Shown: positions 1 to 64,000 of the stretch, one piece after another | Position numbering within the stretch: the stretch's first letter is position 1 | Layout of the letters: every line of letters begins with the position of its first letter | Source: Clostridiales bacterium | GTDB taxonomy: Bacteria > Bacillota > Clostridia > Lachnospirales > Lachnospiraceae | Reading direction: 5' to 3' | Length of the DNA stretch: 64,000 bases | NCBI GenBank assembly: GCA_021199255.1 | Contig: JAJQIK010000043.1 | Location: 1,235 to 65,234 of the forward strand | Translations under genes and position numbers: made by a program | Notes under the pieces: model-generated | Database searches by the model: none | Told to the model about the DNA's origin: nothing | What the model saw: the letters and a program-made list of their open reading frames with translations, nothing else

Positions 1-381
1 CTGTGGCGTCAAATGCACCAGTTTTTCGATTCCGGCTCTTGCCCTTGCAACCGTCAAATCCTCCAATAATCCGCCCAACTGCATGATAAATGCGACTTCA
101 CCGGCGGCAAATTCCTCGCCAATGCAAACCGAGGCAATCAGCGCGATTGATACAAGCACATCTGCTTTGATGTCAAAGGCTGTGATTAGTCCTATAATGG
201 CTTCCAAAATAATCGGGACACCGCATAGGATAATCGAAATCCATGCTAAATCGAACGGGAGCGGATTCCACCCTGTTAAGCTGAGTATCAGGAATATTCC
301 TGATATCACAAGGAGTGTAATATCTTTTTTGGTGCCGCCCTTTTCCAAAAGCGACGCCATCTGTTTCATTAATTTGTTCAT
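1..381 (-). CDS. Heavy-metal translocating P1B-type ATPase, N-terminal 127 codons (gene runs off the left edge)
   Basis: Own translation from ATG at 381, with a GGAGGAAG RBS just upstream: MNKLMKQMASLLEKGG...DIKADVLVSIALIASVCIGEEFAAGEVAFIMQLGGLLEDLTVARARAGIEKLVHLTPQ. This is typical CadA/ZntA/CopA-type TM and actuator-entry sequence. The frame is open to position 1, so it is absent from the ORF track. No N-terminal CxxC metal-binding domain is present. Confidence 0.8.
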   Translation of the reverse strand, partial: MNKLMKQMASLLEKGGTKKDITLLVISGIFLILSLTGWNPLPFDLAWISIILCGVPIILEAIIGLITAFDIKADVLVSIALIASVCIGEEFAAGEVAFIMQLGGLLEDLTVARARAGIEKLVHLTPQ

Positions 382-400
382 TTTCTTCCTCCAGCACTTA

Positions 401-454
401 TACCCATAGGGGTATGTGTATCTATATTATACATATAGGGGTATAGGTTGTCAA
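401..454 (-). promoter_or_regulatory. Promoter (TTGACA-17-TATAAT) plus CsoR-type operator for the ATPase gene
   Basis: On the minus strand, TTGACA lies at 454-449 and TATAAT at 431-426, with a 17-bp spacer. The palindrome TACCCATAGGGGTA lies at 401-414, just downstream of the -10 box. A second GGGGTATAGG half-site lies inside the spacer. Confidence 0.6.
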
Positions 455-522
455 GAGAAAAATAAAAAGCAGCCAAACTACCTGGCTGCTTTTTAAGTAC
501 AAGCTTTGTATAATATATTTGT

Positions 523-798
523 TTATCCCATGTTTGCGAAGCGTTCAACTGCTTTAGTAAAATCTTTGATCGTCTGGTCAGCATCACCATGTTCAATACC
601 ATCTCTCACACAATGCTGAATGTGACCCTCTAAGACCACCTTCCCACAACCATGCAAAGCTGATTTTGCCGCATTAATCTGTGCAAGAATATCCTCGCAG
701 GGAACATCCTCATCTACCATACGGTCAATAGCCTGTACCTGACCAATTATTTTCTTTAATCTGCGATGTAGATTTTCCGCATCCATACACTGTCTCAT
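523..798 (-). CDS. csoR: CsoR/RcnR-family metal-sensing repressor (Cu-type Cys-His-Cys signature)
   Basis: MRQCMDAENLHRRLKKIIGQVQAIDRMVDEDVPCEDILAQINAAKSAL...EGHIQHCV matches the CsoR fold, with Cys in PCEDIL and HxxxC in HIQHC. I chose the ATG at 798, which has a GGAGG RBS, rather than the longer track ORF start. Confidence 0.9.
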   Translation of the reverse strand: MRQCMDAENLHRRLKKIIGQVQAIDRMVDEDVPCEDILAQINAAKSALHGCGKVVLEGHIQHCVRDGIEHGDADQTIKDFTKAVERFANMG

Positions 799-812
799 TC
801 TGAATTCCTCCA

Positions 813-864
813 ATACGCTAAGGGGTATAAGTATATTATAAATTAGATTCAAACAGCTTGTCAA
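813..864 (-). promoter_or_regulatory. csoR promoter with degenerate CsoR operator (autoregulation)
   Basis: On the minus strand, TTGACA lies at 864-859 and TATAAT at 840-835. ATACGCTAAGGGGTAT at 813-828 resembles the operator at 401-414. Confidence 0.5.
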
Positions 865-927
865 GATACCTGAGAGTGATGACAGATCGATTTTCTCAGC
901 ATATTTATTTAGCAATGTAATTTTTAC

Positions 928-1155
928 TTAAAAGTCAGCTGCGATTACCCAATCCTGCATCTCAGAATTAAGGTACAGACGAGCATACTCTATCGGATTA
1001 TCAATCGCAAGAGCATCCAACATTCGTTGAGAGTTTGGTGTGGTAATAAGATTTTCTTCCGCTTTGCCACAATCAATTCGAAGTATGTAACCCTCATAAT
1101 AATTAATATCTATGGTGTTGTAATATTTATTGTATTTAGCATAAACAATATTCAT
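928..1155 (-). CDS. Hypothetical small protein (75 aa), AT-rich orphan
   Basis: The ORF has a GGAAAGGA RBS before the ATG at 1155 (MNIVYAKYNKYYNTIDINYYEGYILRIDCGK...). I recognise no family. Local AT content is clearly higher than in the flanking genes. Confidence 0.45.
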   Translation of the reverse strand: MNIVYAKYNKYYNTIDINYYEGYILRIDCGKAEENLITTPNSQRMLDALAIDNPIEYARLYLNSEMQDWVIAADF

Positions 1156-1258
1156 AATTTCTGTCCTTTCCATAATCTTATCTGTTATAATCTTCATTAA
1201 GAAGCACAATCATCAGCTCCAGCCGATTTATATAATGTTATTAGCTGTTACCATATTT

Positions 1259-1338
1259 TCTTTCCCTTGTTTTTTCCCTTATGATGGTACGTAACACGAG
1301 GGAAAAGGATATAACATAAGGGAAAGTCTAAGGGAAAG
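1259..1338. repeat. Array of five AAGGGAAA(G) motifs in inverted arrangement
   Basis: CTTTCCCTT at 1260-1268 and TTTTCCCTT at 1272-1280 are the minus-sense copies. GAGGGAAAAGG (1298-1308), AAGGGAAAG (1319-1327) and AAGGGAAAG (1330-1338) are the plus-sense copies. Confidence 0.7.
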
Positions 1339-1370
1339 CTCACCTGTCCAAACTTTAGTAAAATCAAGGG

Positions 1371-1399
1371 TTTGCCGATTCTTCGGTAACACTTTATAA
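1371..1399 (+). promoter_or_regulatory. Candidate plus-strand promoter TTGCCG-17-TATAAT pointing antisense into the 3' end of the 255-aa gene
   Basis: TTGCCG lies at 1371-1376 and TATAAT at 1394-1399, with an exact 17-bp spacer. No plus-strand ORF follows. Confidence 0.3.
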
Positions 1400-1482
1400 T
1401 ACGAATTAAGTGTTAAAGAAATTATGTATTAACAACTGAAATTTGCCAGCAAGCCCATTAGAAAAAAAAGCAAAAAATCTCA

Positions 1483-2250
1483 CTAATACCAACCTTCTAA
1501 TTCTTTTTTTATTTTCCCAATTTCGTTCGAAATATCGTCAACATTATTACAAAGCTTTAATTGCTTCGATTTTTCAATTCTTGATTCGAGAACTTGGATT
1601 TTTAACCTCCACATCCTATATGCAAATGTCATGTATTTCATAACATTTGTCGGAGAATCCAATGCCACTGTACCAAATTCTATTAGTTCATCTACTAACC
1701 CTGTATTAGTATTAAAGCAATATAATGTTGAACAAAATTCATTGATAGGTGTTTCCTCATATTTAAAAATATTTAGATATGCTTTTAGTAACTTCCCATT
1801 CACAGAAGAATGATTAAATATAATTTCTATATCATTATCGAAATACTCGTTTACTGCCCAAAGAAATGTATCTAATCGATCATTTCCTATTCCCTGCTTA
1901 GCTAATTGCATATTGCCAGTTTTAGGTATCAAAGAAATATTAACTATACTCTTCATAAGCGACTCACATATGTTTAAATTATTGTTATATTTTTCTTTAT
2001 CTATAGGTATTTCATCCAGCAAACTTTTCATTTTTTCTACACGAGAGTATCCAAAACCTTTCGAAAAATTGAACATAGTCTCACCTGCGAAGTCTATGTC
2101 AAAACTCCCAGATTCAGTACCTTTAAACGTCTTTGTGATAAATCTTCTATTATTATCGCATTTGATATCTTCATCCTTGATATTGTAAAGAATTTTATAA
2201 ACTTCCCACGCAAGATCACTATCATCAAATTCTTTTTTTTCTTCTTTCAT
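1483..2250 (-). CDS. Hypothetical protein (255 aa), AT-rich orphan
   Basis: A long ORF with a GGAGAGAG RBS. Its Lys/Asn/Ile-rich composition is unlike the neighbouring genes. I recognise no motif. An A8 tract lies in codons 4-7. Confidence 0.6.
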   Translation of the reverse strand: MKEEKKEFDDSDLAWEVYKILYNIKDEDIKCDNNRRFITKTFKGTESGSFDIDFAGETMFNFSKGFGYSRVEKMKSLLDEIPIDKEKYNNNLNICESLMKSIVNISLIPKTGNMQLAKQGIGNDRLDTFLWAVNEYFDNDIEIIFNHSSVNGKLLKAYLNIFKYEETPINEFCSTLYCFNTNTGLVDELIEFGTVALDSPTNVMKYMTFAYRMWRLKIQVLESRIEKSKQLKLCNNVDDISNEIGKIKKELEGWY

Positions 2251-2299
2251 TACAACTCTCTCCTCAAATTTAGATTTGTTGCTTTCACAAGAGCCTTAT

Positions 2300-2866
2300 T
2301 TAAGTCTTGTAATCTTCCATTATCACAGCCGCAATGATTTCCGCTGCCAGCCTGGAACCCTCCTCATTCGGATGGCTTCCATCCTCCGCATAAAGATTTC
2401 GATATGTACTCTGCTGATAAAACGCCGTTCCCACATCCGCAATCAAAGCGCCACCGATAAGTGCCGCTTCCCGGTATGCCTCCTGCAGCCCATGATACAT
2501 TTCATCGTAGTCCAGTCCGGACTTCTTCATCTGGGAACTATCCTTTTGATACGCCCATGTCAGATAAAGAACCGGCCTTGCCCCTGCTACATGAATCTGA
2601 ACGCAAAGCGCCGCGGCAGATTGCAGGAATTTATTTCTGGTTTTCACCGGAGCATTGCTCATCTCCTGCAGCACCACATAATCCCATTGTTCCTCAGAGA
2701 GTGCTTTCTGTGTCTTTGCACCCAGTTCTGTTTCAGGATCGAGCTGTTCTGCCAGCCTTGCACCGCCGCGCGTGTAATGCACAACCTCCGCTCCGGTTCT
2801 TTCGGCAAGCATTTGAGGCATATTATTTGTAAAAATATAGCTGTTCCCAAGCATTAAAATTCTCAT
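2300..2866 (-). CDS. SGNH/GDSL-family hydrolase
   Basis: MRILMLGNSY carries the GNS nucleophile block, and DGSHPN is the C-terminal Asp-x-x-His block. The start at 2866 follows an AGAGGAG RBS. Confidence 0.75.
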   Translation of the reverse strand: MRILMLGNSYIFTNNMPQMLAERTGAEVVHYTRGGARLAEQLDPETELGAKTQKALSEEQWDYVVLQEMSNAPVKTRNKFLQSAAALCVQIHVAGARPVLYLTWAYQKDSSQMKKSGLDYDEMYHGLQEAYREAALIGGALIADVGTAFYQQSTYRNLYAEDGSHPNEEGSRLAAEIIAAVIMEDYKT

Positions 2867-2965
2867 GTTTTTCTGCGCTCCTCTTTGAATTATAGCTTTT
2901 GCACCCATGAATCACAATCCCTTTCTTCTATGTAAGGGCGACTTTTCGCCGCCCTTCTTGTGGTA

Positions 2966-3652
2966 TCACTCCGCCGCTTCGACCAGTTCCACCAGCCGCC
3001 CATGCACCACATACCTCGCATTTTCAAAGGAGTACGCGCAGGTAGACAGGGTGATGATCCGGTCTTCTGTCGTCAGCCGGATGTTTGCTGTGAAATCAGA
3101 CTTTGCGCTGATCTCCCGCATCCACTCGGCAAATTCATGGGAAGTATCAAGCTGCATCCGATACGCTGATGAAGCCTCTGCCGTCGTATATCCGGCAAAA
3201 AGCTCCAGAAGATACGTCTTCCCTTCCACATTCAGATACATAACCGGATGCGCCTCATAATACTCCTGCTCTGCATACCGGATCAGACTGGCGAACATTT
3301 TTCCGCTGGCCATATGATGACCGTAAATAATCGTGTTTTCATCATCCGGACAGTAAAGCCATGCTACAATCTCCGGATTGATCTCTTGCAAAGCATTGAA
3401 ATCCACCGCCGGCGCTTCGGAAATTTCGGAGACGCTTTCCGAGGTAACAGGTACCGGACTTTCATCCGGCTCTCCGTTATCCCCGTTTTCGACTGGCTCC
3501 GCTACAGCCGACTCCGCCATTCTTTCATACAGCTCATCACCCTCCTGATATTCCAGTGCCGCATACAAAAGCCTTCCTCCAAAATAAGCCGCGACCCCGA
3601 AACATATCAGCGACAGACTCAGCGCCGCCCATTTCCGAATCTCTTTTGCCAT
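2966..3652 (-). CDS. srtB: Class B sortase
   Basis: An N-terminal TM anchor is present. IIYGHHMASGKMFASL and the catalytic TLSTC motif match sortases. The ATG at 3652 lies 1 nt after the stop of the adhesin sorting-signal frame. Confidence 0.85.
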   Translation of the reverse strand: MAKEIRKWAALSLSLICFGVAAYFGGRLLYAALEYQEGDELYERMAESAVAEPVENGDNGEPDESPVPVTSESVSEISEAPAVDFNALQEINPEIVAWLYCPDDENTIIYGHHMASGKMFASLIRYAEQEYYEAHPVMYLNVEGKTYLLELFAGYTTAEASSAYRMQLDTSHEFAEWMREISAKSDFTANIRLTTEDRIITLSTCAYSFENARYVVHGRLVELVEAAE

Positions 3653-3653
3653 A

Positions 3654-5885
3654 TCACCTGTCTTTCCTGCGTTTCCAGAGTGCATAACCTCCGAAACCGC
3701 AGGCTCCAAGCGCCGCAATACCGGCGATCACCGCCACAGGAACAGTTGGTTATCATCCCCGGTTTTCACGCCGAAAATGGTCACTGTTGTTTCCTCCGAT
3801 GGTTCCTCCACATAGGTCTTCACCACGTTCGTACTGACCGCCGCTCCATCCACTGTTACAGATGCCTGGTTCTGTACAAAGCTGCCTGCAGCAGCATCCG
3901 CCACAGTGACAAACAGTGCAACCGTCTTTGTCTCCCCGCCTTTCAGGGTCAGCGTCCATGTGACAACACCGTCTTCGCAGACTCCGCCATTATCCGCTGA
4001 AACAAAGGTGGTTCCTTCCGGAAGCTCGTCGGTAATAGTAAACGTCTTTTCGCTCTCTGAGGGATTTTTGACTGTGATCCGATACTGCAATACTGTACAC
4101 ATAATTATTGGTGGTGTCCTCCTCATCTGTTCCGTTCTCTGAGACCGTTTTCAGATCAGCCCTGTCCATCTTCACAGACGCCTGGTTAAACAGGTTCGTA
4201 CCCTCCGCGGACACAAGCACCTTGACCTCTACGGACACCGTAATTTTCTCATGCGCCGCCGCGGTCAGCGTCCAAGTGACGGTATGGGTATCTTCGTGAT
4301 ACACACCGCCATTGTCGGCAGAGACAAAGCTTACACCTTCCGGGAGAGTATCTGTGACCACCGCTGTCTTTTCGGTATCCGCGGGGTTTTCAAAAGTCAC
4401 CGTATAATACAGAGTTTCGCCTGCCTGTACCGGCATGGTGTTAATGGAATCCCCGTCAGCCTCTGACAGCACATCCTTCACCGGCGTCTCCAGCACGGGA
4501 GTTTCCACCGTGTTTGTTTCCGGTTCTGCTTCATCCACACTTACGGTTGCACTGTTCTTAAGGATATTCCCCTCTGCGGATTCCAGGATCTTAACCACAA
4601 CGGATACCGTCTGAGACTGGCCGGTATGCACATCCATGGTCCAGGTAACGGTATGGGTATCCTCATCATATATGCCATCGTTATCTGCGGAGACAAAACT
4701 TACGCCCTCCGACAGCTTATCTGTCACCGTAAAGGTCTTTGCCACCGATGCCGGATTGGTAAACTGAACCTGATAAGTCAGTTCTTCACCAGATGCCATA
4801 ACCACACCGTTTACATCATCTTCTCTGCTCAGTACCATTTTAACCGGCGTTTCCATGACCGGCGTTTCCACCGTATTGGTGGGAAGCGACGCGGCGTCCA
4901 CACTCACAACGGCATCATTCTCTAAAATGCTGCCCTCGGCGGATTTCAGAATTCTTACTTTCACCGATACCGCCTGCGCCTGGTCCGCGTCTACATCCAG
5001 TGTCCATGTGGCAGTGTGCGTATCTTCATCATAAACGCCGTCATTATCTGCGGATAGAAACCTCACCCCATCCGGTAGCTCATCTGTTACCGTAAAGGTC
5101 TTTGTCTCTACAGCCAGATTCTGGAACAAAATGCTGTAGGTGATCACATCACCAGACTGTTTGACCGTCTGCACCGCATTCCCATCGCCGTCAACACCGA
5201 TATTTTCACCATCGGCGTCCATCACAGCTTTCACAGGTTCATCCAGCACATAGACCGGCGTCCTGTCTTCATCCTCCGGAGCGTTGGTAGAAATCGTAAC
5301 TTTATCCGCAAGGTCAACCGACACATTCGCCTGGTTATAAATCTTCGTCAGTTCCTGCGCCGGCTCATCAACCGTCACAGAAAAAGTGATCGTTTTGCTC
5401 TCCTTGGCAGAAAGGTTCAGCTTCCATATCACGACGCCTTCAGATACGGTTCCGCCATCACTGATACTGTCTTCCACCAGCGTCACTCCGGCGGGGATTT
5501 CATCCGTTACCACAAAGGTCTTTTCCTCCGCAGCCGGATTGGTAAAGCGAATACGGTACGTCAGAGTATCCCCGGCTGCTACCACACAGTTCGTCACGTC
5601 CCCATCCTCGTTCTATGCAGATTTTACAGGGTCTGCGAGGATCGGCGTGCTGACCGTGTCAAAAAGGGTGACTTCTTTTTCTGACGTGTTGCCATCGAAC
5701 GGATAAAAGGTCACGGCCGCCGTATTTTTCACAATACTGCCCTGCGTATCACTTCCCATCACGCAGGAGAAAGATACGGAACCACTCCCATAAGCCTCCA
5801 CGGTAAACGTCCAGCCAACCACGCCATTCTCGTAAACGCCGCCGTCGCTGATGCTTCCCTCTACAATCTCACAACCGGAAGGCAC
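3654..5885 (-). pseudogene. Decayed sortase-anchored surface adhesin with six DUF11-like (TIGR01451-type) repeat modules
   Basis: - Track ORFs 5613-5885, 3990-5597 and 3728-4126 are pieces of one gene.
- The module GD.LTY.I.F.N....KTF.VTD.LP.GV.FVSADNGG...TWTL recurs about six times.
- An in-frame TAG lies at 5613-5615.
- A 1-nt frameshift lies near 4100, and another near 3740.
- After the second shift, the alternative frame reads VPVAVIAGIAALGACGFGGYALWKRRKDR*. This is a hydrophobic anchor plus basic tail, following GVKTGDDNQ.
- No signal peptide is found upstream. Confidence 0.8.
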
Positions 5886-6100
5886 CGCATGCCATTCAAT
5901 ATTACTCCGTTGATTTCTCTGTCAGTTCTTCTTTATACAGGCTCAGAAAATAATATGTGCCAGTACGTAATCCTCCACGTTATCTGTAAGTGTGATTGCG
6001 GAGGCGTACTTTCTGTCTACTGTTTTCATAATCGTCTCACTTTCTTCCATTACATTTTTTTGCCTGTCTGTAGGGAAATTAGAGCATCATTTTTTTCCGT

Positions 6101-6129
6101 ACAAAAGAAAAGCAGCCGTAATGACTGCT
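6101..6129 (-). terminator. Intrinsic terminator after the MNT-HEPN pair
   Basis: The minus-strand RNA reads AGCAG-ucauuacgg-CUGCU followed by UUUCUUUUGU. Confidence 0.45.
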
Positions 6130-6168
6130 CTTACAAACGCTTTTTCTATCTCTAAAATTTCATTAATA

Positions 6169-6603
6169 CTAACGGTTCCCTGATTCCACTTCATCCGATT
6201 TTTTCTCTATATATTGCTTAATACCATCAAAGAAGAACTCCGCCTGGCTGATCTGCTTCTGAACCTTATCTTTTGAAATAATGTAATAATCATCATAATC
6301 CGCATCTGATCTGACATCAAATGCTTCTCGTAAAATTTTAGAATATTCCTTATCAAAGATACCCGTCTTGACATAGTTTCTCTGAAAATAAGCCATTACG
6401 CCAGAATGTTTGGAGAAGTCTACACCATCCAAAGCAAGTATCGCCCTCACACAATGAAATATTGCATAATATGAGCGGTTGGCTGCCCCGTAGTATTCTT
6501 CTGCATCTGTTAAAATATGTGCAGATTTTATACAATTCTCCGCTTTCTCCAACCTGTACCTGCTTAAAGCAATCTGTCGTTCATCCATATACGGCCACCC
6601 CAT
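6169..6603 (-). CDS. HEPN-domain protein (UPF0332-type), partner of the upstream nucleotidyltransferase
   Basis: The helical HEPN signature ANRSYYAIFHCVRAIL...FDVRSDADY is present. The gene overlaps the MNT gene by 23 nt. Confidence 0.85.
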   Translation of the reverse strand: MGWPYMDERQIALSRYRLEKAENCIKSAHILTDAEEYYGAANRSYYAIFHCVRAILALDGVDFSKHSGVMAYFQRNYVKTGIFDKEYSKILREAFDVRSDADYDDYYIISKDKVQKQISQAEFFFDGIKQYIEKKSDEVESGNR

Positions 6604-6922
6604 CTCTTACCACGTTTCGATAGAACGGCAGAAAATCCTGATTTTCCTGAAAATGTTTCTTGTCCCTCAACAGTATCGAGAGGAAGACATCCTCGTCCAG
6701 CGAAATATCATTTGCCATTTCATATGTCATATCTCTTAAATTTTCCACCTCATCTCTGTCACAGTCCAGCAAAATCATGATATCAATATCGGATTCTTCT
6801 GTGTTATCACCCCTGGCATACGAACCATACAAAATAATCCGATCCAGCTTACTGCCATATATTTGCTTCGATTCCTCTCTAATCTTACCCAGAACCGTTT
6901 GTAATTCTGCCTTGGTACACAT
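6581..6922 (-). CDS. Minimal nucleotidyltransferase (MNT, Pol-beta superfamily)
   Basis: The LYGSYARGDNTEESDIDIMILLD motif (GSxxRG...DxD) is present. An AGAGGAG RBS precedes the ATG at 6922. Confidence 0.9.
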   Translation of the reverse strand: MCTKAELQTVLGKIREESKQIYGSKLDRIILYGSYARGDNTEESDIDIMILLDCDRDEVENLRDMTYEMANDISLDEDVFLSILLRDKKHFQENQDFLPFYRNVVRDGVAVYG

Positions 6923-7167
6923 ACTTATCAGCTCCTCTCTGAGACTTCTTTACTATAACCAATTATAACAGAATCCCGTCATTCTTACACTCTTTTTTCT
7001 GAAAGAATAACGAACTTTTCAAGCTAAATTCTGTCTTCCACCTGTTACGTTTCTTTTACTACTTTCTTTCGACGAATTCTGTTCACCATTACGCCAAATT
7101 CGTCCCGTTCAAATGCTTCTTAACTGTCCGCTCAGTTTCAATATATTGTGTTTTTCTCTCTATTATA

Positions 7168-7362
7168 TCAATATATTGTACTTTCTAATTGATATGCCTC
7201 TATCAATGCTTGACTAAACATAAAATCATTTTCTTCATAATGCTTTCCATATGAGACAGCACCTCGACATATTATTGACTGACATATTAATTCATATTGA
7301 TAATCAGACAAAATTCTTATCATTTTTTCATAATTACTTGGTGAAAGTGGCAAAGAAAACAT
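7168..7362 (-). CDS. Hypothetical 64-aa protein, possibly a remnant of a larger gene
   Basis: An AAAGGAG RBS lies 9 nt before the ATG. The segment CRGAVSYGKHYEENDFMFSQALIEAYQLES faintly resembles the RG..G......G.A...A..LE core of nucleotidyl-cyclase-like folds. It is too short to call. Confidence 0.3.
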   Translation of the reverse strand: MFSLPLSPSNYEKMIRILSDYQYELICQSIICRGAVSYGKHYEENDFMFSQALIEAYQLESTIY

Positions 7363-7423
7363 AATATTTTTCTCCTTTGTAAATTTGAATCAACGTTTTC
7401 TTTGTAATCTCTGAAATTACCCT

Positions 7424-8908
7424 TTATTCAGGCTTTATAACAAACTGATATTTGCCTTTTCCTCGTCCGGCTACAGGTTCAATCAAGCTGGCCTCGCGCA
7501 TCTTTTTGATCAGTTCTCCGGCTGAGTAAGAAGATACCGAGATAATGTTCATAATTTCCGCCCTGCCGAATGGTTGAAAATAACCCACCTTTTCGTAGAC
7601 CTTCAACATTTTGTCCTTCGTAGGTTGTTTTACTTGCAAGCCTGAGATGTTGTCTTGAAAGATAGCTTTTTGTGTTTCAAACGTAGCTTTTCTTTCATCA
7701 AACGTAGCTTTTCTTTCATCAAACGTAGCTTTTTCTGATTGCTCAATCGGTACATGATAATTCAAATTATAAAGTGTTACCCAAAATGACGAACTATCAG
7801 AATAAAACTTCGGTTCCAATTCCGGAAGATAATTAACTGCCGCACGATAATCACTTTTAATTTTCTTGAAACCGCTGCCACATCGCTCCATATAATTCAT
7901 TCGGCTAAAAACATCAGCAATAATTGGATTGCGACGTTTGGAAGGAACCCGATCTGTGTCCAGATTCTACACAAAAGTTCCAGCATACATACCGCCCGGA
8001 GAATAAATCTCCATTCGATCATCATAAATATCTATATGGACTTCACTTCCCGTTTCAAGATAATCGCGGTGAATTAATCCGTTAACAAGGCACTCAAGTG
8101 CTGCCCTTTCGGGTATATCCGGCATCTCAACTCTGCCGTCAGGTGTTTTTTTCCAACGCTTTTTGGTATTATTTTTTATAAAGTCTTCTCCATATTGAAG
8201 CAGGGAAACCAGACTGCCGCTGTATTCCTTATCATCCAAAGCTTCCATAACCCCGGAAGCTTTATCAAGACCATACCACCGGGTACAAAACAAACGAGAA
8301 TGACGTATAGGAGAATCATCCGCCAACAATGCTCCCGCATTCGTGAGCGTCCCTGTTTCATCCATCAAACCGAAAGACACAAAATCAGCTTCTTCCATAT
8401 CCTGACCTGTGCGTAAACGGTAAACCGAACGCAGCCTTGTAAATGAAAGGTCTTTATACTGATAAGGAGACGGCAAGCTGTCATAGGTTTTTCCCGTTCC
8501 ACGCAGAACCAGACGACGAAGGTCTGCTGCTACTGCCGGAATACTTTCATTACCCACACGTATAAACGCTGTTCTTGTCCCATCACCCACGTAATAATAC
8601 GGTGTCTCATCACCGGCAGGTATCCGTAAAATAACAAAGTCTTTTCCATCTTCCTGATGTATTTCTAAAGACACCTGAGGGATAGGATCCAATCGCATCT
8701 TGACTATTTCGCTAATCTTTTCAGCAATGAGCTTTGCGTTTTCAAGACCAATCAGCTGTTCATCATCAGAAACTCCGAAAATAATCGCTCCCCCAATTCC
8801 ATTGGAAAAAGCGCTGACACTTTTCAGCCAACTCTTAGGGCGCTTTTCCTCTAACGCCACCTTTTTATCATATTCTGTTGCCTCTCCGATTAACTTTTTA
8901 ATATTCAA
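7424..8908 (-). pseudogene. AlbA_2 (Schlafen-type) / HATPase_c_4 / wHTH putative regulator, interrupted by an in-frame TAG
   Basis: Track ORFs 7967-8908 and 7424-7900 are in the same frame. My translation across the gap reads ...SPGGMYAGTFV*NLDTDRVPSKRRNPIIADVFSRMNYMERCGSGFKKI, with the TAG at 7967-7969. N-terminal motifs include SVSAFSNGIGGAIIFGV. The start is a TTG with a GGGAGGAG RBS. Confidence 0.8.
7678..7740 (-). repeat. 21-nt tandem repeat x3 (encodes KATFDER heptads)
   Basis: CAAACGTAGCTTTTCTTTCAT occurs at 7678-7698 and is identical at 7699-7719. A diverged copy lies at 7720-7740. All three are inside the coding sequence. Confidence 0.85.
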
Positions 8909-9118
8909 GGACAGCTCCTCCCTTTTCCATCATACCACATCAGAAATAACTAATAGAACGAATTTACCAAAAAATCCTTATTACGAATGAAGGTCACCTG
9001 TGTTGTAAAATCCGTGTAGTGTTATTTCTCCCCTATTTCCCTATCTAATCCACAAAGTATGGGGCAAATATCATCAAATAAAACCAAATATGCCGTATTA
9101 AAAATTCGTCTCTTACTA

Positions 9119-9319
9119 GGACACAAAATATTCTACCGCGTTCTCCGGGAAAAATTCCTTAAATTCGCCGTGGAGCTGCCCCGCCAGCGTCTTATTGTGC
9201 ACTATGACCAAGGTCGGCTTATTCAGCGCCTATATAATATTCGCCATGGTAAAGATCTTACCGGAGCCGGTCACGCTCAGTAAAGTCTGGAATTGATTGC
9301 CGTTTTGAAAGCCGACTTG
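9119..9319 (-). pseudogene. uvrB: uvrB relic (about 67 codons of the N-terminal ATPase domain) with an in-frame TAG
   Basis: Own translation: [66 protein letters not shown]. This matches the UvrB Walker-A region (GVTGSGKTFTMAN..NKPTL...[28 protein letters not shown]). The TAG lies at 9230-9232. Homology stops abruptly at both ends. Confidence 0.8.
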
Positions 9320-9321
9320 TC

Positions 9322-10365
9322 TTATTTTGCCGTTTTCTCCAATTCTAACATATATTTATCATAATCAGACACAAAAACCCTATCTTGTATAATCCGATAT
9401 TTCTCAAACTCTGTTTCTGCGTAGAGCTTTGCTTGTTCCGCACTTATTTTACCCGATCCAGTCAGCAATTCATTTCCATTAAATTCGAGAAAACCATCTA
9501 AACGTTTTGCCCAGTCATCCATGCTCATCGGAATATGCCGCTCTGCCTGAAGTTCCGCATAATCAAGATAAAGTGTAACAATTCTTTCCAAATATGATAT
9601 TTCTTTCTCACTCAGATAATTTTTTGCAATAGTGACATCTGCTTTAATTATCTTTCCCTCTGGCGCATTTTCCCATGTTGTCAAACCCATATGTTCTTTA
9701 TTTGCGTCCGCTCTTTCCACTATCAATTCTGCGGCGGTATGTCTGTGAACAGCAAAGTACATCTTGTTTTGAACCGTCTGAAAAAATAAACGCGTTGTCT
9801 TGGCATCTTTGTCATAGTCAAAGGCTGTCGCATACAGATCTGTAACCTTTTGATAAAACTTGCGTTCTGATACGCGAATTTCGCGAATATACTGTAATTG
9901 ACGTTCAAAATACTCATCAGTGAACATGTGGCCTTTTTTCAGGCGTTCTTTATCCATTGTCCAACCCTGAATCGTATAATCCTTGACAATTTGACCTGCC
10001 CACTTTCGGAACTGAACAGCTCGCTGATTATTGACCTTAAATCCAACAGCGATAATCATCTGTAAATTATAATGTTCCAAATTGCGCGATACCTGACGAG
10101 TACCCTCAGATTGAACTGTTAAGTATTTCTTAATAGTTGCTTCCGGCACCAATTCTCCATCATCATAAATACGTTTAATGTGTTGGGAAATAGCTGCGAC
10201 TGAAACATCATATAATGTAGCCATCATTTTTTGCGTTAACCATATATTTTCATCCTCATAGCGCATCTCATAGCTACTTTCGCTGTCTCCAGTTGCGGCC
10301 ACAAAAGTAAGATATTCAACAGCGCTAGAATGTATTGTTATCTCATCTTTTTTTCTATTTCCCAT
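9322..10365 (-). CDS. RhuM-family (Virulence_RhuM) protein
   Basis: Family-typical blocks are present: IWLTQKMMATLYDVSVAAISQHIKRIY, YNLQMIIAVGFKVNNQRAVQFRKWA and IRVSERKFYQKVTDLYA. The start was set at the second ATG (10365), which has a GAAAGGA RBS. Confidence 0.85.
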   Translation of the reverse strand: MGNRKKDEITIHSSAVEYLTFVAATGDSESSYEMRYEDENIWLTQKMMATLYDVSVAAISQHIKRIYDDGELVPEATIKKYLTVQSEGTRQVSRNLEHYNLQMIIAVGFKVNNQRAVQFRKWAGQIVKDYTIQGWTMDKERLKKGHMFTDEYFERQLQYIREIRVSERKFYQKVTDLYATAFDYDKDAKTTRLFFQTVQNKMYFAVHRHTAAELIVERADANKEHMGLTTWENAPEGKIIKADVTIAKNYLSEKEISYLERIVTLYLDYAELQAERHIPMSMDDWAKRLDGFLEFNGNELLTGSGKISAEQAKLYAETEFEKYRIIQDRVFVSDYDKYMLELEKTAK

Positions 10366-10752
10366 AACAAAATTCCTTTCCATATATATCCGGTCATCGA
10401 AATCATTTCTCCGGACGCTATAGACCCTTCTGTACCAGACGGATATAGCATATCGAAATTACCTTTCGATAGTGTATCATATCCCATAAAGAAAGTCCAC
10501 ACAAAAAGAACGTTTGTTCTAATATGTGTGGACTGCTTTCATTTCAGCAAACAGAAACCTTTGTATACGACTTAAAGCTATTTTAGTTCTTCTATGAGCG
10601 GAAGATATTTATTCACTTCATATTCCTCAGTTTCAGTATACCAAATCTCAATTTCCCACGGAGTTTCATCCGTTGCAAACCGCCATTTGGTTGTACTATA
10701 ATGATTATCTGCACATCCTTTTCCAATTTAAACTTATACAGAGGTGATGACA

Positions 10753-10986
10753 ATGAATGATAAGCATCAGTTAGAATATAAGCTGATAGGACTGAATATA
10801 GCATATTACAGGAAACTAAAGGGGATGACCCAGCTACAACTGGCTGAACACGCCGGTATCAGCCGCACCCACATGAGCAATATCGAAGCGCCTAATATGC
10901 CCACGTCCATATCCATGGAAACACTTCTGGATATTTCCGACGCTTTGGGCATACCCGCCGAAAAGCTCTTAAGCTTCAAAGAATAA
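10753..10986 (+). CDS. XRE-family helix-turn-helix regulator
   Basis: LKGMTQLQLAEHAGISRTHMSNIE is a canonical HTH_3 motif. An AGAGGTG RBS is present. In-frame starts at 10744 and 10747 are also possible. Confidence 0.85.
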   Translation: MNDKHQLEYKLIGLNIAYYRKLKGMTQLQLAEHAGISRTHMSNIEAPNMPTSISMETLLDISDALGIPAEKLLSFKE

Positions 10987-11031
10987 GCGGCGTATTGCAA
11001 TACTTTTCCTTTTGCTCATAATTCTCATGCG

Positions 11032-11062
11032 CAAAACGGGACGCAGCTTCTTGCTGCGTCCC
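11032..11062 (-). terminator. Terminator of the ftsEX-ctpA-GNAT transcription unit
   Basis: A GGGACGCAGC-5 nt-GCUGCGUCCC hairpin is followed on the minus strand by GUUUUG. Confidence 0.5.
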
Positions 11063-11150
11063 GCACTCTTACATACTATATCAATTATCGTCTCCCAGAA
11101 CAAATATCATGGCCATTCAAATTTCGGCCAAAAGTCTATTGAATTTAAGG

Positions 11151-11738
11151 TCAAGAATGTTCTTCCAACACATAAGGCTTACACAAGCGGCCATAGACCG
11201 GGCGGTAGATTTCCTGATACAATTCCTCCACCGCACAATGTAATTGTTCCATAGAAGGAGATGTACCCGTCTTTCTGAGATACAGAATATTATAATCCAC
11301 ACCAAACAACAGACACTTTGAAGGTATCCGTTCAGCACCGTTGGAAAGGTAAAAGCATATCCGTCTCCGGCGGAGCGCCTCTTCCTTATCTGTCTTAGCA
11401 GAATCAGGGCTTTCTACCTCGATGAACACCCCGTTTTGAACCGACACCGTACGTTTTAGCTCTTGTAGAAACTCGCTGCCGATTCCCTGTCCGCGCAGTT
11501 TGGGGATAACAGCAAAATAGTCCAGCAGTGCGTATTGTTCCTTCCCGGCCAGAATATAACAGGCATAGGCCAGCAGATCGTCCGCATTATAATAACCATA
11601 ACTGACATATTTTCCGTTCTTCGTAAGCTTCTCCATTGACTTAAAAGGTCGGCGCTCGCTACGGGGAAAATCTTTCCTGACATATGCTTCGTAAATCCGC
11701 TTCAATTCATTCAGTTCCAGTTTTTCAACCCGCTTCAC
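11151..11738 (-). CDS. GNAT-family N-acetyltransferase
   Basis: The acetyl-CoA binding block LLDYFAVIPKLRGQGIGSEFL is present. The start is uncertain. The GTG at 11738 was chosen so the gene does not overlap the ctpA stop. The track ORF extends to 11819. Confidence 0.7.
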   Translation of the reverse strand: MKRVEKLELNELKRIYEAYVRKDFPRSERRPFKSMEKLTKNGKYVSYGYYNADDLLAYACYILAGKEQYALLDYFAVIPKLRGQGIGSEFLQELKRTVSVQNGVFIEVESPDSAKTDKEEALRRRRICFYLSNGAERIPSKCLLFGVDYNILYLRKTGTSPSMEQLHCAVEELYQEIYRPVYGRLCKPYVLEEHS

Positions 11739-11782
11739 ATTAATCAGCCCTGCTTTTCCAGTCCGCGGCAGCCTGTTCCCGC

Positions 11783-13138
11783 CTACTCCATCATTTTCTC
11801 CAGCTCTTCTATCGCACATTCTAACTGATTATCCACACCTTCCTCGTAATACGCTTCCGTATCGAGTTCACATATAATATCCGGTTCAATTCCAATTCCA
11901 TGGATATTGTTGCCATTAGGAGTATAATAGTCGCTGATCGTAAGCTTCAGCGCCGTACCGTCTGTCAGCGGCAGCACTCTCTGCACGATACCCTTGCCGA
12001 AGGTAGTCGTTCCGATCAATGTGCCTTTTCCATAATCCTTAATCGCACCGGCAAGAATTTCGGAAGCGCTGGCGGAATTGCCGTTTACTAATACCACCAG
12101 GGGAATTTCCAGTTCATGCTCGCCGTCACAGGTATATTCCTCCCGCTCGCCGTATTTGTCCTCTGTGTATACAATCGTGCCCTCCGGCAGAATCATTCTG
12201 GCAATCTCAACCACCACCGGGAGACTGCCTCCCGGATTGCCGCGCAGATCCAGAATAAGCCCCTTAACGCCAGAGCCCTTCACAACCGCCAGCGCTTCCG
12301 TAAACTGTTCGGTGGTCACATCGTCAAACTCCGTAATCTGGATATAGCCGATATCATTATCATATATCTCATAATTAACCGTAGGAGATTCGATCTGCCG
12401 TCTGGTCACATCAATCTCCAGATAGTCCGTCTCCCCTTCTCTTACAATGGTCAGGCGTACCGAGGTTCCTTCCTCCCCTTTCACCAATGATACGATTTCG
12501 GACAGTTCCATGCCCTGTACGCTCTCACCGTCCACCTGATAGATAATATCATTTTCCCTCAGCCCCGCTTCCTCGGCAGGCGTCCCGGCAATGACGCCGC
12601 TGATCCTTGCCAGCCCGGTAGCCGAATCAAGACTCAGATATGCGCCGATTCCATAATAAATACCCTCTGTTTCTTCTATCAGCGACTGCCACTCTTCCGC
12701 CGTGTAGTAAACCGAATAAGGATCGCCCAGAGAATCCACGACTCCCGCATACATCCCTTCGATCATTGCGTCCGTGTCAATATCCTCGTCTTTATAATAA
12801 TATTGGTCGATTACTTCCTCAATGGCTTCCAGCTTTGCTATGCTTTCCTCATTAATCACGCTGTCGGCGCTGTCCGTCCCCGCGCTCGTCTGCCTGGCCA
12901 TATCGTTGCCGGACAGCTCCACTATTTTCATTCCAATAAATGTGCAGCCGCCGACTAAAACCGTCAGGATCACTCCCAGCAGCATCCCCAGCAAAAGCAT
13001 ACCGCCCTTGTGGCTCTGCCCCTCTGAGGGCGTTTCAGGCTGATTATTCCCAGATGGCGCAGGCTGCTGATAGTATGGGTTCTGCATCCCCTGGCCATTT
13101 GACCGATTGTAATCATTGTTATCTCCGTTTTGATTCAA
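11783..13138 (-). CDS. ctpA: Carboxy-terminal processing protease (S41) with PDZ domain
   Basis: An N-terminal TM segment and a PDZ block (GVIAGTPAEEAGLRENDIIYQVDG) are present. The S41 catalytic blocks LDLRGNPGG and NGNSASASEILAGA are also present. The start is a TTG. Confidence 0.9.
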   Translation of the reverse strand: MNQNGDNNDYNRSNGQGMQNPYYQQPAPSGNNQPETPSEGQSHKGGMLLLGMLLGVILTVLVGGCTFIGMKIVELSGNDMARQTSAGTDSADSVINEESIAKLEAIEEVIDQYYYKDEDIDTDAMIEGMYAGVVDSLGDPYSVYYTAEEWQSLIEETEGIYYGIGAYLSLDSATGLARISGVIAGTPAEEAGLRENDIIYQVDGESVQGMELSEIVSLVKGEEGTSVRLTIVREGETDYLEIDVTRRQIESPTVNYEIYDNDIGYIQITEFDDVTTEQFTEALAVVKGSGVKGLILDLRGNPGGSLPVVVEIARMILPEGTIVYTEDKYGEREEYTCDGEHELEIPLVVLVNGNSASASEILAGAIKDYGKGTLIGTTTFGKGIVQRVLPLTDGTALKLTISDYYTPNGNNIHGIGIEPDIICELDTEAYYEEGVDNQLECAIEELEKMME

Positions 13139-13170
13139 AACGATTCATCTCCTAATAATATATACTATTT

Positions 13171-14379
13171 TTATTGCAGATAATTCCACGGGCTCACATA
13201 ACTTCCGTTTAAACGTACGCTGAAATGCAGATGGTTGCCCGTAGATCTTCCGGTAGTTCCCACTCCCGCAATGGTCTGTCCCTTGGTTACCGTCTGCCCC
13301 TTAGACACGTATAGCGCAGAGGCGTGCATATATATCGTATACAGGCCGCTTCCATGATCGATCATGATATAGTTGCCCATACTGCTGCTATACGCCGCCG
13401 CAACCACATCGCCGTCATATGCCGCCAGAATCGGCGTTCCTGCGGGTGCCGCAAAATCCACTCCGTTATGGAACTGCTCTGTACCCAGAGTGGGATGGAT
13501 ACGATAACCGTAATCGTCAGATATTCTGGTATAGCTGGTCAGCGGAAAGGCGAACATACCGCCGTTATACACTCTTGCCTGCGCGTTTTCCGCCTCCAGC
13601 CTTGCTTTCTCTTCCGCCACCGCTTTCTCTAATGCGGCAATCTCGGCGTTCTGCTGGGCAATCATATCTTCATATTCCTTAATCGCCGCTTCCTGATCGG
13701 AAATATCGCTGGAAACCTGCGTAATCTGCGCTTCCTTCGCGGCAATCAGCGTATTGACGTTGGCTTCTTCCTGTTCCACCGCAAGCTTCGCCTCGTCCAG
13801 CACCTCCGCCTCCGCCTCCAGCTCTTCCTTGCACAATTGAATCAGCTCCGAGGTTTCGGCATATTCCTCCAGCTTATTTCTGTCGTATTCGGATAAGGCC
13901 TCTATGTAATCAGCCTTATTCGTCATATCGGCAAAGCCTCCGGAAGTAAACAAGAGCTCCAGATAAAAGGTATCGCCCTTCTCATACATGAATTTGATAC
14001 GCTTTTTCATGGCTTCGTACTGCTGTTCCTGCTGTTCGACCGCCTCTTCCAGTTCTTTGGTGGTCTCTTCGATCTCTTCTTCCTTTTCTGTAATCAATGT
14101 ATTATATTGTTCAATTTTTTCCTGTATGCTGCTTAATTGTCCGTCTAACTGTACCACATACTCCGTCAGGTCGCTTTTAGACTGTTCCAGCTCTTCCTTC
14201 AGCTTTTCTACATCTGTCAGGCTCGATTTCAGGGTCGAAACTTCCTTCTTCGCCTCCTCAATCTCAGCCTCCTTCTGCTGAATACTTTCACTCGTCGTCG
14301 CCGCTCTTGCCGGCGCGGCATACAGACATAAAAGAACCGTACTGATCAGCAGGCATACCGCTTTCTTCCTATGCTTCAT
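13171..14379 (-). CDS. Coiled-coil M23 peptidoglycan DD-metalloendopeptidase (EnvC-like FtsEX partner)
   Basis: A signal peptide and a long E/K-rich coiled coil are present. The C-terminal M23 motifs are HNGVDFAAPAGTPI and GNHLHFSV. Confidence 0.9.
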   Translation of the reverse strand: MKHRKKAVCLLISTVLLCLYAAPARAATTSESIQQKEAEIEEAKKEVSTLKSSLTDVEKLKEELEQSKSDLTEYVVQLDGQLSSIQEKIEQYNTLITEKEEEIEETTKELEEAVEQQEQQYEAMKKRIKFMYEKGDTFYLELLFTSGGFADMTNKADYIEALSEYDRNKLEEYAETSELIQLCKEELEAEAEVLDEAKLAVEQEEANVNTLIAAKEAQITQVSSDISDQEAAIKEYEDMIAQQNAEIAALEKAVAEEKARLEAENAQARVYNGGMFAFPLTSYTRISDDYGYRIHPTLGTEQFHNGVDFAAPAGTPILAAYDGDVVAAAYSSSMGNYIMIDHGSGLYTIYMHASALYVSKGQTVTKGQTIAGVGTTGRSTGNHLHFSVRLNGSYVSPWNYLQ

Positions 14380-14441
14380 ACAAATCCCTATACTAGTGAT
14401 GATTGATCATGGTTAACGCGTTTGGAACAGTGCAGCAGACA

Positions 14442-15338
14442 TTACACCCTCAAATGCTTTCTGACTGTTACAATACTGCCCAAAAAGCCGATTCCCACGC
14501 CAATCCCCAGAGAAACCGGCGTCAATATATTGAATACCTCTTCCACCGTCAGGAAGCTGAGCAGGGAAGACAGCATGGAAAAACGGCTTGTCACATATTC
14601 CAGCACCATATTATATACCAGATAAATAATGCACAGCGGGATCGCCGCGCCGATTAAACCAATTAATATACCCTCAATCACAAACGGAGACCTGACGAAG
14701 AAATCCGTCGCCCCGATATATTTCATAATATTGATTTCTTCCTTACGCACGGAAATACCAATCGTAACGGTATTGCTGATCAGGAACACCGATACCGCCA
14801 GCAGAATTGCGATAATCCCTATCGACACATAAGCGATCAGCGCATTGACACCGGTCAGCGTAGTAGCCGCAATGTCAGAACGGTTAACCAGCCGTACCCC
14901 ATCTAAGGATTCCAGATAGGTTACCAGCGCAGACTGCATGGACACATCGTTTAAATAAATCTCATAATTGGCGGAATCTGCCAGCGGATTCTCCGTAAAT
15001 CCGTCCGCATATTCCCCCAGATACTCGGTCTTAAAGGTCTCCCATGCCTCCTCGGCGGATACGTAATTGATAGCGGAGACCTCCGTCCGCTTATTAATCT
15101 GTTCGCCAATCTGCTGTATCTGCGAATCCTCCAGACCTTCGTCAAAGAACACCGTCACGGAAACGCCTTCCTCCGCGGTCTTGACAATATGCTGGAAATT
15201 GGTGACGATGGCGTAAAACAGTCCAAACAGAAACAGGCAGGCGCTGATAGTCGCAATCGATGCCAGAGTAAACCATTTATTTCTGAAAAGGTTATGGAAT
15301 CCCTGTCTGAGCGTATAGAAAAACGTACTAATCCTCAT
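14442..15338 (-). CDS. ftsX: Cell-division ABC transporter permease FtsX
   Basis: The protein has FtsX topology: an N-terminal TM segment, an extracellular loop and three C-terminal TM segments. It overlaps ftsE by 11 nt. Confidence 0.9.
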   Translation of the reverse strand: MRISTFFYTLRQGFHNLFRNKWFTLASIATISACLFLFGLFYAIVTNFQHIVKTAEEGVSVTVFFDEGLEDSQIQQIGEQINKRTEVSAINYVSAEEAWETFKTEYLGEYADGFTENPLADSANYEIYLNDVSMQSALVTYLESLDGVRLVNRSDIAATTLTGVNALIAYVSIGIIAILLAVSVFLISNTVTIGISVRKEEINIMKYIGATDFFVRSPFVIEGILIGLIGAAIPLCIIYLVYNMVLEYVTSRFSMLSSLLSFLTVEEVFNILTPVSLGIGVGIGFLGSIVTVRKHLRV

Positions 15339-16059
15339 CGATATACCCTCCCTTTTCCTCGTCGCTTACAATGACGCCCTTTTTCAGGGTAACTACCCTC
15401 TTCTGCATCGCATTCACAATCTCCCTGTTGTGAGTTACCACGATCACGGTAGTACCGCTCTCATTGATCTGCTCAAGAAGCTTCATGATTTCCCATGAAT
15501 TTTTCGGGTCCAGATTACCGGTAGGCTCATCTGCCAGCAGAATCGCCGGCTGATTGACAAGCGCCCTTGCCAGCGCCACTCTCTGCTGCTCCCCGCCGGA
15601 AAGCTGTCTCGGCTTAGCCTTATACTTACCCGCCAGTCCTACGATTGCCAGGATGCTAGGCACATTTTTCTTAATCTCTTTATTGGATTTCTGAATAATT
15701 CTCTGCGCAAAGGCAACGTTTTCATATACGTTTCTGTCCTTCAGAAGACGGAAATCCTGAAAAACAATGCCTAAATTTCTTCTGAATTTGGGAATCTTAC
15801 GGTGCCTGATCTTAGCCAGATCATACCCCATCACATTAATATAGCCGCTGGTAATCGTAAGCTCACGCAGCAGCAGCTTAATCAACGTGGATTTGCCCGA
15901 TCCGCTGTCTCCCACAACAAAAACAAATTCTCCTTTATTAATACGCAGATTGACGTCCTTCAACGCCGGTGCGCCGGTAGAATATGCCTTACAGACATTC
16001 GTCAGGGTAATAATCTCTTTCTCTGCCGCCGTGCTTTTCCTTCTTTTCTTCTCTGCCAC
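15328..16059 (-). CDS. ftsE: Cell-division ATP-binding protein FtsE
   Basis: Walker A (GDSGSGKST), the signature motif LSGGEQQRV and Walker B (LLADEPTGNLD) are all present. Confidence 0.95.
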   Translation of the reverse strand: MAEKKRRKSTAAEKEIITLTNVCKAYSTGAPALKDVNLRINKGEFVFVVGDSGSGKSTLIKLLLRELTITSGYINVMGYDLAKIRHRKIPKFRRNLGIVFQDFRLLKDRNVYENVAFAQRIIQKSNKEIKKNVPSILAIVGLAGKYKAKPRQLSGGEQQRVALARALVNQPAILLADEPTGNLDPKNSWEIMKLLEQINESGTTVIVVTHNREIVNAMQKRVVTLKKGVIVSDEEKGGYIDED

Positions 16060-16079
16060 TTTTTCACCACCTGTATTCC

Positions 16080-17168
16080 TTAGTACTCAAAGCTTTCCAT
16101 ATACTTCATATATTTAACGACCATCAGGGCGATCTTAAAAGTAATCGCGTCCTCAAAAACCCTCAGATCCAGCCCCGTGCTCTTCTGCAGCTTATCCAAT
16201 CGGTATACCAGCGTATTACGATGAATAAAAAGCTGTCTGGAGGTCTCGGATACGTTCAGGGAATTTTCGAAAAATTTATTGATCGTTGTCAGCGTTTCTT
16301 CATCAAAATCATCCGGGCTCTTGCCGTCGAAAATTTCCTTAATAAACATCTTGCACAGGGGAATCGGAAGCTGATAAATCAATCGGCCGATTCCCAGCTC
16401 GCTGTACGCAATCACATCTCTCTCGTCAAAGAATATCTTGCCCACATCCAACGCCATCTTAGCTTCCTTATAGGAACGGCTCACTTCCTTGATTTCATTG
16501 ACGATCGTACCATAAGCGATACGAACCTTCTTAAAATTCTCCTTCTGTAAAAAGGCAACCGCAGCAGCCGCGCTTTTATCGATTTCCTTTACGCCCTCCC
16601 CCTCGGACAGATCCTTCACCACAATCACGTTATTCTCATCTACCGCGGTAATAAAGTCCTTGCTGTTGCTGCCGAAATAAGTACGCATGATTTCCAGTAC
16701 ATTGCTGTCCTTCGTATTATCCGTCTCGATAATCAGCGCTACGCGCTTGACGTCCGTCTGGATATGCAGCTTCTTGGCACGGCTGTAGATATCCACCAGC
16801 AGCAGATTATCCAATAACAGATTCTTGATAAAGTTATCCTTGTCGAAGCGCTCTTTATATGCCACCAGCAGATTCTGTATCTGAAACGCCACCATCTTGC
16901 CTATCATATAGACGTCTTCGCCAACTCCCCCCGCGATCAGAATATATTCCAACTGCTGCTCGTCAAAAATCTTAAAATACTGATATCCCTGTATCTCCTG
17001 AGAATCCGCGGGAGACTTGGCAAACTCCGCCGCCGACTTAGCGCACTGCTCCATATCGTTTTCCGTCATGGCAACTGCCTTCCCATCAATATCCATGACG
17101 CACAACTCCACTCTTGCGATGGCTTTTAACCCCTCAATGGTATTCTGCAAAATCTGATTTGAAATCAT
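16080..17168 (-). CDS. PucR/CdaR-family transcriptional regulator
   Basis: The C-terminal PucR HTH is present: NVSETSRQLFIHRNTLVYRLDKLQKSTGLDL. Confidence 0.8.
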   Translation of the reverse strand: MISNQILQNTIEGLKAIARVELCVMDIDGKAVAMTENDMEQCAKSAAEFAKSPADSQEIQGYQYFKIFDEQQLEYILIAGGVGEDVYMIGKMVAFQIQNLLVAYKERFDKDNFIKNLLLDNLLLVDIYSRAKKLHIQTDVKRVALIIETDNTKDSNVLEIMRTYFGSNSKDFITAVDENNVIVVKDLSEGEGVKEIDKSAAAAVAFLQKENFKKVRIAYGTIVNEIKEVSRSYKEAKMALDVGKIFFDERDVIAYSELGIGRLIYQLPIPLCKMFIKEIFDGKSPDDFDEETLTTINKFFENSLNVSETSRQLFIHRNTLVYRLDKLQKSTGLDLRVFEDAITFKIALMVVKYMKYMESFEY

Positions 17169-17523
17169 ACCCCACCTCTTATCATTCCTTTAGCAAATTA
17201 CACAAAACATCAAACCTTCTTTTCGATCAAAATGCAACACCTATTTCCCATTTTAATCTATATTTACAAAAAAATCTACCTTAAATCATGATTTTTTTGT
17301 GTATTTTACAATGAAAAAAACGTTTCGTCCTTTTTTTACCAATTAGACATTTTCCACAAATACAAAACGTATACTGTTCCGATATAAAATTCCATGGAAA
17401 TATCATGGTAAATTTCCACGGAATTTTCCATTAAAAAATCTCGCCATCAGAAACACAATATGTTATACTGAAAGCAGAAATGAAGTAATGCTCAGAAGCA
17501 ATCAGGAAAGGCAGGGTGATTTT

Positions 17524-17715
17524 ATGGATATTGCCTCTTTATCTGTATCACTGTCCGCTGTGGACACGCAGAGCTCTTATGGCGTAGCTATGTTAAGTAA
17601 ATCTCTGGATCAGTTTTCTTCTACCGGCGACCAGATCGTAGATATGATGGACGCCGCCGCCATGGAGTTGTCCGTGAACCCGCATATCGGTTCCAATGTG
17701 GATATCTTTGTTTAA
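17524..17715 (+). CDS. yjfB: YjfB-family putative motility protein
   Basis: MDIASLSVSLSAVDTQSSYGVAMLSKSLD...PHIGSNVDI matches the YjfB pattern. The start was set at the internal ATG at 17524, which has an RBS. Confidence 0.7.
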   Translation: MDIASLSVSLSAVDTQSSYGVAMLSKSLDQFSSTGDQIVDMMDAAAMELSVNPHIGSNVDIFV

Positions 17716-17730
17716 CGATTTCATTAGAAA

Positions 17731-17768
17731 AACGCTGCCCACTCGCAGAATGGACAGCGTTTTTTATT
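17731..17768. terminator. Bidirectional terminator between yjfB and the CPBP protease gene
   Basis: AAAAACGCTG...CAGCGTTTTTT is a hairpin flanked by an A run and a T run. Confidence 0.55.
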
Positions 17769-17778
17769 GGAAATATCC

Positions 17779-18681
17779 TCACAGCATAAATTCCAGACTC
17801 ATATAGGCAAGGCAGAGCACGATAGCGATAACAAGCGGAACGCTTACCAGATATTCCCTGATTTCCCCGCGTCCGCCCCATATCTGTTTTAAGGCGCCCT
17901 CCCGTTTCTCATTCTTCGCAATCCATACGAGTACGCAGAACGCAATGGGCGTTGTCACCGCGGCAATCACCAGATACACGGAAAGCGCAGCCAGCAGCTG
18001 ATTCTGTGTAATCTGCACCGTTTGAAGCTCCTGCCCCGGCATCATCTCCGACAGATACATCAGGCAGACCTGCCAGGCGTTAAAAAGCATATGGCAAAAC
18101 ACCGGTGCCCACAGGCTGCCCGCAGCTTCCATCAGAAGCGCCAGCAGGATTCCCAGGACGAAAGCATAAACGGCCTGATTTACATTCAGATGCATCAGCC
18201 CGAATAAAAACGCCGACAGAAGAATCGCCCGCAGCTTATTCCCCGACTTCAAATATCCCCGATATATCACGCCGCGAAATACAAACTCCTCGCAAAAAGG
18301 CCCGAACATACCGATCATAAACAGCATCACCGGGAACCTCGTCCCCACAATATCCTGCTCCACGGATACCACTGCATTTTCCGCAAAAAACATGGCGATT
18401 GCGTTGAGAACCGTGATAAGTGGCATAATCAGAAACGTAAAGAGCGCCGTCATCAGGAGGCTGGATACCTTAACCCTATGAAAACCCAGCCCTTCTTTCC
18501 TGCCGTTTGGGGAAAAGAGCAGGAACAGCAATGCCGGAACGATAATGATTCCTTCGCTGACCAGCAGATTAGCCACAATGCCAAACTCAATTCTGCCGCC
18601 CATAAACAGAAGGAACGCAAGCGCCGCAAAATGTACTAATATAATTGTCAAGAAAATCCAATTAGATTTTTTGCTGTTCAT
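17779..18681 (-). CDS. CPBP-family intramembrane glutamic endopeptidase (CAAX protease-like)
   Basis: Multiple TM helices are present, with the EEFVFRG, FGLMH and HMLFN motifs. Confidence 0.85.
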   Translation of the reverse strand: MNSKKSNWIFLTIILVHFAALAFLLFMGGRIEFGIVANLLVSEGIIIVPALLFLLFSPNGRKEGLGFHRVKVSSLLMTALFTFLIMPLITVLNAIAMFFAENAVVSVEQDIVGTRFPVMLFMIGMFGPFCEEFVFRGVIYRGYLKSGNKLRAILLSAFLFGLMHLNVNQAVYAFVLGILLALLMEAAGSLWAPVFCHMLFNAWQVCLMYLSEMMPGQELQTVQITQNQLLAALSVYLVIAAVTTPIAFCVLVWIAKNEKREGALKQIWGGRGEIREYLVSVPLVIAIVLCLAYMSLEFML

Positions 18682-19518
18682 TTAATCAATTCTCCGAATT
18701 GCCTTTTCCGTTATGGTAATCTTGCCCTCTTTGAGCAGACGTCCTACCGCCCGCTTAAACTCGTTCTTGCTCATTCCTGTCTCCCTGCGGATCACTTCCG
18801 GCGAAGCCTTATCATTAAAGGGCATCGCCCCGTCAAAGCTGTCTATAATAGACAATATTTTCTCCGCGTCCTGTCCCATCTGAAGATAGGCCTTTTCCCG
18901 AACGCTTAAATCCAGCTTCCCGTCCTCTTTGACTCCGGTCACCCGGGCGGTTATGACATCGGATATCTTCACATCGCCATACAGCTCCCTGGCGGGAACC
19001 AGCCCGGAATATTTGTCATCTACCGCCACAAAAGCGCCGAAATTCCGGCTGATTTCATACACCGTACCCGTAACTTTATCATCTTTATGATAAGGACTGT
19101 CCGTATCCAGATAAGGATACACATTCATGGTAGCGCAGAGCCTGTCGCTTTTATCAATATAGAGCGCCACCAGACATTCTTCTCCGGCGGATACCCTTCT
19201 GGTCTGTTCCCTATAGGGGAGCAGCAGCTCCTTTTCCAGTCCCCAGTCCAGAAAAGCGCCGATCTTCCCCACCTGCGCTACCTGTACTCTGCCTATGCCA
19301 TGAAGCGTCAGCTTCGGCATCTTTGTGGTGGCTATCAGCCTGTCCCTGGAATCGCGGTAAATAAACACCTCGACCTCGTCGCCTGTCTGAGCGTCCTCCG
19401 GAACCTGCTTCTTCGGGAGCAGCACCCGCTCCTCCTGATTCATACCATCGCCTAAATAGGCGCCAAACTCTACCATTTTCAGAATCTGCAGCGTCTGTAT
19501 TTCACCTAATCGTATCAT
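18682..19518 (-). CDS. cvfB: S1-domain RNA-binding protein, CvfB/YitL family
   Basis: Repeated S1-like blocks (EFGAYL, KIGAFLDWG, NFGAFVAV) are followed by a C-terminal winged helix. Confidence 0.8.
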   Translation of the reverse strand: MIRLGEIQTLQILKMVEFGAYLGDGMNQEERVLLPKKQVPEDAQTGDEVEVFIYRDSRDRLIATTKMPKLTLHGIGRVQVAQVGKIGAFLDWGLEKELLLPYREQTRRVSAGEECLVALYIDKSDRLCATMNVYPYLDTDSPYHKDDKVTGTVYEISRNFGAFVAVDDKYSGLVPARELYGDVKISDVITARVTGVKEDGKLDLSVREKAYLQMGQDAEKILSIIDSFDGAMPFNDKASPEVIRRETGMSKNEFKRAVGRLLKEGKITITEKAIRRID

Positions 19519-20243
19519 TATTGTCTCTCCGTCCTGTTCTCTAATTCCACAATACTGTAAGGCTTCCCATCTTCCCGGTTCAGGGACACTGTATACAGTC
19601 TTCCTTCCTCATTGACCGCCACTACCGGGTAGATCATATCCTCCAGTACCGCCTGGTTTTTATACTCCACGCGAAGCTGGCTGATCTCAAAATCCTCCGG
19701 AATATAGTCCATCGCCATGCGTACATATTGTCCGTTATTCACATGGTTGTTGGTGTCCAGATGATGATTTTTCACTGGAAAGGGTTCCCTCTCTTTCCCA
19801 TTCGACGGAATACTGATCTTACGGGGCGCGTACTCCATGGGATATTTCTCCTCCAAATGATAGATGGCGGGAAAATCCTTTTCCGCTTTGGCAGGCATTC
19901 CCCGTTCCAGATCCATCAGGCTCCAAATCGAGTTGGCGTAAGCCAGCACCTCCCCCTCCCGCGTTTTCATCCAGAAGTTACGGAAGCCCACAAAACCTTT
20001 AAACTCATAAGGGGAAGTGCCGATCACAATATTTTCGCACAAATGGGGGCGGCGGTTTACACAAATCTGCCACGCCGACAGCAGCCATACCTGATGCACT
20101 CTCTGAAAATAGTCTACGCCCAGACCCACATCTTCCGAATGAAAAATAGAAGCGTCCTGAAAATAATCCAAAAGCGACTCTATTGTCATGCTTCCATCTA
20201 CGCCCACTTCGCTGTATCTTACCCTGCCGTCAAATGTGTACAC
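19518..20243 (-). CDS. Acyl-ACP thioesterase
   Basis: The protein shows a double hot-dog acyl-ACP thioesterase pattern (RVRYSEV...; HHLDTNNHVNNGQY). Confidence 0.8.
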   Translation of the reverse strand: MYTFDGRVRYSEVGVDGSMTIESLLDYFQDASIFHSEDVGLGVDYFQRVHQVWLLSAWQICVNRRPHLCENIVIGTSPYEFKGFVGFRNFWMKTREGEVLAYANSIWSLMDLERGMPAKAEKDFPAIYHLEEKYPMEYAPRKISIPSNGKEREPFPVKNHHLDTNNHVNNGQYVRMAMDYIPEDFEISQLRVEYKNQAVLEDMIYPVVAVNEEGRLYTVSLNREDGKPYSIVELENRTERQ

Positions 20244-20392
20244 TGCTTTTGCCTTCTTTCCTTCCCGCAGGCTCGTTCGCCGAGTCCTCAGGTTTGATTA
20301 ATAGCATAACACATTTTGTTGAAAAAAACTACGGAAAATACAAATCATCATTCCGCCCGGAAATGCCGCTGGAAAAAAATTCAAAATATAGG

Positions 20393-20448
20393 TTGACAAG
20401 AGGGAATAAATTTGTTAGTCTCGTAATCACAGTTAGTTATGACTAACT
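20393..20448 (+). promoter_or_regulatory. Candidate promoter (TTGACA-17-TAGTCT) and 7-4-7 palindromic operator AGTTAGT-TATG-ACTAACT for the nitrogenase-like operon
   Basis: TTGACA lies at 20393-20398 and TAGTCT at 20416-20421. The inverted repeat lies at 20431-20448, between the -10 box and the GGGAGG RBS. Confidence 0.4.
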
Positions 20449-20524
20449 CCTTATTGAGAAACGGATTTGCGGGTACGCGCCAAATCCACACGATACACCA
20501 AAAACAAAAGGGAGGATTTCTATT

Positions 20525-21310
20525 TTGTTAAAAATTGCAATTTACGGCAAGGGCGGCATCGGAAAATCTACAACTGCATCTAACCTATCCGCTGCCCTCA
20601 GCGATCTCGGATACAGGGTAATGCAAATTGGCTGCGACCCCAAATCCGATTCCACCAAAAATTTAATGTCCGGCCAGAAAATTCCAACTGTTTTAGACCA
20701 AATACGCGAAAAGGGCGTTGACAATGTACGTCTGGAGGACATTGTATTCACTGGATACGGCGGCATACTCTGTGTAGAGGCCGGCGGTCCCACCCCCGGC
20801 ATCGGCTGCGCCGGCCGCGGTATTATCACAGCCTTCGAAAAGCTGGAAGATTTAGGCGCTTATGAACAATATCGACCCGATATCGTTTTGTATGACGTTT
20901 TGGGCGACGTTGTCTGCGGGGGCTTTGCAATGCCCATCCGAGGCAATTATGCAGATCATGTGTTTATCGTGACCTCCGGCGAAATGATGGCGTTGTATGC
21001 CGCCTCTAATATTGCCAGCGCTATTCACAATTTTGGCAAACGCGGTTACGCCAGATTTTCCGGAATTATTTTAAACAAGCGGAATATAGACAACGAAGAA
21101 GCCCTTGTACAGAAAGCAGCCGAAGAGATGGACGGGCAGGTCATTTCTGTCATTCCCAGAGACTGTGCCGTACAGAAAGCAGAGGAACTGGGTATGACCG
21201 TTTTAGAGGCTCTGCCAGAAAGCGATATGGCACAATGCTATCGCAGGCTTGCTACAAAATTTTTGGAGGTGTGCGGACATGATGTGTTGCAATTGTCAGA
21301 ATCCATTTGA
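20525..21310 (+). CDS. NifH/BchL/CfbC-like ATP-dependent reductase (nitrogenase iron protein family)
   Basis: The start is a TTG with a GGGAGG RBS. The P-loop ([10 protein letters not shown]), switch I (CDPKSDST), cluster Cys (GIGCAGRGI) and switch II plus second Cys ([14 protein letters not shown]) are all present. Confidence 0.9.
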
Positions 21311-22553
21311 AAATACGCTGCGCTATTCTTCTCCCGCCCACGGCGGATGGGGAGTGGTGCGAATGGGGCACCTGCTGCCGGAAAGCTATCAGCTTTTTGT
21401 AAGCCCCGCTGCCTGTGGCCGTCATGGCGCCGTGGGCGCCTGTATGCAGGGCAGAAAAAGCCGGGTGTCTTACTTATATCTCCGGGAAGAGGAGATTGTA
21501 TCCGGCGGTTATGAAGATCAGCTTCTGGAAGCCGTAGACGAGCTTTTAGAATATCTCGCCAGCCATAATAAAACGCCTAAAGTGCTGATGATTTTTGTAA
21601 GCTGCATAGACGATTTGCTGGGTACCGACCATGACGCTTTGCTAATGCAGATACGGGAGCGCCATTCGGACGTCCGGTGTATATTCTGCCATATGAACCC
21701 GACGTCCATAGACACCAGCGTACCGCCTCCAGTCAATATCCAGAATAAAATATATAGTTTGCTGGATCCTGTCTCCAGCCATGACGATGGCGTCAACATG
21801 GTGGGAAATCTGGTGCCTCTGCTTCCGAACTGTGAGGCATATCGGCTGCTGCCCCAAATGAGCGCAAGCCCTGTGCGCCACCTGACAGACTATCGTACCT
21901 TTGCCGACTGGCAGGAAATGTCACGCAGCCGTCTGAATCTGGTCATTGCCCCGCCAGGGGAATATTCCGCAATGCAGATGCAGAAAAAGCACGGTACGCC
22001 ATATGAAATGGCGTTGACCTCTTACGACCCGTTGCAGGTGTCCCAAACCTACCGCGGCATCGCCGCCGCCTTGGGGGCGGATTGCCCCGACGTATCTGAT
22101 TACGAAACCCGCTGCGCGGAAGAAATGGAAAAAACCGCCAAAGCGCTGGGCGGAATCCCCGTGGTAATTGACGAGGATTCGGTTGCCCGCCCCTTCGATC
22201 TGGCAAAAGCGCTTTTAGAACACGGCTTTGCCCTCAAACGTATTATCGCGCAAAATGTAGTCCCCACCGATCAGCAGGCATATGAGTGGATACGGCGGCA
22301 CGCGCCCCAAATCGAAATCGTGCAGCCCCAACATCATCGGACTCTGCTATTTCATGATTCCATGCCGGACTGTCTGGCTCTTGGTTATAACAGCGGCTAC
22401 CTCACAGGTTCCAGCCATGTGATTCCGGCGGACGCACAACAGGGACATTGGGGTTATGCCGGCATTTTGGATATGATGCGCCTGTTCCGGGAAGGCGCGG
22501 CACATTCCACAGATTTAAAGGCTCTCATTGATGCAGCCGGATTGGTGGTGTAA
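21279..22553 (+). CDS. Nitrogenase component-1-type oxidoreductase subunit (NifD/E/BchN-like, 424 aa)
   Basis: The protein follows the Oxidored_nitro pattern ([21 protein letters not shown]). The start is an ATG at 21279 after a GGAGG RBS, and it overlaps the NifH-like gene by 32 nt. Confidence 0.8.
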
Positions 22554-23723
22554 ATGAAAGAATTATGGATTACTTTACCGGCCTTTGCGCCGGACTACTC
22601 CGGAGTCTGCTCCGCCATGTTTGAACTGGGAGGCATCTCGGTAATACACGATGCATCAGGCTGCACGGGCAATTATACCGGCTATGACGAACCTCGCTGG
22701 TATGGTTCTAATGCCAGGGTATTCTGCTCCGGCCTCCGGGAAATCGACGCGGTATTGGGCAGGGACGATAAACTGATCGACGACATTCTATACGCCTGCC
22801 GGGATTTGCAGCCGGCCTTTATCACTGTGCTTGGCAGCCCTGTCCCTATGGTCATAGGTACAGATATGAAGGGCATTGCCAAAGAATTGGAAAACCGCTC
22901 CGGCCTTCCCGCTTTTGGTTTTTCTACCAGCGGATTATATCTTTACAACAAGGGTATCTCGGAGGCTATGCAGGCTCTGGTACGGCGTTTTTCCAAGCCA
23001 ACGGCAGAGATCATACCAAATGCAGTCAATATTTTGGGTATGACGCCTTTAGACTTTTCCACTAATTCCAACGCTCAGGATTTGCCTCTTTGGTTGGAAC
23101 GGCAGGGCTTTACGGTACTGGGGCGGCTGATGATGGGAGTAACCCTGCATCAGATAGAAAACCTGGCAAAAGCCCAGGTCAATCTGGTGGTCACAGAGGC
23201 AGGAATGGAGACAGCAAAGCTGCTGAAACAAACGTACGGCACTCCTTATGTGGCGGCGCTCCCCATCTGCCAGGGGAAGAAGGTGGTCTCTCTTCTACAA
23301 AAAACCATAGAGGACGGCCAGGATCGAGTGTTGCTGGATCAGGCTGAGGAAGGCGGACTTTTGATTGTTGCAGAACAAATGCTTGGCAATGCGCTGCGTC
23401 ATGAGATTCTAAGACAAAGCCCCAGGACACGAGTCACCGTAGCTACGATGTTCGGCCTGAATCCGGCCATTGCGTCTCCAGGCGACCAGAATATCCCCAA
23501 CGAGGAAAGCCTGCGTTACATTCTGGGAAGCGGCCGCTTTCATCAGGTGGTCGGCGACCCCTTATTTAAAGAGCTGATTTCCCCAGCGGATCAGATAGAT
23601 TTTTATCCTATTCCTCACCCGGCGGTTTCCAGTAAGCTTCACTGGGATGAAGTCCCCGCCTGGTTGGGGACAGATATAGAACAACTTATTCACGCTATTA
23701 CAAAAGGAGGAGAAACAACATGA
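22554..23723 (+). CDS. Nitrogenase component-1-type oxidoreductase subunit (NifK/N/BchB-like, 389 aa)
   Basis: IHDASGCTGNY and VLGSPVPMVIGTD match the Oxidored_nitro pattern. The ATG directly abuts the upstream stop (TAAATG). Confidence 0.8.
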   Translation: MKELWITLPAFAPDYSGVCSAMFELGGISVIHDASGCTGNYTGYDEPRWYGSNARVFCSGLREIDAVLGRDDKLIDDILYACRDLQPAFITVLGSPVPMVIGTDMKGIAKELENRSGLPAFGFSTSGLYLYNKGISEAMQALVRRFSKPTAEIIPNAVNILGMTPLDFSTNSNAQDLPLWLERQGFTVLGRLMMGVTLHQIENLAKAQVNLVVTEAGMETAKLLKQTYGTPYVAALPICQGKKVVSLLQKTIEDGQDRVLLDQAEEGGLLIVAEQMLGNALRHEILRQSPRTRVTVATMFGLNPAIASPGDQNIPNEESLRYILGSGRFHQVVGDPLFKELISPADQIDFYPIPHPAVSSKLHWDEVPAWLGTDIEQLIHAITKGGETT

Positions 23724-24919
23724 AACATACACTGAAAAAATGGCTCTCACTGATTTTTGCCGCCACCCTTGCGTCAGGCGTTTTAACGGGCTGCGCATCT
23801 ACGTCCACGGAATCTGCCAGTATCGGCGGACAGATATTGGAAGAAGCGCAGGAAGAATCAGAAAACGAAATGATTACGCTGGAAGAAGCGCAGGAAGCAT
23901 CTGAAAGCGAAATGATCACCCTGGTGGACGACCGGGGCATCGAAGTCACCTTTCCCAAAAATCCGCAGCGTATCGTCATTACTTCCATCCTGCCCCTCAC
24001 CTCCGTCTATTGCCTCTACCGAGGCGGCACAGACAACCTGGTGGGAATTGCCGCAGCAGCCATGAGCGCCGCGGAACATTCCTATTTGGCGAAGATTTAT
24101 CCCGAAATATTGGATTTAGAATATAAATTTTCAGAAGGCGGGGAGGTCAACGTTGAGGAAGTGCTGAAGCTTGAGCCGGACGTAATTTTCTATCGCGCCA
24201 ACGAGGAAGCGGAAGGGGATATGTATATCAATGCCGGAATCCCTGCCGTTGCTTTCAGTACCAGCAAGTTCGGCTCCGATACCATCGCTACTTTTGCCGG
24301 TTGGATTGAGCTGTTAGATCAGATTTTTGGAGGTGGCGACCAGACGCAGGGAATCGTTGAATATGGCTACGAGATTCTGGATATGCTGCATGAGCGTACT
24401 GCGGATTTAACGGAAGAAGAACGCCCCAAGGCGATTGTATTCTCCGGATATTCCGGCAATCAGCTAACGGCAGCCGGCGGCAATATTTTTGCGGAATTTT
24501 ACCTTACCGAGGGCGGCGGCGTTAACGTGGCTTCAGAGCTTTCCGGTTCTCAGGCCGTCAATATGGAACAGATTTACGAATGGAACCCGGACGTGATTTT
24601 CATTAATAACTTCTGCCCATATGTCCCTGAAGATTTCTATAACAACGCCATCGAGGGCTATGATTGGAGCAATGTTTCCGCCGTGCAGAACCAACAGGTT
24701 TATAAATATCCTCTGGGAATGTACCGCTGGTATCCTCCCGCGGGCGACGCGCCCCTGAGTCTGGTTTGGGTTGCAAAGCAACTACATCCGGAACTGTTTG
24801 AGGACATTGATATGGATCAGATGGTGAAAGACTATTATCAGGAATACTATGGATACGCCCTGACCGACGAGGATCTGGCTGAAATTTATAATCCGCCCAG
24901 GGAGGCTGCGAATTACTGA
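23720..24919 (+). CDS. ABC transporter substrate-binding lipoprotein, FecB/BtuF (Peripla_BP_2) type
   Basis: A lipobox (LTGC) follows the signal peptide. Blocks typical of iron-siderophore, heme or corrinoid binding proteins are present (RIVITS..., KLEPDVIF, WNPDVIFI). The gene overlaps its upstream neighbour by 4 nt. Confidence 0.85.
   Translation: MKHTLKKWLSLIFAATLASGVLTGCASTSTESASIGGQILEEAQEESENEMITLEEAQEASESEMITLVDDRGIEVTFPKNPQRIVITSILPLTSVYCLYRGGTDNLVGIAAAAMSAAEHSYLAKIYPEILDLEYKFSEGGEVNVEEVLKLEPDVIFYRANEEAEGDMYINAGIPAVAFSTSKFGSDTIATFAGWIELLDQIFGGGDQTQGIVEYGYEILDMLHERTADLTEEERPKAIVFSGYSGNQLTAAGGNIFAEFYLTEGGGVNVASELSGSQAVNMEQIYEWNPDVIFINNFCPYVPEDFYNNAIEGYDWSNVSAVQNQQVYKYPLGMYRWYPPAGDAPLSLVWVAKQLHPELFEDIDMDQMVKDYYQEYYGYALTDEDLAEIYNPPREAANY
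23839..23922 (+). repeat. 42-nt tandem duplication in the lipoprotein linker (EEAQEESENEMITL x2)
   Basis: GGAAGAAGCGCAGGAAG...ATGAT.AC.CT occurs twice in tandem. Confidence 0.8.
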
Positions 24920-25947
24920 TGGAAAAAACAAAACGATTTCAGAAATACATTTTCATAGCGCTATGGATAACACCTGTTATTACAGCTCTCGTCTGCATTG
25001 GCATCGGCCGGTATTCCCTGAGCTTCTGGCGGACTCTGGAAATTTTGTTCTCACCCTTGCTCCAGCACGTCCCGCACATAGAGATTACCGATATGGAACG
25101 GTCTGTGGTCTTTGGGATTCGCCTGCCGCGAATCCTGCTGGCCATTGGCTGCGGCGCGGCGCTATCATCTTCCGGCGTTGCCTTTCAAAGCCTGTTCAAT
25201 AACCCGCTGGCCACACCGGATACCCTGGGCGTCTCCAGCGGCGCCTCCTGCGGAGCTGTCATTGCGTTAATGCTTGGCATGAATATGATTGGCGTCCAAA
25301 TCACGGCTTTGCTTTTTGGACTTGGCGCCGTTGCTTTAACCTGGACGGTTTCCAAGGTGCGGGGACAGAATTCCATTATTATGATTGTATTATCCGGCAT
25401 GGTCGTATCCGCCCTTTTCGAAGCCCTGGTGTCCCTGATGAAGTATGTAGCCGACCCTAACGACGTACTGCCCACCATTACCTATTGGCTGATGGGCAGC
25501 CTGAATCATTCCAGCTACTCCAGCTTACTGCTGGGAATGCCTTTTATTCTTGCAGGAATCCTTATTGTCTTTCTCTTACGGTGGCGGCTGAATATCCTGG
25601 CTTTAAACGAAGATGAAGCAAAATCTATGGGCATAAACCTGAAAGCCATGCGGCTGTTCGTCATCGTAGCCGCCACTATGATGACGGCAGCTTCTGTTTC
25701 CATGTGTGGGAAAATTGGATGGATTGGTCTGCTGATTCCCCATATTTCACGAATGTTGCTGGGCGGAAACACACAACGTACCGTCCCCGCCTGTATCAGC
25801 CTTGGCGCCGTGTTTATGCTGCTGATCGATACCCTGTCCCGCAGTATAATGGCCGCGGAGATTCCCGTCTCCATTTTAACGGCCATCATCGGCGCACCCA
25901 TTTTTATATCGCTTTTGCGAAAAACAAAAGGAGGTACGCAAGTATAA
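24919..25947 (+). CDS. ABC transporter permease, FecCD/BtuC family
   Basis: About 9-10 TM helices are predicted, with FecCD blocks (RLPRILLA, GWIGLLIPH, GAPIF). The start overlaps the upstream stop (TGATG). Confidence 0.9.
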   Translation: MEKTKRFQKYIFIALWITPVITALVCIGIGRYSLSFWRTLEILFSPLLQHVPHIEITDMERSVVFGIRLPRILLAIGCGAALSSSGVAFQSLFNNPLATPDTLGVSSGASCGAVIALMLGMNMIGVQITALLFGLGAVALTWTVSKVRGQNSIIMIVLSGMVVSALFEALVSLMKYVADPNDVLPTITYWLMGSLNHSSYSSLLLGMPFILAGILIVFLLRWRLNILALNEDEAKSMGINLKAMRLFVIVAATMMTAASVSMCGKIGWIGLLIPHISRMLLGGNTQRTVPACISLGAVFMLLIDTLSRSIMAAEIPVSILTAIIGAPIFISLLRKTKGGTQV

Positions 25948-26735
25948 TGATTTTTTCTGTAGAAAACGGTTCTTTTGCTTATAAAAAAGAAGAAATTTTA
26001 ACAAACCTGTCTTTTTCCGTAGAATCCGGTGAAATTCTGGCGATTCTTGGCTCCAACGGCGTCGGGAAAACCACGCTGCTGCGCTGTATGATGGGCTTGC
26101 TGCCATGGAAATCCGGACGCAGCACTATCGACGGACGCCCCATTAACGAATTTACCTCCAGACAGCTTTGGAGGATCCTCTCCTATGTTCCCCAGGCCAG
26201 GGGCGCGTCCTTTGCCTACACGGCAAGGGAAATGGTACTTTTGGGTCGCAGTGCGCACTTAGACGTTCTCAAACAGCCGAAACAAAAGGATCTGGACATC
26301 GTAGAGCGTTCCATGGAAGAAGTCGGGATTATCCACCTGGCAGAGAAAAAATGCACTCAAATGAGTGGCGGTGAGCTGCAAATGGTACTGATTGCCAGAG
26401 CGTTGACCGCAGAACCCCAGCTTTTGGTTCTGGACGAGCCAGAGTCTAACCTGGACTTTAAAAACCAGCTCATCATTCTGGATACCATCCGCCGTCTCGC
26501 CAAAGAGAAGCATATTTCCACTATTATCAATACCCATTATCCAGATCATGCCCTCAAGCTGTCAGATAAGGCTCTTTTGCTGCAACAACCGGGAGAAAAC
26601 AAATATGGCGCTACAGCTGAGATCATCAACGAAGAAAATATGCGCTGCTCTTTTGGCGTAAACGTGTCGATTCCCGATTTTTGCGTAGACGGCATCCGCT
26701 ACAATGCGGTAGTTCCACTATCCATTGTTTCATAG
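25947..26735 (+). CDS. ABC transporter ATP-binding protein (FepC/BtuD-like)
   Basis: Walker A (GSNGVGKTT), the signature motif MSGGELQMV and Walker B (LLVLDEPESNLD) are present. The true start is the ATG at 25947 (TAATGA overlap). The longer track ORF is an artefact. Confidence 0.9.
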   Translation: MIFSVENGSFAYKKEEILTNLSFSVESGEILAILGSNGVGKTTLLRCMMGLLPWKSGRSTIDGRPINEFTSRQLWRILSYVPQARGASFAYTAREMVLLGRSAHLDVLKQPKQKDLDIVERSMEEVGIIHLAEKKCTQMSGGELQMVLIARALTAEPQLLVLDEPESNLDFKNQLIILDTIRRLAKEKHISTIINTHYPDHALKLSDKALLLQQPGENKYGATAEIINEENMRCSFGVNVSIPDFCVDGIRYNAVVPLSIVS

Positions 26736-26758
26736 GAATAGCCGTCTGGGATTTTCCA

Positions 26759-27985
26759 CTAACAAATTAAATCAGGAAACAGTTCTATGCTTCTCCCCAA
26801 AATCCCCTTCATATAGGCAATGGCTGTTCCATAGTTGGTGATCGGCACTCCCGCGTCCGCGGCGCACTGCATACGGCAGCGCACCTCTCGCTCGTTGAGC
26901 ATACAGCCCCCACAGTGGATCACCATGGCATAAGGAGACAAATCCTCCGGGAAGCCCATGCCCGACGAGGTTTCTATCACCAGCTCCCTGCCGGTATATT
27001 TATGCAGCCAGCGGGGAATCTTGACCGTACCGATATCGTCGCATTGTCTGTGATGGGTGCAGCCCTCCGAAATCAGCACACGGTCGCCGTCCTTCAGCTT
27101 ATCGATCGCCGTCACGCCCTGTACCGCCATGTGAAGAAGCCCTTTATACCGCGCCATCAGAATCGAAAAGGAAGTAAGCGTAATATCCTCCGGCACAATC
27201 CGGGCTACCTCTTCAAACGCCTGACTGTCCGTAACCACCATGGCGGGTTTCACTCCCAGACGCGCCAGCGTCTCTTGCAGTTCGCTCTCCTTTACCACAA
27301 TGGAAACCGCCCCCGCTTCCAGCAAATCCCTGATTGCCTGCTGCTGGGGCAGAATCAGCCTGCCCTTAGGCGCGGCGGAATCGATAGGCACTACCAGCAC
27401 CACAAAATCACCGGGGCGTACCAAATCCCCCAGCAGTCTCTTTCCGTCCTCCTGGGAGGCCGCCAGAGAGCCGATAGCTTCCTTCAATTCATGGATTCCC
27501 TGTCCCTTTAACGCGCTGACTGCAATCACGGCGGCGGCTTTATCCGCCCACAGTCCTTCGCAGGCCGCGGAGGCCTTCTCCGACGCCGCTCCCGCATCCG
27601 TCTTGTTAACCGCCACGATATAGGGGATTTGTTTCTGCCTGAAAAGCGCCGTCAATTCCTCATCGCAGGAGCCGGCTCCCTCTACTGCGTCTACTACCAG
27701 CACGGCTATGTCGGTTCTGTTCAAAACCTGTCTGGTCTTCTTTACGCGAAGTTCTCCCAGGCTTCCCTCATCATCAAAGCCCGGCGTATCAATTATTACC
27801 ACCGGCCCCAGCGGCAAGAGCTCCATCGCTTTCCAGACAGGGTCCGTGGTGGTTCCTTTCTGTTCCGAAACCACCGCCAGCTCCTGCCCGGTCACCGCAT
27901 TGACCAGACTCGACTTGCCTGCGTTCCTTCTGCCGAAAAAACCGATATGGATTCGTTCTCCCGAAGGTGTGTTGTTCATTCCCAT
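26759..27985 (-). CDS. hydF: [FeFe]-hydrogenase H-cluster maturation GTPase HydF
   Basis: The G1 motif (GRRNAGKSS) is present. The C-terminal cluster motif is CTHH...HCGGC. Confidence 0.9.
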   Translation of the reverse strand: MGMNNTPSGERIHIGFFGRRNAGKSSLVNAVTGQELAVVSEQKGTTTDPVWKAMELLPLGPVVIIDTPGFDDEGSLGELRVKKTRQVLNRTDIAVLVVDAVEGAGSCDEELTALFRQKQIPYIVAVNKTDAGAASEKASAACEGLWADKAAAVIAVSALKGQGIHELKEAIGSLAASQEDGKRLLGDLVRPGDFVVLVVPIDSAAPKGRLILPQQQAIRDLLEAGAVSIVVKESELQETLARLGVKPAMVVTDSQAFEEVARIVPEDITLTSFSILMARYKGLLHMAVQGVTAIDKLKDGDRVLISEGCTHHRQCDDIGTVKIPRWLHKYTGRELVIETSSGMGFPEDLSPYAMVIHCGGCMLNEREVRCRMQCAADAGVPITNYGTAIAYMKGILGRSIELFPDLIC

Positions 27986-28092
27986 AGCAATCCGCCTTTC
28001 CCATATACCCTGTTCTTCTTTATGATTTTCCCTTTGTTTGTGCTGCGCTGTTGTCCCCGGCACGGCCTAAGGCCTGCCGCAGGCCGCCGGTT

Positions 28093-29532
28093 TTAGAAAC
28101 GGAAATCTCTGATTCCCTCTTCAATCTTAGCCAGATGGTCTTTGGCAATCTCTCTCACATTTTCTTTCGGAATATTCTCTAATTCCGCCTGAATCAGCGC
28201 CTCGCCAATGGCTTTCGTATCCTCCGCCGCGTAATCTGTCAGATATTCCTTCAGGGTCATCAGGGCATTGGGGTGACAGCAATTCTGAATCTGTCCCGAT
28301 TTACACAGGCTCATGAAACGGTCTCCCGTCCTGCCCTCTCTATAACATGCCGTACAGAAGGAGGGAATATATCCCATTTCCATCAGCCACTTCACCACCT
28401 CGTCCAGCGTGCGCTGGTCGGATACGTCAAACTGTTCCGTATCCGTGGGGCGAATGTCTTCCGCATAACCGCCTACCGTGGTTCGGGAGCCGCCGGAAAT
28501 CTGGGATACGCCCAGACGGATTACCTTCTCGCGCACAGCCTGACTCTCTCTGGTGGAGATAATCATACCCGTATAAGGCACCGCTATACGGATCAGTGCG
28601 CAAATCTTGGCAAAAATATCGTCGCTGATGCCGTTATCAAAAGCGTCCGGGTCAATATCATCGGCTCTCTTAATACGGGGCACGCTGATGGTATGAGGCC
28701 CTACTCCGTGGACAGCCTCTAAATGCTCCGCATGCATCAGAAGTCCCGCAAACTCATATTTATAGCGTTCCAGGCCAAACAGCACGCCCAGTCCCACATC
28801 GTCGATGCCGCCCTCCATCGCCCTGTCCATCGCCTCCGTATGATAATTGTAATCATGCTTTGGCCCCGTAGGGTGAAGCTGCAGATAGCTTTCCTTATGA
28901 TAGGTTTCCTGAAAAAGAATATAGGTGCCGATTCCGGCCTCCTTCAGCATACGGTATTCCTCCACCGTGGTAGCCGCAATATTGACATTCACACGGCGGA
29001 TCGCCCCGTTTTTATGCTGAATAGAGTAAATCGTTTTAATACATTCCAAAATATATTCAATGGGATTATTCCTGGGATCTTCTCCCGCTTCAATGGCCAG
29101 ACGCTTATGCCCCATATCCTGCAGCGCGATCACCTCCTGTTTGACCTCCTCCTGCGTCAGCTTCTTGCGGGGGATATGTTTATTTTTCATATGGTACGGA
29201 CAATACACACAGCCGTTGACGCAGTAATTGGACAGATACAGGGGCGCGAAAATTACGATACGGTTTCCATAATAAGCTAGTTTGATCTCCTCCGCCAACG
29301 CATACATCCGCTCCAATACCTCCGGGTCGTCGCAGGCCAGCAGTACCGACGCCTCTCTGTGGTTCAAGCCGGCGCACACGGTAGAATTGCCCTCCCTGCG
29401 GGGTCTGGCGCTCTCCAGAATCTGATCGATCAATTCCCTGTTATCCTTATTCTGCTCCGCGTATTCCAGCGTCGCCAGAATCTCCTCGTGATTAATAAAA
29501 TCGTCTGCACATAATGATTTCGGATCATACAT
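28093..29532 (-). CDS. hydG: [FeFe]-hydrogenase radical-SAM maturase HydG
   Basis: The radical-SAM motif CVNGCVYC is present. The C-terminal auxiliary cluster motif is CTACYR...C. Confidence 0.9.
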   Translation of the reverse strand: MYDPKSLCADDFINHEEILATLEYAEQNKDNRELIDQILESARPRREGNSTVCAGLNHREASVLLACDDPEVLERMYALAEEIKLAYYGNRIVIFAPLYLSNYCVNGCVYCPYHMKNKHIPRKKLTQEEVKQEVIALQDMGHKRLAIEAGEDPRNNPIEYILECIKTIYSIQHKNGAIRRVNVNIAATTVEEYRMLKEAGIGTYILFQETYHKESYLQLHPTGPKHDYNYHTEAMDRAMEGGIDDVGLGVLFGLERYKYEFAGLLMHAEHLEAVHGVGPHTISVPRIKRADDIDPDAFDNGISDDIFAKICALIRIAVPYTGMIISTRESQAVREKVIRLGVSQISGGSRTTVGGYAEDIRPTDTEQFDVSDQRTLDEVVKWLMEMGYIPSFCTACYREGRTGDRFMSLCKSGQIQNCCHPNALMTLKEYLTDYAAEDTKAIGEALIQAELENIPKENVREIAKDHLAKIEEGIRDFRF

Positions 29533-29538
29533 TGTACT

Positions 29539-30594
29539 TTACCTTCCTTTCTTTTCTCCCAGGCTTCCCTTCCAGTCGCCTCTGGTTTCCGCGATTTGAT
29601 ATCCTGCGGAAGCAACCCTTCGTTTCATACACTCAATACATTCCGCCGCTTCGTCCCCGGTACAGATCTTGTTATCATAGAGGGCGTACTGTTTTCTCAC
29701 AGATACCGGCGACAGATTCGGCATCACCACGTTGGCTCCCGCCTTTAACCCCAGTTCTCTCCCCTGCGGGTGAATCGTCCCCAACGCCGTAGTGGACGGA
29801 ATCAACGCCTGCGGTAGCAGCAGCCTGGTCAGCGCCACCATCGTAAGCGTCCGTTCCAGACTCCCCTGCGCCTTATCCCGGAAGGGCGTATCATGGTGCG
29901 GAATAAAAGGCCCGATGCCCACCATATGAGGCTGAAGTTCCCGCATAAACCGCATATCCGCAATCAGATCCTCCGTAGTCTGATAAGGGGAGCCCACCAT
30001 AAATCCGCATCCCACCTGATAGCCGATTTCCTTCAGATGATACAGGCATTGGATACGGTGATCGTAGCTTAATTCCGCCGGATGCAGCCTCCCATAGTGG
30101 GTTTTTCCCGCCGTCTCATGCCGCAGCAGATAACGATCCGCCCCCGCATCATACCAGCGCTGATAGTCGGGCTTCTCCCGTTCGCCCAGCGAAAGGGTCA
30201 CCGCACAGTCCGGATATCTCCTTTTGATCTCTCTTACCAGCTCCGCCACATATTCTGTGGTATAAAAAGAATCCTCTCCGCCCTGCAGGACATAGGTGCG
30301 AAACCCCAATCCATATCCAATCCGGCAACATTCCAATATCTGTTCCTTAGATAAACGATAGCGCTCCGCGTGGAAATTGCTCCTGCGGATACCGCAATAA
30401 AGACAGTCGTTTCTGCAATAACTGGAAACCTCTATCAATCCTCTGATGTAAACGTCCGTGCCATAATGCCGCCTGCGGATTCGGTCAGCCTCCGCATAGA
30501 GCAGGGTTCTGTCATATTCTCCTTCTATCAGCCGCTTCCACTCTTCGTCTGTCGGGTCATGCCCTGCCGCCAGCTTATCAATCAGGTCTTTCAT
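29539..30594 (-). CDS. hydE: [FeFe]-hydrogenase radical-SAM maturase HydE
   Basis: The CRNDCLYCGIR motif and a BioB-like fold pattern are present. Confidence 0.9.
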   Translation of the reverse strand: MKDLIDKLAAGHDPTDEEWKRLIEGEYDRTLLYAEADRIRRRHYGTDVYIRGLIEVSSYCRNDCLYCGIRRSNFHAERYRLSKEQILECCRIGYGLGFRTYVLQGGEDSFYTTEYVAELVREIKRRYPDCAVTLSLGEREKPDYQRWYDAGADRYLLRHETAGKTHYGRLHPAELSYDHRIQCLYHLKEIGYQVGCGFMVGSPYQTTEDLIADMRFMRELQPHMVGIGPFIPHHDTPFRDKAQGSLERTLTMVALTRLLLPQALIPSTTALGTIHPQGRELGLKAGANVVMPNLSPVSVRKQYALYDNKICTGDEAAECIECMKRRVASAGYQIAETRGDWKGSLGEKKGR

Positions 30595-30872
30595 GAAGAA
30601 TCCCCTCCCGTCCCGGATTCCTCACATACAATGCTGGAATAAGCGATCTTGCTGTTGATTCCCGGCAGCTTACCGATTTTGCCGGACAAAGCGTTAATCG
30701 CGTCCTGCGGCGCGTCTATCGCCACACTGATAATGTGAATACCGCATTTCTGATAAGGCAGCCCCATTCTGCCGATAATATACTTTCCATACTCGTGCAG
30801 CAGCGTATTCAGCTTGTCCACGGAATCCATATTTTCTACGATAATACTGATCGTAGCCACTCGTGTCTGCAT
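30591..30872 (-). CDS. TM1266-family putative iron-only hydrogenase system regulator (ACT/NikR-C-like, 93 aa)
   Basis: MQTRVATISIIVENMDSVDKLNTLLHEYGKYIIGRMGLPY matches the TIGR03959-type pattern. The start was set at the ATG at 30872, which has a GGAAAGGAG RBS. Confidence 0.75.
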   Translation of the reverse strand: MQTRVATISIIVENMDSVDKLNTLLHEYGKYIIGRMGLPYQKCGIHIISVAIDAPQDAINALSGKIGKLPGINSKIAYSSIVCEESGTGGDSS

Positions 30873-30903
30873 TCTGCTTCTCCTTTCCCGCGCCACAGAA
30901 ACC

Positions 30904-30938
30904 AAAAAAAGCCATATCCTTCTTCTGAAAGATACAGC
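30904..30938 (-). terminator. Intrinsic terminator inside the 5' leader of the hyd maturase operon (attenuator)
   Basis: The RNA reads GCUGUAUCUUU-CAGAAG-AAGGAUAUGGC. This is an 11-bp stem with 3 G-U pairs, followed by U7, and it ends about 30 nt before the RBS. Confidence 0.6.
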
Positions 30939-31080
30939 CGCCTGTATGTCCATTCTCCGCCTGTTGTGCCTGCACCCCGATCGCAGGATACGCGCCAGTC
31001 CGGAAGAATCTCTGTATATCCGCCGTTCTTTCATCTCAAAGCCTGTTTTTGATGTCAGAAGCACTATTGTTTTCTGTGAT

Positions 31081-31114
31081 AAAAGACCCCGGCAATGATT
31101 CTTACCGAGGTCTT
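31081..31114 (-). terminator. Terminator downstream of tRNA-Gln
   Basis: The RNA reads AAGACCUCGG-12 nt-CCGGGGUCUUUU. Confidence 0.6.
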
Positions 31115-31119
31115 ATAAG

Positions 31120-31191
31120 CTGGGCTACAAGGATTCGAACCTTGAAATGACGGAGTCAGAGTCCGTTGCCTTACCATTTGGCGATAGCCCA
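31120..31191 (-). tRNA. tRNA-Gln (anticodon CTG)
   Basis: I folded the cloverleaf by hand. The acceptor stem pairs TGGGCTA with TAGCCCA. The D loop contains GG. The anticodon stem pairs ACGGA with TCCGT, and the loop is CT-CTG-AC. The T arm is CAAGG-TTCGAAT-CCTTG. No CCA is encoded. Confidence 0.9.
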
Positions 31192-31339
31192 TCAACAATT
31201 AACGATTATATAGGATAAATTTGAATTTGGCAAGTCCCTTTTGAATTTTTTCAATTATTTTTCTATATTTTTTCAGAAAAAGGAGGGAACAGAGGCAGAT
31301 AATCTCCTATCTGCCTCTGAAAGAACCCCAAACAGCCTT

Positions 31340-33451
31340 TTAAATCTCAAACATTAACTCGCCATATGTAGGAATCGGCCAGATATCCTTATCCACAATC
31401 ATTTCCAGCTCATCGGCGGGAGTCCGAAGCTCTTCCATAACCGCTTTTACCGTATCCTTGTAGAAGAATGCCTGCGCCTTGATATCCTCCATTGCGGACG
31501 CTTCCTCTTCCGCTTTCTCCAGCTTGACGAGAGCCGTCTGCATAGCTGCCAGCTTCCCGCTCACTTCTTTCAAAAGATCTGTCTGGATACTTGCGTCCGC
31601 GCCTGCTGCCTTTACGGCATTGATGGTATCGGCCAGCGCCTTGGTGTATTTGATAACAGCGGGAATAATCTGCTTGCCTGCCATATCGATCATTGCCAGC
31701 GCTTCAATATTAATGGTCTTCGCATAGGTTTCATAAATAATCTCTTCGCGGGACTCCAGCTCTACCTTGGTGAAGATACCGAATTTCTCAAACAATTTAA
31801 CCGCCTTGTCTGTTGTAATGGTACTTGCGGCTTCAATCATAGATTTAATATTCGGAAGGCCTCTTCTCTCAGCTTCAGCGACCCACTCGTCCGAATAGCC
31901 GTTGCCGTTAAAGATGATTCTCTGATGCTCCGTCATGTACTCTTTAATCAGGTCATGAATAGCAAGCTCAAGATCGTCCGCGCCTTCCAGTCTGTCGGCG
32001 GCTTCGCAGAATGCCTCCGCTACAATGGCATTCAGGGTGGTGTTCGGGCTCGCAATCGAATCAGCGGAGCCTACCATACGGAACTCAAATTTATTACCCG
32101 TGAAAGCAAAGGGCGAGGTTCTGTTTCTGTCGGTGGCGTCCTTCTGGAAATCAGGAAGGGTCTTAACGCCTGTGAGAAGCTTGCCGCCTTCCTTCACGGA
32201 GGTAGCCACGCCCGTCTCGATCAACTGTCTAACCACATCCTCAAGCTGCTCGCCAAGGAAGATAGAGATAATAGCCGGAGGCGCCTCGTTGGCTCCCAGC
32301 CTGTGGTCGTTGCCCACATCAGAAGCCGACTGGCGAAGCAGATCCGCATGGGTATCGACTGCCTTCATAATGCAGGCGAGTACCAGCAGGAACTGAACAT
32401 TTTCATTCGGCGTATCGCCCGGATCTAAGAGGTTTACGCCGTTATCTGTTGTAATAGACCAGTTATTGTGTTTACCGGAGCCGTTTACGCCCGCGTATGG
32501 CTTCTCATGAAGCAGACATCTCATGCCATGGCGGATAGCTACTCTCTTCATCGCTTCCATTACAAGCTGGTTATGGTCTACCGCGATGTTAGCCGTCTCA
32601 TAGATAGGCGCCAGCTCATGCTGTGCGGGAGCCACTTCGTTATGCTGTGTCTTGGCGGTAACGCCCAGCTTCCAAAGCTCTTCGTTCAAATCCTTCATAT
32701 ATGCGCCGACACGCTCTCTGATAACGCCGAAGTAATGATCTTCCATCTCCTGGCCCTTCGGGGCAGGCGCTCCGAATAAGGTACGCCCCGCAAACATCAG
32801 ATCGGTTCTCTTCATATATAAGTCTTTATCTACCAAAAAATATTCCTGCTCAGGTCCTACGGACGCTACAACCTTGGTGGCCTCCGTGTTGCCAAACAGT
32901 CTGACAATACGCAGCGCCTGCTCGCTGAGGGCTTCCATGGAACGTAAAAGCGGCGTCTTTTTGTCCAGCGCCTCGCCTGTGTAGGAGCAGAACGCGGTGG
33001 GGATACAAAGAATGGTTCCGCAACCGGATTCCTTTAAGAAAGCCGGTGATGTGATATCCCATGCGGTATAGCCTCTCGCCTCAAACGTCGCCCTTAAGCC
33101 GCCTGAAGGAAAAGAAGATGCATCCGGCTCTCCCTTAATCAGCTCTTTACCGGAGAACTCTGTCAGCATTTTGCCCTGTTCATCAGGATGAGCTACGAAA
33201 GCGTCATGCTTTTCTGCGGTAATGCCGGTAAGCGGCTGGAACCAGTGGGTATAATGGGTCGCGCCGTTCTCTACAGCCCAGTCCTTCATGGCTTTCGCAA
33301 CTACATTAGCTGTCGCCATGGATAACTCGCCGCCCTGATCCATAACCGTTACAACCTCTTTGTATACATTCTTCGGCAGACGCTCTTTCATTTTGCCGAG
33401 AGTGAATACATTTTGTCCAAAAATCTCTTCAACATTAAATACTTCGCTCAT
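31340..33451 (-). CDS. glnN: Glutamine synthetase, type III (703 aa)
   Basis: The length and N-terminal sequence ([33 protein letters not shown]...) match GS-III, as do the catalytic blocks ([20 protein letters not shown]). Confidence 0.9.
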
Positions 33452-33526
33452 TTCTCCATCTTCCTTTCCTCATTTAAATTTAAGGATTCCAGAACCTCCC
33501 TTAGCTGTCACACACCACCGTAACAC

Positions 33527-33558
33527 AAAAAAAGTCCCAAAAATAAACTTTTTGGAAC
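33527..33558 (-). terminator. Intrinsic terminator between the U32 gene and glnN (operon end and/or glnN leader attenuator)
   Basis: The RNA reads GUUCCAAAA-aguuuau-UUUUGGGAC followed by U7. It lies downstream of a TTGCAA-17-TATCTT promoter-like element. Confidence 0.6.
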
Positions 33559-33669
33559 ATCTTCGTTCTAGATACCTTTATAGTAGGTCTTCTAACCTCT
33601 TCTATAAGATACCTTACTTTTTGAGAAATTGCAATACCATATTTGAAAATATTTTCCGCAACCGCGACT

Positions 33670-34938
33670 TTACCGCTTGCCATTGCCAACCCGGAGAATA
33701 TCATAGACCGCCGGGGTAACCGACAATTTCACGTCGATAACCTGCCTGGAGTGCGGGCAGGACTCCACCGGTTCTCCCTGCTCGTTATACATGGCGAGCA
33801 CCCGCACGGGAATATTAGCGCCACCCGGCTTCATGATTTCAATGGAATCTCCTACACAGAATTTATTGCGCTGCTCAAAACGGGCACAGCCTACGCCGTC
33901 TCCGTTCCCAGCCCGTCCGCCGTCCGGCTCCGGCACTATTTCCCCTACGATTCCCAGATAAATATATTCGTTCACATAGGTATTATTGTCATAAATCTGC
34001 GTATTCTCATCGGGTCTGCCAAAATAAAACCCTGTGGTAAACTGCCGGTAAGTGCACTTGGCAATTTCTTCCTTATACCAATCCATGTTTGCGCGGTATT
34101 GCTCTTCCGACTCCATACAATCGTCAATTGCCCTGCGGTAAGTGCGCGCTACCGTAGCCACATAAAGCGCGGTCTTCATTCTTCCTTCTATCTTAAAGCT
34201 GTCAATCCCCGCTTCCAGCATTTCCGGAATGTGCTCAATCATGCACAAATCCTTGGAGTTAAAGATATAAGTGCCCCTCTCGTTCTCGTAGACCGGCAGA
34301 TATTCTCCCGGCCGCTTCTCCTCCACTACCGCATATTTCCAGCGGCAGGGATGCGTACAGGCGCCATGGTTCGCGTCTCTCCCCGTAAAATAACTGCTCA
34401 ACAGGCACCGGCCGGAATAAGAAATGCACATCGCGCCATGGATAAAGCTTTCAATCTCCAGCTCCCTGGGAATATTTTCGCGGATTTCCCGAATCTCGCG
34501 CAGGGATAATTCACGGGCAGAAACCACTCTTCTGGCTCCCTGCTCATACCAGAAGCGATAGGTTCTGTAATTGGTATTATTGGCCTGCGTAGAGATATGA
34601 ATATCGATTTCCGGGCAAATTTCCCTTGCCAGCGTAAACATACCGGGGTCAGCGATAATCAGCGCATCCGGCTTTAATTCCTTTAATTCATGAAAATATG
34701 CTTCCGCCCCCTGCAAATCGTCATTATGCGCCAGAATATTCGCCGTCACATGAACGCGGACTCCATGGGCGTGCGCAAAGGCAATGCCTTCCGCCATTTC
34801 TTCGGGCGTAAAATTCTTCGCCTTAGCCCGCAGCCCGAATGACTCCCCGCCAATGTACACCGCGTCCGCGCCAAAAATAACTGCTGTTTTCAATACTTCC
34901 AGACTGCTCGCCGGAATCAATAGCTCAGGCTTTCTCAT
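33670..34938 (-). CDS. Peptidase U32 family protein (YrrO/TrhP-like)
   Basis: The N-terminus follows the U32 pattern (ELLIPASSLEVLKTAVIFGADAVYIGG). The gene is syntenic with yrrM. Confidence 0.85.
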   Translation of the reverse strand: MRKPELLIPASSLEVLKTAVIFGADAVYIGGESFGLRAKAKNFTPEEMAEGIAFAHAHGVRVHVTANILAHNDDLQGAEAYFHELKELKPDALIIADPGMFTLAREICPEIDIHISTQANNTNYRTYRFWYEQGARRVVSARELSLREIREIRENIPRELEIESFIHGAMCISYSGRCLLSSYFTGRDANHGACTHPCRWKYAVVEEKRPGEYLPVYENERGTYIFNSKDLCMIEHIPEMLEAGIDSFKIEGRMKTALYVATVARTYRRAIDDCMESEEQYRANMDWYKEEIAKCTYRQFTTGFYFGRPDENTQIYDNNTYVNEYIYLGIVGEIVPEPDGGRAGNGDGVGCARFEQRNKFCVGDSIEIMKPGGANIPVRVLAMYNEQGEPVESCPHSRQVIDVKLSVTPAVYDILRVGNGKR

Positions 34939-34944
34939 AAATCC

Positions 34945-35589
34945 TCACTCTTTCTTTACGCTGATGGTAGCGCCGTCGCCTAACGGCAGTATCACCGTTT
35001 CCAACCGGGGATCATGCTTGATTTCAAACAAATACTCCCGCATACGGCTGTGTATCGTGCGGTTCCGCCGGGTTACCGCAAATCGGGATTCAATAATATC
35101 TCCGTCCTGCAAGACGTTATCCGACAGGAGAAGGCCGCCCTTGGGCATCAGCCTGATTAGCTCCGGCAGGAAATGAATGTACTGCCCCTTGGCCGCGTCC
35201 ATGAAAATCAGGTCATAGGTTCCCGTAAGCGTTTTCAGAATATCCGCCGCGTCGCCCTCTAACAGCGTGATGCTTTCCTCCCGCCCCGCGCGCTTAAAGT
35301 TCTCTCTGGCAACGGGAATCCTTTTTTCATACTTCTCAATCGTCGTGATCCTGCAGCCCTCCGGCGCGTACTCGCTCATAAATAAAGCGGAAAATCCCAC
35401 GGCGCAGCCAATTTCCAGAATCGACATGGGCCTGCTCATCACCAGAAGGAATTTCATCAGGCTCTGCATCTGCGTGCGGATAACAGGCACATTATTTTCC
35501 TTCGCCTCCCGCTCCAGCTCATTTAAAAAAGGCGTATTGCCGGGATCCAGAGAATCAATAAACGCGCTCATACGCTCATCTACTATCAT
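34945..35589 (-). CDS. trmR: Class I SAM-dependent O-methyltransferase (YrrM/TrmR-like)
   Basis: The SAM-binding block ILEIGCAVGFSA is present. The gene sits between an MltG-like gene and a U32 gene, as in B. subtilis yrrL-yrrM-yrrN/O. Confidence 0.7.
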   Translation of the reverse strand: MIVDERMSAFIDSLDPGNTPFLNELEREAKENNVPVIRTQMQSLMKFLLVMSRPMSILEIGCAVGFSALFMSEYAPEGCRITTIEKYEKRIPVARENFKRAGREESITLLEGDAADILKTLTGTYDLIFMDAAKGQYIHFLPELIRLMPKGGLLLSDNVLQDGDIIESRFAVTRRNRTIHSRMREYLFEIKHDPRLETVILPLGDGATISVKKE

Positions 35590-35598
35590 ATCAATCCT

Positions 35599-35988
35599 CT
35601 ATTCCTCCTCGCTTTCCTCCGCGTCGCTTTCCGCCGCCATGATTTCCAGCATCTCCTGGCTTGTCATAGAGGTGTTCAGATCATAAATGCCCGGCTGAAG
35701 CTTTCCATGCTGTTCGGATAAAAATTCCTGCACAATAAATAATTTGGCGTCACGGATCAAGCCCTTGTCTTCCAGCATTTGCCCAATATCCGTAATCGAG
35801 TCCGACTCCTGCACAATCACGCTGATTGTCCGTCCTTCTCCCGCGGATACCGGCTCCTCCGCAAAGACCCGGTACCCGTAATCATATGCTTTTACAGATG
35901 TGTTGAGAATAAACATGCATATAGCCGCAAACACAACGACCTTGACCACCAGCTCTACAGCCGCTCCTATAATCTGTCTCGTTTTCAT
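35599..35988 (-). CDS. MltG/YceG-like N-terminal domain protein (129 aa, lacks the catalytic domain)
   Basis: A TM anchor is followed by a LysM-like block (TISVIVQESDSITDIGQMLEDKGLIRDAKLFI...LQPGIYDL). The protein ends in an acidic tail. Confidence 0.55.
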   Translation of the reverse strand: MKTRQIIGAAVELVVKVVVFAAICMFILNTSVKAYDYGYRVFAEEPVSAGEGRTISVIVQESDSITDIGQMLEDKGLIRDAKLFIVQEFLSEQHGKLQPGIYDLNTSMTSQEMLEIMAAESDAEESEEE

Positions 35989-36013
35989 AGCTTCCTATGC
36001 CTTTCCGGCTCCT

Positions 36014-36346
36014 CTACTCAAAGTCTATCTCTGTAGTGAGAAGCTCATTAACATTCTGCATCATTCTGCAAAATGCAAGTTCCGCCCTCAGGAAATCATC
36101 TACCAGAGGATTCTCACGGAATTTCTCATATTCCTTCTCAAAGGCTTCCATACGGTCAAACAATTCTTCACTGTCAACCTGATTCTGCAATTCAAAATTT
36201 CTCTGCCGAAATTCATTGACTTTATCGTACAATTCCGGCTGACGTTTCAGCTTCTCCCTCTGAAAATAATACTTTTGATAAGTATCAGAGCGTCTGATCG
36301 TCTCCGCAAACTCCTTCGTCGCTATCATAATGTCGCTGTCCGACAT
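36014..36346 (-). CDS. YlbF/YmcA-family regulatory protein
   Basis: The helical Com_YlbF pattern is present (IMIATKEFAETIRRSDTYQKYY...). The ATG at 36346 follows a GGAGGGGG RBS. Confidence 0.7.
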   Translation of the reverse strand: MSDSDIMIATKEFAETIRRSDTYQKYYFQREKLKRQPELYDKVNEFRQRNFELQNQVDSEELFDRMEAFEKEYEKFRENPLVDDFLRAELAFCRMMQNVNELLTTEIDFE

Positions 36347-36379
36347 GCTGTTCCCCCTCCTTAAGTACAGCCGCAAATC

Positions 36380-38056
36380 CTACACTTCCATAATAATAGG
36401 CAGGATCATGGGACGCCTCTTTGTCTTCTTCCACACAAAATCACCCAGTATATCCTTAATCGTCGCTTTCAGTTTCCCCCAGTCCGTCTGCCCTTTATCC
36501 AGACATTTCTGTATCGCCTCATTCACCAGCAGGCGGGCCTCGTCCATCAGCTCGTCGGACTCTTTCACATAAACAAAGCCTCTGGATACAATATCCGGGC
36601 CGGATACAAGCTGATCGCTGTAAGAATCAAGCGCCAGCACTACGATCAGGATACCGTCTTCAGCCAGATGCTGTCTGTCCCGCAAAACCACGTTGCCCAC
36701 GTCGCCTACGCCCAGTCCGTCTACCAGAATAGCGCCCACCGGAACCTTACCGGTTACCTCCGCGCTTTCGCTGTCCATCTCTAAGACATCGCCGGATTGC
36801 ATCATGAAAATCCGCTCTTTGGGAATCCCCAGTTCTCCCGCGATCTTCGCCTGCGCTTTCCTATGCTTGTACTCTCCGTGAATCGGAATCGCATACTTTG
36901 GTTTTACCAGAGAATAAATTAATTTAATCTCCTCCTGGCACGCATGCCCCGACACATGGACATCCTGAAAAATAACATCCGCGCCCTTCATCTGCAATTC
37001 ATTGATGACATTGGTAACCGCTTTTTCATTTCCCGGTATGGGATGGGAGGAAAAGATAACGGTATCGCCGGGCATAATCGAAATTTTCTTATGGTTGTCG
37101 CTGGCCATACGGCTCAGCGCCGCCATGCTCTCTCCCTGGCTGCCCGTGGTGATAATAACGGTTTTCTCAGCCGGATAATCCTTCAACTGCTCGATATCGA
37201 TCAGGGTGCGCTCCGGAATCTGTAAATATCCCAGCGTAGAAGCGGTTTCAATAATATTAACCATGCTTCGTCCCTCGACCACTACTTTTCTGCCGAATTT
37301 ATCGGCGGTATTGATAATCTGCTGCACCCTGTCCACATTAGAGGCAAAGGTCGCAATCAGGATTCTCGTATCCTTATGCTCCGAAAAAAGCATGTCAAAG
37401 GTTTTGCCCACCGTTTTCTCCGAAGGGGTAAAGCCCAGCCGTTCGGCATTGGTGGAGTCGCACATCAGCGCCAATACGCCCTTCTTGCCGATTTCAGCGA
37501 ATCTCTGCAGGTCGATGGCGTCGCCGAACACCGGCGTATAATCCACCTTAAAATCTCCGGTATGGACTACCACGCCCGCCGGGGAATAAATGGCCAGCGC
37601 CGCCGCGTCCACAATACTGTGATTGGTTTTAATAAATTCAACCCTGAACTGGCCTAAATTGATAGACTGCCCGAACTTCACCACTTTTCGTCTGGTTTTC
37701 CCTAACAGGTCATGCTCGCTTAACTTATTTTCAATAATCCCCATCGTCAGCTTGGTGGCATAAACCGGGACGTTTAATTCCTTCAGGATATAAGGCAGCG
37801 CCCCGATATGGTCTTCATGCCCGTGCGTAATCATAAATCCTTTTACCTTATCCGCATTATCCTTCAGATAGGTAATATCCGGAATGACTAAATCAATTCC
37901 CAGCATTTCATCTTCAGGGAACGATAATCCGCAGTCCACCACAATAATACTGTCCTCATACTCAAAGGCAGTAATATTAAGCCCAATCTGCTCCAAACCG
38001 CCTAATGGGATAACCTTCAGCTTTGACGCTGACTTTCCTTGTTTAATTTTGTTCAA
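36380..38056 (-). CDS. rnj: Ribonuclease J
   Basis: The metallo-beta-lactamase motif ITHGHEDHIGALP, a beta-CASP domain and a C-terminal domain are present. I prefer the TTG start at 38056, 8 nt after a GGAGG RBS. The track ORF starts at the GTG at 38071. Confidence 0.9.
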   Translation of the reverse strand: MNKIKQGKSASKLKVIPLGGLEQIGLNITAFEYEDSIIVVDCGLSFPEDEMLGIDLVIPDITYLKDNADKVKGFMITHGHEDHIGALPYILKELNVPVYATKLTMGIIENKLSEHDLLGKTRRKVVKFGQSINLGQFRVEFIKTNHSIVDAAALAIYSPAGVVVHTGDFKVDYTPVFGDAIDLQRFAEIGKKGVLALMCDSTNAERLGFTPSEKTVGKTFDMLFSEHKDTRILIATFASNVDRVQQIINTADKFGRKVVVEGRSMVNIIETASTLGYLQIPERTLIDIEQLKDYPAEKTVIITTGSQGESMAALSRMASDNHKKISIMPGDTVIFSSHPIPGNEKAVTNVINELQMKGADVIFQDVHVSGHACQEEIKLIYSLVKPKYAIPIHGEYKHRKAQAKIAGELGIPKERIFMMQSGDVLEMDSESAEVTGKVPVGAILVDGLGVGDVGNVVLRDRQHLAEDGILIVVLALDSYSDQLVSGPDIVSRGFVYVKESDELMDEARLLVNEAIQKCLDKGQTDWGKLKATIKDILGDFVWKKTKRRPMILPIIMEV

Positions 38057-38279
38057 AAAATTTACCTCCACTTTCTTTCAGTTCAAACAGAGTCTGTTCA
38101 AGGGACTTTGCGATACTGTACTGATATCCTCCCATACGTTTCGTCTCTACCCGGTATCAGCATCTATGATCCGCAAACCGCTCTACGATACTCCATATGT
38201 AACTGCTTCTTTATTGATCCGCGCTTCCCTGAACCGGGGCGCAAACCTATCCAAAATCCGCTTTCTGCGAATGGGATTT

Positions 38280-38534
38280 TTACAATAGTTCAATATCCTC
38301 CAGCATATTTTCAAACACAGCCGCTACCGCGTCTAATTCCTCGTCGTCCGTCACAATCTCGTATATCGCTTCTTCCTCTTCCGGGGCTGACACATCCCGC
38401 AGAATCAGCGCTTCTGAGTCGTCCTGTTCCGAATCTGTCACTAAAATATAATCGATACCGCCCAGTCTCGTCTGTTCCAGTACATAAAACTCTACGGCCT
38501 CTTCACCTGCCGGTGTAAACACAATCTTTTCCAC
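38280..38534 (-). CDS. DUF1292 (YrzB-like) protein
   Basis: A small acidic protein with the YILVTDSE pattern, syntenic with ruvX. Confidence 0.75.
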   Translation of the reverse strand: MEKIVFTPAGEEAVEFYVLEQTRLGGIDYILVTDSEQDDSEALILRDVSAPEEEEAIYEIVTDDEELDAVAAVFENMLEDIELL

Positions 38535-38969
38535 TTAACCCGTCTCCCTGCTCCCGCGATAATCCAAATAGCTCTGCAAAATAAACGTTGCCGCAATCTT
38601 GTCCACATATTCTTTGCGGCGTTCCCTGCGGACTCCCGCTTCCATCATTACTTTATCCGCCGACACCGTAGTAAGCCTTTCGTCCCACATGACCACCGGA
38701 AGCCCGGTTCTTCTCTCCAGCCGTTCTTGAAAGGCCAAAGAGAGCTCCGCTCTTTCCCCCAGCGTATCATTCATATTCTTCGGGAGCCCCAGCACAATCT
38801 CCGACACCTCGTACTCTACGGCCAGTTCCTCAATCCGCGCCAGCGTCTGGCGCAGCTTATTCTCCTCTTTCCGTCTGATAATCTCGATTCCTTGGGCGGT
38901 AATCAGCAGCGGATCGCTGATGGCCACTCCCACCGTCTTGGAACCAAAATCTAATCCCATAATTCTCAT
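38535..38969 (-). CDS. ruvX: Holliday-junction resolvase-like pre-16S rRNA nuclease RuvX (YqgF)
   Basis: [19 protein letters not shown] is present. The start was set at 38969. Confidence 0.9.
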
Positions 38970-39023
38970 ACGCCGTTCTCTTATCCCGCCTGTACATACT
39001 TCCTGCATCCAATCTTGTATGAA

Positions 39024-39296
39024 TCAGCCGTTCTCCTTCCGAATGGAATTCTTAATGTATTCCACCAGCATCTCTTCTACCAGTTCATCACGCTCAACCT
39101 TCATAATCAGGCTTCGCGCGTTCTTATGGCTCGTAATATAGGTAGGGTCGCCGGACATAATATAACCCACGATCTGATTCACCGGATTATACCCCTTCTC
39201 CGTCAATGCCTCATATACTGTGGAAAGCACCAGCTTTACACCGGTTTCCGGTTCCGTCTCTACTTTAAAAAATTGTGTGTTCTCTAAATCCTGCAT
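39024..39296 (-). CDS. ireB: IreB-family regulatory phosphoprotein (UPF0297, YrzL)
   Basis: YEALTEKGYNPVNQIVGYIMSGDPTYITSH is the family signature. Confidence 0.9.
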   Translation of the reverse strand: MQDLENTQFFKVETEPETGVKLVLSTVYEALTEKGYNPVNQIVGYIMSGDPTYITSHKNARSLIMKVERDELVEEMLVEYIKNSIRKENG

Positions 39297-39450
39297 TGTT
39301 TCACGCCCTTATCCATTGTTTCTCTTAATCGCACCCGGCCGTATCCGCCCGGCGCCCTCATAAATGCTATTATTACCATAATACTCTATCGTCACACAAA
39401 ATTCAATCACTTTAACGAAATGCCCGGCAATTCCTTATTCCTTTTCCCTG

Positions 39451-40785
39451 CTACTCCATAAGCATAACCTCTTCGTCCAAAAAGCCCTTCAGGACGCCCC
39501 GCACAAGCCGGTTGTGCAAATCCGCGGCGCCCTCCGCCGCCTTCGCCACCCTGATATACTGCGGCGTGTGCCCCAGCCAATAGCGCTTCCCCCCTATTTC
39601 ATGGGCGTCCTCAAAGAGCGCTTCCGCTTTCCTTCCTATGTATCCTGCGCGATATGCGCGGGACATCTGTTTGCCCGCCTCGATCAGAACCGCGCTCCGC
39701 CTGCTCTTTTCCGCCTCTGTAATCTGCCCTTCCATGGCGGCAGCCTTAGTTCCCTGTCTTTTGGAATATTTGAAAATATGCATCTCATAAAAATTGACCC
39801 TGCGCACAAAGGCTTCCGTGGCTCTAAACTCCTCTTCCGTTTCCTGCGGGAATCCCACAATTACGTCGGTGGTAATAGCCGGATTATCATAATATTGTCT
39901 CAGTAGTCTGGTCGTATCCAAGTATTCCCCGCTGTCATACCGTCTATTCATCCGTTTCAGCACACTGTCGCAGCCGCTCTGCAAGGATAGATGAAAATGG
40001 GGACAGACCTTTGTAAGCCCGCTGATCCGCCGCGCAAATTCCTCCGTGACAATGCGCGGTTCCAGCGAACCCAGCCGAATCCTTTTCAAGCCCTCTATCT
40101 CCTGAAGCTTTTCCAGCAACGGCAAAAGCTCTAAAGCCCCCCGGTCAAGCCCGTAGGAGCCGATATGTATGCCTGTCAGTACGATCTCCTGATATCCGGC
40201 GGCGACTATTCCCCTTACCTCCCGCAGAATATCTTCCTCCCTGCGGCTTCTGACTCTCCCTCTGGCATAGGGAATAATGCAGTAGGAGCAGAACTGGTTG
40301 CAGCCGTCCTGAATCTTGATATAGGCGCGGGTATGCTCCGCCGTTCTTTTCAGAAGCAGCTCTTCATATTCGTCGGTATGATTGATATCTATAATATCCC
40401 GGCGCTGCGTCTCTGCGTCCCGCTCCGTCCTGCCCTCGTTCTCCTGCAGATAGTTCTCCAGAATGGCCACCAAATCCTTCTTACGGTTATTGCCGATCGC
40501 CAGGTCGACAGCCCGGTCTTTTTCGATCCCGGCCTCGTCCGTCTGTACATAACATCCCACCGCCACTACCACCGCATGGGGATTCTGCTTTTTCGCCCGG
40601 TGAAGCATCTGCCGGCTTTTTCTGTCCGCTATGTTTGTGACGGTACAGGTGTTTACGATATAGATATCGGCAGGTTCATCAAATGATACAATTTTATAAC
40701 CCTTTTCTTGTAACATTTGTTGCATAACGTCCATTTCATAGCCGTTTACTTTACAGCCCAGATTATGTAATGCTACACTTTTCAT
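39451..40785 (-). CDS. mtaB: tRNA (N6-threonylcarbamoyladenosine-37) methylthiotransferase MtaB
   Basis: The UPF0004 N-domain (LGCKVNGYE) and the radical-SAM motif CNQFCSYC are present, with a C-terminal TRAM-like region. Confidence 0.85.
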   Translation of the reverse strand: MKSVALHNLGCKVNGYEMDVMQQMLQEKGYKIVSFDEPADIYIVNTCTVTNIADRKSRQMLHRAKKQNPHAVVVAVGCYVQTDEAGIEKDRAVDLAIGNNRKKDLVAILENYLQENEGRTERDAETQRRDIIDINHTDEYEELLLKRTAEHTRAYIKIQDGCNQFCSYCIIPYARGRVRSRREEDILREVRGIVAAGYQEIVLTGIHIGSYGLDRGALELLPLLEKLQEIEGLKRIRLGSLEPRIVTEEFARRISGLTKVCPHFHLSLQSGCDSVLKRMNRRYDSGEYLDTTRLLRQYYDNPAITTDVIVGFPQETEEEFRATEAFVRRVNFYEMHIFKYSKRQGTKAAAMEGQITEAEKSRRSAVLIEAGKQMSRAYRAGYIGRKAEALFEDAHEIGGKRYWLGHTPQYIRVAKAAEGAADLHNRLVRGVLKGFLDEEVMLME

Positions 40786-40888
40786 AGTAATCTCCGCATT
40801 TTTTGTATTGTTTTATCATTGACTTTTGTTCTTCCAACATTTAGTATTATAGCAGAAGGTATTAAAAATCAAAGGAGGTAATTCTTAA

Positions 40889-41119
40889 ATGAAAACAGTA
40901 CAGATTTCTTTAAATTCCATTGATAAGGTTAAATCTTTTGTAAACGATATTACAAAGTTTGATTATGATTTCGATTTAGTATCCGGAAGATACGTTATCG
41001 ATGCGAAATCTATCATGGGTATCTTCAGTTTAGACTTATCCAAGCCTATCGACTTGAATATTCACGCTGAAGATGGTACTGATGAAGTGATGGAAGCTTT
41101 AAAGCCCTACATCATGTAA
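40889..41119 (+). CDS. HPr-family protein lacking the phospho-accepting His15
   Basis: The HPr fold Ser46 block DAKSIMGIFSL is present. The position of GLHARPA is occupied by NSIDKVKSF. Confidence 0.7.
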   Translation: MKTVQISLNSIDKVKSFVNDITKFDYDFDLVSGRYVIDAKSIMGIFSLDLSKPIDLNIHAEDGTDEVMEALKPYIM

Positions 41120-41146
41120 GTATCGGCTTATCATCAGAGACGAATC

Positions 41147-41173
41147 GGAACCGCTTTTTGCGGTTCCTTTTTT
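41147..41173 (+). terminator. Intrinsic terminator after the HPr-like gene
   Basis: GGAACCGC-ttttt-GCGGTTCC is followed by T6. Confidence 0.7.
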
Positions 41174-41187
41174 GTTGCCGCAGCTTA

Positions 41188-42366
41188 TTACTGCACAATA
41201 ATCAGTTCATCTGTATCAAGGGCGCGTTGCACCAGCTCATCAATTTTCTCAGACAGGTTTTTCTCATGCTTCCTGATAATATTCAGGTTCGGCTTGGTTA
41301 CCGGGTGCTTAGCCACGAAGATCGTACAGCAGTCTTCATAGGGCAGGATAGACGTCTCATAGGTATTGATCTTTTCCGAAATATCCACAATATCCATCTT
41401 ATCAAAGCCAATCAGCGGCCTGTAGACCGGAAGCTGGCAGACTTCATTGGTCGCCATCAGGCTGTGCATCGTCTGGGAGGCCACCTGCCCGATGCTCTCT
41501 CCCGTAATCAGCCCCAGACATTCTGTTTCCCTGGCAATATGCTCAGCGATCCGCATCATATAACGGCGCATAATAATCGTCAATTCCTCATGGGGACACT
41601 TATCATAGATATAGAGCTGGATATCCGTAAAATTAATCACATGCAGATAGATAGGCCCCGTATAAGCCGCTACCTTACGCGCCAGATCTACTACCTTCTG
41701 TTTCGCGCGCTCACTGGTATAGGGCGGCGCGTGGAAATAAACGGCGTCGATTTTAACCCCCCGCTTCGCGATCATCCACCCGGCTACAGGGGAATCGATG
41801 CCGCCCGATAAGAGCAGCATCGCCTTTCCGCCCGTTCCCACCGGCATACCGCCCGGCCCCGGAATGATTTCCGAATAAATATAAATCTTATCCCGAATCT
41901 CGATATTTAAGAGGATATCCGGGCGATGCACGTCCACGCTCATCTCCGGATAGGCGTCCAAAATAATCCCGCCCATTTCCATATTAATCTCCATGGAATT
42001 CAGCGGATAATTCTTTCTGGCCCGTCTGGCCGCCACCTTAAAGGTCTTATGCCTGTCCGAATATACGTCCCTGATATACCGGACGACCGTCTCTCCCAGC
42101 TTCTCAAATCCCTCGTCTTCTACATATACTACCGGGCATATGCCGGAAATACCGAACACCTTCTGCAGCCCCGCCACCGTCTCATCAAAATCAAATTCCG
42201 ACAGGGCGTCCACATAAATGCGTCCGTCCGTCTTGCGCACCGCAAAGGAGCCCTCGCATTTCTTGAGCGCATATTTAATCTGCCTGACCAAAGCGTCCTC
42301 AAACAGATATCTGTTCTTTCCTTTTACGCCAATCTCCGCGTATTTAATCAAAAAAGCTGTAAACAT
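41188..42366 (-). CDS. thiI: tRNA 4-thiouridine(8) synthase ThiI
   Basis: The N-terminal sequence FLIKYAEIGVKGKNR and the PP-loop SGGIDSPVA are present. The start was set at 42366, which has a GGGAGG RBS. Confidence 0.9.
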   Translation of the reverse strand: MFTAFLIKYAEIGVKGKNRYLFEDALVRQIKYALKKCEGSFAVRKTDGRIYVDALSEFDFDETVAGLQKVFGISGICPVVYVEDEGFEKLGETVVRYIRDVYSDRHKTFKVAARRARKNYPLNSMEINMEMGGIILDAYPEMSVDVHRPDILLNIEIRDKIYIYSEIIPGPGGMPVGTGGKAMLLLSGGIDSPVAGWMIAKRGVKIDAVYFHAPPYTSERAKQKVVDLARKVAAYTGPIYLHVINFTDIQLYIYDKCPHEELTIIMRRYMMRIAEHIARETECLGLITGESIGQVASQTMHSLMATNEVCQLPVYRPLIGFDKMDIVDISEKINTYETSILPYEDCCTIFVAKHPVTKPNLNIIRKHEKNLSEKIDELVQRALDTDELIIVQ

Positions 42367-42448
42367 AGTTCCTCCCACCTGTTTCCTTCAGGGAAAGAAC
42401 GCCGAAAACGGCGTTCTTCCACGTAAAAAGTTGTCTTGCGCTGCCCTC

Positions 42449-43612
42449 TCAGCGTCTGGCATATCTTCTAAGCGTCGGAATCAGCTCGCACAACGCCTGT
42501 ATCGTATACCGGATTTCTTCCGGTGTGGTAAAAACCGACAGGCTGAACCGAATCGTGGAATCCAGCAAATCCTTTTCCACGCCGATGGCCTTCAGGGTAG
42601 CGGAAATCTGCGGCTTATTCGAGGCGCAGGCGCTTCCCGCAGACACGTAAATTCCCCGCTCCTCCAGCGCGTGCAGGAGCACCTCGCTGCGCACGCCGCG
42701 GACAGAAAGGCTTACAATGTGCGCCGCGCCGTCATGCCCCGGGCAGCCGTTAACCTTCACATCTTCCACCCGGCTCACACCGTCTATCAGCATTTCCCGC
42801 AGCTCATACATCCTCTGCATATCCCGGTCGAGATTTTCATAAACCATCTCCGCCGCCTTAGCCATACCTGCAATCCCGGGGACATTCTCCGTGCCGGAAC
42901 GGATCCCTTTCTGCTGACCGCCGCCATACATAATCGGGTTGATTCTGGTTCCCTCTCTGATATAAAGGAAGCCCACCCCCTTCGGTCCATGAATCTTATG
43001 CGCGCTGACCGAAAGCATATCAATATTCATCTTATTGGGATAAATACGCGACTTCCCGAAGCCCTGCACCGCGTCTACGTGGAACAGCGTCCGGGGATTA
43101 CGTCTCTTAATCAACGCGCCTGCCTCCGCCAGCGGCTGTATACTGCCGATCTCATTATTCGTATGCATAATCGATACCAGTATCGTATCCGGCCTGACCG
43201 CATACTCCAAAGCTTCCAAAGAAATCCTGCCCTCGCGGTCTACCGGGAGATAGGTTACCTCAAAGCCCTGATCCTCCAGATAAGACATGGTCTGTAAAAT
43301 CGCTGGATGCTCAATCTGAGTCGTAATCAAATGCCTGCCTCTCCGATGATTGGCCATAGCCGTCCCGATCAACGCAATATTATCTGATTCCGTACCGCCG
43401 GAGGTAAAGAAAATTTCTTTCTCATTTACTTTTAAAATCTTAGCAAGTGTTTCTTTGGCATATCTTAAGTATTGCTCTGCTTCTACTCCCTTATGATGCA
43501 TACTGGAAGGATTTCCGTAATCCTCGCACATAATCTTATGCATCAGCCGCGCCACTTCATCGAAGCATCTGGTAGTCGCAGAATTGTCTAAATACGCTTC
43601 CATTTCTGTCAT
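42449..43612 (-). CDS. Cysteine desulfurase (NifS/IscS family)
   Basis: YLDNSATT, the PLP lysine block SAHKIHGPKG and the catalytic block SAGSACAS are present. The start was set at 43612, which has a GAGAAAGGA RBS. The 55-codon extension in the track ORF lacks an RBS. Confidence 0.9.
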   Translation of the reverse strand: MTEMEAYLDNSATTRCFDEVARLMHKIMCEDYGNPSSMHHKGVEAEQYLRYAKETLAKILKVNEKEIFFTSGGTESDNIALIGTAMANHRRGRHLITTQIEHPAILQTMSYLEDQGFEVTYLPVDREGRISLEALEYAVRPDTILVSIMHTNNEIGSIQPLAEAGALIKRRNPRTLFHVDAVQGFGKSRIYPNKMNIDMLSVSAHKIHGPKGVGFLYIREGTRINPIMYGGGQQKGIRSGTENVPGIAGMAKAAEMVYENLDRDMQRMYELREMLIDGVSRVEDVKVNGCPGHDGAAHIVSLSVRGVRSEVLLHALEERGIYVSAGSACASNKPQISATLKAIGVEKDLLDSTIRFSLSVFTTPEEIRYTIQALCELIPTLRRYARR

Positions 43613-43844
43613 TCCTTTCTCGCACGACTCATATAAATCCCCATTTCTGAGCAACTTGTTGCGAAGCGGCGGCGAGAAATCCGCAAAGGCGGTTTCTCGT
43701 CTGCCATCAGGGCTATTTGTTTTCGCCCAGAAACAAATAGCCGTATGAAACATCAGCACATCAGTGTGATTTTTCATACTATATATTATGTTCTTTTCTG
43801 ATCTGCGGTCACTATAGCGCCGATAAATATCCTTTTTCTGCGTC

Positions 43845-44609
43845 TCACTTCCCGGATTCCTCTCCGGCTTCGGATTCCAAATGATACATCAGCCATGAGA
43901 GCACCGTAAGACCCGCCGTCTCCGTGCGCAGGATTCTTGAGCCCAACGTCACCGGCTCTATTCCGGCCGCCTGAGCCGCCTGTATCTCGCTTTCCTCAAA
44001 ACCGCCCTCCGGCCCGATAAAGACCGCGATGCGCTGGCCGGGCTCTATCCCTTCAATGATACGCCTCGTATGCCGCATATCCTCCGCCAGCTCATAAGGA
44101 ATCAGCTTGACCTCCATGCCCTGCGCGCAGGCAATCGCCTCCTCCATACTCATCACGGGACACACCCTGGGGATCATCGCCCTTTTGCTCTGCTTGGCCG
44201 CCGCTTCGGCAATTCCCTGCCATCTGGCGACCTTATTAGCAGCCTTCTTCGCGTCTAATTTAACGACGCACCTTCTGGCGGAAACCGGGATCACCTCAAA
44301 CACTCCCAGCTCCACCGCCTTCTGTATAATCAGCTCCATCTTATCCGCTTTGGGAAGCCCCTGAAATAAATAAATTTTCGAAGCAAGCTCCACGCCGTCT
44401 TCTTTAATAAAACGAAGGCCGCAGATAACCTCTTCCTCCGTAAATTCCTCTATTCCGCAGCGATATTCCCTGCCGTCTATCCCGTTGCTGACGGAGATCT
44501 CGTCTCCCGGCTTCATGCGAAGGACATTCCTGATATGGTTGACGTCGCTGCCCGTTATGACAATCCTATGATCACAAATCTGCGACGGTTCCACGAAAAA
44601 CTGATACAT
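43845..44609 (-). CDS. rsmE: 16S rRNA (uracil1498-N3)-methyltransferase RsmE
   Basis: The PUA-like N-terminal region is HIRNVLRMKPGD. The SPOUT C-terminal region is IGPEGGFEESE...LGSRILRTETA. Confidence 0.9.
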   Translation of the reverse strand: MYQFFVEPSQICDHRIVITGSDVNHIRNVLRMKPGDEISVSNGIDGREYRCGIEEFTEEEVICGLRFIKEDGVELASKIYLFQGLPKADKMELIIQKAVELGVFEVIPVSARRCVVKLDAKKAANKVARWQGIAEAAAKQSKRAMIPRVCPVMSMEEAIACAQGMEVKLIPYELAEDMRHTRRIIEGIEPGQRIAVFIGPEGGFEESEIQAAQAAGIEPVTLGSRILRTETAGLTVLSWLMYHLESEAGEESGK

Positions 44610-44614
44610 CTTTG

Positions 44615-45145
44615 CTATTCCTTCCCGCTCAAACGAGCTTTTATCACTCTGCCAAAGCAGAGAAAAAGCGCCAGTCCCAAAACAGCGCCCGCACTGTCTA
44701 TGAGCACATCTCTGACGCAGCCTGCCCTGCCCGCCACAAACAACTGGTGAAACTCATCGCTGCATGCATAGAGGGCGGCGGCCGTGATACTAAGGCCGCT
44801 TCTCCTCAGCACGGTCATCTCCCATCTGCCAATCCAGAGAAAAATCAGAATCGCCAGAATCGCATATTCCGTCATATGCGCGCCTTTTCTGACCGCATTT
44901 TCTATCGAAAGGGCAATTTTTTCCAACTGCTCCTCCCCCAGATGCAGATGCAGAAAAAATCCGGCGGAATCCACCATCTGATAACTAAGCCCCTCGCTTA
45001 CCACGCTGGATTCTTCGTCCGTCTGCGCGGAAAACGCAAAAATCACGCACATCCATACCAGCGCCAGAAGCCCCGCCAGATTTCTCCATTTGCGCACTCT
45101 TCCGCTTTCCGTCCTTTTCTCCAGATTACATTTCATAAGAATCAC
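44615..45145 (-). CDS. VanZ-family membrane protein
   Basis: KGAHMTEYAILA and DEFHQLFVAGRAGCVRDVLIDS are VanZ motifs. Confidence 0.8.
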   Translation of the reverse strand: MILMKCNLEKRTESGRVRKWRNLAGLLALVWMCVIFAFSAQTDEESSVVSEGLSYQMVDSAGFFLHLHLGEEQLEKIALSIENAVRKGAHMTEYAILAILIFLWIGRWEMTVLRRSGLSITAAALYACSDEFHQLFVAGRAGCVRDVLIDSAGAVLGLALFLCFGRVIKARLSGKE

Positions 45146-46133
45146 TCTTCACCTTGCGGGCTGTCACAGATACCCATTCCCCCTGATAAGTCACCTCCAG
45201 TATCTCAAGCCCCGCCGCTTCAACAGCCTCTCTTACGGTTTCTTCCTTCGTATCAATAATCCCAGACGTTATATAAACCCCGCCTGTTTTCATATGGCGC
45301 ACGATTACCGGAGTCAGGGGCACCAGCACATCTGCCAGAATATTGGCCGCCACGATATCATACCGGCCGTAGCCCACCTTATCCTGCACGCTCTTATCCG
45401 TAATAATATTGCCAATCATCATTTCGAAAGCCTCCTGGGGAATCCGATTGGCCTCCATATTCTGGGCTACCGCCTCCACCGCACAGGGATCAAGGTCTGT
45501 GCCAACGGCATGTTTGGCGCCGTACATCAAAGCCAGGATCGCCAGGATACCGCTGCCGGTTCCCACATCTAAAAGCTCCGTCTCCGGCGTCAGGTATTTC
45601 TTAATCTGTCGGATACATAACTGGGTCGTCTCATGCATTCCCGTGCCAAAAGCAGTCCCCGGATCGATATGTAATATCTTCTTGTCCAGATCCTCCTCCC
45701 TGACCTCCTCCCAGGAGGGAATCACCAGAAGATCGTCGATATAGAACTGATGGAAATACTGCTTCCAGTTATTGATCCAGTCGATATCCTCTGTCTCCGT
45801 CACGGTAACGGAGCCTTCCCCGATTTCCATAAAAAGACGCAATTCCTCCAACTCCTGCCCAATCCGGGACAAAAGCGTATCCTTATCTGTGGGTACGCCC
45901 CCCGCCTCCAGACTGCCGTCCTCCTTTTCCTCCACAAAAAAGCTCAGATACGCAATCCCATCGTCCTCCGGCCCATCAGGCAGGATATCCACAAACATCT
46001 GCTCCTTTTCCAGCGCGGTCAGGGGAATCTTATCCTCAATCTGCGCACCCTCTAAGCCTATATCATAGAGGGCGCTGATAATAATGTCTTCCGCTTCCGT
46101 TACTGTTTTAATTCTGAATTTCATCCACTTCAT
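45126..46133 (-). CDS. prmA: Ribosomal protein L11 methyltransferase PrmA
   Basis: IDPGTAFGTGMHETT and LDVGTGSGILAI are present. Confidence 0.9.
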   Translation of the reverse strand: MKWMKFRIKTVTEAEDIIISALYDIGLEGAQIEDKIPLTALEKEQMFVDILPDGPEDDGIAYLSFFVEEKEDGSLEAGGVPTDKDTLLSRIGQELEELRLFMEIGEGSVTVTETEDIDWINNWKQYFHQFYIDDLLVIPSWEEVREEDLDKKILHIDPGTAFGTGMHETTQLCIRQIKKYLTPETELLDVGTGSGILAILALMYGAKHAVGTDLDPCAVEAVAQNMEANRIPQEAFEMMIGNIITDKSVQDKVGYGRYDIVAANILADVLVPLTPVIVRHMKTGGVYITSGIIDTKEETVREAVEAAGLEILEVTYQGEWVSVTARKVKSDSYEM

Positions 46134-46204
46134 GAACTATAACCTCGTTTCCTGCCGCTTCTTTGTTTTCCGTCCCGACGGCCTGGCTTATCGCCGACAT
46201 TATA

Positions 46205-47500
46205 TTATTCGTCCGCTTCCGCGTTGGCCGCCGTTTCAGCCAGCTCGTCCTGATCCGTCTCCTCCTGTTCCGTTCCCGTAACGGAAGGTACGTCGGGGGT
46301 AATCAGATGCTCCTCGTCCACGCCGTACTGTACATACTCGCCATACTCCTGCCAGATATTGCATATCCATGTCTTACCCTGATTAAAAATAATCTCATTG
46401 CCTTCTTCATCATAGAACTTCGCCGGCGTAAAATCACCGTCATAACGAAGCCAGGTTCCCTGAATCACCCTGCCGTTGGTAAAGATAATGGCGTCCCCTT
46501 CTCCATGTACGCCAAAAGCAAGATAATCATGGTCGTCTCTGACCTCCCCGTGGCAATACTGGAACACCACATTGCTTACCGCAAGCTGCTCATTGTTATA
46601 CTCGTCTATCTGCGCTTCGCCGTCCTGATAGCGATAGTATAGCTGATCCTCCTCATGATATTCAAAATAAGGATGATATGCGCCATATCCGCCGGAGTTT
46701 CCGCCTGACTGGCCGCCCGGATAAATCAGGACAGCCTCCTCATTCTCCGCATAATCCGCCGTCACATCATCTGCCGCGAACAGAAACGGCGCCACATAAT
46801 CCTCGTCATAATTCCAGTCATAGCCCAATCGCTCGACTGCCTCGAACAAACCCTCAATGTCCAGATACCCCGTAAACTCGGTAGCATAGCCCGGACGGCT
46901 GACTCTCTTAAACGCTTCGTCAGCGGGATTATGAATCCCATCTACCGCCGCGCTGATATTATAGTAATTGGGTCTGTTAATCAATTCCTCCACATAGGGC
47001 TTGGCAAGACCCCAGTTACAGTAAATCGCCTCATACCCCATAGCCACATATACAAAATAATCACGGCTGCTTCTCACCGGCCCGATTCGATCCAGCTCAT
47101 CAAAGTTCTCAAAAACCGCCATCAGTCTGGTAATCCTTCCTTCCACCGGAGCCTCATAGATAATCCCCGCCTGCGACAGGCCATACTGAGGCATAGCCGG
47201 AGCGTTATTGGGAATCATAACCGCAATCGGTCTTCTCTCCGCCTGCTGTACGTCCGTCCATTCTCCTGTCAAAAAGCTCTGTATCTCGCCGTTTACTTCC
47301 TCGCGCTCTTCAATCACCGGATATGCCGTAGTCAGCTCTTCTTCCGGCTCCTCCTCCGGTTCTTCCGGAATCACTTCTTCCTCCTGAATTTCCTCCGTCT
47401 CCGGTTCGGGCGCGGGTTCTTCCGAGCTGCCGCAGGCTGTCAGAACGGCTGATGCCGCCAACACCGACGCCATCAATAAAGCTGTTTTCTTTTGAAACAT
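46205..47500 (-). CDS. DUF3048 (YerB-like) lipoprotein
   Basis: A lipobox (LTAC) is present, with the DUF3048 blocks RPIAVMIPN and GIIYEAPVEGRITRLMAVF. The start was set at 47500, which has an AAGAGGA RBS. Confidence 0.8.
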   Translation of the reverse strand: MFQKKTALLMASVLAASAVLTACGSSEEPAPEPETEEIQEEEVIPEEPEEEPEEELTTAYPVIEEREEVNGEIQSFLTGEWTDVQQAERRPIAVMIPNNAPAMPQYGLSQAGIIYEAPVEGRITRLMAVFENFDELDRIGPVRSSRDYFVYVAMGYEAIYCNWGLAKPYVEELINRPNYYNISAAVDGIHNPADEAFKRVSRPGYATEFTGYLDIEGLFEAVERLGYDWNYDEDYVAPFLFAADDVTADYAENEEAVLIYPGGQSGGNSGGYGAYHPYFEYHEEDQLYYRYQDGEAQIDEYNNEQLAVSNVVFQYCHGEVRDDHDYLAFGVHGEGDAIIFTNGRVIQGTWLRYDGDFTPAKFYDEEGNEIIFNQGKTWICNIWQEYGEYVQYGVDEEHLITPDVPSVTGTEQEETDQDELAETAANAEADE

Positions 47501-47556
47501 ATTGTCCTCTTTTCCGCATATTAAAGCTAACGCTGTATGCTTTTGGCTTATCACAA

Positions 47557-47586
47557 CGCGGTTACGGCAGTACTGCCGTAACCGCG
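47557..47586. repeat. 30-bp perfect palindrome (hairpin, probable terminator of the S8 protease gene)
   Basis: CGCGGTTACGGCAG-TA-CTGCCGTAACCGCG has 14-bp arms. The U tract on the minus strand is weak. Confidence 0.5.
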
Positions 47587-47676
47587 AATGATTTTATTAT
47601 ACCCGAAAATGAGCGGAGTGTACACTCGAATCAGGGAAAATTCAAAAAGACTGTTCCGGGCGCCCTATGCGCCATA

Positions 47677-50600
47677 TTATTTAACTACAAACTTCAAGCT
47701 TAACGTTTTGTTCGTCGAGTCCATCGCCTTAATGGTAATCGTGGCGGAGCCCTTCTTAGCCGCCACAAATTGAATAGTTCCCACTCCGGAGCTCGACGAA
47801 TAGGATATGGTAGGCGATATGACCGCCGGCGAAGAGGAGCTGCAGGTCATGGGCGACTTACAGTCGGAATAAAAATACATAATATATACACCGCTGCTTG
47901 CGTAATAGGAACCGGCATAGAGATAGGTCGTCGCGGTCGTCGCATAGACAGAATACGACCTGCTGACGCCGCTTCCGTCCCGCGCCGTAGCCGTAACAGA
48001 AACTGCCTTCGTACCGGAAAGAGACGCCTGCTTCGAAAGAGATACTTTACCGGATGAGCTGACGGAAATGCCCAGACTCTTAGCGGCGTCCGAAACGCTC
48101 CATGTCACATTCTTATTAGAAATCGGGCCGCACTCCGTCTCCAGGGTCGCAACAAGCTGTACGCTCTTGCCCGGAGCCACATATCTGCTGGCGCCGTTTT
48201 TCGGCGCAATATTAATTCTGGATACCGGGTTGATCACCGTCACGGTACAGGAAGCCTTCTTATTACTTCCATCTGTTGCCGTTAAGGTAATCGTCGCTTT
48301 TCCGGTGGATTTACTGCTGGCGGTTAACGTAATCTCACCGGTCTCCTGATTCACCGTCGGAGATACCAGCGCTGAATTACTGCTGGCGACCGTATACGCC
48401 GAAGTATTGGCTCCGTCGGAAGCCGTAATCACAGCATATAATGTTGCTTCCGAAGCTGCCGTGGCAATCCCTGTTCCGGAACGGAACAGGGTCAGCTTAC
48501 TGACCTTGGACGTTTTAGCGCTGTCTCTTATCTCCACCTTCGTGATACCGCCGGTTACCGTAACAGCGCACGTCGCTTTCTTATTGCTCCCATCGGTAGA
48601 AGCAATCACAATATTAGCCTTTCCATACTGTTCACCGGTAGTCGTCAGCGGAATCTGCACCGTATAGCTGCCGTCCGTATTCGGTTCTGTTGTCGTTTCG
48701 CCTATGGTAACCACCGCTTCCCTGCTGCTGGTGACCGTATAAGCGTTGGGATTAAAACTGGAGGAACCTCCCGCTCCCTTAATCGTAGCTGTAATCGTCT
48801 GAGTGTTTGTCCTGTATGTATCAACATATTGGGTATACAGCGTGGTCTTGGTAGTATCCAGCTTAATCTCGCCGATCGCTCCGTCATAGATGGTAACGTC
48901 CTGAGTAGCCACAGCGCCTTTGCCATCCGCCGCGGCAGCCGTCACCGTATAGGTACCCGCTGCCGCTCCTGCTTTCACCGTAAGCTTACCGCTGGAGGCA
49001 TTGATCGTCACCTTAGGGTCATCCGACTCAATACTCCACAGCACCTTTTTATTGGTCGGCTTTGTGGGATTTAACACGGCTTTAAGCGTCATGCTCTTTC
49101 CCGCCGCCACAGTAAAGAGCGTCTCATCTGTCTTCCCTTTATCCGTAGTGATCGTAATGCCTGTGACGCCCTGCTTCACCGTAATCTTAATGGTCGCTTT
49201 CTTATTGCCATTATCCTTCGCTTTGGCGGTAATGGTGGCGGTTCCCGCAGCATAGGCTGTTACTGTTCCGTCCTCGTCCACAGTGGCAACTGCCGTTTTA
49301 TTGCTGCTCCATGTTATGTAATCGGAAAGGCTGCCGCTGCCTATCTGCTCCAGCGAACCTTCCTCATTCTTTATTTTCGCAATCAGACCCTCCGCTAACT
49401 CCAGCGTAGGATTTTCATCCTCCTGTGTCAGCCATAATTCTTTCACGACATTCCTGTCAAAAGCAAGGCTCTGAACGGCGGCTCCTGACGCTACCACCTG
49501 TATTGAATATTTCGCTGAGGCCTGCCCGTCGTCCTGCGCCGTAACAATGACCTGATAATCTCCTATATCCGCCTGCGCTGTGGCCGTGATCCTGCCATTC
49601 TGGGTGATGCTGATTTTCGCGGTATCAACCGCAGCCCCGTCAGAAGTCTGCAGTTCCCAGGTAACCTTTTTATTAGATGCGTAAGCAGGCGTAACCGCCG
49701 CGGAAAGCGTAATACTCTTTCCCTGCTCTACCTTGGTGGAGCCGGAAACGGTAATGGCTGTCACATAAGGCGACAGGCTATAGGCCTGGGACTTCACGGC
49801 GCTGGCCACACCGCTTTCATTCATAGCAAAGGCCTTGACGGTACCCTTGGCGGCCTGGGAACAATCCAGCGTAAAGGTAACCTCATTTCCCTCCACAAGC
49901 GTCGTATTCGCGTCCGTCTCTTCATTCTTATAGACCGGAGTTTTACCGTTTGTGGTATAGCATAGCTGCATATTTGCCTGCGCTTTAATCGTTACCGCAG
50001 CAGACTGCTGATCCTCCGCCAGCGTAATCGTAATAGTCGGCGCATTGGGCTTCGCAGACGCCGTAGTCAAATTAAAGACCTTCGTCAGGGAAGTGATTCC
50101 CTTCCCCATGCCAGAACCCGCGCTGATCACATTACTCTTCATGACAGACTCCAACGCATCCACCCTGTCCGCGCCGGATTTATTCTGTAATGCGGACAAA
50201 TCCTCCTGTGCCGATAAAATAACCGCCGCCTCGCCTGCGGCTACCGGACAGGCCATAGACGTCCCCTGCAGGGAACTGTAGCTACTTCCCAGCGTAGAAT
50301 AAATATTCACGCCCGGAGCCGACAAATCCACTGTGGAACCATAATTGGAGAAATAAGCCCTCTGATTATTGGTATCTGTCGCGGCTACTGCAATCACATG
50401 ATCGTAAGCGGCAGGGTACATCATCACAGAACCCCCGTCGTTACCTGCGGCCGCAAATACAATCACGCCTTTCTGATACGCTTTGTCCAGAACAAACTGC
50501 CAGGCGGAGCTGTAACCAATCCCGCCAAGGCTCATATTGATAATATCCACCCTTGGTTCTGTGGTACTGACACTGTCGCTGGTGGTATTGTCCTCTTCCC

Positions 50601-51807
50601 CGATCAGATAATTAATAGCCGCTATGATGGTGGAATCGCTGGCGCTCGAACCTTCAAACACCTTGGCATTATAAATCTGCGCATCCGGCGCAACCCCCAC
50701 GCCCTGACTGCCATTAGCCAGCGCTGCGATAATCCCCGCCACGTGAGTGCCGTGTCCCAGCACATCAGACGTATCGTCGCTCTCTTCATCACAGAAATTT
50801 GTTGCCGCAAATATATTTGAGGCCAAATCGTCATTTTCATCGATGCCGCTGTCAATAACGCCTACTTTGATAGAATCCCCTGTGTAACCGGCCTCCCAGG
50901 CATAAGGAGAACCGACTGTCGTATGAAACCACTGATAATAGTCGCTGTCGGGCAGCAAATACGGATCCTCGTATCCGTCAAGCTCCATTAATGCCTGCTC
51001 GTATTCTTCGAGCGTATTGTCACTCTCAGTTTCTGTTTCCTCTTCATATAATGTACGAAAATAATTAGGCCACACCGCCGGTAAATTATTATCCATGCTG
51101 GAAGCAACCGTTATCGCTGACTTAACGCTTACATCTTCACTAAGCTCCAAGGTCAAAACTCCCATGTCAAAGCTTATCACTTCCGCCTGATACGCTTCTG
51201 CAATCATTTCAGCTTCTTCGCCGCTGTCTGCAAAAGTAATAATCTGCCCCTCGGCGTAGGTGTCCCCCTCTTCACTTTCCTTAACCTCCGAAAGAGTTTC
51301 CGACAGTTCCTCTTTTAGCGCTATCTGGGCTGTCGTCAACTGATAATCCGACGGCATTGCAGAAAAACCGCTCAAATCATCCTCTAAATCCTCTTTCTCT
51401 TCAGCTTCTGCCTCCTCCGGCGTCTCTTCTGTTTCTTCCTCCTCTGTTACCTGTTCTTCCCAGCCAACGTCTTCCGACGTTGATTCATTATTTTCTTCCT
51501 CCGATTCCGTTTCCTGCGTGCCTTCCTCTGAACCGCTATCCTGCTGATCCGTTCCAGACTCTTCCGAACCGCTATCCTGCGATTCGCTGCTGTCCTCCTC
51601 CGCTTCAGCGCCCTCAGACTGATTCTGCACGCCATCTGTTTCTTCGGTTCCCAAATCAACTGACGCCGCCTCTTCCTCGTCAACGTAAGCTTCCGCTGCA
51701 GACTCTTCCGCGTATACAACAGAAAAATCTGCGAAAGGCTCCGTCAGCAATATGGCCGAAATTACATATGCTATTATCGTTTTACGTAATTTCTTAAGCT
51801 TATTCAA
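47677..51807 (-). CDS. Secreted S8 (subtilisin-family) serine protease with acidic N-region and multiple Big_2 Ig-like repeats (1376 aa)
   Basis: A signal peptide is present. The catalytic blocks are VGVIDSGID (Asp), HGTHVAGIIAA (His) and GTSMACPVAAG (Ser). The C-terminal half has repeated motifs of the form ...LSAAVTPAYASNKKVTWE... The start is a TTG after a GGAGGAG RBS. Confidence 0.9.
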   Translation of the reverse strand: MNKLKKLRKTIIAYVISAILLTEPFADFSVVYAEESAAEAYVDEEEAASVDLGTEETDGVQNQSEGAEAEEDSSESQDSGSEESGTDQQDSGSEEGTQETESEEENNESTSEDVGWEEQVTEEEETEETPEEAEAEEKEDLEDDLSGFSAMPSDYQLTTAQIALKEELSETLSEVKESEEGDTYAEGQIITFADSGEEAEMIAEAYQAEVISFDMGVLTLELSEDVSVKSAITVASSMDNNLPAVWPNYFRTLYEEETETESDNTLEEYEQALMELDGYEDPYLLPDSDYYQWFHTTVGSPYAWEAGYTGDSIKVGVIDSGIDENDDLASNIFAATNFCDEESDDTSDVLGHGTHVAGIIAALANGSQGVGVAPDAQIYNAKVFEGSSASDSTIIAAINYLIGEEDNTTSDSVSTTEPRVDIINMSLGGIGYSSAWQFVLDKAYQKGVIVFAAAGNDGGSVMMYPAAYDHVIAVAATDTNNQRAYFSNYGSTVDLSAPGVNIYSTLGSSYSSLQGTSMACPVAAGEAAVILSAQEDLSALQNKSGADRVDALESVMKSNVISAGSGMGKGITSLTKVFNLTTASAKPNAPTITITLAEDQQSAAVTIKAQANMQLCYTTNGKTPVYKNEETDANTTLVEGNEVTFTLDCSQAAKGTVKAFAMNESGVASAVKSQAYSLSPYVTAITVSGSTKVEQGKSITLSAAVTPAYASNKKVTWELQTSDGAAVDTAKISITQNGRITATAQADIGDYQVIVTAQDDGQASAKYSIQVVASGAAVQSLAFDRNVVKELWLTQEDENPTLELAEGLIAKIKNEEGSLEQIGSGSLSDYITWSSNKTAVATVDEDGTVTAYAAGTATITAKAKDNGNKKATIKITVKQGVTGITITTDKGKTDETLFTVAAGKSMTLKAVLNPTKPTNKKVLWSIESDDPKVTINASSGKLTVKAGAAAGTYTVTAAAADGKGAVATQDVTIYDGAIGEIKLDTTKTTLYTQYVDTYRTNTQTITATIKGAGGSSSFNPNAYTVTSSREAVVTIGETTTEPNTDGSYTVQIPLTTTGEQYGKANIVIASTDGSNKKATCAVTVTGGITKVEIRDSAKTSKVSKLTLFRSGTGIATAASEATLYAVITASDGANTSAYTVASSNSALVSPTVNQETGEITLTASSKSTGKATITLTATDGSNKKASCTVTVINPVSRINIAPKNGASRYVAPGKSVQLVATLETECGPISNKNVTWSVSDAAKSLGISVSSSGKVSLSKQASLSGTKAVSVTATARDGSGVSRSYSVYATTATTYLYAGSYYASSGVYIMYFYSDCKSPMTCSSSSPAVISPTISYSSSSGVGTIQFVAAKKGSATITIKAMDSTNKTLSLKFVVK

Positions 51808-51829
51808 TGCTCCTCCGCCGCTTCATATA

Positions 51830-52222
51830 CTATTGTTCTTCCTCCTGCGGCATGGAAGAATCATATAGACTCTTCTGATAATTAAGGTACAATGTGGGAT
51901 AACCGTTGTCCTCCCCTCTGGCTATCACCTGCTCAGGATCTTCATCGGTATCATAAGTCGCAACCCCATTCTGAAAAGACACAAAAACAATTCCATACTG
52001 TCCTGCAATCTCTTTTGCCATTTCCTCGCTTTCCGCCAACGCCATCAAAGGCTCCGACTCAGACACAACTCCTGAAGATGGGTACACCTCCACGGCAATG
52101 GTATGTATCAAGGGAAATGCCGGGCCAATATCAAAATACATAAACAAGATATACCAGGCAATTAATATCAATATAAGAGCTGTCACAATTACTATGATTA
52201 TTTTCAGCATCTTCTGTTTCAT
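51830..52222 (-). CDS. Membrane-anchored 130-aa protein homologous to the pro-region of the downstream S8 protease
   Basis: An N-terminal TM helix is present. ESEEMAKEIAGQYGIVFVSFQNGVATY...GYPTLYLNYQKSLY aligns with protease residues around 195-265 (SGEEAEMIAEAYQAEVISFDMGVLTL...NLPAVWPNYFRTLY). Confidence 0.65.
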   Translation of the reverse strand: MKQKMLKIIIVIVTALILILIAWYILFMYFDIGPAFPLIHTIAVEVYPSSGVVSESEPLMALAESEEMAKEIAGQYGIVFVSFQNGVATYDTDEDPEQVIARGEDNGYPTLYLNYQKSLYDSSMPQEEEQ

Positions 52223-52383
52223 CTCTTCTCCTATGATCCTGCCGCTTAAACAATTCTATGAAAATTATAACACCATATCTTAGAAAACGCAAAAATAACC
52301 AACTAATCGTTACTTTCTTTACCAACAAGAACCAGCAGAACAATCCATTAAAAGTCCGCGATAAAACTTCCCCAAAAGGAAAC

Positions 52384-52427
52384 CGCTGTGAATTAACCGG
52401 AAACCGGTTAATCCGCAGCAGTTTTTT
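52384..52427. terminator. Long imperfect hairpin terminator after the giant galactanase gene
   Basis: The core is GAATTAACCGG-AAA-CCGGTTAATCC, extended by CTGTG and GCAG. A T6 run follows on the plus side, and UUUCCUUUU follows on the minus side. Confidence 0.55.
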
Positions 52428-52442
52428 GCTTTCCTGTTCTTT

Positions 52443-55400
52443 TTATTTGATAATAAATTTCTTCACTGCCGTTCCGCTATAATTCCCGATACCTGTAATG
52501 GTAGCCGTTGCAGTTCCCCGCTTATTATTATCCGTATATGTTACCACATAATCAGTTCCCGCTTTAAGCTTCCTGCCATTGACGCTGATTGACCAGGAAG
52601 GCGTTACCGCCTTATTCTTATAGGTCTGTGCGGTTATATCCTGTACGCAGCTTGACGTAATGGCCGCTGTTGTAATGGCGTAACTGATCGTTTTAGACTG
52701 CTTCACAGCGCCCTGAGCGCCATTCAGGCCTTTTTCCTTAATAATCACATAAGGATTGGCGGTCGTTTGGGTGATCTCACCGGTTGCCTTGCCCGATATC
52801 TTCTTATTATTCTTATAGCTGACCGAATAAGCTGTATTTAATTTCAAGTCCACTTCTACGCCGTAATTTTTATCGATAAAACGAATTGTGGGCTTGACAG
52901 CTTTGCCGGTATAAACAGCCGGCGCTACGTAAATCGCAAGATCATCCAGCGTTCTGTCTTGTACTGTAAACAGATTCTTTACCGTTATTTTCCCTTTGTA
53001 ATTGCCTTTTCCGGTGATTACCGCATATGCCTCGGCGCCCGCCTTGACATTATTCTTATAGGAAATGGTATAATCTGTTCCTTTCTTAAAGACTACACTG
53101 GTACTGCCGTTGGTTACCTTAATTTCTTCCAGATCCGGCGTAATGGCATAGCCTGTATAATAGCGTTCGGTTCCATAAACAGAATCTGATTCAATTTCAG
53201 GCTTCTCGGAAATGACCGCGCAGGTTTCCTGTTGTTTTTCCGTCAGTTCATCTCCCTCCCAATTTGCCAAAAGCGTTCTTTGGGTGATTTTAAAGGTAGC
53301 CGTCTTAGTCCCGGCATAATCGCCCATGCCTTTAATCGTAATGGTCGCTTTACCGGTTTTCGTATTATTCTCATAGGTTGCCGTATAATCCTGACCCTGA
53401 ATCAACGTTTTCGCATTCGCGCCCTTACCAACCGTAACCGTCAACTCCTTGGCTTCCGTATCCTCTTCGTCTGTTTTGGCGCTCAGGCGGATCGCAGAGC
53501 CTGTATACACTTTGTTAGTAGTCTTCACCGATGCGTTGGAAAGTAAATACTCTTTTCCCACCACGCGCAGGGTTGCAGCAGCTTCTCCAGTATAATTACA
53601 GTTTTCATTCGCCGTGTTGGCGGTAACCGTTACGGTATACGTTCCCTCTTCCCGGACTTTATTCCCTTCCACGCTATTCCCGGATACGGAAACCGTATAT
53701 TGACTGGAGGAAACGGTTTTAGTGCCGTCCTTGACCGTAACGGTAGGGGCGGTTGCCCGGCTGGGGGCGATAATATCCTTAGCCGTTACTTCAATGCTGA
53801 AATCGCTCAAGGACTTCCTGCTGATCGTAAACGAGATATCCGCACTCTTGCCCGTATAATTCCCCTTTCCGGTAATCGTCAGGTAAGCTGTTCCCGCATT
53901 GGTATTGTTTTTGTAGGAAACCGTATAGTCCGTCCCCTTCTGCAATACCACTTTTCCATATTTCACCGCAACATAGGGCGTTATCTTTTTACCTGTATAG
54001 GTACTTCCCGCCGGTGTACTGATGGTAATGCCCGCTTCTTCGGTAATCGGCCGCTTCGCGATTGTAAAGGTTTGCGTATAAGAGCCTTTGCAGTTCACGC
54101 CATCTCCGATGATAATAACAGAAGCCTTTTTACCTACCTTAATATTATTTTGATATGCTACAGTATAATATTCCGACGATAACTCTTCTTCTACTTCTTT
54201 CTTGACCGCCTTGCCTGTGTCCGCATCTGTTTCCGTTATGGTTTGCCTGTAAGTAATTCTCTTGACTTCCGGTTCAATCTCTTCCCCGGTATAATAATAA
54301 TTATTCTGTGCCGCATCATAGCCGCCCAATTCTACAGAGGGTTTGATTTTGGACAGATCGATTCTGGTATCTTCTACGATCTTGAAAGTCGCCGTTGTCT
54401 GACCCGTAAACTTACCTTTCCCTGTGATAGTTACAGCAGCTGAATCTGTCACCTCTCTATTATTTGCATAAGCAACGCTGTAATCCTTGGAAGTCAGCGT
54501 ATATCCTTTATAAGTAACAGATATCCCCGGTTTAATCGCCTTGCCCGTATAATATTGGTCTTCTATCTCAACGGATGCCCCGCTGATATCAATCGGGGTA
54601 TCGCTTTCCAGCACGTTGACAAATTCCGCGCTGACCGTCACATTGCCCGCCGGCATCGTAAAGGAAGCCGTCGTAAAGGTCACCGAATCGCCATAAGTTA
54701 CGGTGGCTGTGGGGGATGTGCCGCCCTCTTCCGAACCGGAAGCAAAGGAGGCGCTGCCCTCGGAACCGCTCAAAATTGCCCCGGCCACAGAATTGCCCGA
54801 TACGGAAACACTTCCTACCGTATAACCGGTATCGGCTTTCACCGTAACCCTGACCACCTCGCCATTATCCGGCTCCAGATCGCTGACCGTAATACTGCCA
54901 TTCTGGGAATCAGCCACTTCCACCTGATAACTGCCATAGAGATAGAGATCATCGATCCAGCCCCAGGCGCCCACTTTCGTGGTGCTAACCTCAAAGCCAA
55001 CGGTAACCGTATCTCCTTCGACGACTTCAATTCCGGCAATCTCCGGATTCTGCCAGTTCAGCCAGCCGCCCAAAGAGCAGCCGTCTTTATAGTTTGTTGA
55101 CGTGCCATCCTCATGCTTCACGGTAACAACAGCATACTGGACGTCCTTTTCCGCCGCGGAGCCTCCCTGTATATAACCGCCAAAGGTATAAGTGCCCGGC
55201 GTTAAACCCGTCAGAGTCTGCGTAACCTTGGCACAAAAGGCGTTCGAGCCGCTCTGATAAAAATTAACTCCGTTGCTGCCTGTCCGCGCATTATTCTCAT
55301 CAGATGCGATTTTCCATGTATCGCCATCGTTCTTTTCCGTCCTGCCGTCTTCCCGCGACCAGTTGCTGTCGCTTCCCTCAAAGCTGGGATCGGTGAGCAC

Positions 55401-58400
55401 ATTTCCTGTGGGCATTACCTTAACAGTCAAGGTCACATTATATTTCTTGGTCTGAGTCGTCCCGTCTGAAGCTTCTAATGTGCAGACGGCTACGCCCGAT
55501 ACGGTATACTCCCCCGTTTTGTCTGTAGTTATCTCGTCCTTCTGCTCCTGATCCCAAGTGACAGGCGCTGTTCCAGTGGTGCCGTCATTATATTTGACGG
55601 AAACGGTGCTGATATTATCCCAATCGATGCTTTCTCCCACGGATACCGTAGTCTCTACGATACTCTGTACCTCTGAAATGTCCAGAGAAGCCGAGGCTCC
55701 CGTCCTGATCAGGCTGTAAATCTTCGCCGTAGGGAGAGCTGTCCCGTCAAAATCAAACCATGCCTGATTATCCACAGCGCTGCCGCCGTACCACAGACCC
55801 GCATCAGTGGGATCATATTCATAAGAATAACTGGACGCCCAGCCGGAGCCATATTCCTCCCACAAAGCCTGATTCTGCTTATAGAGATTCTGATCCACGC
55901 TGCCATCCGCATTATAAACATAGTAAGCGGACAACCAGGCGGGTTCCCAATAAAATACGCCCAGTCCTTTTCCGGCATAGCTGTCGTTCACTGCATTGAC
56001 CGCGTTCACCACGTCTCTGATTTCATTGGCCTGTCCCTGTATGGAAATATCGTAATTCAAATCCTGGCCGGAGGTCTTAGGCGCCGAATTGCCGTGTCCA
56101 TCGCCATCCTCCCATGTGGTCGCCCAGGAGGTCTCCGCCACCATGACGTATTTTCCCTGTTTGGCAACTTCTGTCAGGGCTGTTGTAAGCTGGCTTGTAG
56201 TGCCATGCCAGTAGGGATAAAAGGAAGCGCCGAATACATCATAATCCACATCGGCCAGTACCCCATTTACATAAGTGCTAAACCCACTCTGCGGATCTGT
56301 GAAATGAACCGCTACCAGGCAACTGGAATCAAATTTCCTGACTGCTGACGCTCCCGCCTTAAAAATTGTATTCATGCCTTCTGTAGAGGTTTCCCCGCAG
56401 ATACCGCTGTTGGTCTCATTTCCCACCTGCACCATGCCAACATCAACACCGGCAGCTTTCAGTTCATTCAGACTGTCTAGGGTAAAGTCATAAACCGCCT
56501 CCGCTTTCTCGTCAAGCCCGTAGCCTGCCCAGGCCTTCGGCGCGTCATATTTAGCAGGGTCAGACCAGAAATCCGAGTAATGGAAATCGATCAGCACCCT
56601 CATTCCCGCGTTAGTAGCGTATTTACCGATTACGATCGCCTTGTCCAGATCAGAATTACCGCCGCCGTAACCGTTATGATTACTATCGTAGGGATCATTC
56701 CATACTCTGATACGAACCCAGTTCATACCGCCGTCATACAAATAATTAAAAAACTCCTGATCCGTCAGCGCATTGCCGTCTTCGTCCTTAAATACCACGC
56801 CGCTTTCTTTCAGCGCAACATAAGAGGAAAGGTCAGCGCCTGTAATGAAGTCGTCCGAGAGCGCAATCTGTTCTACGTTTACGGAGGCTTGCGTAGCATA
56901 CTTTAACGCCTCGATTGCCGCCGTAAGCGCTTCAATGGCTCCTTCAATCTCTTCGTCTGTCGAAGCTTCGTTTTCCGCGACCTCTTTTGCGGATTTCAGC
57001 GCCGCCTCAAGCGTTTCCCATGTCGCCGCCGTATAGTCCGCTTCCACAAGGCTCTCAGCCTCCGCAATCAGCGCCTGAAGCTGCGCCAGCTTGCTGATGG
57101 TGTCGGAAAGCACACCGTCCTTATAATATATATAACCCGAGAACACGGGCGTAATGTCCACGTTCCAATCATCGGCTGTCCCGCCGTTGATGAAATTCAT
57201 CTGCCATGTGTATGAACCGTCATTATCCGTATATAATTGGAATACCTGACCGCCATCCTCCGCGTCCGGCACGGAAAAGGTCAGATAATACCAGTTTGAC
57301 GCCGACTCATCGGCTGTCATGTCGTAATATTGATTGCCCCATTCGTCTGTATCATCCGCCGTAAGCGCTGCAGCCGTGCCTGTCGAAGCGTCAAGGGTTT
57401 TTATTTCCTCTTCGCTCATGATTGCGGGCGTTCCCGTATTGTCATACACATACATTGTCACATTTCTGAGCGCTGCCGTCGCATCATCGCCGGCGTAGGC
57501 TATGAAATCCTTAACAGCATACTGCTCTGCATCGCCTGAAACAAGCGCAGCATAAATCTCCGTATAATTCCACTGCTGAGAGCATGACCATATTGAACTG
57601 CCATCCACATAGTCACCGTTCTCATCAACAGACGCTGTGTAAATTTCAAATCCCTCTTCCGTGTTGGCAGTATCTCCGAACTCCATATCAATGCTGTACC
57701 AGCCCGAATATGCCGTTTCGTTCATGAGATAAAAGGTTGTTCCGCTCCACGGCGTCCAGCTCGCCTCCCCGGCTTCGCCCCAAGTGATGGTTTTCTGCCA
57801 TGAATACACGCCTACCTCATAATCCGTTTCACCCACATAATAGTATAAGGTAATCGCAGCATTGCTGACCACCATCGCATCTACGGCTTCCTTAAGTGCC
57901 GTATACGCATCCGTGATGTCGTCGCCTGTCGTCGTTTTGACATCATCATCGTTTACATCCGCATAGGTTTCGTCTATCAGTTTGTTTGCCGCCTCTAAAG
58001 CACTGCTGAATGTACTCCACAAATCCGTATCGTAGCTGTCCTCTCCATTTTCTGTAATCGCCATTACATCATCAGATATGACAAGCTCCTTGAGCATTGC
58101 AAGCGTGATGCCCTCCGCAAGCTCAATTGATGAATAAAATGTTCCGTCCTTATAATATACATCTCCGTCAAATACGGGGGAGATGTCAGTATTGTAATCA
58201 TCAGCCGTTCCGCCGTTGATAAAATTTGTTACCCAGCCGGTCGAATTTTCCGAATAGAGCTGACATACTGTATCACCCTCGTCCCCCGCAGGAACGGAGA
58301 AGGTCAGGCAATACCAGCTTTCCTCATCTTCTACCGCCGTCATGGAATAGAAATTTCCCCAGTCCTCAGTGTAGGATGCCGTAAGCGCCGTAACCGTTCC

Positions 58401-59549
58401 TTCTTCCTCATCAACACATGAAAGCTCTGTGGCGGAAGCGACTTCAATCGCCGGCGTCCCTGCATCATCGTACACATACAGCGTCACATTTCTCATCAAC
58501 GCCGTTATATCGTCGCTTCCCGTGTAAAGCACGGAATTTTTCACCGCATAGTCAGTATCATCACCGGAAATCAATGCGGCGTAGACCTCCTTGGCATCAT
58601 ATTCAGCCGAGCATTTATACAGCGCGCTGCTACTTTCTATCCCATCCGATGTGTAAGCGTATAACTCAAATCCACTACTCATACCCTCGTCGGAAAAAGC
58701 CACGTCAATGCTGTACCAACCCGCATACTCTGACGCAGTCATAGTATACGCATCGCCTTCGCTCCACAAATATGCACTGCATGCAGCTGCCTCTGTAGAG
58801 ATATTGTCACCCCAGTAATAAAATACAGGCTCCGCATCTGCACTATAATAATGCAGCGTTATCGTCACGTCCTCAAGCTCAAGCCCCTCAGCCGCCGCTT
58901 CCAGCGCCTCATACGCTTCGGTAATATCAGCCGCGCTGTTATCGTCAGTTTTGTCGCTATCTTCCAAAATTGTTTTAGCCCCACTCAATGCCGTTGACAT
59001 TGCCGACCATGAAGCCGATGTGTATTTTGACTCATCATAATCTTTATAAGTATCATACAAGGTCTGAAGCTGCTCTTTTGTATAATAGTCGGAAACTGCC
59101 TCAAGCACAATGTTATCTATATGAATCTGCTGTTCCGTACTATTGCTGTCGCTCAGCGTGCCCGAAACCTTAACTGTCACACTCGAATTATTGTCGCTTG
59201 TTATCTCAAAGCTGTCCGTTGTCAGCTTACTCCATGTTCCCCACGCCGATGAAGCCGAGCTTAAATCCATTGATGCAAGCGTGGTATCATCACCCGAAGT
59301 CACAGTCAGAGTAAAGCTGTCGGAGCTGTACTCACCGCCGACATACACTGACGCCTTATACTTACCCTTATCAACACTTTCCAGTGTCTGACTTGCGAAT
59401 ACTGATGTTTTAGAATTTGCCCACTTATATAAATAAGTTGTGCTATTACCGGTATTATATTCGCTTGTCGTATAGTCTAAATTTAATATCGTCCACGAAT
59501 CATCCTCCGAATCCTCAAAATCCCCGTTCGTCAACAGATTGCCGTCCAT
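52443..59549 (-). CDS. Giant multidomain GH53 endo-beta-1,4-galactanase (2368-aa ORF; signal peptide encoded separately upstream, see 59711-60040)
   Basis: - The GH53 core lies at about 55710-56861 (GMNWVRIRVWNDP, VQVGNETN, VMVAETSW).
- An N-terminal CBM-like jelly roll is present.
- A roughly 245-aa module is duplicated at 58134-58868 and 57111-57857.
- FIVAR-like helices and a Big_4-like domain are present.
- A second CBM (CBM61-like) is present.
- Eight C-terminal Ig-like repeats follow. Confidence 0.85.
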   Translation of the reverse strand: MDGNLLTNGDFEDSEDDSWTILNLDYTTSEYNTGNSTTYLYKWANSKTSVFASQTLESVDKGKYKASVYVGGEYSSDSFTLTVTSGDDTTLASMDLSSASSAWGTWSKLTTDSFEITSDNNSSVTVKVSGTLSDSNSTEQQIHIDNIVLEAVSDYYTKEQLQTLYDTYKDYDESKYTSASWSAMSTALSGAKTILEDSDKTDDNSAADITEAYEALEAAAEGLELEDVTITLHYYSADAEPVFYYWGDNISTEAAACSAYLWSEGDAYTMTASEYAGWYSIDVAFSDEGMSSGFELYAYTSDGIESSSALYKCSAEYDAKEVYAALISGDDTDYAVKNSVLYTGSDDITALMRNVTLYVYDDAGTPAIEVASATELSCVDEEEGTVTALTASYTEDWGNFYSMTAVEDEESWYCLTFSVPAGDEGDTVCQLYSENSTGWVTNFINGGTADDYNTDISPVFDGDVYYKDGTFYSSIELAEGITLAMLKELVISDDVMAITENGEDSYDTDLWSTFSSALEAANKLIDETYADVNDDDVKTTTGDDITDAYTALKEAVDAMVVSNAAITLYYYVGETDYEVGVYSWQKTITWGEAGEASWTPWSGTTFYLMNETAYSGWYSIDMEFGDTANTEEGFEIYTASVDENGDYVDGSSIWSCSQQWNYTEIYAALVSGDAEQYAVKDFIAYAGDDATAALRNVTMYVYDNTGTPAIMSEEEIKTLDASTGTAAALTADDTDEWGNQYYDMTADESASNWYYLTFSVPDAEDGGQVFQLYTDNDGSYTWQMNFINGGTADDWNVDITPVFSGYIYYKDGVLSDTISKLAQLQALIAEAESLVEADYTAATWETLEAALKSAKEVAENEASTDEEIEGAIEALTAAIEALKYATQASVNVEQIALSDDFITGADLSSYVALKESGVVFKDEDGNALTDQEFFNYLYDGGMNWVRIRVWNDPYDSNHNGYGGGNSDLDKAIVIGKYATNAGMRVLIDFHYSDFWSDPAKYDAPKAWAGYGLDEKAEAVYDFTLDSLNELKAAGVDVGMVQVGNETNSGICGETSTEGMNTIFKAGASAVRKFDSSCLVAVHFTDPQSGFSTYVNGVLADVDYDVFGASFYPYWHGTTSQLTTALTEVAKQGKYVMVAETSWATTWEDGDGHGNSAPKTSGQDLNYDISIQGQANEIRDVVNAVNAVNDSYAGKGLGVFYWEPAWLSAYYVYNADGSVDQNLYKQNQALWEEYGSGWASSYSYEYDPTDAGLWYGGSAVDNQAWFDFDGTALPTAKIYSLIRTGASASLDISEVQSIVETTVSVGESIDWDNISTVSVKYNDGTTGTAPVTWDQEQKDEITTDKTGEYTVSGVAVCTLEASDGTTQTKKYNVTLTVKVMPTGNVLTDPSFEGSDSNWSREDGRTEKNDGDTWKIASDENNARTGSNGVNFYQSGSNAFCAKVTQTLTGLTPGTYTFGGYIQGGSAAEKDVQYAVVTVKHEDGTSTNYKDGCSLGGWLNWQNPEIAGIEVVEGDTVTVGFEVSTTKVGAWGWIDDLYLYGSYQVEVADSQNGSITVSDLEPDNGEVVRVTVKADTGYTVGSVSVSGNSVAGAILSGSEGSASFASGSEEGGTSPTATVTYGDSVTFTTASFTMPAGNVTVSAEFVNVLESDTPIDISGASVEIEDQYYTGKAIKPGISVTYKGYTLTSKDYSVAYANNREVTDSAAVTITGKGKFTGQTTATFKIVEDTRIDLSKIKPSVELGGYDAAQNNYYYTGEEIEPEVKRITYRQTITETDADTGKAVKKEVEEELSSEYYTVAYQNNIKVGKKASVIIIGDGVNCKGSYTQTFTIAKRPITEEAGITISTPAGSTYTGKKITPYVAVKYGKVVLQKGTDYTVSYKNNTNAGTAYLTITGKGNYTGKSADISFTISRKSLSDFSIEVTAKDIIAPSRATAPTVTVKDGTKTVSSSQYTVSVSGNSVEGNKVREEGTYTVTVTANTANENCNYTGEAAATLRVVGKEYLLSNASVKTTNKVYTGSAIRLSAKTDEEDTEAKELTVTVGKGANAKTLIQGQDYTATYENNTKTGKATITIKGMGDYAGTKTATFKITQRTLLANWEGDELTEKQQETCAVISEKPEIESDSVYGTERYYTGYAITPDLEEIKVTNGSTSVVFKKGTDYTISYKNNVKAGAEAYAVITGKGNYKGKITVKNLFTVQDRTLDDLAIYVAPAVYTGKAVKPTIRFIDKNYGVEVDLKLNTAYSVSYKNNKKISGKATGEITQTTANPYVIIKEKGLNGAQGAVKQSKTISYAITTAAITSSCVQDITAQTYKNKAVTPSWSISVNGRKLKAGTDYVVTYTDNNKRGTATATITGIGNYSGTAVKKFIIK
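52446..54575 (-). repeat. Eight tandem coding repeats of about 65-85 aa (YTGKAI.P...GTDYTVSYKNN...ITGKGNYTG...F.I)
   Basis: I counted the repeats in the translated C-terminus of the 2368-aa ORF. Confidence 0.8.
57111..58868 (-). repeat. Two copies of a roughly 245-aa module of unknown function inside the galactanase
   Basis: Residues 228-472 align with residues 565-813. Shared blocks include ITL.YY, GWYSID, RNVT.YVYD..GTPAI, W.YLTFSVP, NFINGGTADD and YYKDG. Confidence 0.8.
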
Positions 59550-59710
59550 CGTGTCCTCGTCTGTCGTTTCTCCAGCTCCGGAAGTATCTCCCTCCTCTCC
59601 TGTACTCTGTACCGTTTTTAATACATTGGAGCCGGACGCCGTACCTCCGTTTTCCGTCTGATTGTCTTCCGCATCAGACTCCTCTGCCGTTTCGGAAGCT
59701 TCCTGCTGTT

Positions 59711-60040
59711 CTACCGTATCGCCAGCTTCCTGTTCCTCGGTGGAACCAGAATTACCCCCCCCGCAGCATTTTGGCCATCATCCGACCCCTCTTCACCTTC
59801 TGCCGCATTATTCTCATTTTCAGTGCTGCCAGCATTGTTCTCTGTTCCTTCATCATTCACGCCGCTGCTGTCATCCGTATCGGCGCTTTCTGACTGACCA
59901 GACGATTCCTCCGTCATTAACGCCGTTTCTACGGCGTCTGCCTGTATTGCCGTAACGGGCAGACCGGTCACCGTCAGGGCAGCCGCAAGCAATACGCCGC
60001 ATAACTGCCTGGTTAGTTTTGTTACGCTTCTTCTACTCAT
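59711..60040 (-). CDS. N-terminal signal-peptide plus acidic-linker fragment of the galactanase, out of frame with the main ORF
   Basis: MSRRSVTKLTRQLCGVLLAAALTVTGLPVTAIQADA is a Sec signal. The frame diverges at the G8 tract and stops at 59711. Confidence 0.75.
   Translation of the reverse strand: MSRRSVTKLTRQLCGVLLAAALTVTGLPVTAIQADAVETALMTEESSGQSESADTDDSSGVNDEGTENNAGSTENENNAAEGEEGSDDGQNAAGGVILVPPRNRKLAIR
59755..59762 (-). repeat. Homopolymeric G8 tract (C8 on the plus strand) at the frame junction of the galactanase gene
   Basis: The tract was read directly from the sequence. A G9 or G6 tract would fuse ORF 59711-60040 to ORF 52443-59549 without any intervening stop. Confidence 0.95.
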
Positions 60041-60168
60041 TTCTCTCCTCCATCAGCGCATATCATGCGCATTTCAAACCTGGCATAAGCCTTCCGGCCT
60101 GAAATAAAATCAATGTGATCGATGTATGTCCCCTATACAAACATTGACCAGTATCTTTTGCAACTGCC

Positions 60169-60235
60169 TGCGCAATGTTGCGCAATCGGTTGCGCTTTCT
60201 ATTTCTATTATATGCGACAAAAATTATGAACACAA
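60169..60235 (-). promoter_or_regulatory. Galactanase promoter (TTGTGT-17-TATAAT) followed by three phased TGCGCAAT/TGCGC boxes
   Basis: On the minus strand, the -35 box lies at 60235-60230 and the -10 box at 60212-60207. TGCGCAAT occurs at 60169 and 60179, and TGCGC at 60191. GCGCAA-CCGA-TTGCGC forms an inverted repeat, typical of LacI/GntR-type operators. Confidence 0.4.
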
Positions 60236-60352
60236 GCACTTTTCTATTGTTCTATTTAACAATCTTTCTCTGGGAATTTTATGGAAAACTGCCAAAAAGA
60301 AGACTTGCCAGGAGAATGCTTTTATCAGCTTTGAACACATACCTGCCATACG

Positions 60353-60383
60353 CAAAAAAAACAGCGGGGAAGCTCCCCGCTGT
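60353..60383 (-). terminator. Intrinsic terminator of the dnaK operon
   Basis: CAGCGGGGA-gcu-UCCCCGCUG is followed by U8. Confidence 0.85.
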
Positions 60384-60416
60384 CAGATTGTTATACTATG
60401 ATATTTGACAGGCTAT

Positions 60417-61592
60417 TTATTTCCAGAATTTCTTCTTGCCTTTTCCGCCGCCCGTCTGCTCGTCTGCATTGTTGGAAGACATATTCTGGGTCACATTCAG
60501 GGTATCGCCCGTCTGCTCGTCAAACTGCTTTAAGAGTTCCTTCGCTTCATGGGACAGCCTGTCGGGTACCTGTACCACCAGCGTTACATAATGGTCGCCC
60601 CTTACATCCTTATTGCGCAGAGAAGGAACGCCTTTTCCTTTCAAACGCACCTTCGTGTCCGTCTGGGTTCCCGCCTTTACCTCATAGATGACCCTGCCGT
60701 CTACCGTGTCGATTACGATATCGCCGCCCAGCGCAGCCACCGCAAAGGACATGGGCACCGTAGAATAGATATTTTCATCCTGTCTCTGGAAGATCGGATG
60801 TCTTCCCACTACGACTTCCACTAACAGGTCGCCTCTCGGCCCCCCGTTTGTCCCCGGTTCTCCTTTGTCACGGATACGCACGCACTGTCCGTTATCGATA
60901 CCGGCAGGAATGGATACCTGAATTTTCTTCTTATTGGCAATATATCCGGTTCCCCGGCAGTCCGGACATTTATCCTTAATCACTTTGCCGGTTCCATGGC
61001 AGTCCGGGCAAGTCTGTACATTTCTCACCGTGCCGAAGAAGGACTGCTGGGTAAAGACTACCTGCCCTTTACCTCCGCACTTACTACAGGTCTCAGGACT
61101 GGTGCCCGGCTTAGCGCCGGTTCCATGGCATGCCGTACACTCGTCCTTTAAGGTCAGTTCGATTTCCTTCTCCACGCCAAACACCGCTTCTTCAAAGGTA
61201 ATGCGGACGCTGGTACGGATATTGGCTCCCTTCATCGGGCCGTTGCTTCTGCCGCCGCGGCGCCCGCCTCCGAAGATATCGCCAAAAATATCGCCAAAAA
61301 TATCGCTAAAATCAGCGTTGTTAAAGTCAAAACCACCAAACCCTCCGGCTCCTCCGCTGCCGTCAAAGGCAGCATGACCATACTGGTCATACTGTCTTCT
61401 CTTCTCCGGATCGCTCAGAACCGCATAAGCCTCCGAGGCTTCTTTAAATTTCTTCTCCGCTTCCGCGTCGCCGGGATTCATATCAGGATGATATTTCTTA
61501 GCCAGAACTCTATATGCTTTTTTCAGTGCGGCATCATCGGCGTTTTTATCTACGCCTAATACCTCGTAATAATCTCTCTTCTGTTCTGCCAT
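60417..61592 (-). CDS. dnaJ: Molecular chaperone DnaJ
   Basis: The J domain with HPD, a G/F-rich region and four CxxCxGxG zinc motifs are present. Confidence 0.97.
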
Positions 61593-61605
61593 AATCGTAA
61601 CTTTC

Positions 61606-63480
<1,875 letters not shown>

Positions 63481-63507
63481 CTATAAAAATTATTAATATA
63501 CTTTGTT

Positions 63508-64000
63508 TTAACTTACAACCGCTACCATTGAATGTCTTACGACGCTGTCGCGGTAGGTATAACCCTTCTGAAGCTCCTGCGCGATCACACCGGATTCATA
63601 TTCCTCGCTCTCCACCTGCATCACCGCATTATGGAAATCGGGATTAAATTCCTCCCCCACCGCGGGAATCGGCTTTACTTCCATGTTTTCAAGCTCTGTC
63701 ATAAGCTGCTTATAGATCATTTCCATGCCCTGTGCAAAACCGCCGTCCTTTTCTTCCTCCGGCACGCTTGCCAGCCCTCTTTCGAAATTATCAACCACCG
63801 GAAGAATCTTCTCAATCACACTTCTTGCTCCGGTCTCAAACATCGCCGTTTTTTCTTTCTCCGTCCTCTTGCGGAAATTATCAAACTCAGCCATTTGACG
63901 CCTGACCCGGTCTTCCAGCTCTTCGATCTTCTCCTTAAGCGCGTCCTGCTTTTTATCCGCTTTCTCCTTTTTTTTCTTTTCCTTTTTGTCTTCTTTGGCG
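63508..64000 (-). CDS. grpE: Nucleotide exchange factor GrpE (N-terminus beyond the right edge)
   Basis: EFDNFRKRTEKE and the C-terminal beta domain are present. The frame stays open to the window end, through a Lys/Glu-rich N-region. Confidence 0.9.
   Translation of the reverse strand, partial: AKEDKKEKKKKEKADKKQDALKEKIEELEDRVRRQMAEFDNFRKRTEKEKTAMFETGARSVIEKILPVVDNFERGLASVPEEEKDGGFAQGMEMIYKQLMTELENMEVKPIPAVGEEFNPDFHNAVMQVESEEYESGVIAQELQKGYTYRDSVVRHSMVAVVS

Follow-up and report, generated by a model that had tools for sequence, protein, structure and literature searches.

A "NifHEN-like" clade was described by Dos Santos et al. in 2012 (BMC Genomics 13:162, PMC3464626); its alpha-like subunit has two cysteines and its beta-like subunit has one. 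Members were found in human gut Firmicutes, Desulfitobacterium hafniense, and Methanocorpusculum (examples are Dhaf_1539/1540, Mlab_1040/1039, Coprococcus catus, and Dorea longicatena), and their genes were noted beside those of ABC transporters and hydrogenase maturases. Kim et al. (2012; PMC3306737) also reported D. hafniense nifHDK homologs with transporter genes. Hence, the pairing of reductase and importer, which the initial annotation of the present locus took to be newly noticed, was already contained in these two papers. A 2026 review gives the clade without an assigned function.

We analyzed a 64,000-nucleotide stretch of DNA from a Clostridiales bacterium (the window) that carries such a pairing. 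The alpha-like subunit has cysteines at the alpha-Cys88 and alpha-Cys154 positions, its partner has one at the beta-Cys95 position, FeMo-co ligands are lacking, the setting is again gut Firmicutes, and both ABC transporter and hydrogenase maturase genes are neighbors in the window. Matched by these described features, the operon appears to belong to the clade of Dos Santos et al.

Gene content and layout of the operon

Six plus-strand genes, overlapping or abutting, span positions 20525 to 26735. They encode a NifH-like ATPase, two Oxidored_nitro subunits, and the three components of an ABC importer, in this order:

20525..21310, + strand: nflH, NifH-like Fe protein, 261 aa (Pfam Fer4_NifH, 1.3e-98)
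21279..22553, + strand: nflD, alpha-like Oxidored_nitro subunit, 424 aa (Pfam Oxidored_nitro, 1.4e-23)
22554..23723, + strand: nflK, second Oxidored_nitro subunit, 389 aa (Pfam Oxidored_nitro, 5.3e-28)
23720..24919, + strand: substrate-binding lipoprotein (SBP), 399 aa (Pfam Peripla_BP_2, 5e-21)
24919..25947, + strand: FecCD/BtuC-type permease of a type II ABC importer, 342 aa (Pfam FecCD, 1.1e-85)
25947..26735, + strand: ABC ATPase, 262 aa (Pfam ABC_tran, 2.6e-31)

All six open reading frames are present as first annotated. The start codon of nflH is TTG, with a ribosome-binding site, GGGAGG, at 20510-20515. As read from the sequence, the successive junctions are a 32-nt overlap (nflH/nflD), TAAATG (nflD/nflK), an ATGA overlap (nflK/SBP), TGATG (SBP/permease), and TAATG (permease/ATPase). 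The junctions are thus as annotated, whereas the translational coupling claimed from them is what such junctions suggest. A scan of the window revealed no credible terminator within the operon. No homologs of nifB, nifE, nifN, or nifV were detected in the window at E ≤ 1e-5, as the initial annotation had stated. The hydrogenase maturase genes HydE, HydF, and HydG adjoin the operon in the window.

NflHDK as a nitrogenase-like two-component system

NflH contains the P-loop, the switch I motif DPKSDST, CAGRG (Cys95), and DVVCGGF (Cys131), with motif residues at least 95% conserved among 76 homologs; the full set of functional NifH elements claimed for this protein is indeed there. Against NCBIfam models, NflH scored 349 bits with nifH (cut-off, 394), 348 with CfbC (cut-off, 402), 217 with BchL, and 203 with BchX, and it matched NifH among PDB sequences at 4e-79. 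NflH is predicted to supply electrons in an ATP-dependent manner and to bear a bridging [4Fe-4S] cluster held by Cys95 and Cys131.

NflD and NflK are as short as had been noted, and both are very divergent from nitrogenase subunits. In homolog alignments, Cys46 and Cys109 of NflD are invariant and His49, His138, and His201 are conserved; Cys46 aligns with the cysteine of NifD HGPVGC and Cys109 with that of NifD SEC(P). For NflK, His32, Cys37, and Cys58 are invariant, and the alignment shows no cysteine at the alpha-Cys154 position. The putative cluster ligands (D Cys46/Cys109, K Cys37/Cys58) have thus not been lost in orthologs. Only four conserved cysteines lie at the expected D/K interface.

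The best curated model for NflD was nifE, at 40 bits versus a cut-off of 505, and its best PDB sequence match was NifE (E = 0.006). For NflK, the best curated models were nifE (58 bits), BchB (51), and CfbD (31), all well under cut-off; among PDB sequences, NifE matched at 1e-9 and MarD/K at 0.005-0.03. NifE was also the top match of the NflK family profile (51-80 bits), and taken together the NflD and NflK profiles both matched NifE best, with 46-80 bits versus 15-56 for NifD. Foldseek comparison of the NflD AlphaFold model (pLDDT, 88.8) gave TM-scores of 0.55-0.70 to NifE/N, NifK, AnfK, BchN/B, and MarD, and no solved relative was preferred.

The characterized clades compared were NifDK/EN, BchNB, BchYZ, and CfbD by curated hidden Markov models (HMMs) and MarDK by PDB sequence and fold; the D/K pair fell into none of them. 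Identity as a nitrogenase was rejected on curated scores far under cut-off and on the short, divergent subunits, identity as DPOR, COR, or CfbCD on HMM scores far under cut-off, and identity as MAR on the MarDK comparison. We conclude that NflHDK is, by its sequence, a nitrogenase-like two-component system and not a nitrogenase, in agreement with the initial annotation. The further label "group IV" suits NflH by score, whereas the D/K pair could be assigned to no named subgroup (IV-A to IV-F, VI) with the sequences compared.

By sequence, NflD and NflK appear nearer to the NifE scaffold than to any catalytic subunit, which would argue against a catalytic role. NifH works with NifEN in cofactor maturation. 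In a similar way, a noncatalytic NflD2K2 and NflH might build the imported metal into a cofactor for another enzyme. The profile scores, the place of NifEN among the top Foldseek matches, and the role of NifH beside NifEN would suit such a scaffold, but NifB-type radical SAM enzymes are absent from the window and from all related loci.

Conservation of the reductase-importer linkage

We found the SBP, permease, and ATPase genes on the same strand as nflHDK in 48 of 48 loci, counting those with at least 3.6 kb after nflK. Carriers belong to Lachnospiraceae, Oscillospiraceae, Syntrophomonadaceae, Peptococcaceae, Synergistaceae, and Treponema and include free-living cellulolytic and syntrophic bacteria. 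Identity to the window correlates inside the reductase module (D-K, r = 0.86) and inside the transporter module (permease-ATPase, r = 0.88) but not between modules (D-permease, r = 0.03). We conclude that the linkage, as judged by these comparisons, survives module exchange across several phyla; the reductase is hard-wired to the importer, as originally proposed.

Other neighbors bear on the scaffold proposal. The position of HydE, HydF, and HydG beside the operon, as in Coprococcus catus (Dos Santos et al. 2012, PMC3464626), would favor it, but none of the 80 related loci has HydEFG, so that this adjacency is not conserved. A HypB/UreG-like GTPase adjoins the operon in 10 loci, which would also suit cofactor building; this metallochaperone-like module includes a soluble ABC ATPase (8 loci) and an SBP_bac_6 protein (7 loci). 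Against this, no recurrent candidate client enzyme was found in the flanks of the 80 loci. We consider a scaffold role distinctly unlikely.

A conserved operator upstream of nflH

Two features precede nflH:

20393..20421, + strand: putative sigma-70 promoter, TTGACA, 17 nt, TAGTCT (weak -10), read from the sequence
20431..20448, no strand: operator AGTTAGT-TATG-ACTAACT, a 7-4-7 palindrome with the core GTTAG-N6-CTAAC at 20432-20447

A promoter upstream of the palindrome had been annotated. Its TTGACA is present, but TAGTCT matches TATAAT at only 3 of 6 positions, and for this reason a promoter scan did not list it. Its placement follows the layout of three related loci (L070, L086, and L088), in which the operator begins 6-12 nt downstream of a clear -10 (read by eye).

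One exact match to the palindrome in the window versus 0.84 expected is not significant alone. In 52 of 72 related loci, however, the 300 nt before nflH contain the core with at most one mismatch, and exact sites are enriched 146-fold there (2.82/kb versus 0.019/kb elsewhere); 11 site pairs have a 34-bp spacing. We conclude that the palindrome is a conserved operator, positioned as predicted for repressor binding.

No candidate regulator gene lies in the window, consistent with the proposal of a repressor encoded elsewhere; that repressor is probably not "dedicated," however. In other genomes, the operator also precedes feoB by 22-24 nt (L054 and L061) and DUF3793-flavodoxin operons by 19-21 nt (L034 and L047), four loci in all and with none of those genes in the window, so the operon would be one member of a wider regulon. 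DtxR-family repressor genes lie near the operon in L046, L054, L061, and L063. The wider regulon is probably iron-responsive, judging from its genes, although an oxidative-stress or redox regulon would fit feoB and flavodoxin genes equally. We infer that in this organism, too, the operon probably responds to iron starvation, which suggests metal acquisition. An operator common to feoB and flavodoxin genes also fits nutrient scavenging better than scaffold assembly.

Three loci (L014, L015, and L020) have an extra operator copy in the nflK-SBP interval; in some genomes, then, the ABC genes may be driven from a regulated promoter of their own. This would agree with the reductase and ABC genes being neighbors only, expressed and used independently. 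However, the suggested internal promoter carries the same operator, the linkage is universal among the 48 loci across phyla and through module exchange, and the window genes overlap or abut without a credible internal terminator. Independent use is extremely improbable.

A Crp/Fnr-type regulator gene is adjacent in 22 of 80 loci, and its product has a ligand-binding domain without conserved Cys or His. Such a domain would suit a small-molecule effector and hence a metal-free ligand (apo-chelator, quinone-like, or aromatic) that is reduced for catabolism or detoxification, the link to iron genes being indirect. MAR and ISR are precedents, as nitrogenase-like enzymes acting on small organics imported by ABC systems, but they use other importer classes and a radical SAM partner that is absent here. 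The shared operator and iron-related neighbors argue otherwise, as do the metal species held by all liganded near relatives of the SBP, and we regard a metal-free ligand as very unlikely.

The importer and its substrate-binding protein

The SBP has a lipobox, LTGC, at residues 22-25, followed by a Glu-rich linker and the Peripla_BP_2 domain. Its closest PDB sequences were 4ovk (3e-48) and MolA (HI_1472; 6e-27). By Foldseek, the predicted model (pLDDT, 93.4) gave TM-scores of 0.84 to 4ovk, 0.80 to MolA, 0.73 to H. pylori CeuE, and 0.69-0.76 to YiuA, versus 0.55-0.64 to heme and B12 binders. All liganded structures among these nearest relatives hold metal species: molybdate (MolA), Ni-(His)2 (CeuE), and Fe with catechol fragments (YiuA). 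Both SBP homologs that we looked up (n = 2) lie within the same kind of operon; where checked, the subfamily is operon-specific. The permease scored 197 bits with BtuC and 179 with FecD, and the ATPase was nearest to heme, corrinoid, and FecE-type models (~150-160 bits), all under the NCBIfam cut-offs. Riboswitch searches of the window and of 7 loci gave no match, for cobalamin or otherwise. The modeled SBP fold points more to a small metal chelate than to heme or a corrinoid; the initial list of substrates stands for the former and less so for the latter.

A different reading is that heme or another metallo-tetrapyrrole enters through the importer and that NflHDK reduces a ring double bond; anoxic ring reduction would then loosen the metal or make the pigment a usable cofactor. 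Oral niches are heme-rich, and genera with oral members are among the carriers (Treponema lecithinolyticum, Fretibacterium, and Pyramidobacter), but so are free-living cellulolytic and syntrophic bacteria. Heme as an iron source would suit an iron-starvation regulon, heme and B12 binders exist among Peripla_BP_2 proteins, and the ATPase models point the same way; the SBP TM-scores and the absence of riboswitches point away, and tetrapyrrole biosynthesis or salvage genes are not recurrent in the flanks of the 80 loci. In its favor, every characterized [4Fe-4S]-only nitrogenase-like catalytic component acts on tetrapyrroles (PMC13474568). Overall, we think tetrapyrrole reduction unlikely.

A proposed role in metal acquisition

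The most likely reading is an iron-starvation-induced importer with ATP-driven reduction of the imported chelate. We assign a probability of roughly 40% to a metal-acquisition operon, most likely for iron, induced once a repressor leaves the GTTAG-N6-CTAAC operator downstream of the promoter. The lipoprotein SBP would capture a small metal chelate outside the cell, and the type II importer formed by the FecCD permease and the ABC ATPase would carry it inward. In the cytoplasm, an NflH dimer would receive electrons from flavodoxin or ferredoxin and, on ATP hydrolysis, hand them to an NflD2K2 core with one inter-subunit [4Fe-4S] cluster. Proposed ligands are D-Cys46, D-Cys109, K-Cys37, and probably K-Cys58; a simple cluster is expected because NifB is missing at every locus and only four interface cysteines are conserved. 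NflD2K2 would reduce the incoming complex at a potential beyond the reach of ordinary reductases, and the metal would be released or passed on. The metallochaperone-like module with the HypB/UreG-like GTPase, beside the operon in 10 loci, would suit metal acquisition as well. The identity of the ligand, the action of the D/K core on it, and the direction and purpose of the reduction are what we infer here.

Several points count against this proposal. Ferredoxin in strict anaerobes already reaches about -450 mV; only very low-potential complexes would then call for an ATP-driven step. By analogy, DPOR, COR, and CfbCD, all [4Fe-4S]-only, would argue against reduction of a metal center, since all reduce a tetrapyrrole ring. 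The nearest SBP relatives include molybdate and nickel binders, so the metal need not be iron.

Comparison with known systems

NifEN is the best-scoring relative of NflD and NflK by profile, is among the top fold matches, and has an inter-subunit [4Fe-4S] cluster and a NifH-type ATPase partner. It differs in that identity to NflD/NflK is ~16-19%, scores are ten-fold under the NifE cut-off (40-58 versus 505 bits), Nfl loci have no NifB and thus no L-cluster supply, the Nfl cysteine pattern is 2+2 rather than 3+1, and the Nfl genes sit beside importer genes instead of nif genes.

CfbCD shares with Nfl a short catalytic component (~390-420 aa), and NflH scores equally on the CfbC and NifH models (348 and 349 bits). 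CfbD holds only [4Fe-4S], placed symmetrically across the dimer (2026 review, PMC13474568). However, CfbD is a homodimer from one gene, whereas Nfl has two distinct subunits; the CfbD model reaches 31 bits on NflK (cut-off, 268) and does not match NflD; and Nfl carriers are bacteria, not methanogens, with no cfb genes nearby.

DPOR and COR are likewise two-component systems from three genes, and in DPOR the [4Fe-4S] cluster between N and B is held by a smaller cysteine set (3 Cys plus Asp); TM-scores to BchN and BchB are ~0.64-0.67. In contrast, the BchB model gives 51 bits versus a cut-off of 490, the BchN model gives 20 bits on NflK only, NflH is far nearer to NifH/CfbC than to BchL/BchX (349 versus 217 and 203 bits), and a photosynthesis context is lacking.

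MAR (MarBHDK, Group IV-C) and ISR (IsrBHDK, Group IV-F) are nitrogenase-like systems that scavenge, under nutrient limitation, a nutrient delivered by a co-regulated ABC transporter. Unlike Nfl, they require a radical SAM partner (MarB or IsrB) and have transporters of methionine or sulfonate type, not FecCD type. MAR bears P-like and L-like clusters, and solved MarD/MarK match NflK at E = 0.005-0.03 only, with no sequence match to NflD.

Among type II ABC importers with cluster A-II SBPs, MolABC (HI1470-72), H. pylori FecDE/CeuE, and Yersinia YiuABC are likewise built from a FecCD permease, an ABC ATPase, and a Peripla_BP_2 SBP; their SBPs (TM, 0.69-0.80) and unliganded 4ovk (TM, 0.84) give the best superpositions with the SBP model. 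Identity to the Nfl SBP is 19-30%, so their ligands are not transferable, and we know of none described with a nitrogenase-like reductase. To the clade of Dos Santos et al., our analysis adds a second invariant K-like cysteine (Cys58), a strictly conserved gene order, the operator, and the class of SBP.

Organization of the operon

The window comes from a metagenome-assembled genome labelled "Clostridiales bacterium." The six plus-strand genes described by the initial annotation were all recovered as open reading frames with Pfam domains, as follows.

Genes of the reductase-importer operon (Pfam match and E value in parentheses)
20525-21310, +, nflH, NifH-like ATPase (Fer4_NifH, 1.3e-98)
21279-22553, +, nflD (D-like), Oxidored_nitro subunit of 424 aa (PF00148, 1.4e-23)
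22554-23723, +, nflK (K-like), Oxidored_nitro subunit of 389 aa (PF00148, 5.3e-28)
23720-24919, +, substrate-binding lipoprotein (SBP) (Peripla_BP_2, 5.3e-21)
24919-25947, +, FecCD-type permease (FecCD, 1.1e-85)
25947-26735, +, ABC ATPase (ABC_tran, 2.6e-31)

As read from the sequence, all gene junctions overlap or directly abut, and no terminator or promoter within the operon was credible above shuffled controls. The NifH elements reported to be intact (P-loop, switch I, switch II, and both [4Fe-4S] cysteines) are present in NflH, and its motifs are at least 95% conserved among 76 homologs. A 7-4-7 palindrome is likewise present, at 20431-20448. The reported lack of nifB, nifE, nifN, and nifV was borne out, with no homolog of any of these genes within the 64-kb window; tblastn detected no NifB homolog in the window or in 80 related loci.

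Conservation of the reductase-importer linkage

A genome scan with one genome per species yielded 198 relatives (species), and 80 loci were fetched, from Lachnospiraceae, Oscillospiraceae, Christensenellaceae, Peptococcaceae, Syntrophomonadaceae, Synergistaceae, and Treponema. The clade comprises 1,228 representatives at 50% identity (E ≤ 0.001). Its carriers include gut, rumen, and oral anaerobes, some of them cultured (among these, Clostridium porci WCA-389, [Clostridium] aminophilum DSM 10710, Faecalispora sporosphaeroides DSM 1294, Anaerobacterium chartisolvens DSM 27016, Treponema saccharophilum, and Pyramidobacter), and the homologs include one from a member of the Desulfitobacteriaceae (P0116, 44% identity). 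Among the 80 loci, all those on sufficiently long contigs have the gene order H-D-K. In all 48 loci that have at least 3.6 kb of sequence after nflK, genes for an SBP, a permease, and an ATPase lie on the same strand; the conservation of the reductase-ABC neighborhood that had been proposed as a check thus holds in Clostridia and beyond, in Synergistaceae and Treponema. We conclude that the link between reductase and importer is obligatory (48/48 loci).

Identity to the window was correlated within modules (D-K, 0.86; permease-ATPase, 0.88; permease-SBP, 0.86) and uncorrelated between them (D-permease, r = 0.03; 80 loci), which indicates that modules have been exchanged between operons while the linkage was kept. 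A linkage that persists through module exchange speaks against the alternative that the reductase and ABC genes have no functional link, to which we assign a negligible chance. Many loci have two or even three SBP genes. Two SBP homologs that we looked up, one in Pyramidobacter and one on a very widespread gut contig, both lie in the same kind of operon, and one SBP variant is indexed in 382 blocks of a public assembly collection. In Treponema saccharophilum, the operon is on a 424-kb replicon, and its RefSeq names are generic only.

Place of the reductase in the nitrogenase superfamily

NflHDK has the two components of the nitrogenase superfamily, a NifH-type ATPase and adjoining Oxidored_nitro subunits. 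Neither D nor K reached any curated NCBIfam model. The best model for both was nifE (D, 40 bits; K, 58 bits; cut-off, 505). For nitrogenase proper (Nif/Vnf/Anf), the nifD and nifK models gave at most 34 bits against cut-offs above 480, and of the residues expected (six P-cluster cysteines and the FeMo-co ligands alpha-Cys275 and alpha-His442), only three P-cluster positions were matched, by D-Cys46, D-Cys109, and K-Cys37. With the minimum gene set nifB/nifE/nifN also not found in the 64-kb window, the earlier statement that this is not a nitrogenase stands.

Several named nitrogenase-like systems were rejected as well. For DPOR/COR (Group V), only K was matched, by BchB at 51 bits (cut-off, 490) and BchN at 20 bits (cut-off, 420), and D was not matched; family profiles scored 11 to 49 bits against BchB, at most 5 against BchY, at most 20 against BchZ, and below zero against BchN. 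NflH scored almost equally with NifH (349 bits) and CfbC (348 bits; cut-off, 402), in both cases just below the cut-off, and far lower with BchL (217 bits) and BchX (203 bits). For CfbCD (Group IV-B), the CfbD model (methan_mark_13) gave 31 bits on K (cut-off, 268) and none on D, and the operon encodes two different catalytic subunits, whereas a single CfbD-type subunit is required. MAR, ISR, and Nfa (Groups IV-C, IV-F, and IV-A) were rejected, as no NifB homolog was detected in the window or the 80 loci. IsrB is not NifB-like; the ISR partner gene was checked indirectly, by clustering the flanks of the loci. The recurrent flank genes encode regulators, G3E GTPases, flavodoxin, FeoB, and DtxR-type proteins, which is not the sulfur or nitrogen metabolism context of MAR, ISR, and Nfa. 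An affinity to MarD/MarK was also rejected: solved MAR chains (9fmg and 9d9u) matched K at E = 0.005 to 0.03 and D not at all, and the Foldseek TM-score of the D model to MarD was 0.55. Group VI (Elusimicrobia type) is set apart by its description, which has many radical SAM genes in the neighborhood and a NifH sister to Group V; here, radical SAM genes do not recur in the flanks, and NflH is nearer to NifH than to BchL or BchX.

By sequence, D had barely any match among solved structures (NifE, E = 0.006), and K matched NifE at 1e-9. The structure model of D (pLDDT, 88.8) superposed about equally on NifE/N, NifK, AnfK, BchN/B, and MarD (TM, 0.55 to 0.70; ≤18% identity; Foldseek), and fold therefore indicated no preferred relative among them. 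Family profiles of D (79 sequences) and K (74 sequences) both had NifE as the best match (46 to 80 bits) and matched each other at only 30 to 39 bits. From the low model scores, the equidistant fold, and the NifE-best profiles, we conclude that NflHDK is a separate, deeply diverging lineage of the nitrogenase superfamily. In a profile search of 1.84 billion proteins, the 150 matches listed all scored at least 263 bits, i.e., were family members, and they are therefore uninformative on the nearest outgroup.

Five representatives (P0202, P0251, P0257, P0258, and P0262), with lengths of 800 to 870 aa, each have two segments that match the D profile; some members of the family may thus be encoded by fused D-K (or H-D) genes. 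A Syntrophomonadaceae locus (L054) has a truncated stand-alone D-like paralog of 284 aa with 24% identity (2581-3435), located after a flavodoxin gene and upstream of the main operon.

Conserved residues and predicted cluster

We aligned the cysteines of D and K with those of NifD, NifK, NifE, NifN, BchN, and BchB. D-Cys46 aligns with the HGPVGC cysteine (alpha-Cys88), D-Cys109 with alpha-Cys154, and K-Cys37 with the beta-Cys95 position. Neither subunit retains the alpha-Cys62 position, and K-Cys58 is invariant but family specific. The putative cluster-ligand cysteines, whose fate in orthologs the initial annotation had singled out, are conserved rather than lost. Also conserved are His49, His138, His201, Asp111, Asp112, and Asp117 of D (95 to 100% of 79 sequences) and His32, Asp33, Asp45, Glu46, and Arg48 of K. 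Four conserved cysteines and the lack of a detected NifB favor a single cluster, and NflDK is predicted to hold one inter-subunit [4Fe-4S] cluster. The NifE-best profiles speak for, and the lack of a detected NifB against, the alternative that NflDK is an assembly scaffold like NifEN, which we consider decidedly unlikely.

The importer and its ligand

The transporter genes encode a type II (BtuCD/FecCD-type) ABC importer, with a FecCD permease, an ABC ATPase, and a Peripla_BP_2 SBP. The SBP has the lipobox LTGC, of which Cys25 is 96% conserved, and its structure model (pLDDT, 93.4) confirmed a Peripla_BP_2-type fold. This model was compared with the PDB by using Foldseek.

Solved structures resembling the SBP model (query-normalized TM-score)
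4ovk (Veillonella parvula), no ligand solved, 0.84
MolA, molybdate/tungstate, 0.80
4hn9 and 4pag, no ligand solved, 0.73 to 0.76
Helicobacter pylori CeuE, Ni-(His)2, 0.73
YiuA, Fe with catechol fragments, 0.69 to 0.76
BhuT, HmuT, ShuT, and BtuF, heme or B12, 0.55 to 0.64

The modelled fold favors a small metal chelate as the ligand, at 19 to 30% identity, which is too low to name which one. The SBP class suggests small chelates of Fe, Ni, or Mo ahead of heme or B12 as ligand candidates. Reduction of an imported tetrapyrrole ring by NflHDK, against which the lower TM-scores to heme and B12 binders speak, is unlikely in our judgment. A metal-free organic substrate of NflHDK, against which the metal-containing ligands of the listed proteins speak, seems highly unlikely.

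An accessory module adjoins the operon in some loci. It includes a HypB/UreG-like G3E GTPase (10 of 80 loci), a soluble ABC-type ATPase without a membrane partner (8 loci), and an SBP_bac_6 protein (7 loci), and is found at the following positions.

Accessory module
L045, 4901-7283
L052, 9622-12418
also in L048, L055, L057, L060, L073, L080, L053, and L074

Its gene content suggests a metallochaperone-like set with a role in metal handling.

A shared operator upstream of nflH

In 52 of 72 loci, the 300 nt preceding nflH contain the core of the palindrome, GTTAG-N6-CTAAC (here called the operator), with no more than one mismatch. Exact sites are 146-fold enriched there (2.82 per kb, versus 0.019 elsewhere), and tandem sites are typically spaced by 34 bp. 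In three loci with a clear sigma-70 promoter (L070, L086, and L088), the operator starts shortly downstream of the -10 element, as it does at the putative promoter in the window; this is the position of a repressor site. Extra copies lie between nflK and the SBP gene in L014, L015, and L020, such that the ABC genes in some genomes may have their own promoter under the same regulator.

A Crp/Fnr-family gene adjoins the operon in 22 of 80 loci, either in divergent orientation or at the head of the operon and preceded by an operator copy of its own, and the 5-N6-5 architecture fits this family. Sensing of metal or heme by these Crp-like regulators was rejected, as their 22 sequences share no conserved Cys or His. 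DtxR-family repressor genes are nearby in four loci; the regulator may be a Crp-like or a DtxR-like protein. In L054 and L061, the operator also precedes feoB by 22 to 24 nt, and in L034 and L047 it precedes DUF3793-flavodoxin operons by 19 to 21 nt.

Regions with the operator and feoB/flavodoxin genes
L054, 1800-7700
L061, 2566-5017
L034, 6983-8013
L047, 8505-9602

An operator common to feoB and flavodoxin genes, in these four loci only, may define an undescribed iron-responsive regulon of anaerobic Bacillota. The flavodoxin could equally be an electron donor to NflH. Searches of the window itself for the Crp-like regulator, DtxR, FeoB, flavodoxin, and the G3E GTPase gave no homologs, and it has no second operator site.

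Rfam searches at gathering thresholds found only tRNAs in the whole window and 7 loci; on this basis, control by a corrinoid-type riboswitch was rejected. A structured leader was also rejected, with a stem-loop at about 20463-20487 that was not significant (z = -1.9). In three Synergistaceae loci (L058, L071, and L075), the GTTAG operator is absent upstream of nflH, and a near-identical promoter, TTGACATT..GTTTGT..GTGCGAACATAT, lies about 220 nt upstream of the gene, with a long GC-rich leader. These features suggest a different mode of control in this lineage.

Flanking genes in the window

Genes on either side of the operon
16080-17168, -, PucR-type regulator with GGDEF-like domain
17779-18681, -, CAAX/Rce1-like protease
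18682-19518, -, CvfB-like S1 RNA-binding protein
19518-20243, -, acyl-ACP thioesterase
26759-28063, -, hydF, [FeFe]-hydrogenase maturase
28093-29532, -, hydG, [FeFe]-hydrogenase maturase
29539-30594, -, hydE, [FeFe]-hydrogenase maturase
31120-31191, -, tRNA gene

The upstream neighbors (16080-20243) appear to have no relation to the operon. Downstream, hydF-hydG-hydE (26759-30594) converges with the operon, 23 nt from the ATPase stop codon. A comparable maturase adjacency is described for Coprococcus catus (Dos Santos et al. 2012, PMC3464626). No HydE, HydF, or HydG homolog was found in the 80 related loci; we therefore treated the adjacency as local and rejected a functional tie.

Discussion

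The operon is real and belongs to an abundant, recognized branch of the nitrogenase superfamily. The best-supported reading, to which we give a probability of about 0.4, is that it encodes an iron-starvation-induced importer of a small metal chelate together with an ATP-driven low-potential reduction of that chelate. Only tentatively do we extend this to a superfamily branch for metal acquisition, in which an ATP-driven reductase might free iron or another metal from an imported chelate under repression through the undescribed GTTAG-N6-CTAAC iron-starvation operator. In this extended reading, the chelate would have a potential too low for ferredoxin- or flavin-dependent reductases, with ferric catecholates as the obvious example. 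Its metal would be freed without destruction of the ligand, and such complexes would become usable by strict anaerobes. If metal release is correct, the chemistries of the superfamily (N2 fixation, tetrapyrrole ring reduction, and C-S cleavage) would gain a fourth, and a previously unknown way of pirating metals would exist in the anaerobic gut.

The dedicated importer narrows the search for the NflHDK substrate, which should be its cargo, and the shared operator suggests iron limitation as the growth condition for study. The nifH-like genes of this clade also give rise to false "diazotroph" assignments in gut metagenomes. In a table for Clostridioides difficile (PMC11633334), a NifH gene and an "iron ABC transporter permease" are two locus tags apart; this pair may represent a relative of the operon in a pathogen that is tractable.

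We found no functional study of the NflHDK-importer clade in a full-text literature search. North and Shafaat (2026, Chemical Reviews, PMC13474568) give functions only for Nfa, CfbCD, MAR, ISR, DPOR, and COR and count the many uncharacterized nitrogenase-like systems among the greatest challenges of the field. For possible "metal transport" roles, Garcia et al. (2022) cite a 2020 mini-review by Ghebreamlak and Mansoorabadi. The functional inference of the initial annotation was reasonable and is now sharper; its claim of a new architecture, however, was too strong. The architecture is already known. Nitrogenase-like clades whose cysteine pattern is exactly that of NflD and NflK were reported by Dos Santos et al. 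(2012, PMC3464626), who gave examples from Desulfitobacterium hafniense (Dhaf_1539/1540), Methanocorpusculum labreanum, Coprococcus catus, and Dorea longicatena and also observed the proximity to ABC transporter genes. Kim et al. (2012, PMC3306737) likewise noted homologs of nifHDK together with transporter genes in D. hafniense. Compared with that published description, NflDK agrees with the "NifHEN-like" clade, which has the alpha-88 and alpha-154 cysteines, the beta-95 cysteine, and no FeMo-co ligands.

Follow-up and report, generated by a model that had tools for sequence, protein, structure and literature searches.

A conserved leader hairpin before TM1266-hydEGF genes in Clostridia is apparently a cis-regulatory RNA and a candidate OFF attenuator

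The leader and its operon

The window, that is, the whole stretch of 64,000 nucleotides analysed here, carries on its minus strand the operon TM1266-hydE-hydG-hydF (26759-30872), downstream of a glutamine synthetase gene, a tRNA gene and a leader (Table 1). The NCBIfam models for TM1266, HydE, HydG and HydF (TIGR03959, TIGR03956, TIGR03955 and TIGR03918) agreed with the operon identity given in a first-pass annotation, and the leader, which that annotation had put at about 200 nt between the tRNA-Gln terminator and the first maturase gene, measured ~208 nt. To our knowledge, the control of HydE, HydG and HydF synthesis in anaerobes is essentially unknown, and we know of no function for the TM1266 protein, whose family is annotated only as "putative regulator" and whose structure (PDB 2nzc) has been available since 2006. 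A widespread hyd-specific leader RNA would offer a concrete handle on the control of the H-cluster maturases, which matters for how gut and rumen communities turn over hydrogen and for the engineering of hydrogenase expression.

Table 1. Features of the leader, its operon and its neighbours in the window.
Feature	Position	Strand	Remarks
Type III glutamine synthetase gene	31340-33451	minus	first in the local gene order, followed by tRNA-Gln, leader and operon
Promoter-like site of tRNA-Gln	31233-31205	minus	11/12 in promoter scan; near-consensus
tRNA-Gln(CUG)	31191-31119	minus	ARAGORN; Rfam tRNA, 64.5 bits
tRNA-Gln terminator hairpin, 8 bp	31112-31085, U-run 31084-31081	minus	read from sequence
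Helix 0	31060-31057 with 31029-31026	minus	outer helix; CU and AG of the flanks can pair
Purine loop 1	31056-31055 / 31031-31030	minus	
Helix a	31054-31051 with 31035-31032	minus	
Purine loop 2	31050-31049 / 31037-31036	minus	
Helix b	31048-31046 with 31040-31038	minus	
Terminal loop	31045-31041	minus	
Motif tail (predicted antiterminator 5' strand)	31032-31022	minus	overlaps helix a and helix 0
Variable spacer	30940-31021	minus	holds P1 5' strand, P2, third hairpin and both ACAGGCGG copies
Intrinsic terminator	30904-30939	minus	5' arm 30939-30927, loop, 3' arm to 30910, U7 30910-30904
RBS	30888-30880	minus	read from sequence
TM1266 start codon ATG	30872-30870	minus	TM1266 family alignment begins at the same Met
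TM1266-like gene	30872-30591	minus	NCBIfam match far above cut-off; Pfam PF21699
hydE	30594-29539	minus	NCBIfam match far above cut-off
hydG	29532-28093	minus	NCBIfam match far above cut-off
hydF	28063-26759	minus	NCBIfam match far above cut-off

The promoter scan revealed no sigma-70-like promoter in the ~24 nt between the tRNA terminator and the conserved motif described below (31061-31085, minus). The closest relatives, loci L043 and L044, have ~55 nt at the corresponding place, with a consensus TTGACT-17-TATAAT that sits 14 nt upstream of the motif; the motif of the relatives thus starts a few nt after the promoter. The hyd operon in the window may be transcribed by read-through from the tRNA-Gln promoter or from a promoter that the scan did not recognise. 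In the transcript runs searched, 5-6% of the query words were matched, probably from the tRNA.

The context of the TM1266 operon varies inside the genus of the window. In ten loci, representing most same-genus relatives, the TM1266 gene lies directly behind another ORF, which resembles the end of an ABC ATPase in one group and encodes a conserved protein of unknown function in another, and no leader is present there. A nitrogenase-like operon on the plus strand (20393-26735) converges on hydF in the window, and no copy of the motif was found before it. A 157-aa open frame runs from a GTG at 31064 through the leader into TM1266 (30591-31064, minus); we consider this frame a sequence accident, as the alignment of the family and the RBS both point to ATG 30872 as the start. 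A leader peptide was also rejected, as neither an AUG within the motif nor the frame from GTG 31064 is conserved, other lineages having GUG, CCG, UUG or GAG at that place.

A conserved hairpin upstream of the variable spacer

Taken alone, the structure of the leader is not beyond chance: the MFE of the whole leader had a z-score of -1.83, with 5 of 200 shuffles folding as well, and a 1-kb scan returned one terminator-like site against 0.8 expected. What lifts the leader above chance is conservation in other loci, and this conservation falls in 31060-31022, a region that the first-pass annotation had not singled out. We compared ~130 related loci; TM1266 loci were gathered from 60 relatives and a species-genome collection, and their upstream regions were cut out. 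The comparative alignment of upstream regions that the annotation had suggested did bring out a conserved cis-regulatory leader RNA, with the conservation lying outside the helices that it had drawn.

The conserved element, which we regard as the sensor candidate, is a hairpin of 35-39 nt (31060-31026, minus) upstream of those helices, and it is present in the full-length predicted MFE structure. It consists of three short helices separated by two 2x2 purine-purine loops, with the flanks CUGA on the 5' side and RAAG on the 3' side. About 12 nucleotides are conserved; the purine loops and flanks are invariant and the terminal loop is unconserved. No junction or pseudoknot was seen in the hairpin. 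A first covariance model, R1, built from 7 sequences, was too narrow (18.9 bits for the window) and was superseded by R2, rebuilt from 33 sequences, which matched the window at 31024-31062 with 39.2 bits (E 1.7e-7).

Covariation was evaluated in alignments made by the covariance model, which are thereby fitted to, and biased towards, its structure: alignment A5 had 98.4% canonical pairs and 15 double-change cells, a number reached by none of 500 shuffles, and alignment A8, with 55 distinct sequences, had 98.8% of cells paired and 71 double-change cells versus 18.6 ± 3.2. In A8, five of the six pairs showed compensatory change, G-U pairs included. Helix 0 is based on two invariant pairs, so that covariation cannot test it. 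Two other kinds of element were considered and rejected, namely a CsrA-type GGA loop (some copies have CAGGN loops, yet the loop is unconserved) and a DNA operator (G-U pairs are retained, copies always read in the direction of the coding strand, and the motif lies downstream of promoters).

Among the four closest leaders (TM1266 86-100% identical), 77% of the columns were invariant in the motif and tail, versus 17% in the spacer between 31021 and 30940; in the terminator, the 5' arm was invariant throughout (100%), and in the 3' arm, where the changes are compensated, the figure was 25%. The length of the spacer is highly variable between loci.

These proportions bear directly on the model put forward in the first-pass annotation, in which a helix P1 (AUACAG 31017-31012 with CUGUAU 30937-30932) encloses a helix P2 (31009-31001 with 30959-30952) and a further hairpin (30987-30983 with 30973-30969), and a ligand stabilises P1 and thereby switches the operon ON. 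All of these pairings exist in the window; P2 and the hairpin at 30987-30969 appear in both MFE and centroid structures, the 3' strand of P1 is indeed located within the 5' arm of the terminator, and the duplicated element ACAGGCGG was found at 30964-30957 and 30945-30938. The terminator with its U7 tract before the RBS was also recovered, with 13 pairs at 30939-30910 overlapping the U7 run and 15 nt ahead of the RBS. As a sensor, however, these helices fared poorly: they fall in the spacer, of which 17% is invariant among relatives with 86-89% TM1266 identity; those relatives have neither AUACAG nor either copy of ACAGGCGG, and in other lineages the spacer is just 5-20 nt long. Together with the folding energies given below, this makes a P1-based ON switch scarcely credible.

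Two side observations concern the layout of individual leaders. L044 (1238-1503) has two serial terminators between motif and RBS, the second within an extra insert of ~90 nt. Moreover, six loci with Christensenellales-type leaders have a possible divergent tandem hairpin ~45-75 nt upstream of the main copy, with the same flanks and another inner loop, which was matched by a separate descriptor and not by R2.

The motif is confined to hyd-related genes

In its own 3.08-Mb genome, the window holds the one credible R2 match, and the genome has one TM1266 gene. A blind R2 search of 150 Clostridia genomes gave 20 matches in 19 genomes, the window's own included. All 16 matches with E < 2e-3 outside the own genome, plus one at E 0.012, lay directly upstream of hyd-related genes, namely TM1266, hydE, hydG, a hyd-linked aspartate ammonia-lyase (aspartase) and a NifH-like gene; three further weak matches (E 0.008-0.03) look spurious. 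The positions of these matches support the motif independently of the model-fitted alignments. In 100 TM1266 loci, R2 found 57 matches in 52 loci, every one on the coding strand, and a phylum-level genome sample added one new motif match. Relatives from Roseburia and Agathobacter are among the carriers (L054, L058, L069 and L070). In three loci the motif heads NifH-like (nitrogenase-reductase-like) and aspartate ammonia-lyase genes. A DNA similarity search with the leader in 400 same-family genomes returned merely chance matches of 19-33 nt; judged by nucleotide similarity, the leader sequence is unalignable outside close kin.

Consistently with the first-pass annotation, which could not match the leader to a riboswitch class, an Rfam/Infernal scan of 30873-31080 gave no match at the gathering threshold or at E <= 10, Rfam 15 families such as ZTP, the PyrR binding site, T-box, the SAM classes, NiCo and nhaA-I included, and the motif in 20 other leaders had no Rfam match at E <= 1. 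The likeness to ZTP riboswitches (pfl motif) noted in that annotation did not hold: it comes down to the heptamer ACUGGCG (30999-30993), which lies in the unconserved spacer and has no pseudoknot partner. Nor did the searched literature on TM1266, hydrogenase regulation and riboswitch candidates describe such a leader RNA. Control of the H-cluster maturase genes by a cis-RNA appears new, as had been suggested, and the element before them is a real and conserved cis-regulatory RNA that is apparently undescribed.

Pairing between motif tail and terminator predicts an OFF polarity

The tail of the motif (31032-31022) is complementary to the terminator 5' arm (30938-30927) over 11 pairs with one bulged A. 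For a nascent RNA ending at 30923, the unconstrained MFE structure contained this tail/5'-arm helix (-38.7 kcal/mol), whereas the same RNA with P1 enforced reached -35.1 kcal/mol, 3.6 kcal/mol less stable than the conserved antiterminator. In the full-length RNA, the combination of hairpin and terminator was favoured, at -47.1 versus -45.4 kcal/mol for the alternative. The first-pass annotation had proposed a fold mutually exclusive with the terminator through the 5' arm of the latter; this logic stands, with 31032-31022 and not AUACAG (31017-31012) as the conserved partner strand.

Across 26 loci, each tail paired with its own terminator arm with a mean of -10.5 kcal/mol versus -8.0 for cross-locus pairs, and none of 20000 permutations was as good, in a comparison that leaves the relatedness of the loci uncontrolled; the portion of the tail beyond the conserved GAAAG gave p = 0.087 alone. 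Of 42 parsed relatives, 33 had a terminator call, a few of these misplaced, and most of the remaining nine have the motif directly against the RBS. Two features of terminator/antiterminator attenuation were found, namely a terminator between the element and the first ORF and an alternative pairing kept across lineages.

From the observed conservation and covariation of the motif, its hyd specificity, the tail-terminator complementarity and the folding energetics, we propose a three-part transcription attenuator composed of the hairpin 31060-31026, the tail 31032-31022 and the terminator 30939-30904. The tail would pair with 30938-30927 to form an antiterminator that encloses the variable spacer and, since the free nascent RNA prefers this structure, the operon would be read through by default. 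A trans-acting factor that holds the hairpin closed would withhold the tail, the terminator would form, and TM1266-hydEGF would be OFF. Since helix a and helix 0 share nucleotides with the antiterminator, whatever keeps the hairpin closed should let the terminator form; we thus infer the direction of switching from the predicted folds, and OFF, by termination or by a blocked RBS where the hairpin is stabilised, is the most likely polarity. The ligand-dependent antitermination (ON) of the first-pass annotation runs counter to this folding.

Copies of the motif next to ribosome-binding sites

At least 16 sites have RAAG followed within 0-4 nt by the Shine-Dalgarno (SD) GGA, with no terminator, and no conserved anti-SD pairing was seen at these sites. 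There, in lineages other than that of the window, the hairpin lies right next to the RBS and would act by blocking translation. As the motif abuts the SD and has no conserved anti-SD pairing, steric occlusion by a bound factor would be the only route common to these sites, and OFF by occlusion is the reading that we infer for terminator and RBS-adjacent arrangements alike.

A very uniform second copy lies between hydE and hydG in many operons (12 loci), ~1.3 kb downstream of the TM1266 start, and its 3' flank runs directly into the hydG ribosome-binding site, without a terminator. The window, in which 6 nt separate hydE from hydG, leaves no room for such a copy and lacks it.

The recurrence of the motif between hydE and hydG, abutting an RBS, would be unexpected if the element were no conditional switch at all, that is, if the hairpin acted constitutively, stabilising the 5' end or serving as a processing signal, and the terminator only damped read-through from the strong tRNA-Gln promoter. 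This explanation would fit the window, where no promoter of the operon's own was found, and the relatives, where the transcript has the motif at its very 5' end, a place where protective hairpins occur. Such a signal would, however, need neither a tail matched by covariation to the terminator arm nor invariant purine loops and flanks, and the confinement of the motif to hyd maturation genes would again be unexpected. We consider it improbable.

TM1266 as the candidate factor

We favour an attenuator OFF switch operated by a candidate protein factor, for which TM1266 is the best candidate, and put this reading at a probability of roughly one half; the identity of the factor is conjecture. The trans-acting factor is most likely a protein, and conjecturally a TM1266-family protein, possibly in an effector-bound form; control would then be by feedback. 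In favour of a protein are the tiny core of the motif, the unpaired SD at the RBS sites, the position of TM1266 as the first gene behind the motif, in the window and in most loci, and the absence of any DNA-binding domain from TM1266. The TM1266 fold is NikR-C/ACT-like (predicted structure, pLDDT 91), with 2nzc and NikR C-domains as the best matches; ACT domains were also among the results, as were ribosomal chains, these matching weakly and at high rmsd. Against TM1266 as the factor, the protein lacks a basic character, and the domains closest to it in structure bind metals and ligands, with no known RNA binders among them.

We then compared the distribution of motif and gene. In a first sample of 150 genomes, 11 of 93 HydG-positive genomes lacked TM1266 and none of these 11 had the motif within 7 kb of hydG; moreover, every genome with a motif match at E < 2e-3 has TM1266. 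In a second sample (n = 400), TM1266 was missing from 44 of 247 HydG-positive genomes, and 2 of 22 fetched TM1266-negative genomes had the motif, versus 6 of 22 TM1266-positive controls. Pooled, the motif lay near hydG in 6/22 TM1266-positive versus 2/33 TM1266-negative genomes (one-sided Fisher p = 0.037, with phylogeny uncontrolled and p = 0.12 in either sample alone), and 82% of HydG-positive genomes carry TM1266 regardless. The two motif-bearing exceptions, G835 (98% complete) and G951 (93% complete), had no TM1266 at E <= 10, and other sampled genomes from their genera do carry it; their TM1266 gene may fall in assembly gaps, or else the protein is dispensable. The link between motif and TM1266 is suggestive, not established.

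More specifically, and only tentatively, the TM1266 family could represent a novel type of RNA-binding attenuation protein that recognises the tandem-purine-loop hairpin and switches off both transcription (terminator) and translation (RBS occlusion) of the maturases, the probable signal being a metal or an H-cluster precursor that the protein binds. The hyd leader would then be the RNA target that finally assigns TM1266 a function.

The main rival to TM1266, and a serious one even if we find it on balance unlikely, is a small-molecule or metal-ion riboswitch, in which the purine-loop hairpin would itself bind a ligand, for example Fe(II), a precursor of the H-cluster or a compound consumed or made by HydG or HydE, closing helices 0 and a so that the terminator forms and the operon is OFF. 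Such an architecture, with a closing helix that competes with the antiterminator, is that of P1-controlled OFF riboswitches; the statistical weakness of the TM1266 association and the two genomes with the motif before hydG and no detectable TM1266 also speak for it. Very small hairpin-type riboswitches exist, for example nhaA-I Li+, preQ1-I and guanidine-II, which share with the hyd element a minimal core, a platform that shares its 3' strand and transcriptional as well as translational versions. Unlike in these classes, the SD is not paired within the hyd element, which has no Rfam match. Against a riboswitch stand the ~12 conserved nucleotides without visible junction or pseudoknot, the unconserved terminal loop and, at translational sites, an SD located beyond the hairpin and lacking any conserved partner strand, so that a small ligand would have no evident way to hide it. 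Were the element an orphan riboswitch nonetheless, knowing its ligand would show what cells keep track of while they assemble the H-cluster.

Comparison with known attenuation systems

For the favoured protein-operated attenuator, the closest parallel is PyrR in the Bacillus subtilis pyr operon (RF00515), where the regulator gene comes first, the protein-bound hairpin acts as an anti-antiterminator and leads to termination, and the same binding site recurs at several points in the operon. The hyd leader resembles it in the regulator-first operon, in the predicted anti-antiterminator hairpin and in the recurrence of the site within the operon. It differs in that no sequence or covariance-model match to the PyrR site was found here, the candidate TM1266 is NikR-C/ACT-like and not a PRTase, and the hairpin has two tandem purine loops and would serve RBS occlusion in many loci. 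By analogy, the hyd leader would work like PyrR-type attenuation without being a member of that class.

HutP (hut) and TRAP (trp) are likewise small oligomeric proteins that require a ligand and act on a leader or intercistronic terminator, as proposed here for the hyd factor. HutP antiterminates, whereas the hyd element is predicted to terminate, and both HutP and TRAP recognise repeated triplets, in contrast to the structured hairpin of the hyd leader. The hut terminator follows hutP and, in a comparable arrangement, the motif follows the TM1266 gene in three of our loci.

Follow-up and report, generated by a model that had tools for sequence, protein, structure and literature searches.

A poly-G tract between the signal peptide and the enzyme of a giant predicted GH53 galactanase from a Clostridiales bacterium: a candidate phase-variation site

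A run of eight G residues separates the signal peptide from the remainder of a giant, predicted secreted GH53 galactanase gene in a 64,000-nt stretch of DNA from a Clostridiales bacterium (hereafter the window), and we consider there to be about an even chance that this run is a slippage-prone contingency tract caught at its OFF length. The homopolymer, G8 on the minus strand (C8 on the plus strand), lies between an upstream frame that carries the signal peptide (ORF A) and a long downstream frame that carries the enzyme (ORF B; Table 1), and this anatomy is exactly as it had been described in the initial annotation. The run is probably a slippage-prone on/off site because a distant relative has an in-frame G9 at the same spot, and it would be a maintained contingency site because divergent homologues retain the tract at the matching place in the linker although their codon usage does not favour it.

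Table 1. Features of the split GH53 gene and its surroundings (the putative Shine-Dalgarno sequence and the candidate promoter were read from the sequence).
Feature	Coordinates	Strand	Remarks
Whole reconstructed giant secreted GH53 endo-galactanase gene (predicted)	52443..60040	minus	2,532 aa (G9), 2,531 aa (G6)
ORF B, 2,368 aa	52443..59549	minus	start MDGNLLTNGDFEDSEDD; without its own signal peptide
GH53 catalytic domain	55722..56846	minus	ORF B aa 902-1276; PF07745, E = 7.6e-106
Rest of acidic linker	59550..59754	minus	open in the ORF B frame only
G8 homopolymer, frameshift site	59755..59762	minus	in-frame lengths G9 (Ala-Gly-Gly-Gly) or G6
ORF A, 109 aa	59711..60040	minus	signal peptide, 60 aa acidic linker, 13-codon out-of-frame tail, TAG
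Sec-type signal peptide, 36 codons	59933..60040	minus	basic n-region, hydrophobic core
Putative Shine-Dalgarno sequence GGAGG	60047..60051	minus	6 nt upstream of the ORF A ATG
Candidate GH53-gene promoter TTGTGT-17 nt-TATAAT	60207..60235	minus	
Intrinsic dnaJ terminator	60360..60384	minus	lies between the GH53 gene and the dnaK-dnaJ operon

Translation of 60040..59711 bore out the claim that ORF A specifies a Sec signal peptide followed by an acidic linker. The ORF begins MSRRSVTKLTRQLCGVLLAAALTVTGLPVTAIQADA, continues into the linker and ends out of frame as VILVPPRNRKLAIR and a stop codon. Cleavage of the signal peptide is likely to occur after A-D-A and before V. Based on the homology of this Sec-type signal peptide to the conserved signal peptides of approximately 20 family members (for example, RRSLCGVLSAAMILAGSAIPDMAVQAAQ), the GH53 product is predicted to be secreted; the substrates of GH53 enzymes are extracellular polymers. 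There is no homopolymer tract within the candidate promoter, which was missed by a consensus scan because its -35 hexamer matches at only 3/6 positions.

The GH53 frame does start at 59549 without a signal peptide of its own, as had been claimed, and encodes 2,368 aa. Its modules comprise a CBM-like NGDFE domain, FIVAR, two repeated modules, GH53, Big_4 and C-terminal Ig-like repeats. The PF07745 match spans profile positions 1-338 of 340, which is the full-length GH53 profile, and the gene formed by ORFs A and B is predicted to encode a GH53 endo-beta-1,4-galactanase. In the window the gene sits between dnaJ and an operon of a small ORF and an S8 peptidase; it is missing between dnaJ and the S8-peptidase operon in the sister species, and its closest orthologue (L002, in the MAG JAJQDE01) has a different context. 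ORF A was also considered as a possible relic of the small ORF found after dnaJ in the sister species, an idea that was rejected, there being no similarity between the two; the window's own copy of that small ORF is at 51830-52222. The label "gut Clostridia", which had been given to the source organism, is reasonable since the closest relatives by DnaJ and by GH53 are MAGs of the Lachnospiraceae.

When the tract was set computationally to G9 a single ORF of 2,532 aa resulted, and when it was set to G6 the ORF was 2,531 aa, in agreement with the claim that these lengths fuse the frames into a protein of about 2,530 aa with no stop. At G8 a stop is reached 13 codons past the tract, and at G10 a TAA follows directly after it; as expected of a contingency locus, a one-unit change in the tract is the difference between a full-length and a truncated product. 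The G8 occupies codons 94-96 of the 2,532-codon gene and thus fits the description of a homopolymer of at least ~7 nt in the 5' part of a coding sequence. The repaired gene contains no further stop or frameshift in 7.6 kb, the 1-nt lesion being the single one, and the ATG and the GGAGG ribosome-binding site are intact, such that neither the multiple lesions nor the loss of the start that mark a decaying pseudogene were found. In either frame, the change from linker-like to non-linker-like composition coincides precisely with the tract. From the tract onward, translation in the ORF B frame is uninterrupted and resembles linker (GGGNSGSTEEQEAGD...TMDGNLL), and the hand translation of the bridging region in the initial annotation agrees with this computed one. 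The G8 is the only G/C run of at least 7 within the 64-kb window. By itself, it is not statistically unusual: 46% of synonymous-codon shuffles of the 56 kb of coding sequence produced a G run of at least 8, and 3% produced one of at least 9, a figure that falls to 0.95% for the split GH53 gene alone.

Comparison with related genes provided the main evidence that the tract may be maintained. Approximately 20 relatives have the same N-terminal layout, all with a signal peptide, an acidic linker of 90-150 aa and the NGDFE domain in one frame. The orthologue L002 is likewise one intact ORF that joins the signal peptide and an acidic linker to the enzyme, and it has a different linker, composed of in-frame GAG-rich tandem repeats, with no G tract. 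A tri-Gly was found at the same aligned linker column in P0143, P0144, P0158 and P0168, each the representative of its own cluster, and the flanks of the tri-Gly are alike across the GH53 giants (DDGQNAAGGGNSG against DDGEETGGGYDV, NSSGGGYNA and ETSGGGSDV). For L029 (42% GC), one of these four and a divergent homologue with 38% identity in the adjacent domain, the DNA was read, and the tri-Gly proved to be ACT-G9-TAC, in frame, at 936-944. This G9 is the only G/C run of at least 6 in 10 kb. GGG makes up 8.4% of the other Gly codons in the L029 gene, giving p = 6e-4 for three GGG codons, and a G run of at least 9 was obtained in the same 0.95% of synonymous shuffles as for the window gene. The run begins at codon position 3 in the window gene and at position 1 in L029; the codon phase differs, and therefore it is the nucleotide run that is kept and not particular codons. 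Conservation of the tract at the DNA level refers to these two sequences, the other tri-Gly homologues being compared at the protein level, and in these two it appears to be kept beyond what amino acids and codon usage predict. The tract is not universal in the family because most members (~18 of 25, L002 included) have neither the tri-Gly nor the tract. The comparison across relatives, a check put forward in the initial annotation, favours a maintained mutable tract on the basis of the in-frame G9 of L029, the aligned tri-Gly of three more cluster representatives, the failure of codon usage to predict such runs, and the protein pair P0292/P0152.

A further observation came from another lineage. 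The protein P0152 is 100% identical to residues 200-1056 of P0292 and has no signal peptide; its start is the first Met, 47 codons after the GGG of P0292, on a contig with ~400 nt to spare. The tri-Gly of P0292 is at a different linker position from that in the four aligned tri-Gly homologues. Judged from the protein data only, P0292 and P0152 are likely to be ON and OFF alleles.

We propose that the poly-G tract, located in the linker coding region approximately 95 codons into the gene, would act as the slippage-prone site of a giant secreted GH53 endo-beta-1,4-galactanase gene. In the ON state (G9) the frame would read ...QNAAGGGNSG..., with the signal peptide, linker and enzyme made as one exported polypeptide of 2,532 aa. 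The OFF state would be the G8 that was sequenced, which has one G fewer, the commonest product of replication slippage. Ribosomes that start at 60040 would then halt 13 codons past the tract, and no secreted galactanase would be made because ORF B has no in-frame start before 59549 and no signal peptide; the remainder of the linker (59550..59754) would go untranslated since a start codon is absent before 59549. By gaining or losing one G at replication, individual cells of the population would turn the manufacture of this costly extracellular enzyme on or off. We infer that G9 is the ON length of the window gene, that the G8 call represents real DNA and that switching would be frequent and reversible.

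The initial annotation had proposed a phase-variation switch, and that proposal is partly supported, by the anatomy, by the homologous in-frame G9 and by the P0292/P0152 pair, but not by a second tract length in the source species, for which only G8 was found, in two assemblies. The second of these is the separately built Logan k-mer assembly of SRR15221298, which has the same G8, is 100% identical over 5,270 bp and carries an identical ORF A on contig SRR15221298_2318. The SRR15221298 reads may be those behind the window's own record, in which case the two G8 assemblies are non-independent. By exact look-up, ORF A and DnaJ were present only in Logan SRR15221298, the single sample with the allele, and ORF B had no contig on record. 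The exact full-length G9 and G6 proteins were absent from a collection of 15 billion proteins, a scan of JGI metagenomes for the exact tract flanks with a variable gap gave 0 matches, and a protein-pattern scan with alignment A1 gave 0 relatives. A protein word-index search returned one weak match for the N-terminal 500 aa and none for ORF B aa 1-362. Swamping by the acidic, low-complexity linker may explain the first of these two outcomes, but the second query is linker-free. Another MAG of the source species (L028, 98.9% nucleotide identity) starts 284 nt downstream of the GH53 stop, with the tract outside it, and the contigs of the closest partial DnaJ relatives (P0010, P0094 and P0024) all end inside dnaJ.

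The single tract length observed would also be expected of a plain, recent pseudogene, that is, of a one-off G9-to-G8 deletion in an accessory, recently acquired gene in which the Gly3 run has no switch role and decay is starting, an explanation that we regard as unlikely, if a serious one. The gene is indeed accessory, being inserted, relative to the sister species, between dnaJ and the small-ORF/S8-peptidase operon; the tract is absent from most family members; and the source genome has another real pseudogene, with an in-frame TAG at 7967-7969. On the other hand, there is no second lesion in 7.6 kb, and the all-G run is kept at the homologous site of L029 despite 38% identity in the adjacent domain and the rarity of GGG, which is unexpected for neutral Gly codons. 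The P0292/P0152 pair of another lineage, probably ON and OFF forms of identical sequence, also argues against simple decay. Inactivation would in any case not be strictly one-way because any G8/G9 run reverts at an elevated rate.

It is rather improbable that the G8 is a miscall of a true G9, with the gene intact and one G lost in the consensus. Homopolymers are classic sites of indel miscalls, no G/C run in the window is longer than the G8, and the GH53 gene is flawless apart from the tract. Furthermore, G9 is the expected intact state because the L029 homologue has exactly an in-frame G9. A study of Bifidobacterium breve (PMC9187656) shows that the lengths recorded for G tracts in databases may be in error and that Illumina reads behave poorly at such tracts. 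Against a miscall, the same G8 is found in the Logan k-mer assembly over 5.3 kb of 100% identity, the clean Logan contigs implying accurate reads, and no other indel-type break was found among the ~55 window genes, the sole other broken gene having a substitution. The possibility of a window assembly full of homopolymer indels was rejected on that same finding. These points make a miscall less probable only in part, since the two G8 assemblies may be non-independent. Two sets of overlapping ORFs in the window are of ordinary kinds, namely an MNT/HEPN pair of the normal type at 6169-6922, and FecCD with an ABC ATPase at 24919-26735.

Recoding without a change in the DNA, through -1 ribosomal frameshifting on G_GGG_GGG or RNA-polymerase slippage on G8 that would give some full-length enzyme, is very improbable: a -1 shift on GC-G_GGG_GGG-GTA would, as read off the sequence, yield exactly the G9 product AAGGGNSG, and the heptamer in the ORF A frame is a formal fit to X_XXY_YYZ only, but the 75 nt after the tract have no stimulatory structure (z = -1.1, with 28/200 shuffles folding as well; z = -2.0 with the tract included), no Shine-Dalgarno-like element lies 10-14 nt upstream of the tract, efficient bacterial slippage sites are A/T-rich and the family is independent of recoding because the L029 homologue uses an in-frame G9. 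Frameshifting of the -1 type was rejected for want of a stimulatory structure.

A switch of this kind would resemble several known systems. Campylobacter jejuni, Neisseria and Haemophilus have poly-G/C contingency loci at which slipped-strand mispairing leads to translational phase variation, and the window gene shares with these loci a G/C run of at least 8 near the 5' end, a surface or secreted product, toggling of the frame by one nucleotide and a tract kept against codon-usage expectation. These bacteria are Gram-negative pathogens; mismatch repair in them is often weak or missing, and they have tens of such loci, the targets of which are mostly glycosyltransferases, adhesins and restriction-modification genes and not polysaccharide-degrading exo-enzymes. 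A closer counterpart is provided by the sortase-dependent pilus genes of B. breve UCC2003, bbr_0113a/b (G11) and bbr_1889a/b (G10), in which replication slippage forms an ON/OFF switch, one tract length (G9 for bbr_1889) fuses the "a" and "b" ORFs, and switching was measured by maximum-depth sequencing (PMC9187656). As in the window gene, the host of the pili is a Gram-positive gut commensal, a poly-G run in the first part of a secreted or surface gene splits two ORFs, and the second ORF has no independent translation start. Unlike B. breve, which belongs to the Actinomycetota, the host of the window gene belongs to the Bacillota (Lachnospiraceae), and the product is a 2,500-aa glycoside hydrolase and not a pilin; the tract is also shorter in the window gene (8 or 9) than in B. 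breve (10 to 12), and the window gene is known from sequence alone. Lengths of G8 and G9 are at the short end of the tracts known to phase-vary, which counts against a switch. Among the giant Lachnospiraceae GH53 galactanases (the L002 orthologue, P0143, P0144, P0158, P0168 and P0292), the window gene has the shared signal peptide, acidic linker, NGDFE CBM-like domain, FIVAR, GH53 and Big_4, but it alone has an out-of-frame tract at the DNA level, among the few members for which DNA was available.

Phase variation by simple repeats is textbook knowledge for the surface antigens of pathogens and, to our knowledge, is barely described in the dominant gut Firmicutes; as far as our literature search reached, phase variation of polysaccharide-degrading enzymes by simple repeats was not found. 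If the switch is real, the fibre-degrading capacity of Lachnospiraceae would not be readable from a single consensus genome, "frameshifted" CAZymes in MAGs may be functional, and a mix of producers and non-producers of an exported 2,500-aa enzyme would be a tractable model of a public good in the gut. If the G8 instead reflects a miscall or a newly formed pseudogene, the lesson is narrower: the pair of proteins annotated in public records calls for merging or flagging. More tentatively, and with some doubt, we speculate that the Lachnospiraceae have a family of giant secreted GH53 galactanases with a conserved poly-G contingency tract in the linker that directly follows the signal peptide, in which stochastic switching of a very costly public good by sub-populations would amount to bet-hedging between producers and cheaters on pectic galactan, and that this family, together with a G9-G13 tract in an S8-peptidase promoter of the sister species, would represent an unrecognised poly-G "phasome" for secreted enzymes in gut Firmicutes.

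Variation in the length of poly-G tracts does occur in the clade of the source organism, which counts in favour of a switch. In the sister species, the promoter tract is downstream of dnaJ, in the corresponding region, and has lengths of G9 to G13 among 12 samples. In a group of seven loci from six samples that have the same downstream sequence, the tract ranges from G10 to G13, and the 400 nt upstream of it have an identical 4 differences from L005.

The galactanase gene is split at a run of eight G residues, the only G/C homopolymer of at least 7 nt in the 64-kb window, into an ORF encoding the signal peptide (ORF A) and a giant GH53 ORF (ORF B). Inspection of the sequence upheld the initial annotation in assigning a signal peptide and acidic linker to ORF A and in starting the GH53 ORF at 59549 without a signal peptide of its own. 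With eight G, translation from the ATG at 60040, a start rated strong (GGAGG 6 nt before it), stops at 59711, and no in-frame ATG, GTG or TTG for ORF B was found upstream of 59549. From the tract onward the ORF B frame stays open and linker-like (GGGNSGSTEEQEAGD...), and ORF B contains a complete GH53 domain (E = 7.6e-106) together with FIVAR and Big_4. It had also been predicted that G9 or G6 would join the frames without a stop, and this was indeed the case: one additional G gives a single ORF of 2,532 aa and the removal of two gives one of 2,531 aa, with no further lesion. A G8 is statistically unremarkable by itself: when synonymous codons were shuffled within the window's genes, 46% of the shuffles contained one. 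The presumed in-frame length, G9, occurred in 3% of these shuffles and in ~1% of those of the GH53 gene alone. Separately, the 5' UTR of the gene holds a perfect inverted repeat (GCGCAA-N4-TTGCGC) in a leader of ~165 nt between a candidate -10 and the start codon, with an extra TTGCGCA shortly after it on the minus strand; the inverted repeat is a candidate for an operator, or for a leader hairpin, in substrate-dependent regulation.

Positions of the split GH53 gene, its surroundings and other elements (window coordinates unless a contig is named)
Feature	Position	Strand	Description
G8 homopolymer	59755-59762	minus	C8 on plus strand
ORF A	60040..59711	minus	109 aa; MSRRSVTKLTRQLCGVLLAAALTVTGLPVTAIQADA, acidic linker to ...GQNAAGG, 13 out-of-frame codons, TAG
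ORF B	59549..52443	minus	2,368 aa; N-terminus MDGNLLTNGDFEDS, no signal peptide
Inverted repeat	60180-60195		GH53 gene 5' UTR
GH53 insertion	52223-60416		Entire gene, relative to L005-L007 and L011-L014 (contigs of relatives)
Small ORF	51830-52222
S8 peptidase	47677-51807
Match to L028 (same-species MAG)	44555-52159		98.9% nt identity
AlbA_2/HATPase_c_4, first piece	8908..7967	minus	313 aa
In-frame TAG	7967-7969	minus	Between the two pieces
AlbA_2/HATPase_c_4, second piece	7900..7424	minus	158 aa
MNT-HEPN/RhuM region	6169-6922 and 9322-10383	minus
T12 run, L002 (closest orthologue's MAG)	5536-5547		Before extended -10; ATG at 5608
Promoter poly-G, L006 (sister species)	5274-5285
Promoter poly-G, L005 (sister species)	5336-5345

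An exhaustive HMMER search with residues 1-400 of ORF B recovered 311 relatives, and in every one of those that have this N-terminal layout a conserved Sec signal peptide, an acidic linker of 90-150 aa and the NGDFE domain lie in one frame. The signal peptides are clearly homologous (...RQLCGVLLAAALTVTGLPVTAIQADA in the window, ...RSLCGVLSAAMILAGSAIPDMAVQAAQ in the family). The closest orthologue, in MAG JAJQDE010000027 (L002), is one intact ORF of 2,508 aa that encodes a signal peptide and an acidic linker of its own; its identity to the window protein is 58% overall and 78% across the 536 N-terminal residues that served as query. Given this one-frame layout, the split in the window departs from the family norm, and does so by one nucleotide. 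In the promoter of the intact orthologue a T12 run lies directly before an extended -10 (acgTGtTATAAT), and in-frame tandem repeats rich in GAG make up its linker (EEESDSEEELLEE...); the T12 run and the repeats are elements of another kind that could each vary in length.

In the linker column aligned with the tract (DDGQNAAGGGNSG in the window), Gly-Gly-Gly with similar flanks is present in four other giant GH53 proteins, which represent four separate clusters: P0143 and P0158 (DDGEETGGGYDV), P0144 (NSSGGGYNA) and P0168 (ETSGGGSDV). The site was read at the DNA level in one of these, P0143, encoded on contig L029 (ENA ERZ27293310, 42% GC), where the tri-Gly codons, within ACT-GGGGGGGGG-TAC, form a G9, in frame inside an intact ORF of 2,648 aa and the only G/C run of at least 6 nt across the 10-kb contig. 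GGG accounts for 8.4% of the remaining Gly codons of that gene (p = 6e-4 for three in succession), and a run of at least 9 arose in 0.95% of synonymous shuffles of the window gene and of the L029 gene alike. The G run begins at different codon positions, the third in the window (GC-G) and the first in L029, so that conservation applies to the nucleotide run rather than to particular codons. The homologous site is thus G9, in frame and ON, in the L029 lineage and G8, or OFF, in the window, a pattern expected of a maintained contingency tract and unexpected for neutral Gly codons when identity between the two in the neighbouring structured domain is as low as 38%.

Homopolymer-mediated translational phase variation is known in Campylobacter and Neisseria. 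Applied to the GH53 gene, no secreted galactanase would be made in the G8 state; slipped-strand mispairing during replication would convert G8 to G9 and the reverse, and G9 would return signal peptide, linker and enzyme to one frame. The anatomy, the frame toggling and the G9 in the homologue support the candidate switch proposed in the initial annotation; G8 was the single length seen in the window's organism. Phase variation is the best-supported explanation, chiefly because a divergent homologue has an in-frame G9 at the corresponding site, and we give it an even chance, with switching inferred from sequence. The nearest described case is that of the pilus genes of Bifidobacterium breve UCC2003, in which the first gene is divided by G10 and G11 tracts into 'a' and 'b' ORFs that become fused at one particular length (G9 for bbr_1889); in the mouse gut, the ON length becomes enriched (PMC9187656). 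The GH53 tract resembles loci of the phase-variation class in its location, in frame toggling, in a product predicted to be secreted and in being conserved more than codon usage would explain. The literature searched contained no account of phase variation through repeats for a glycoside hydrolase of Lachnospiraceae; if true, the switch would be of a known kind in an unusual setting, the gene for a giant extracellular enzyme with which gut Firmicutes degrade fibre.

A recent one-way inactivation of the gene is a less probable account of the same G8. Rather unlikely, in our view, is that G8 is a miscalled G9 and the gene really intact. A Logan k-mer contig from run SRR15221298 (5,857 bp) is 100% identical to the window across the 5,270 bp fetched, G8 included, although that read set may be the window's own and the two assemblies are therefore not certainly independent; a clean k-mer assembly nevertheless suggests that the reads are accurate and speaks against an artefact of one assembler. 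ORF A and ORF B are deposited as two separate proteins on the 120,987-bp NCBI contig from which the window comes. Also against a miscall, no other indel-type break was found among the ~55 genes of the window, the single other broken gene (AlbA_2/HATPase_c_4) having an in-frame TAG attributable to a substitution. Recoding on the G8 template by a -1 shift on G_GGG_GGG, which would yield the right product, was rejected because the 75 nt past the tract fold no better than shuffles (z = -1.1), an upstream Shine-Dalgarno-like element is absent and the homologue simply has an in-frame G9.

Two more alleles in the OFF state are probably represented elsewhere, by fragments of homologous giant GH53 proteins. 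In the 2,806-aa GH53 protein P0292 a single frame spans signal peptide, linker and enzyme, with tri-Gly elsewhere in the linker (ENQGGGLKV). P0152 (857 aa), on a separate Logan contig of 2,970 nt, is 100% identical to its residues 200-1056, lacks a signal peptide and starts at the first Met, 47 codons past the GGG, with ~400 nt of contig unaccounted for. As a gene caller would extend an open frame to the signal-peptide start, the P0152 frame is probably broken upstream, and we infer the tract as the obvious place. Similarly, P0274 (207 aa, 5,832-nt Logan contig) has no signal peptide and starts at an internal Met in the acidic linker, right after the site homologous to ENEGGGLKDD of P0162.

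In species with a DnaJ 91% identical to that of the window (P0003, P0004), a small membrane ORF and an S8 peptidase directly follow dnaJ. In the L004 species (DnaJ 93%) unrelated genes follow and GH53 is absent there. In the window the 7.6-kb GH53 gene lies between dnaJ and the window's own copies of the small ORF and S8 peptidase, and this interposition relative to the sister species marks it as an accessory gene. The L002 orthologue occupies another neighbourhood, beside ddl, murF, an aldo-keto reductase and an HTH gene, and no mobile-element genes were seen at the borders of the insertion. The contig of the same-species MAG L028 (GCA_965304835.1, CBDLOQ010000010.1) begins 284 nt past the stop codon of GH53, contains an N-gap in the S8 peptidase and has its DUF3048 gene split; the contig break at the insertion edge may mean that the GH53 gene is present in some strains and absent from others.

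The sister species with DnaJ P0003 carries a pure poly-G ~100 nt past dnaJ, directly upstream of an extended -10 (TGTGnTATAAT/TAGAAT), at loci on L005-L010 and L018-L027. Across 12 samples with nearly identical flanks its length was G9 (1), G10 (6), G11 (2), G12 (2) or G13 (1). Among the samples with one common downstream sequence (six samples, seven loci), the tract ranged from G10 to G13 and the 400 nt upstream had the same four differences from L005. This clade thus does show poly-G length polymorphism, and assembly data like those used here can reveal it. Two Logan contigs terminate at or beside the tract, which is interrupted in the P0004 species (GGAGGGGAGGGG). The variable tract precedes the gene for a large S8 peptidase, and the locus behind it has at least three alternative downstream sequences, which differ in the small membrane ORF and carry S8-peptidase genes encoding 1,333, 1,364 and 1,469 aa. 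This promoter is likely phase-variable or a rheostat.

Elsewhere in the window, HATPase_c_4 (Pfam) runs on across the TAG of the broken AlbA_2 gene, and this break, in which homopolymers are not involved, marks either a nonsense pseudogene or an erroneous substitution. Nearby, an overlapping nucleotidyltransferase/HEPN pair (MNT-HEPN toxin-antitoxin-like) and a RhuM-family gene form what looks like a small accessory or defence islet.
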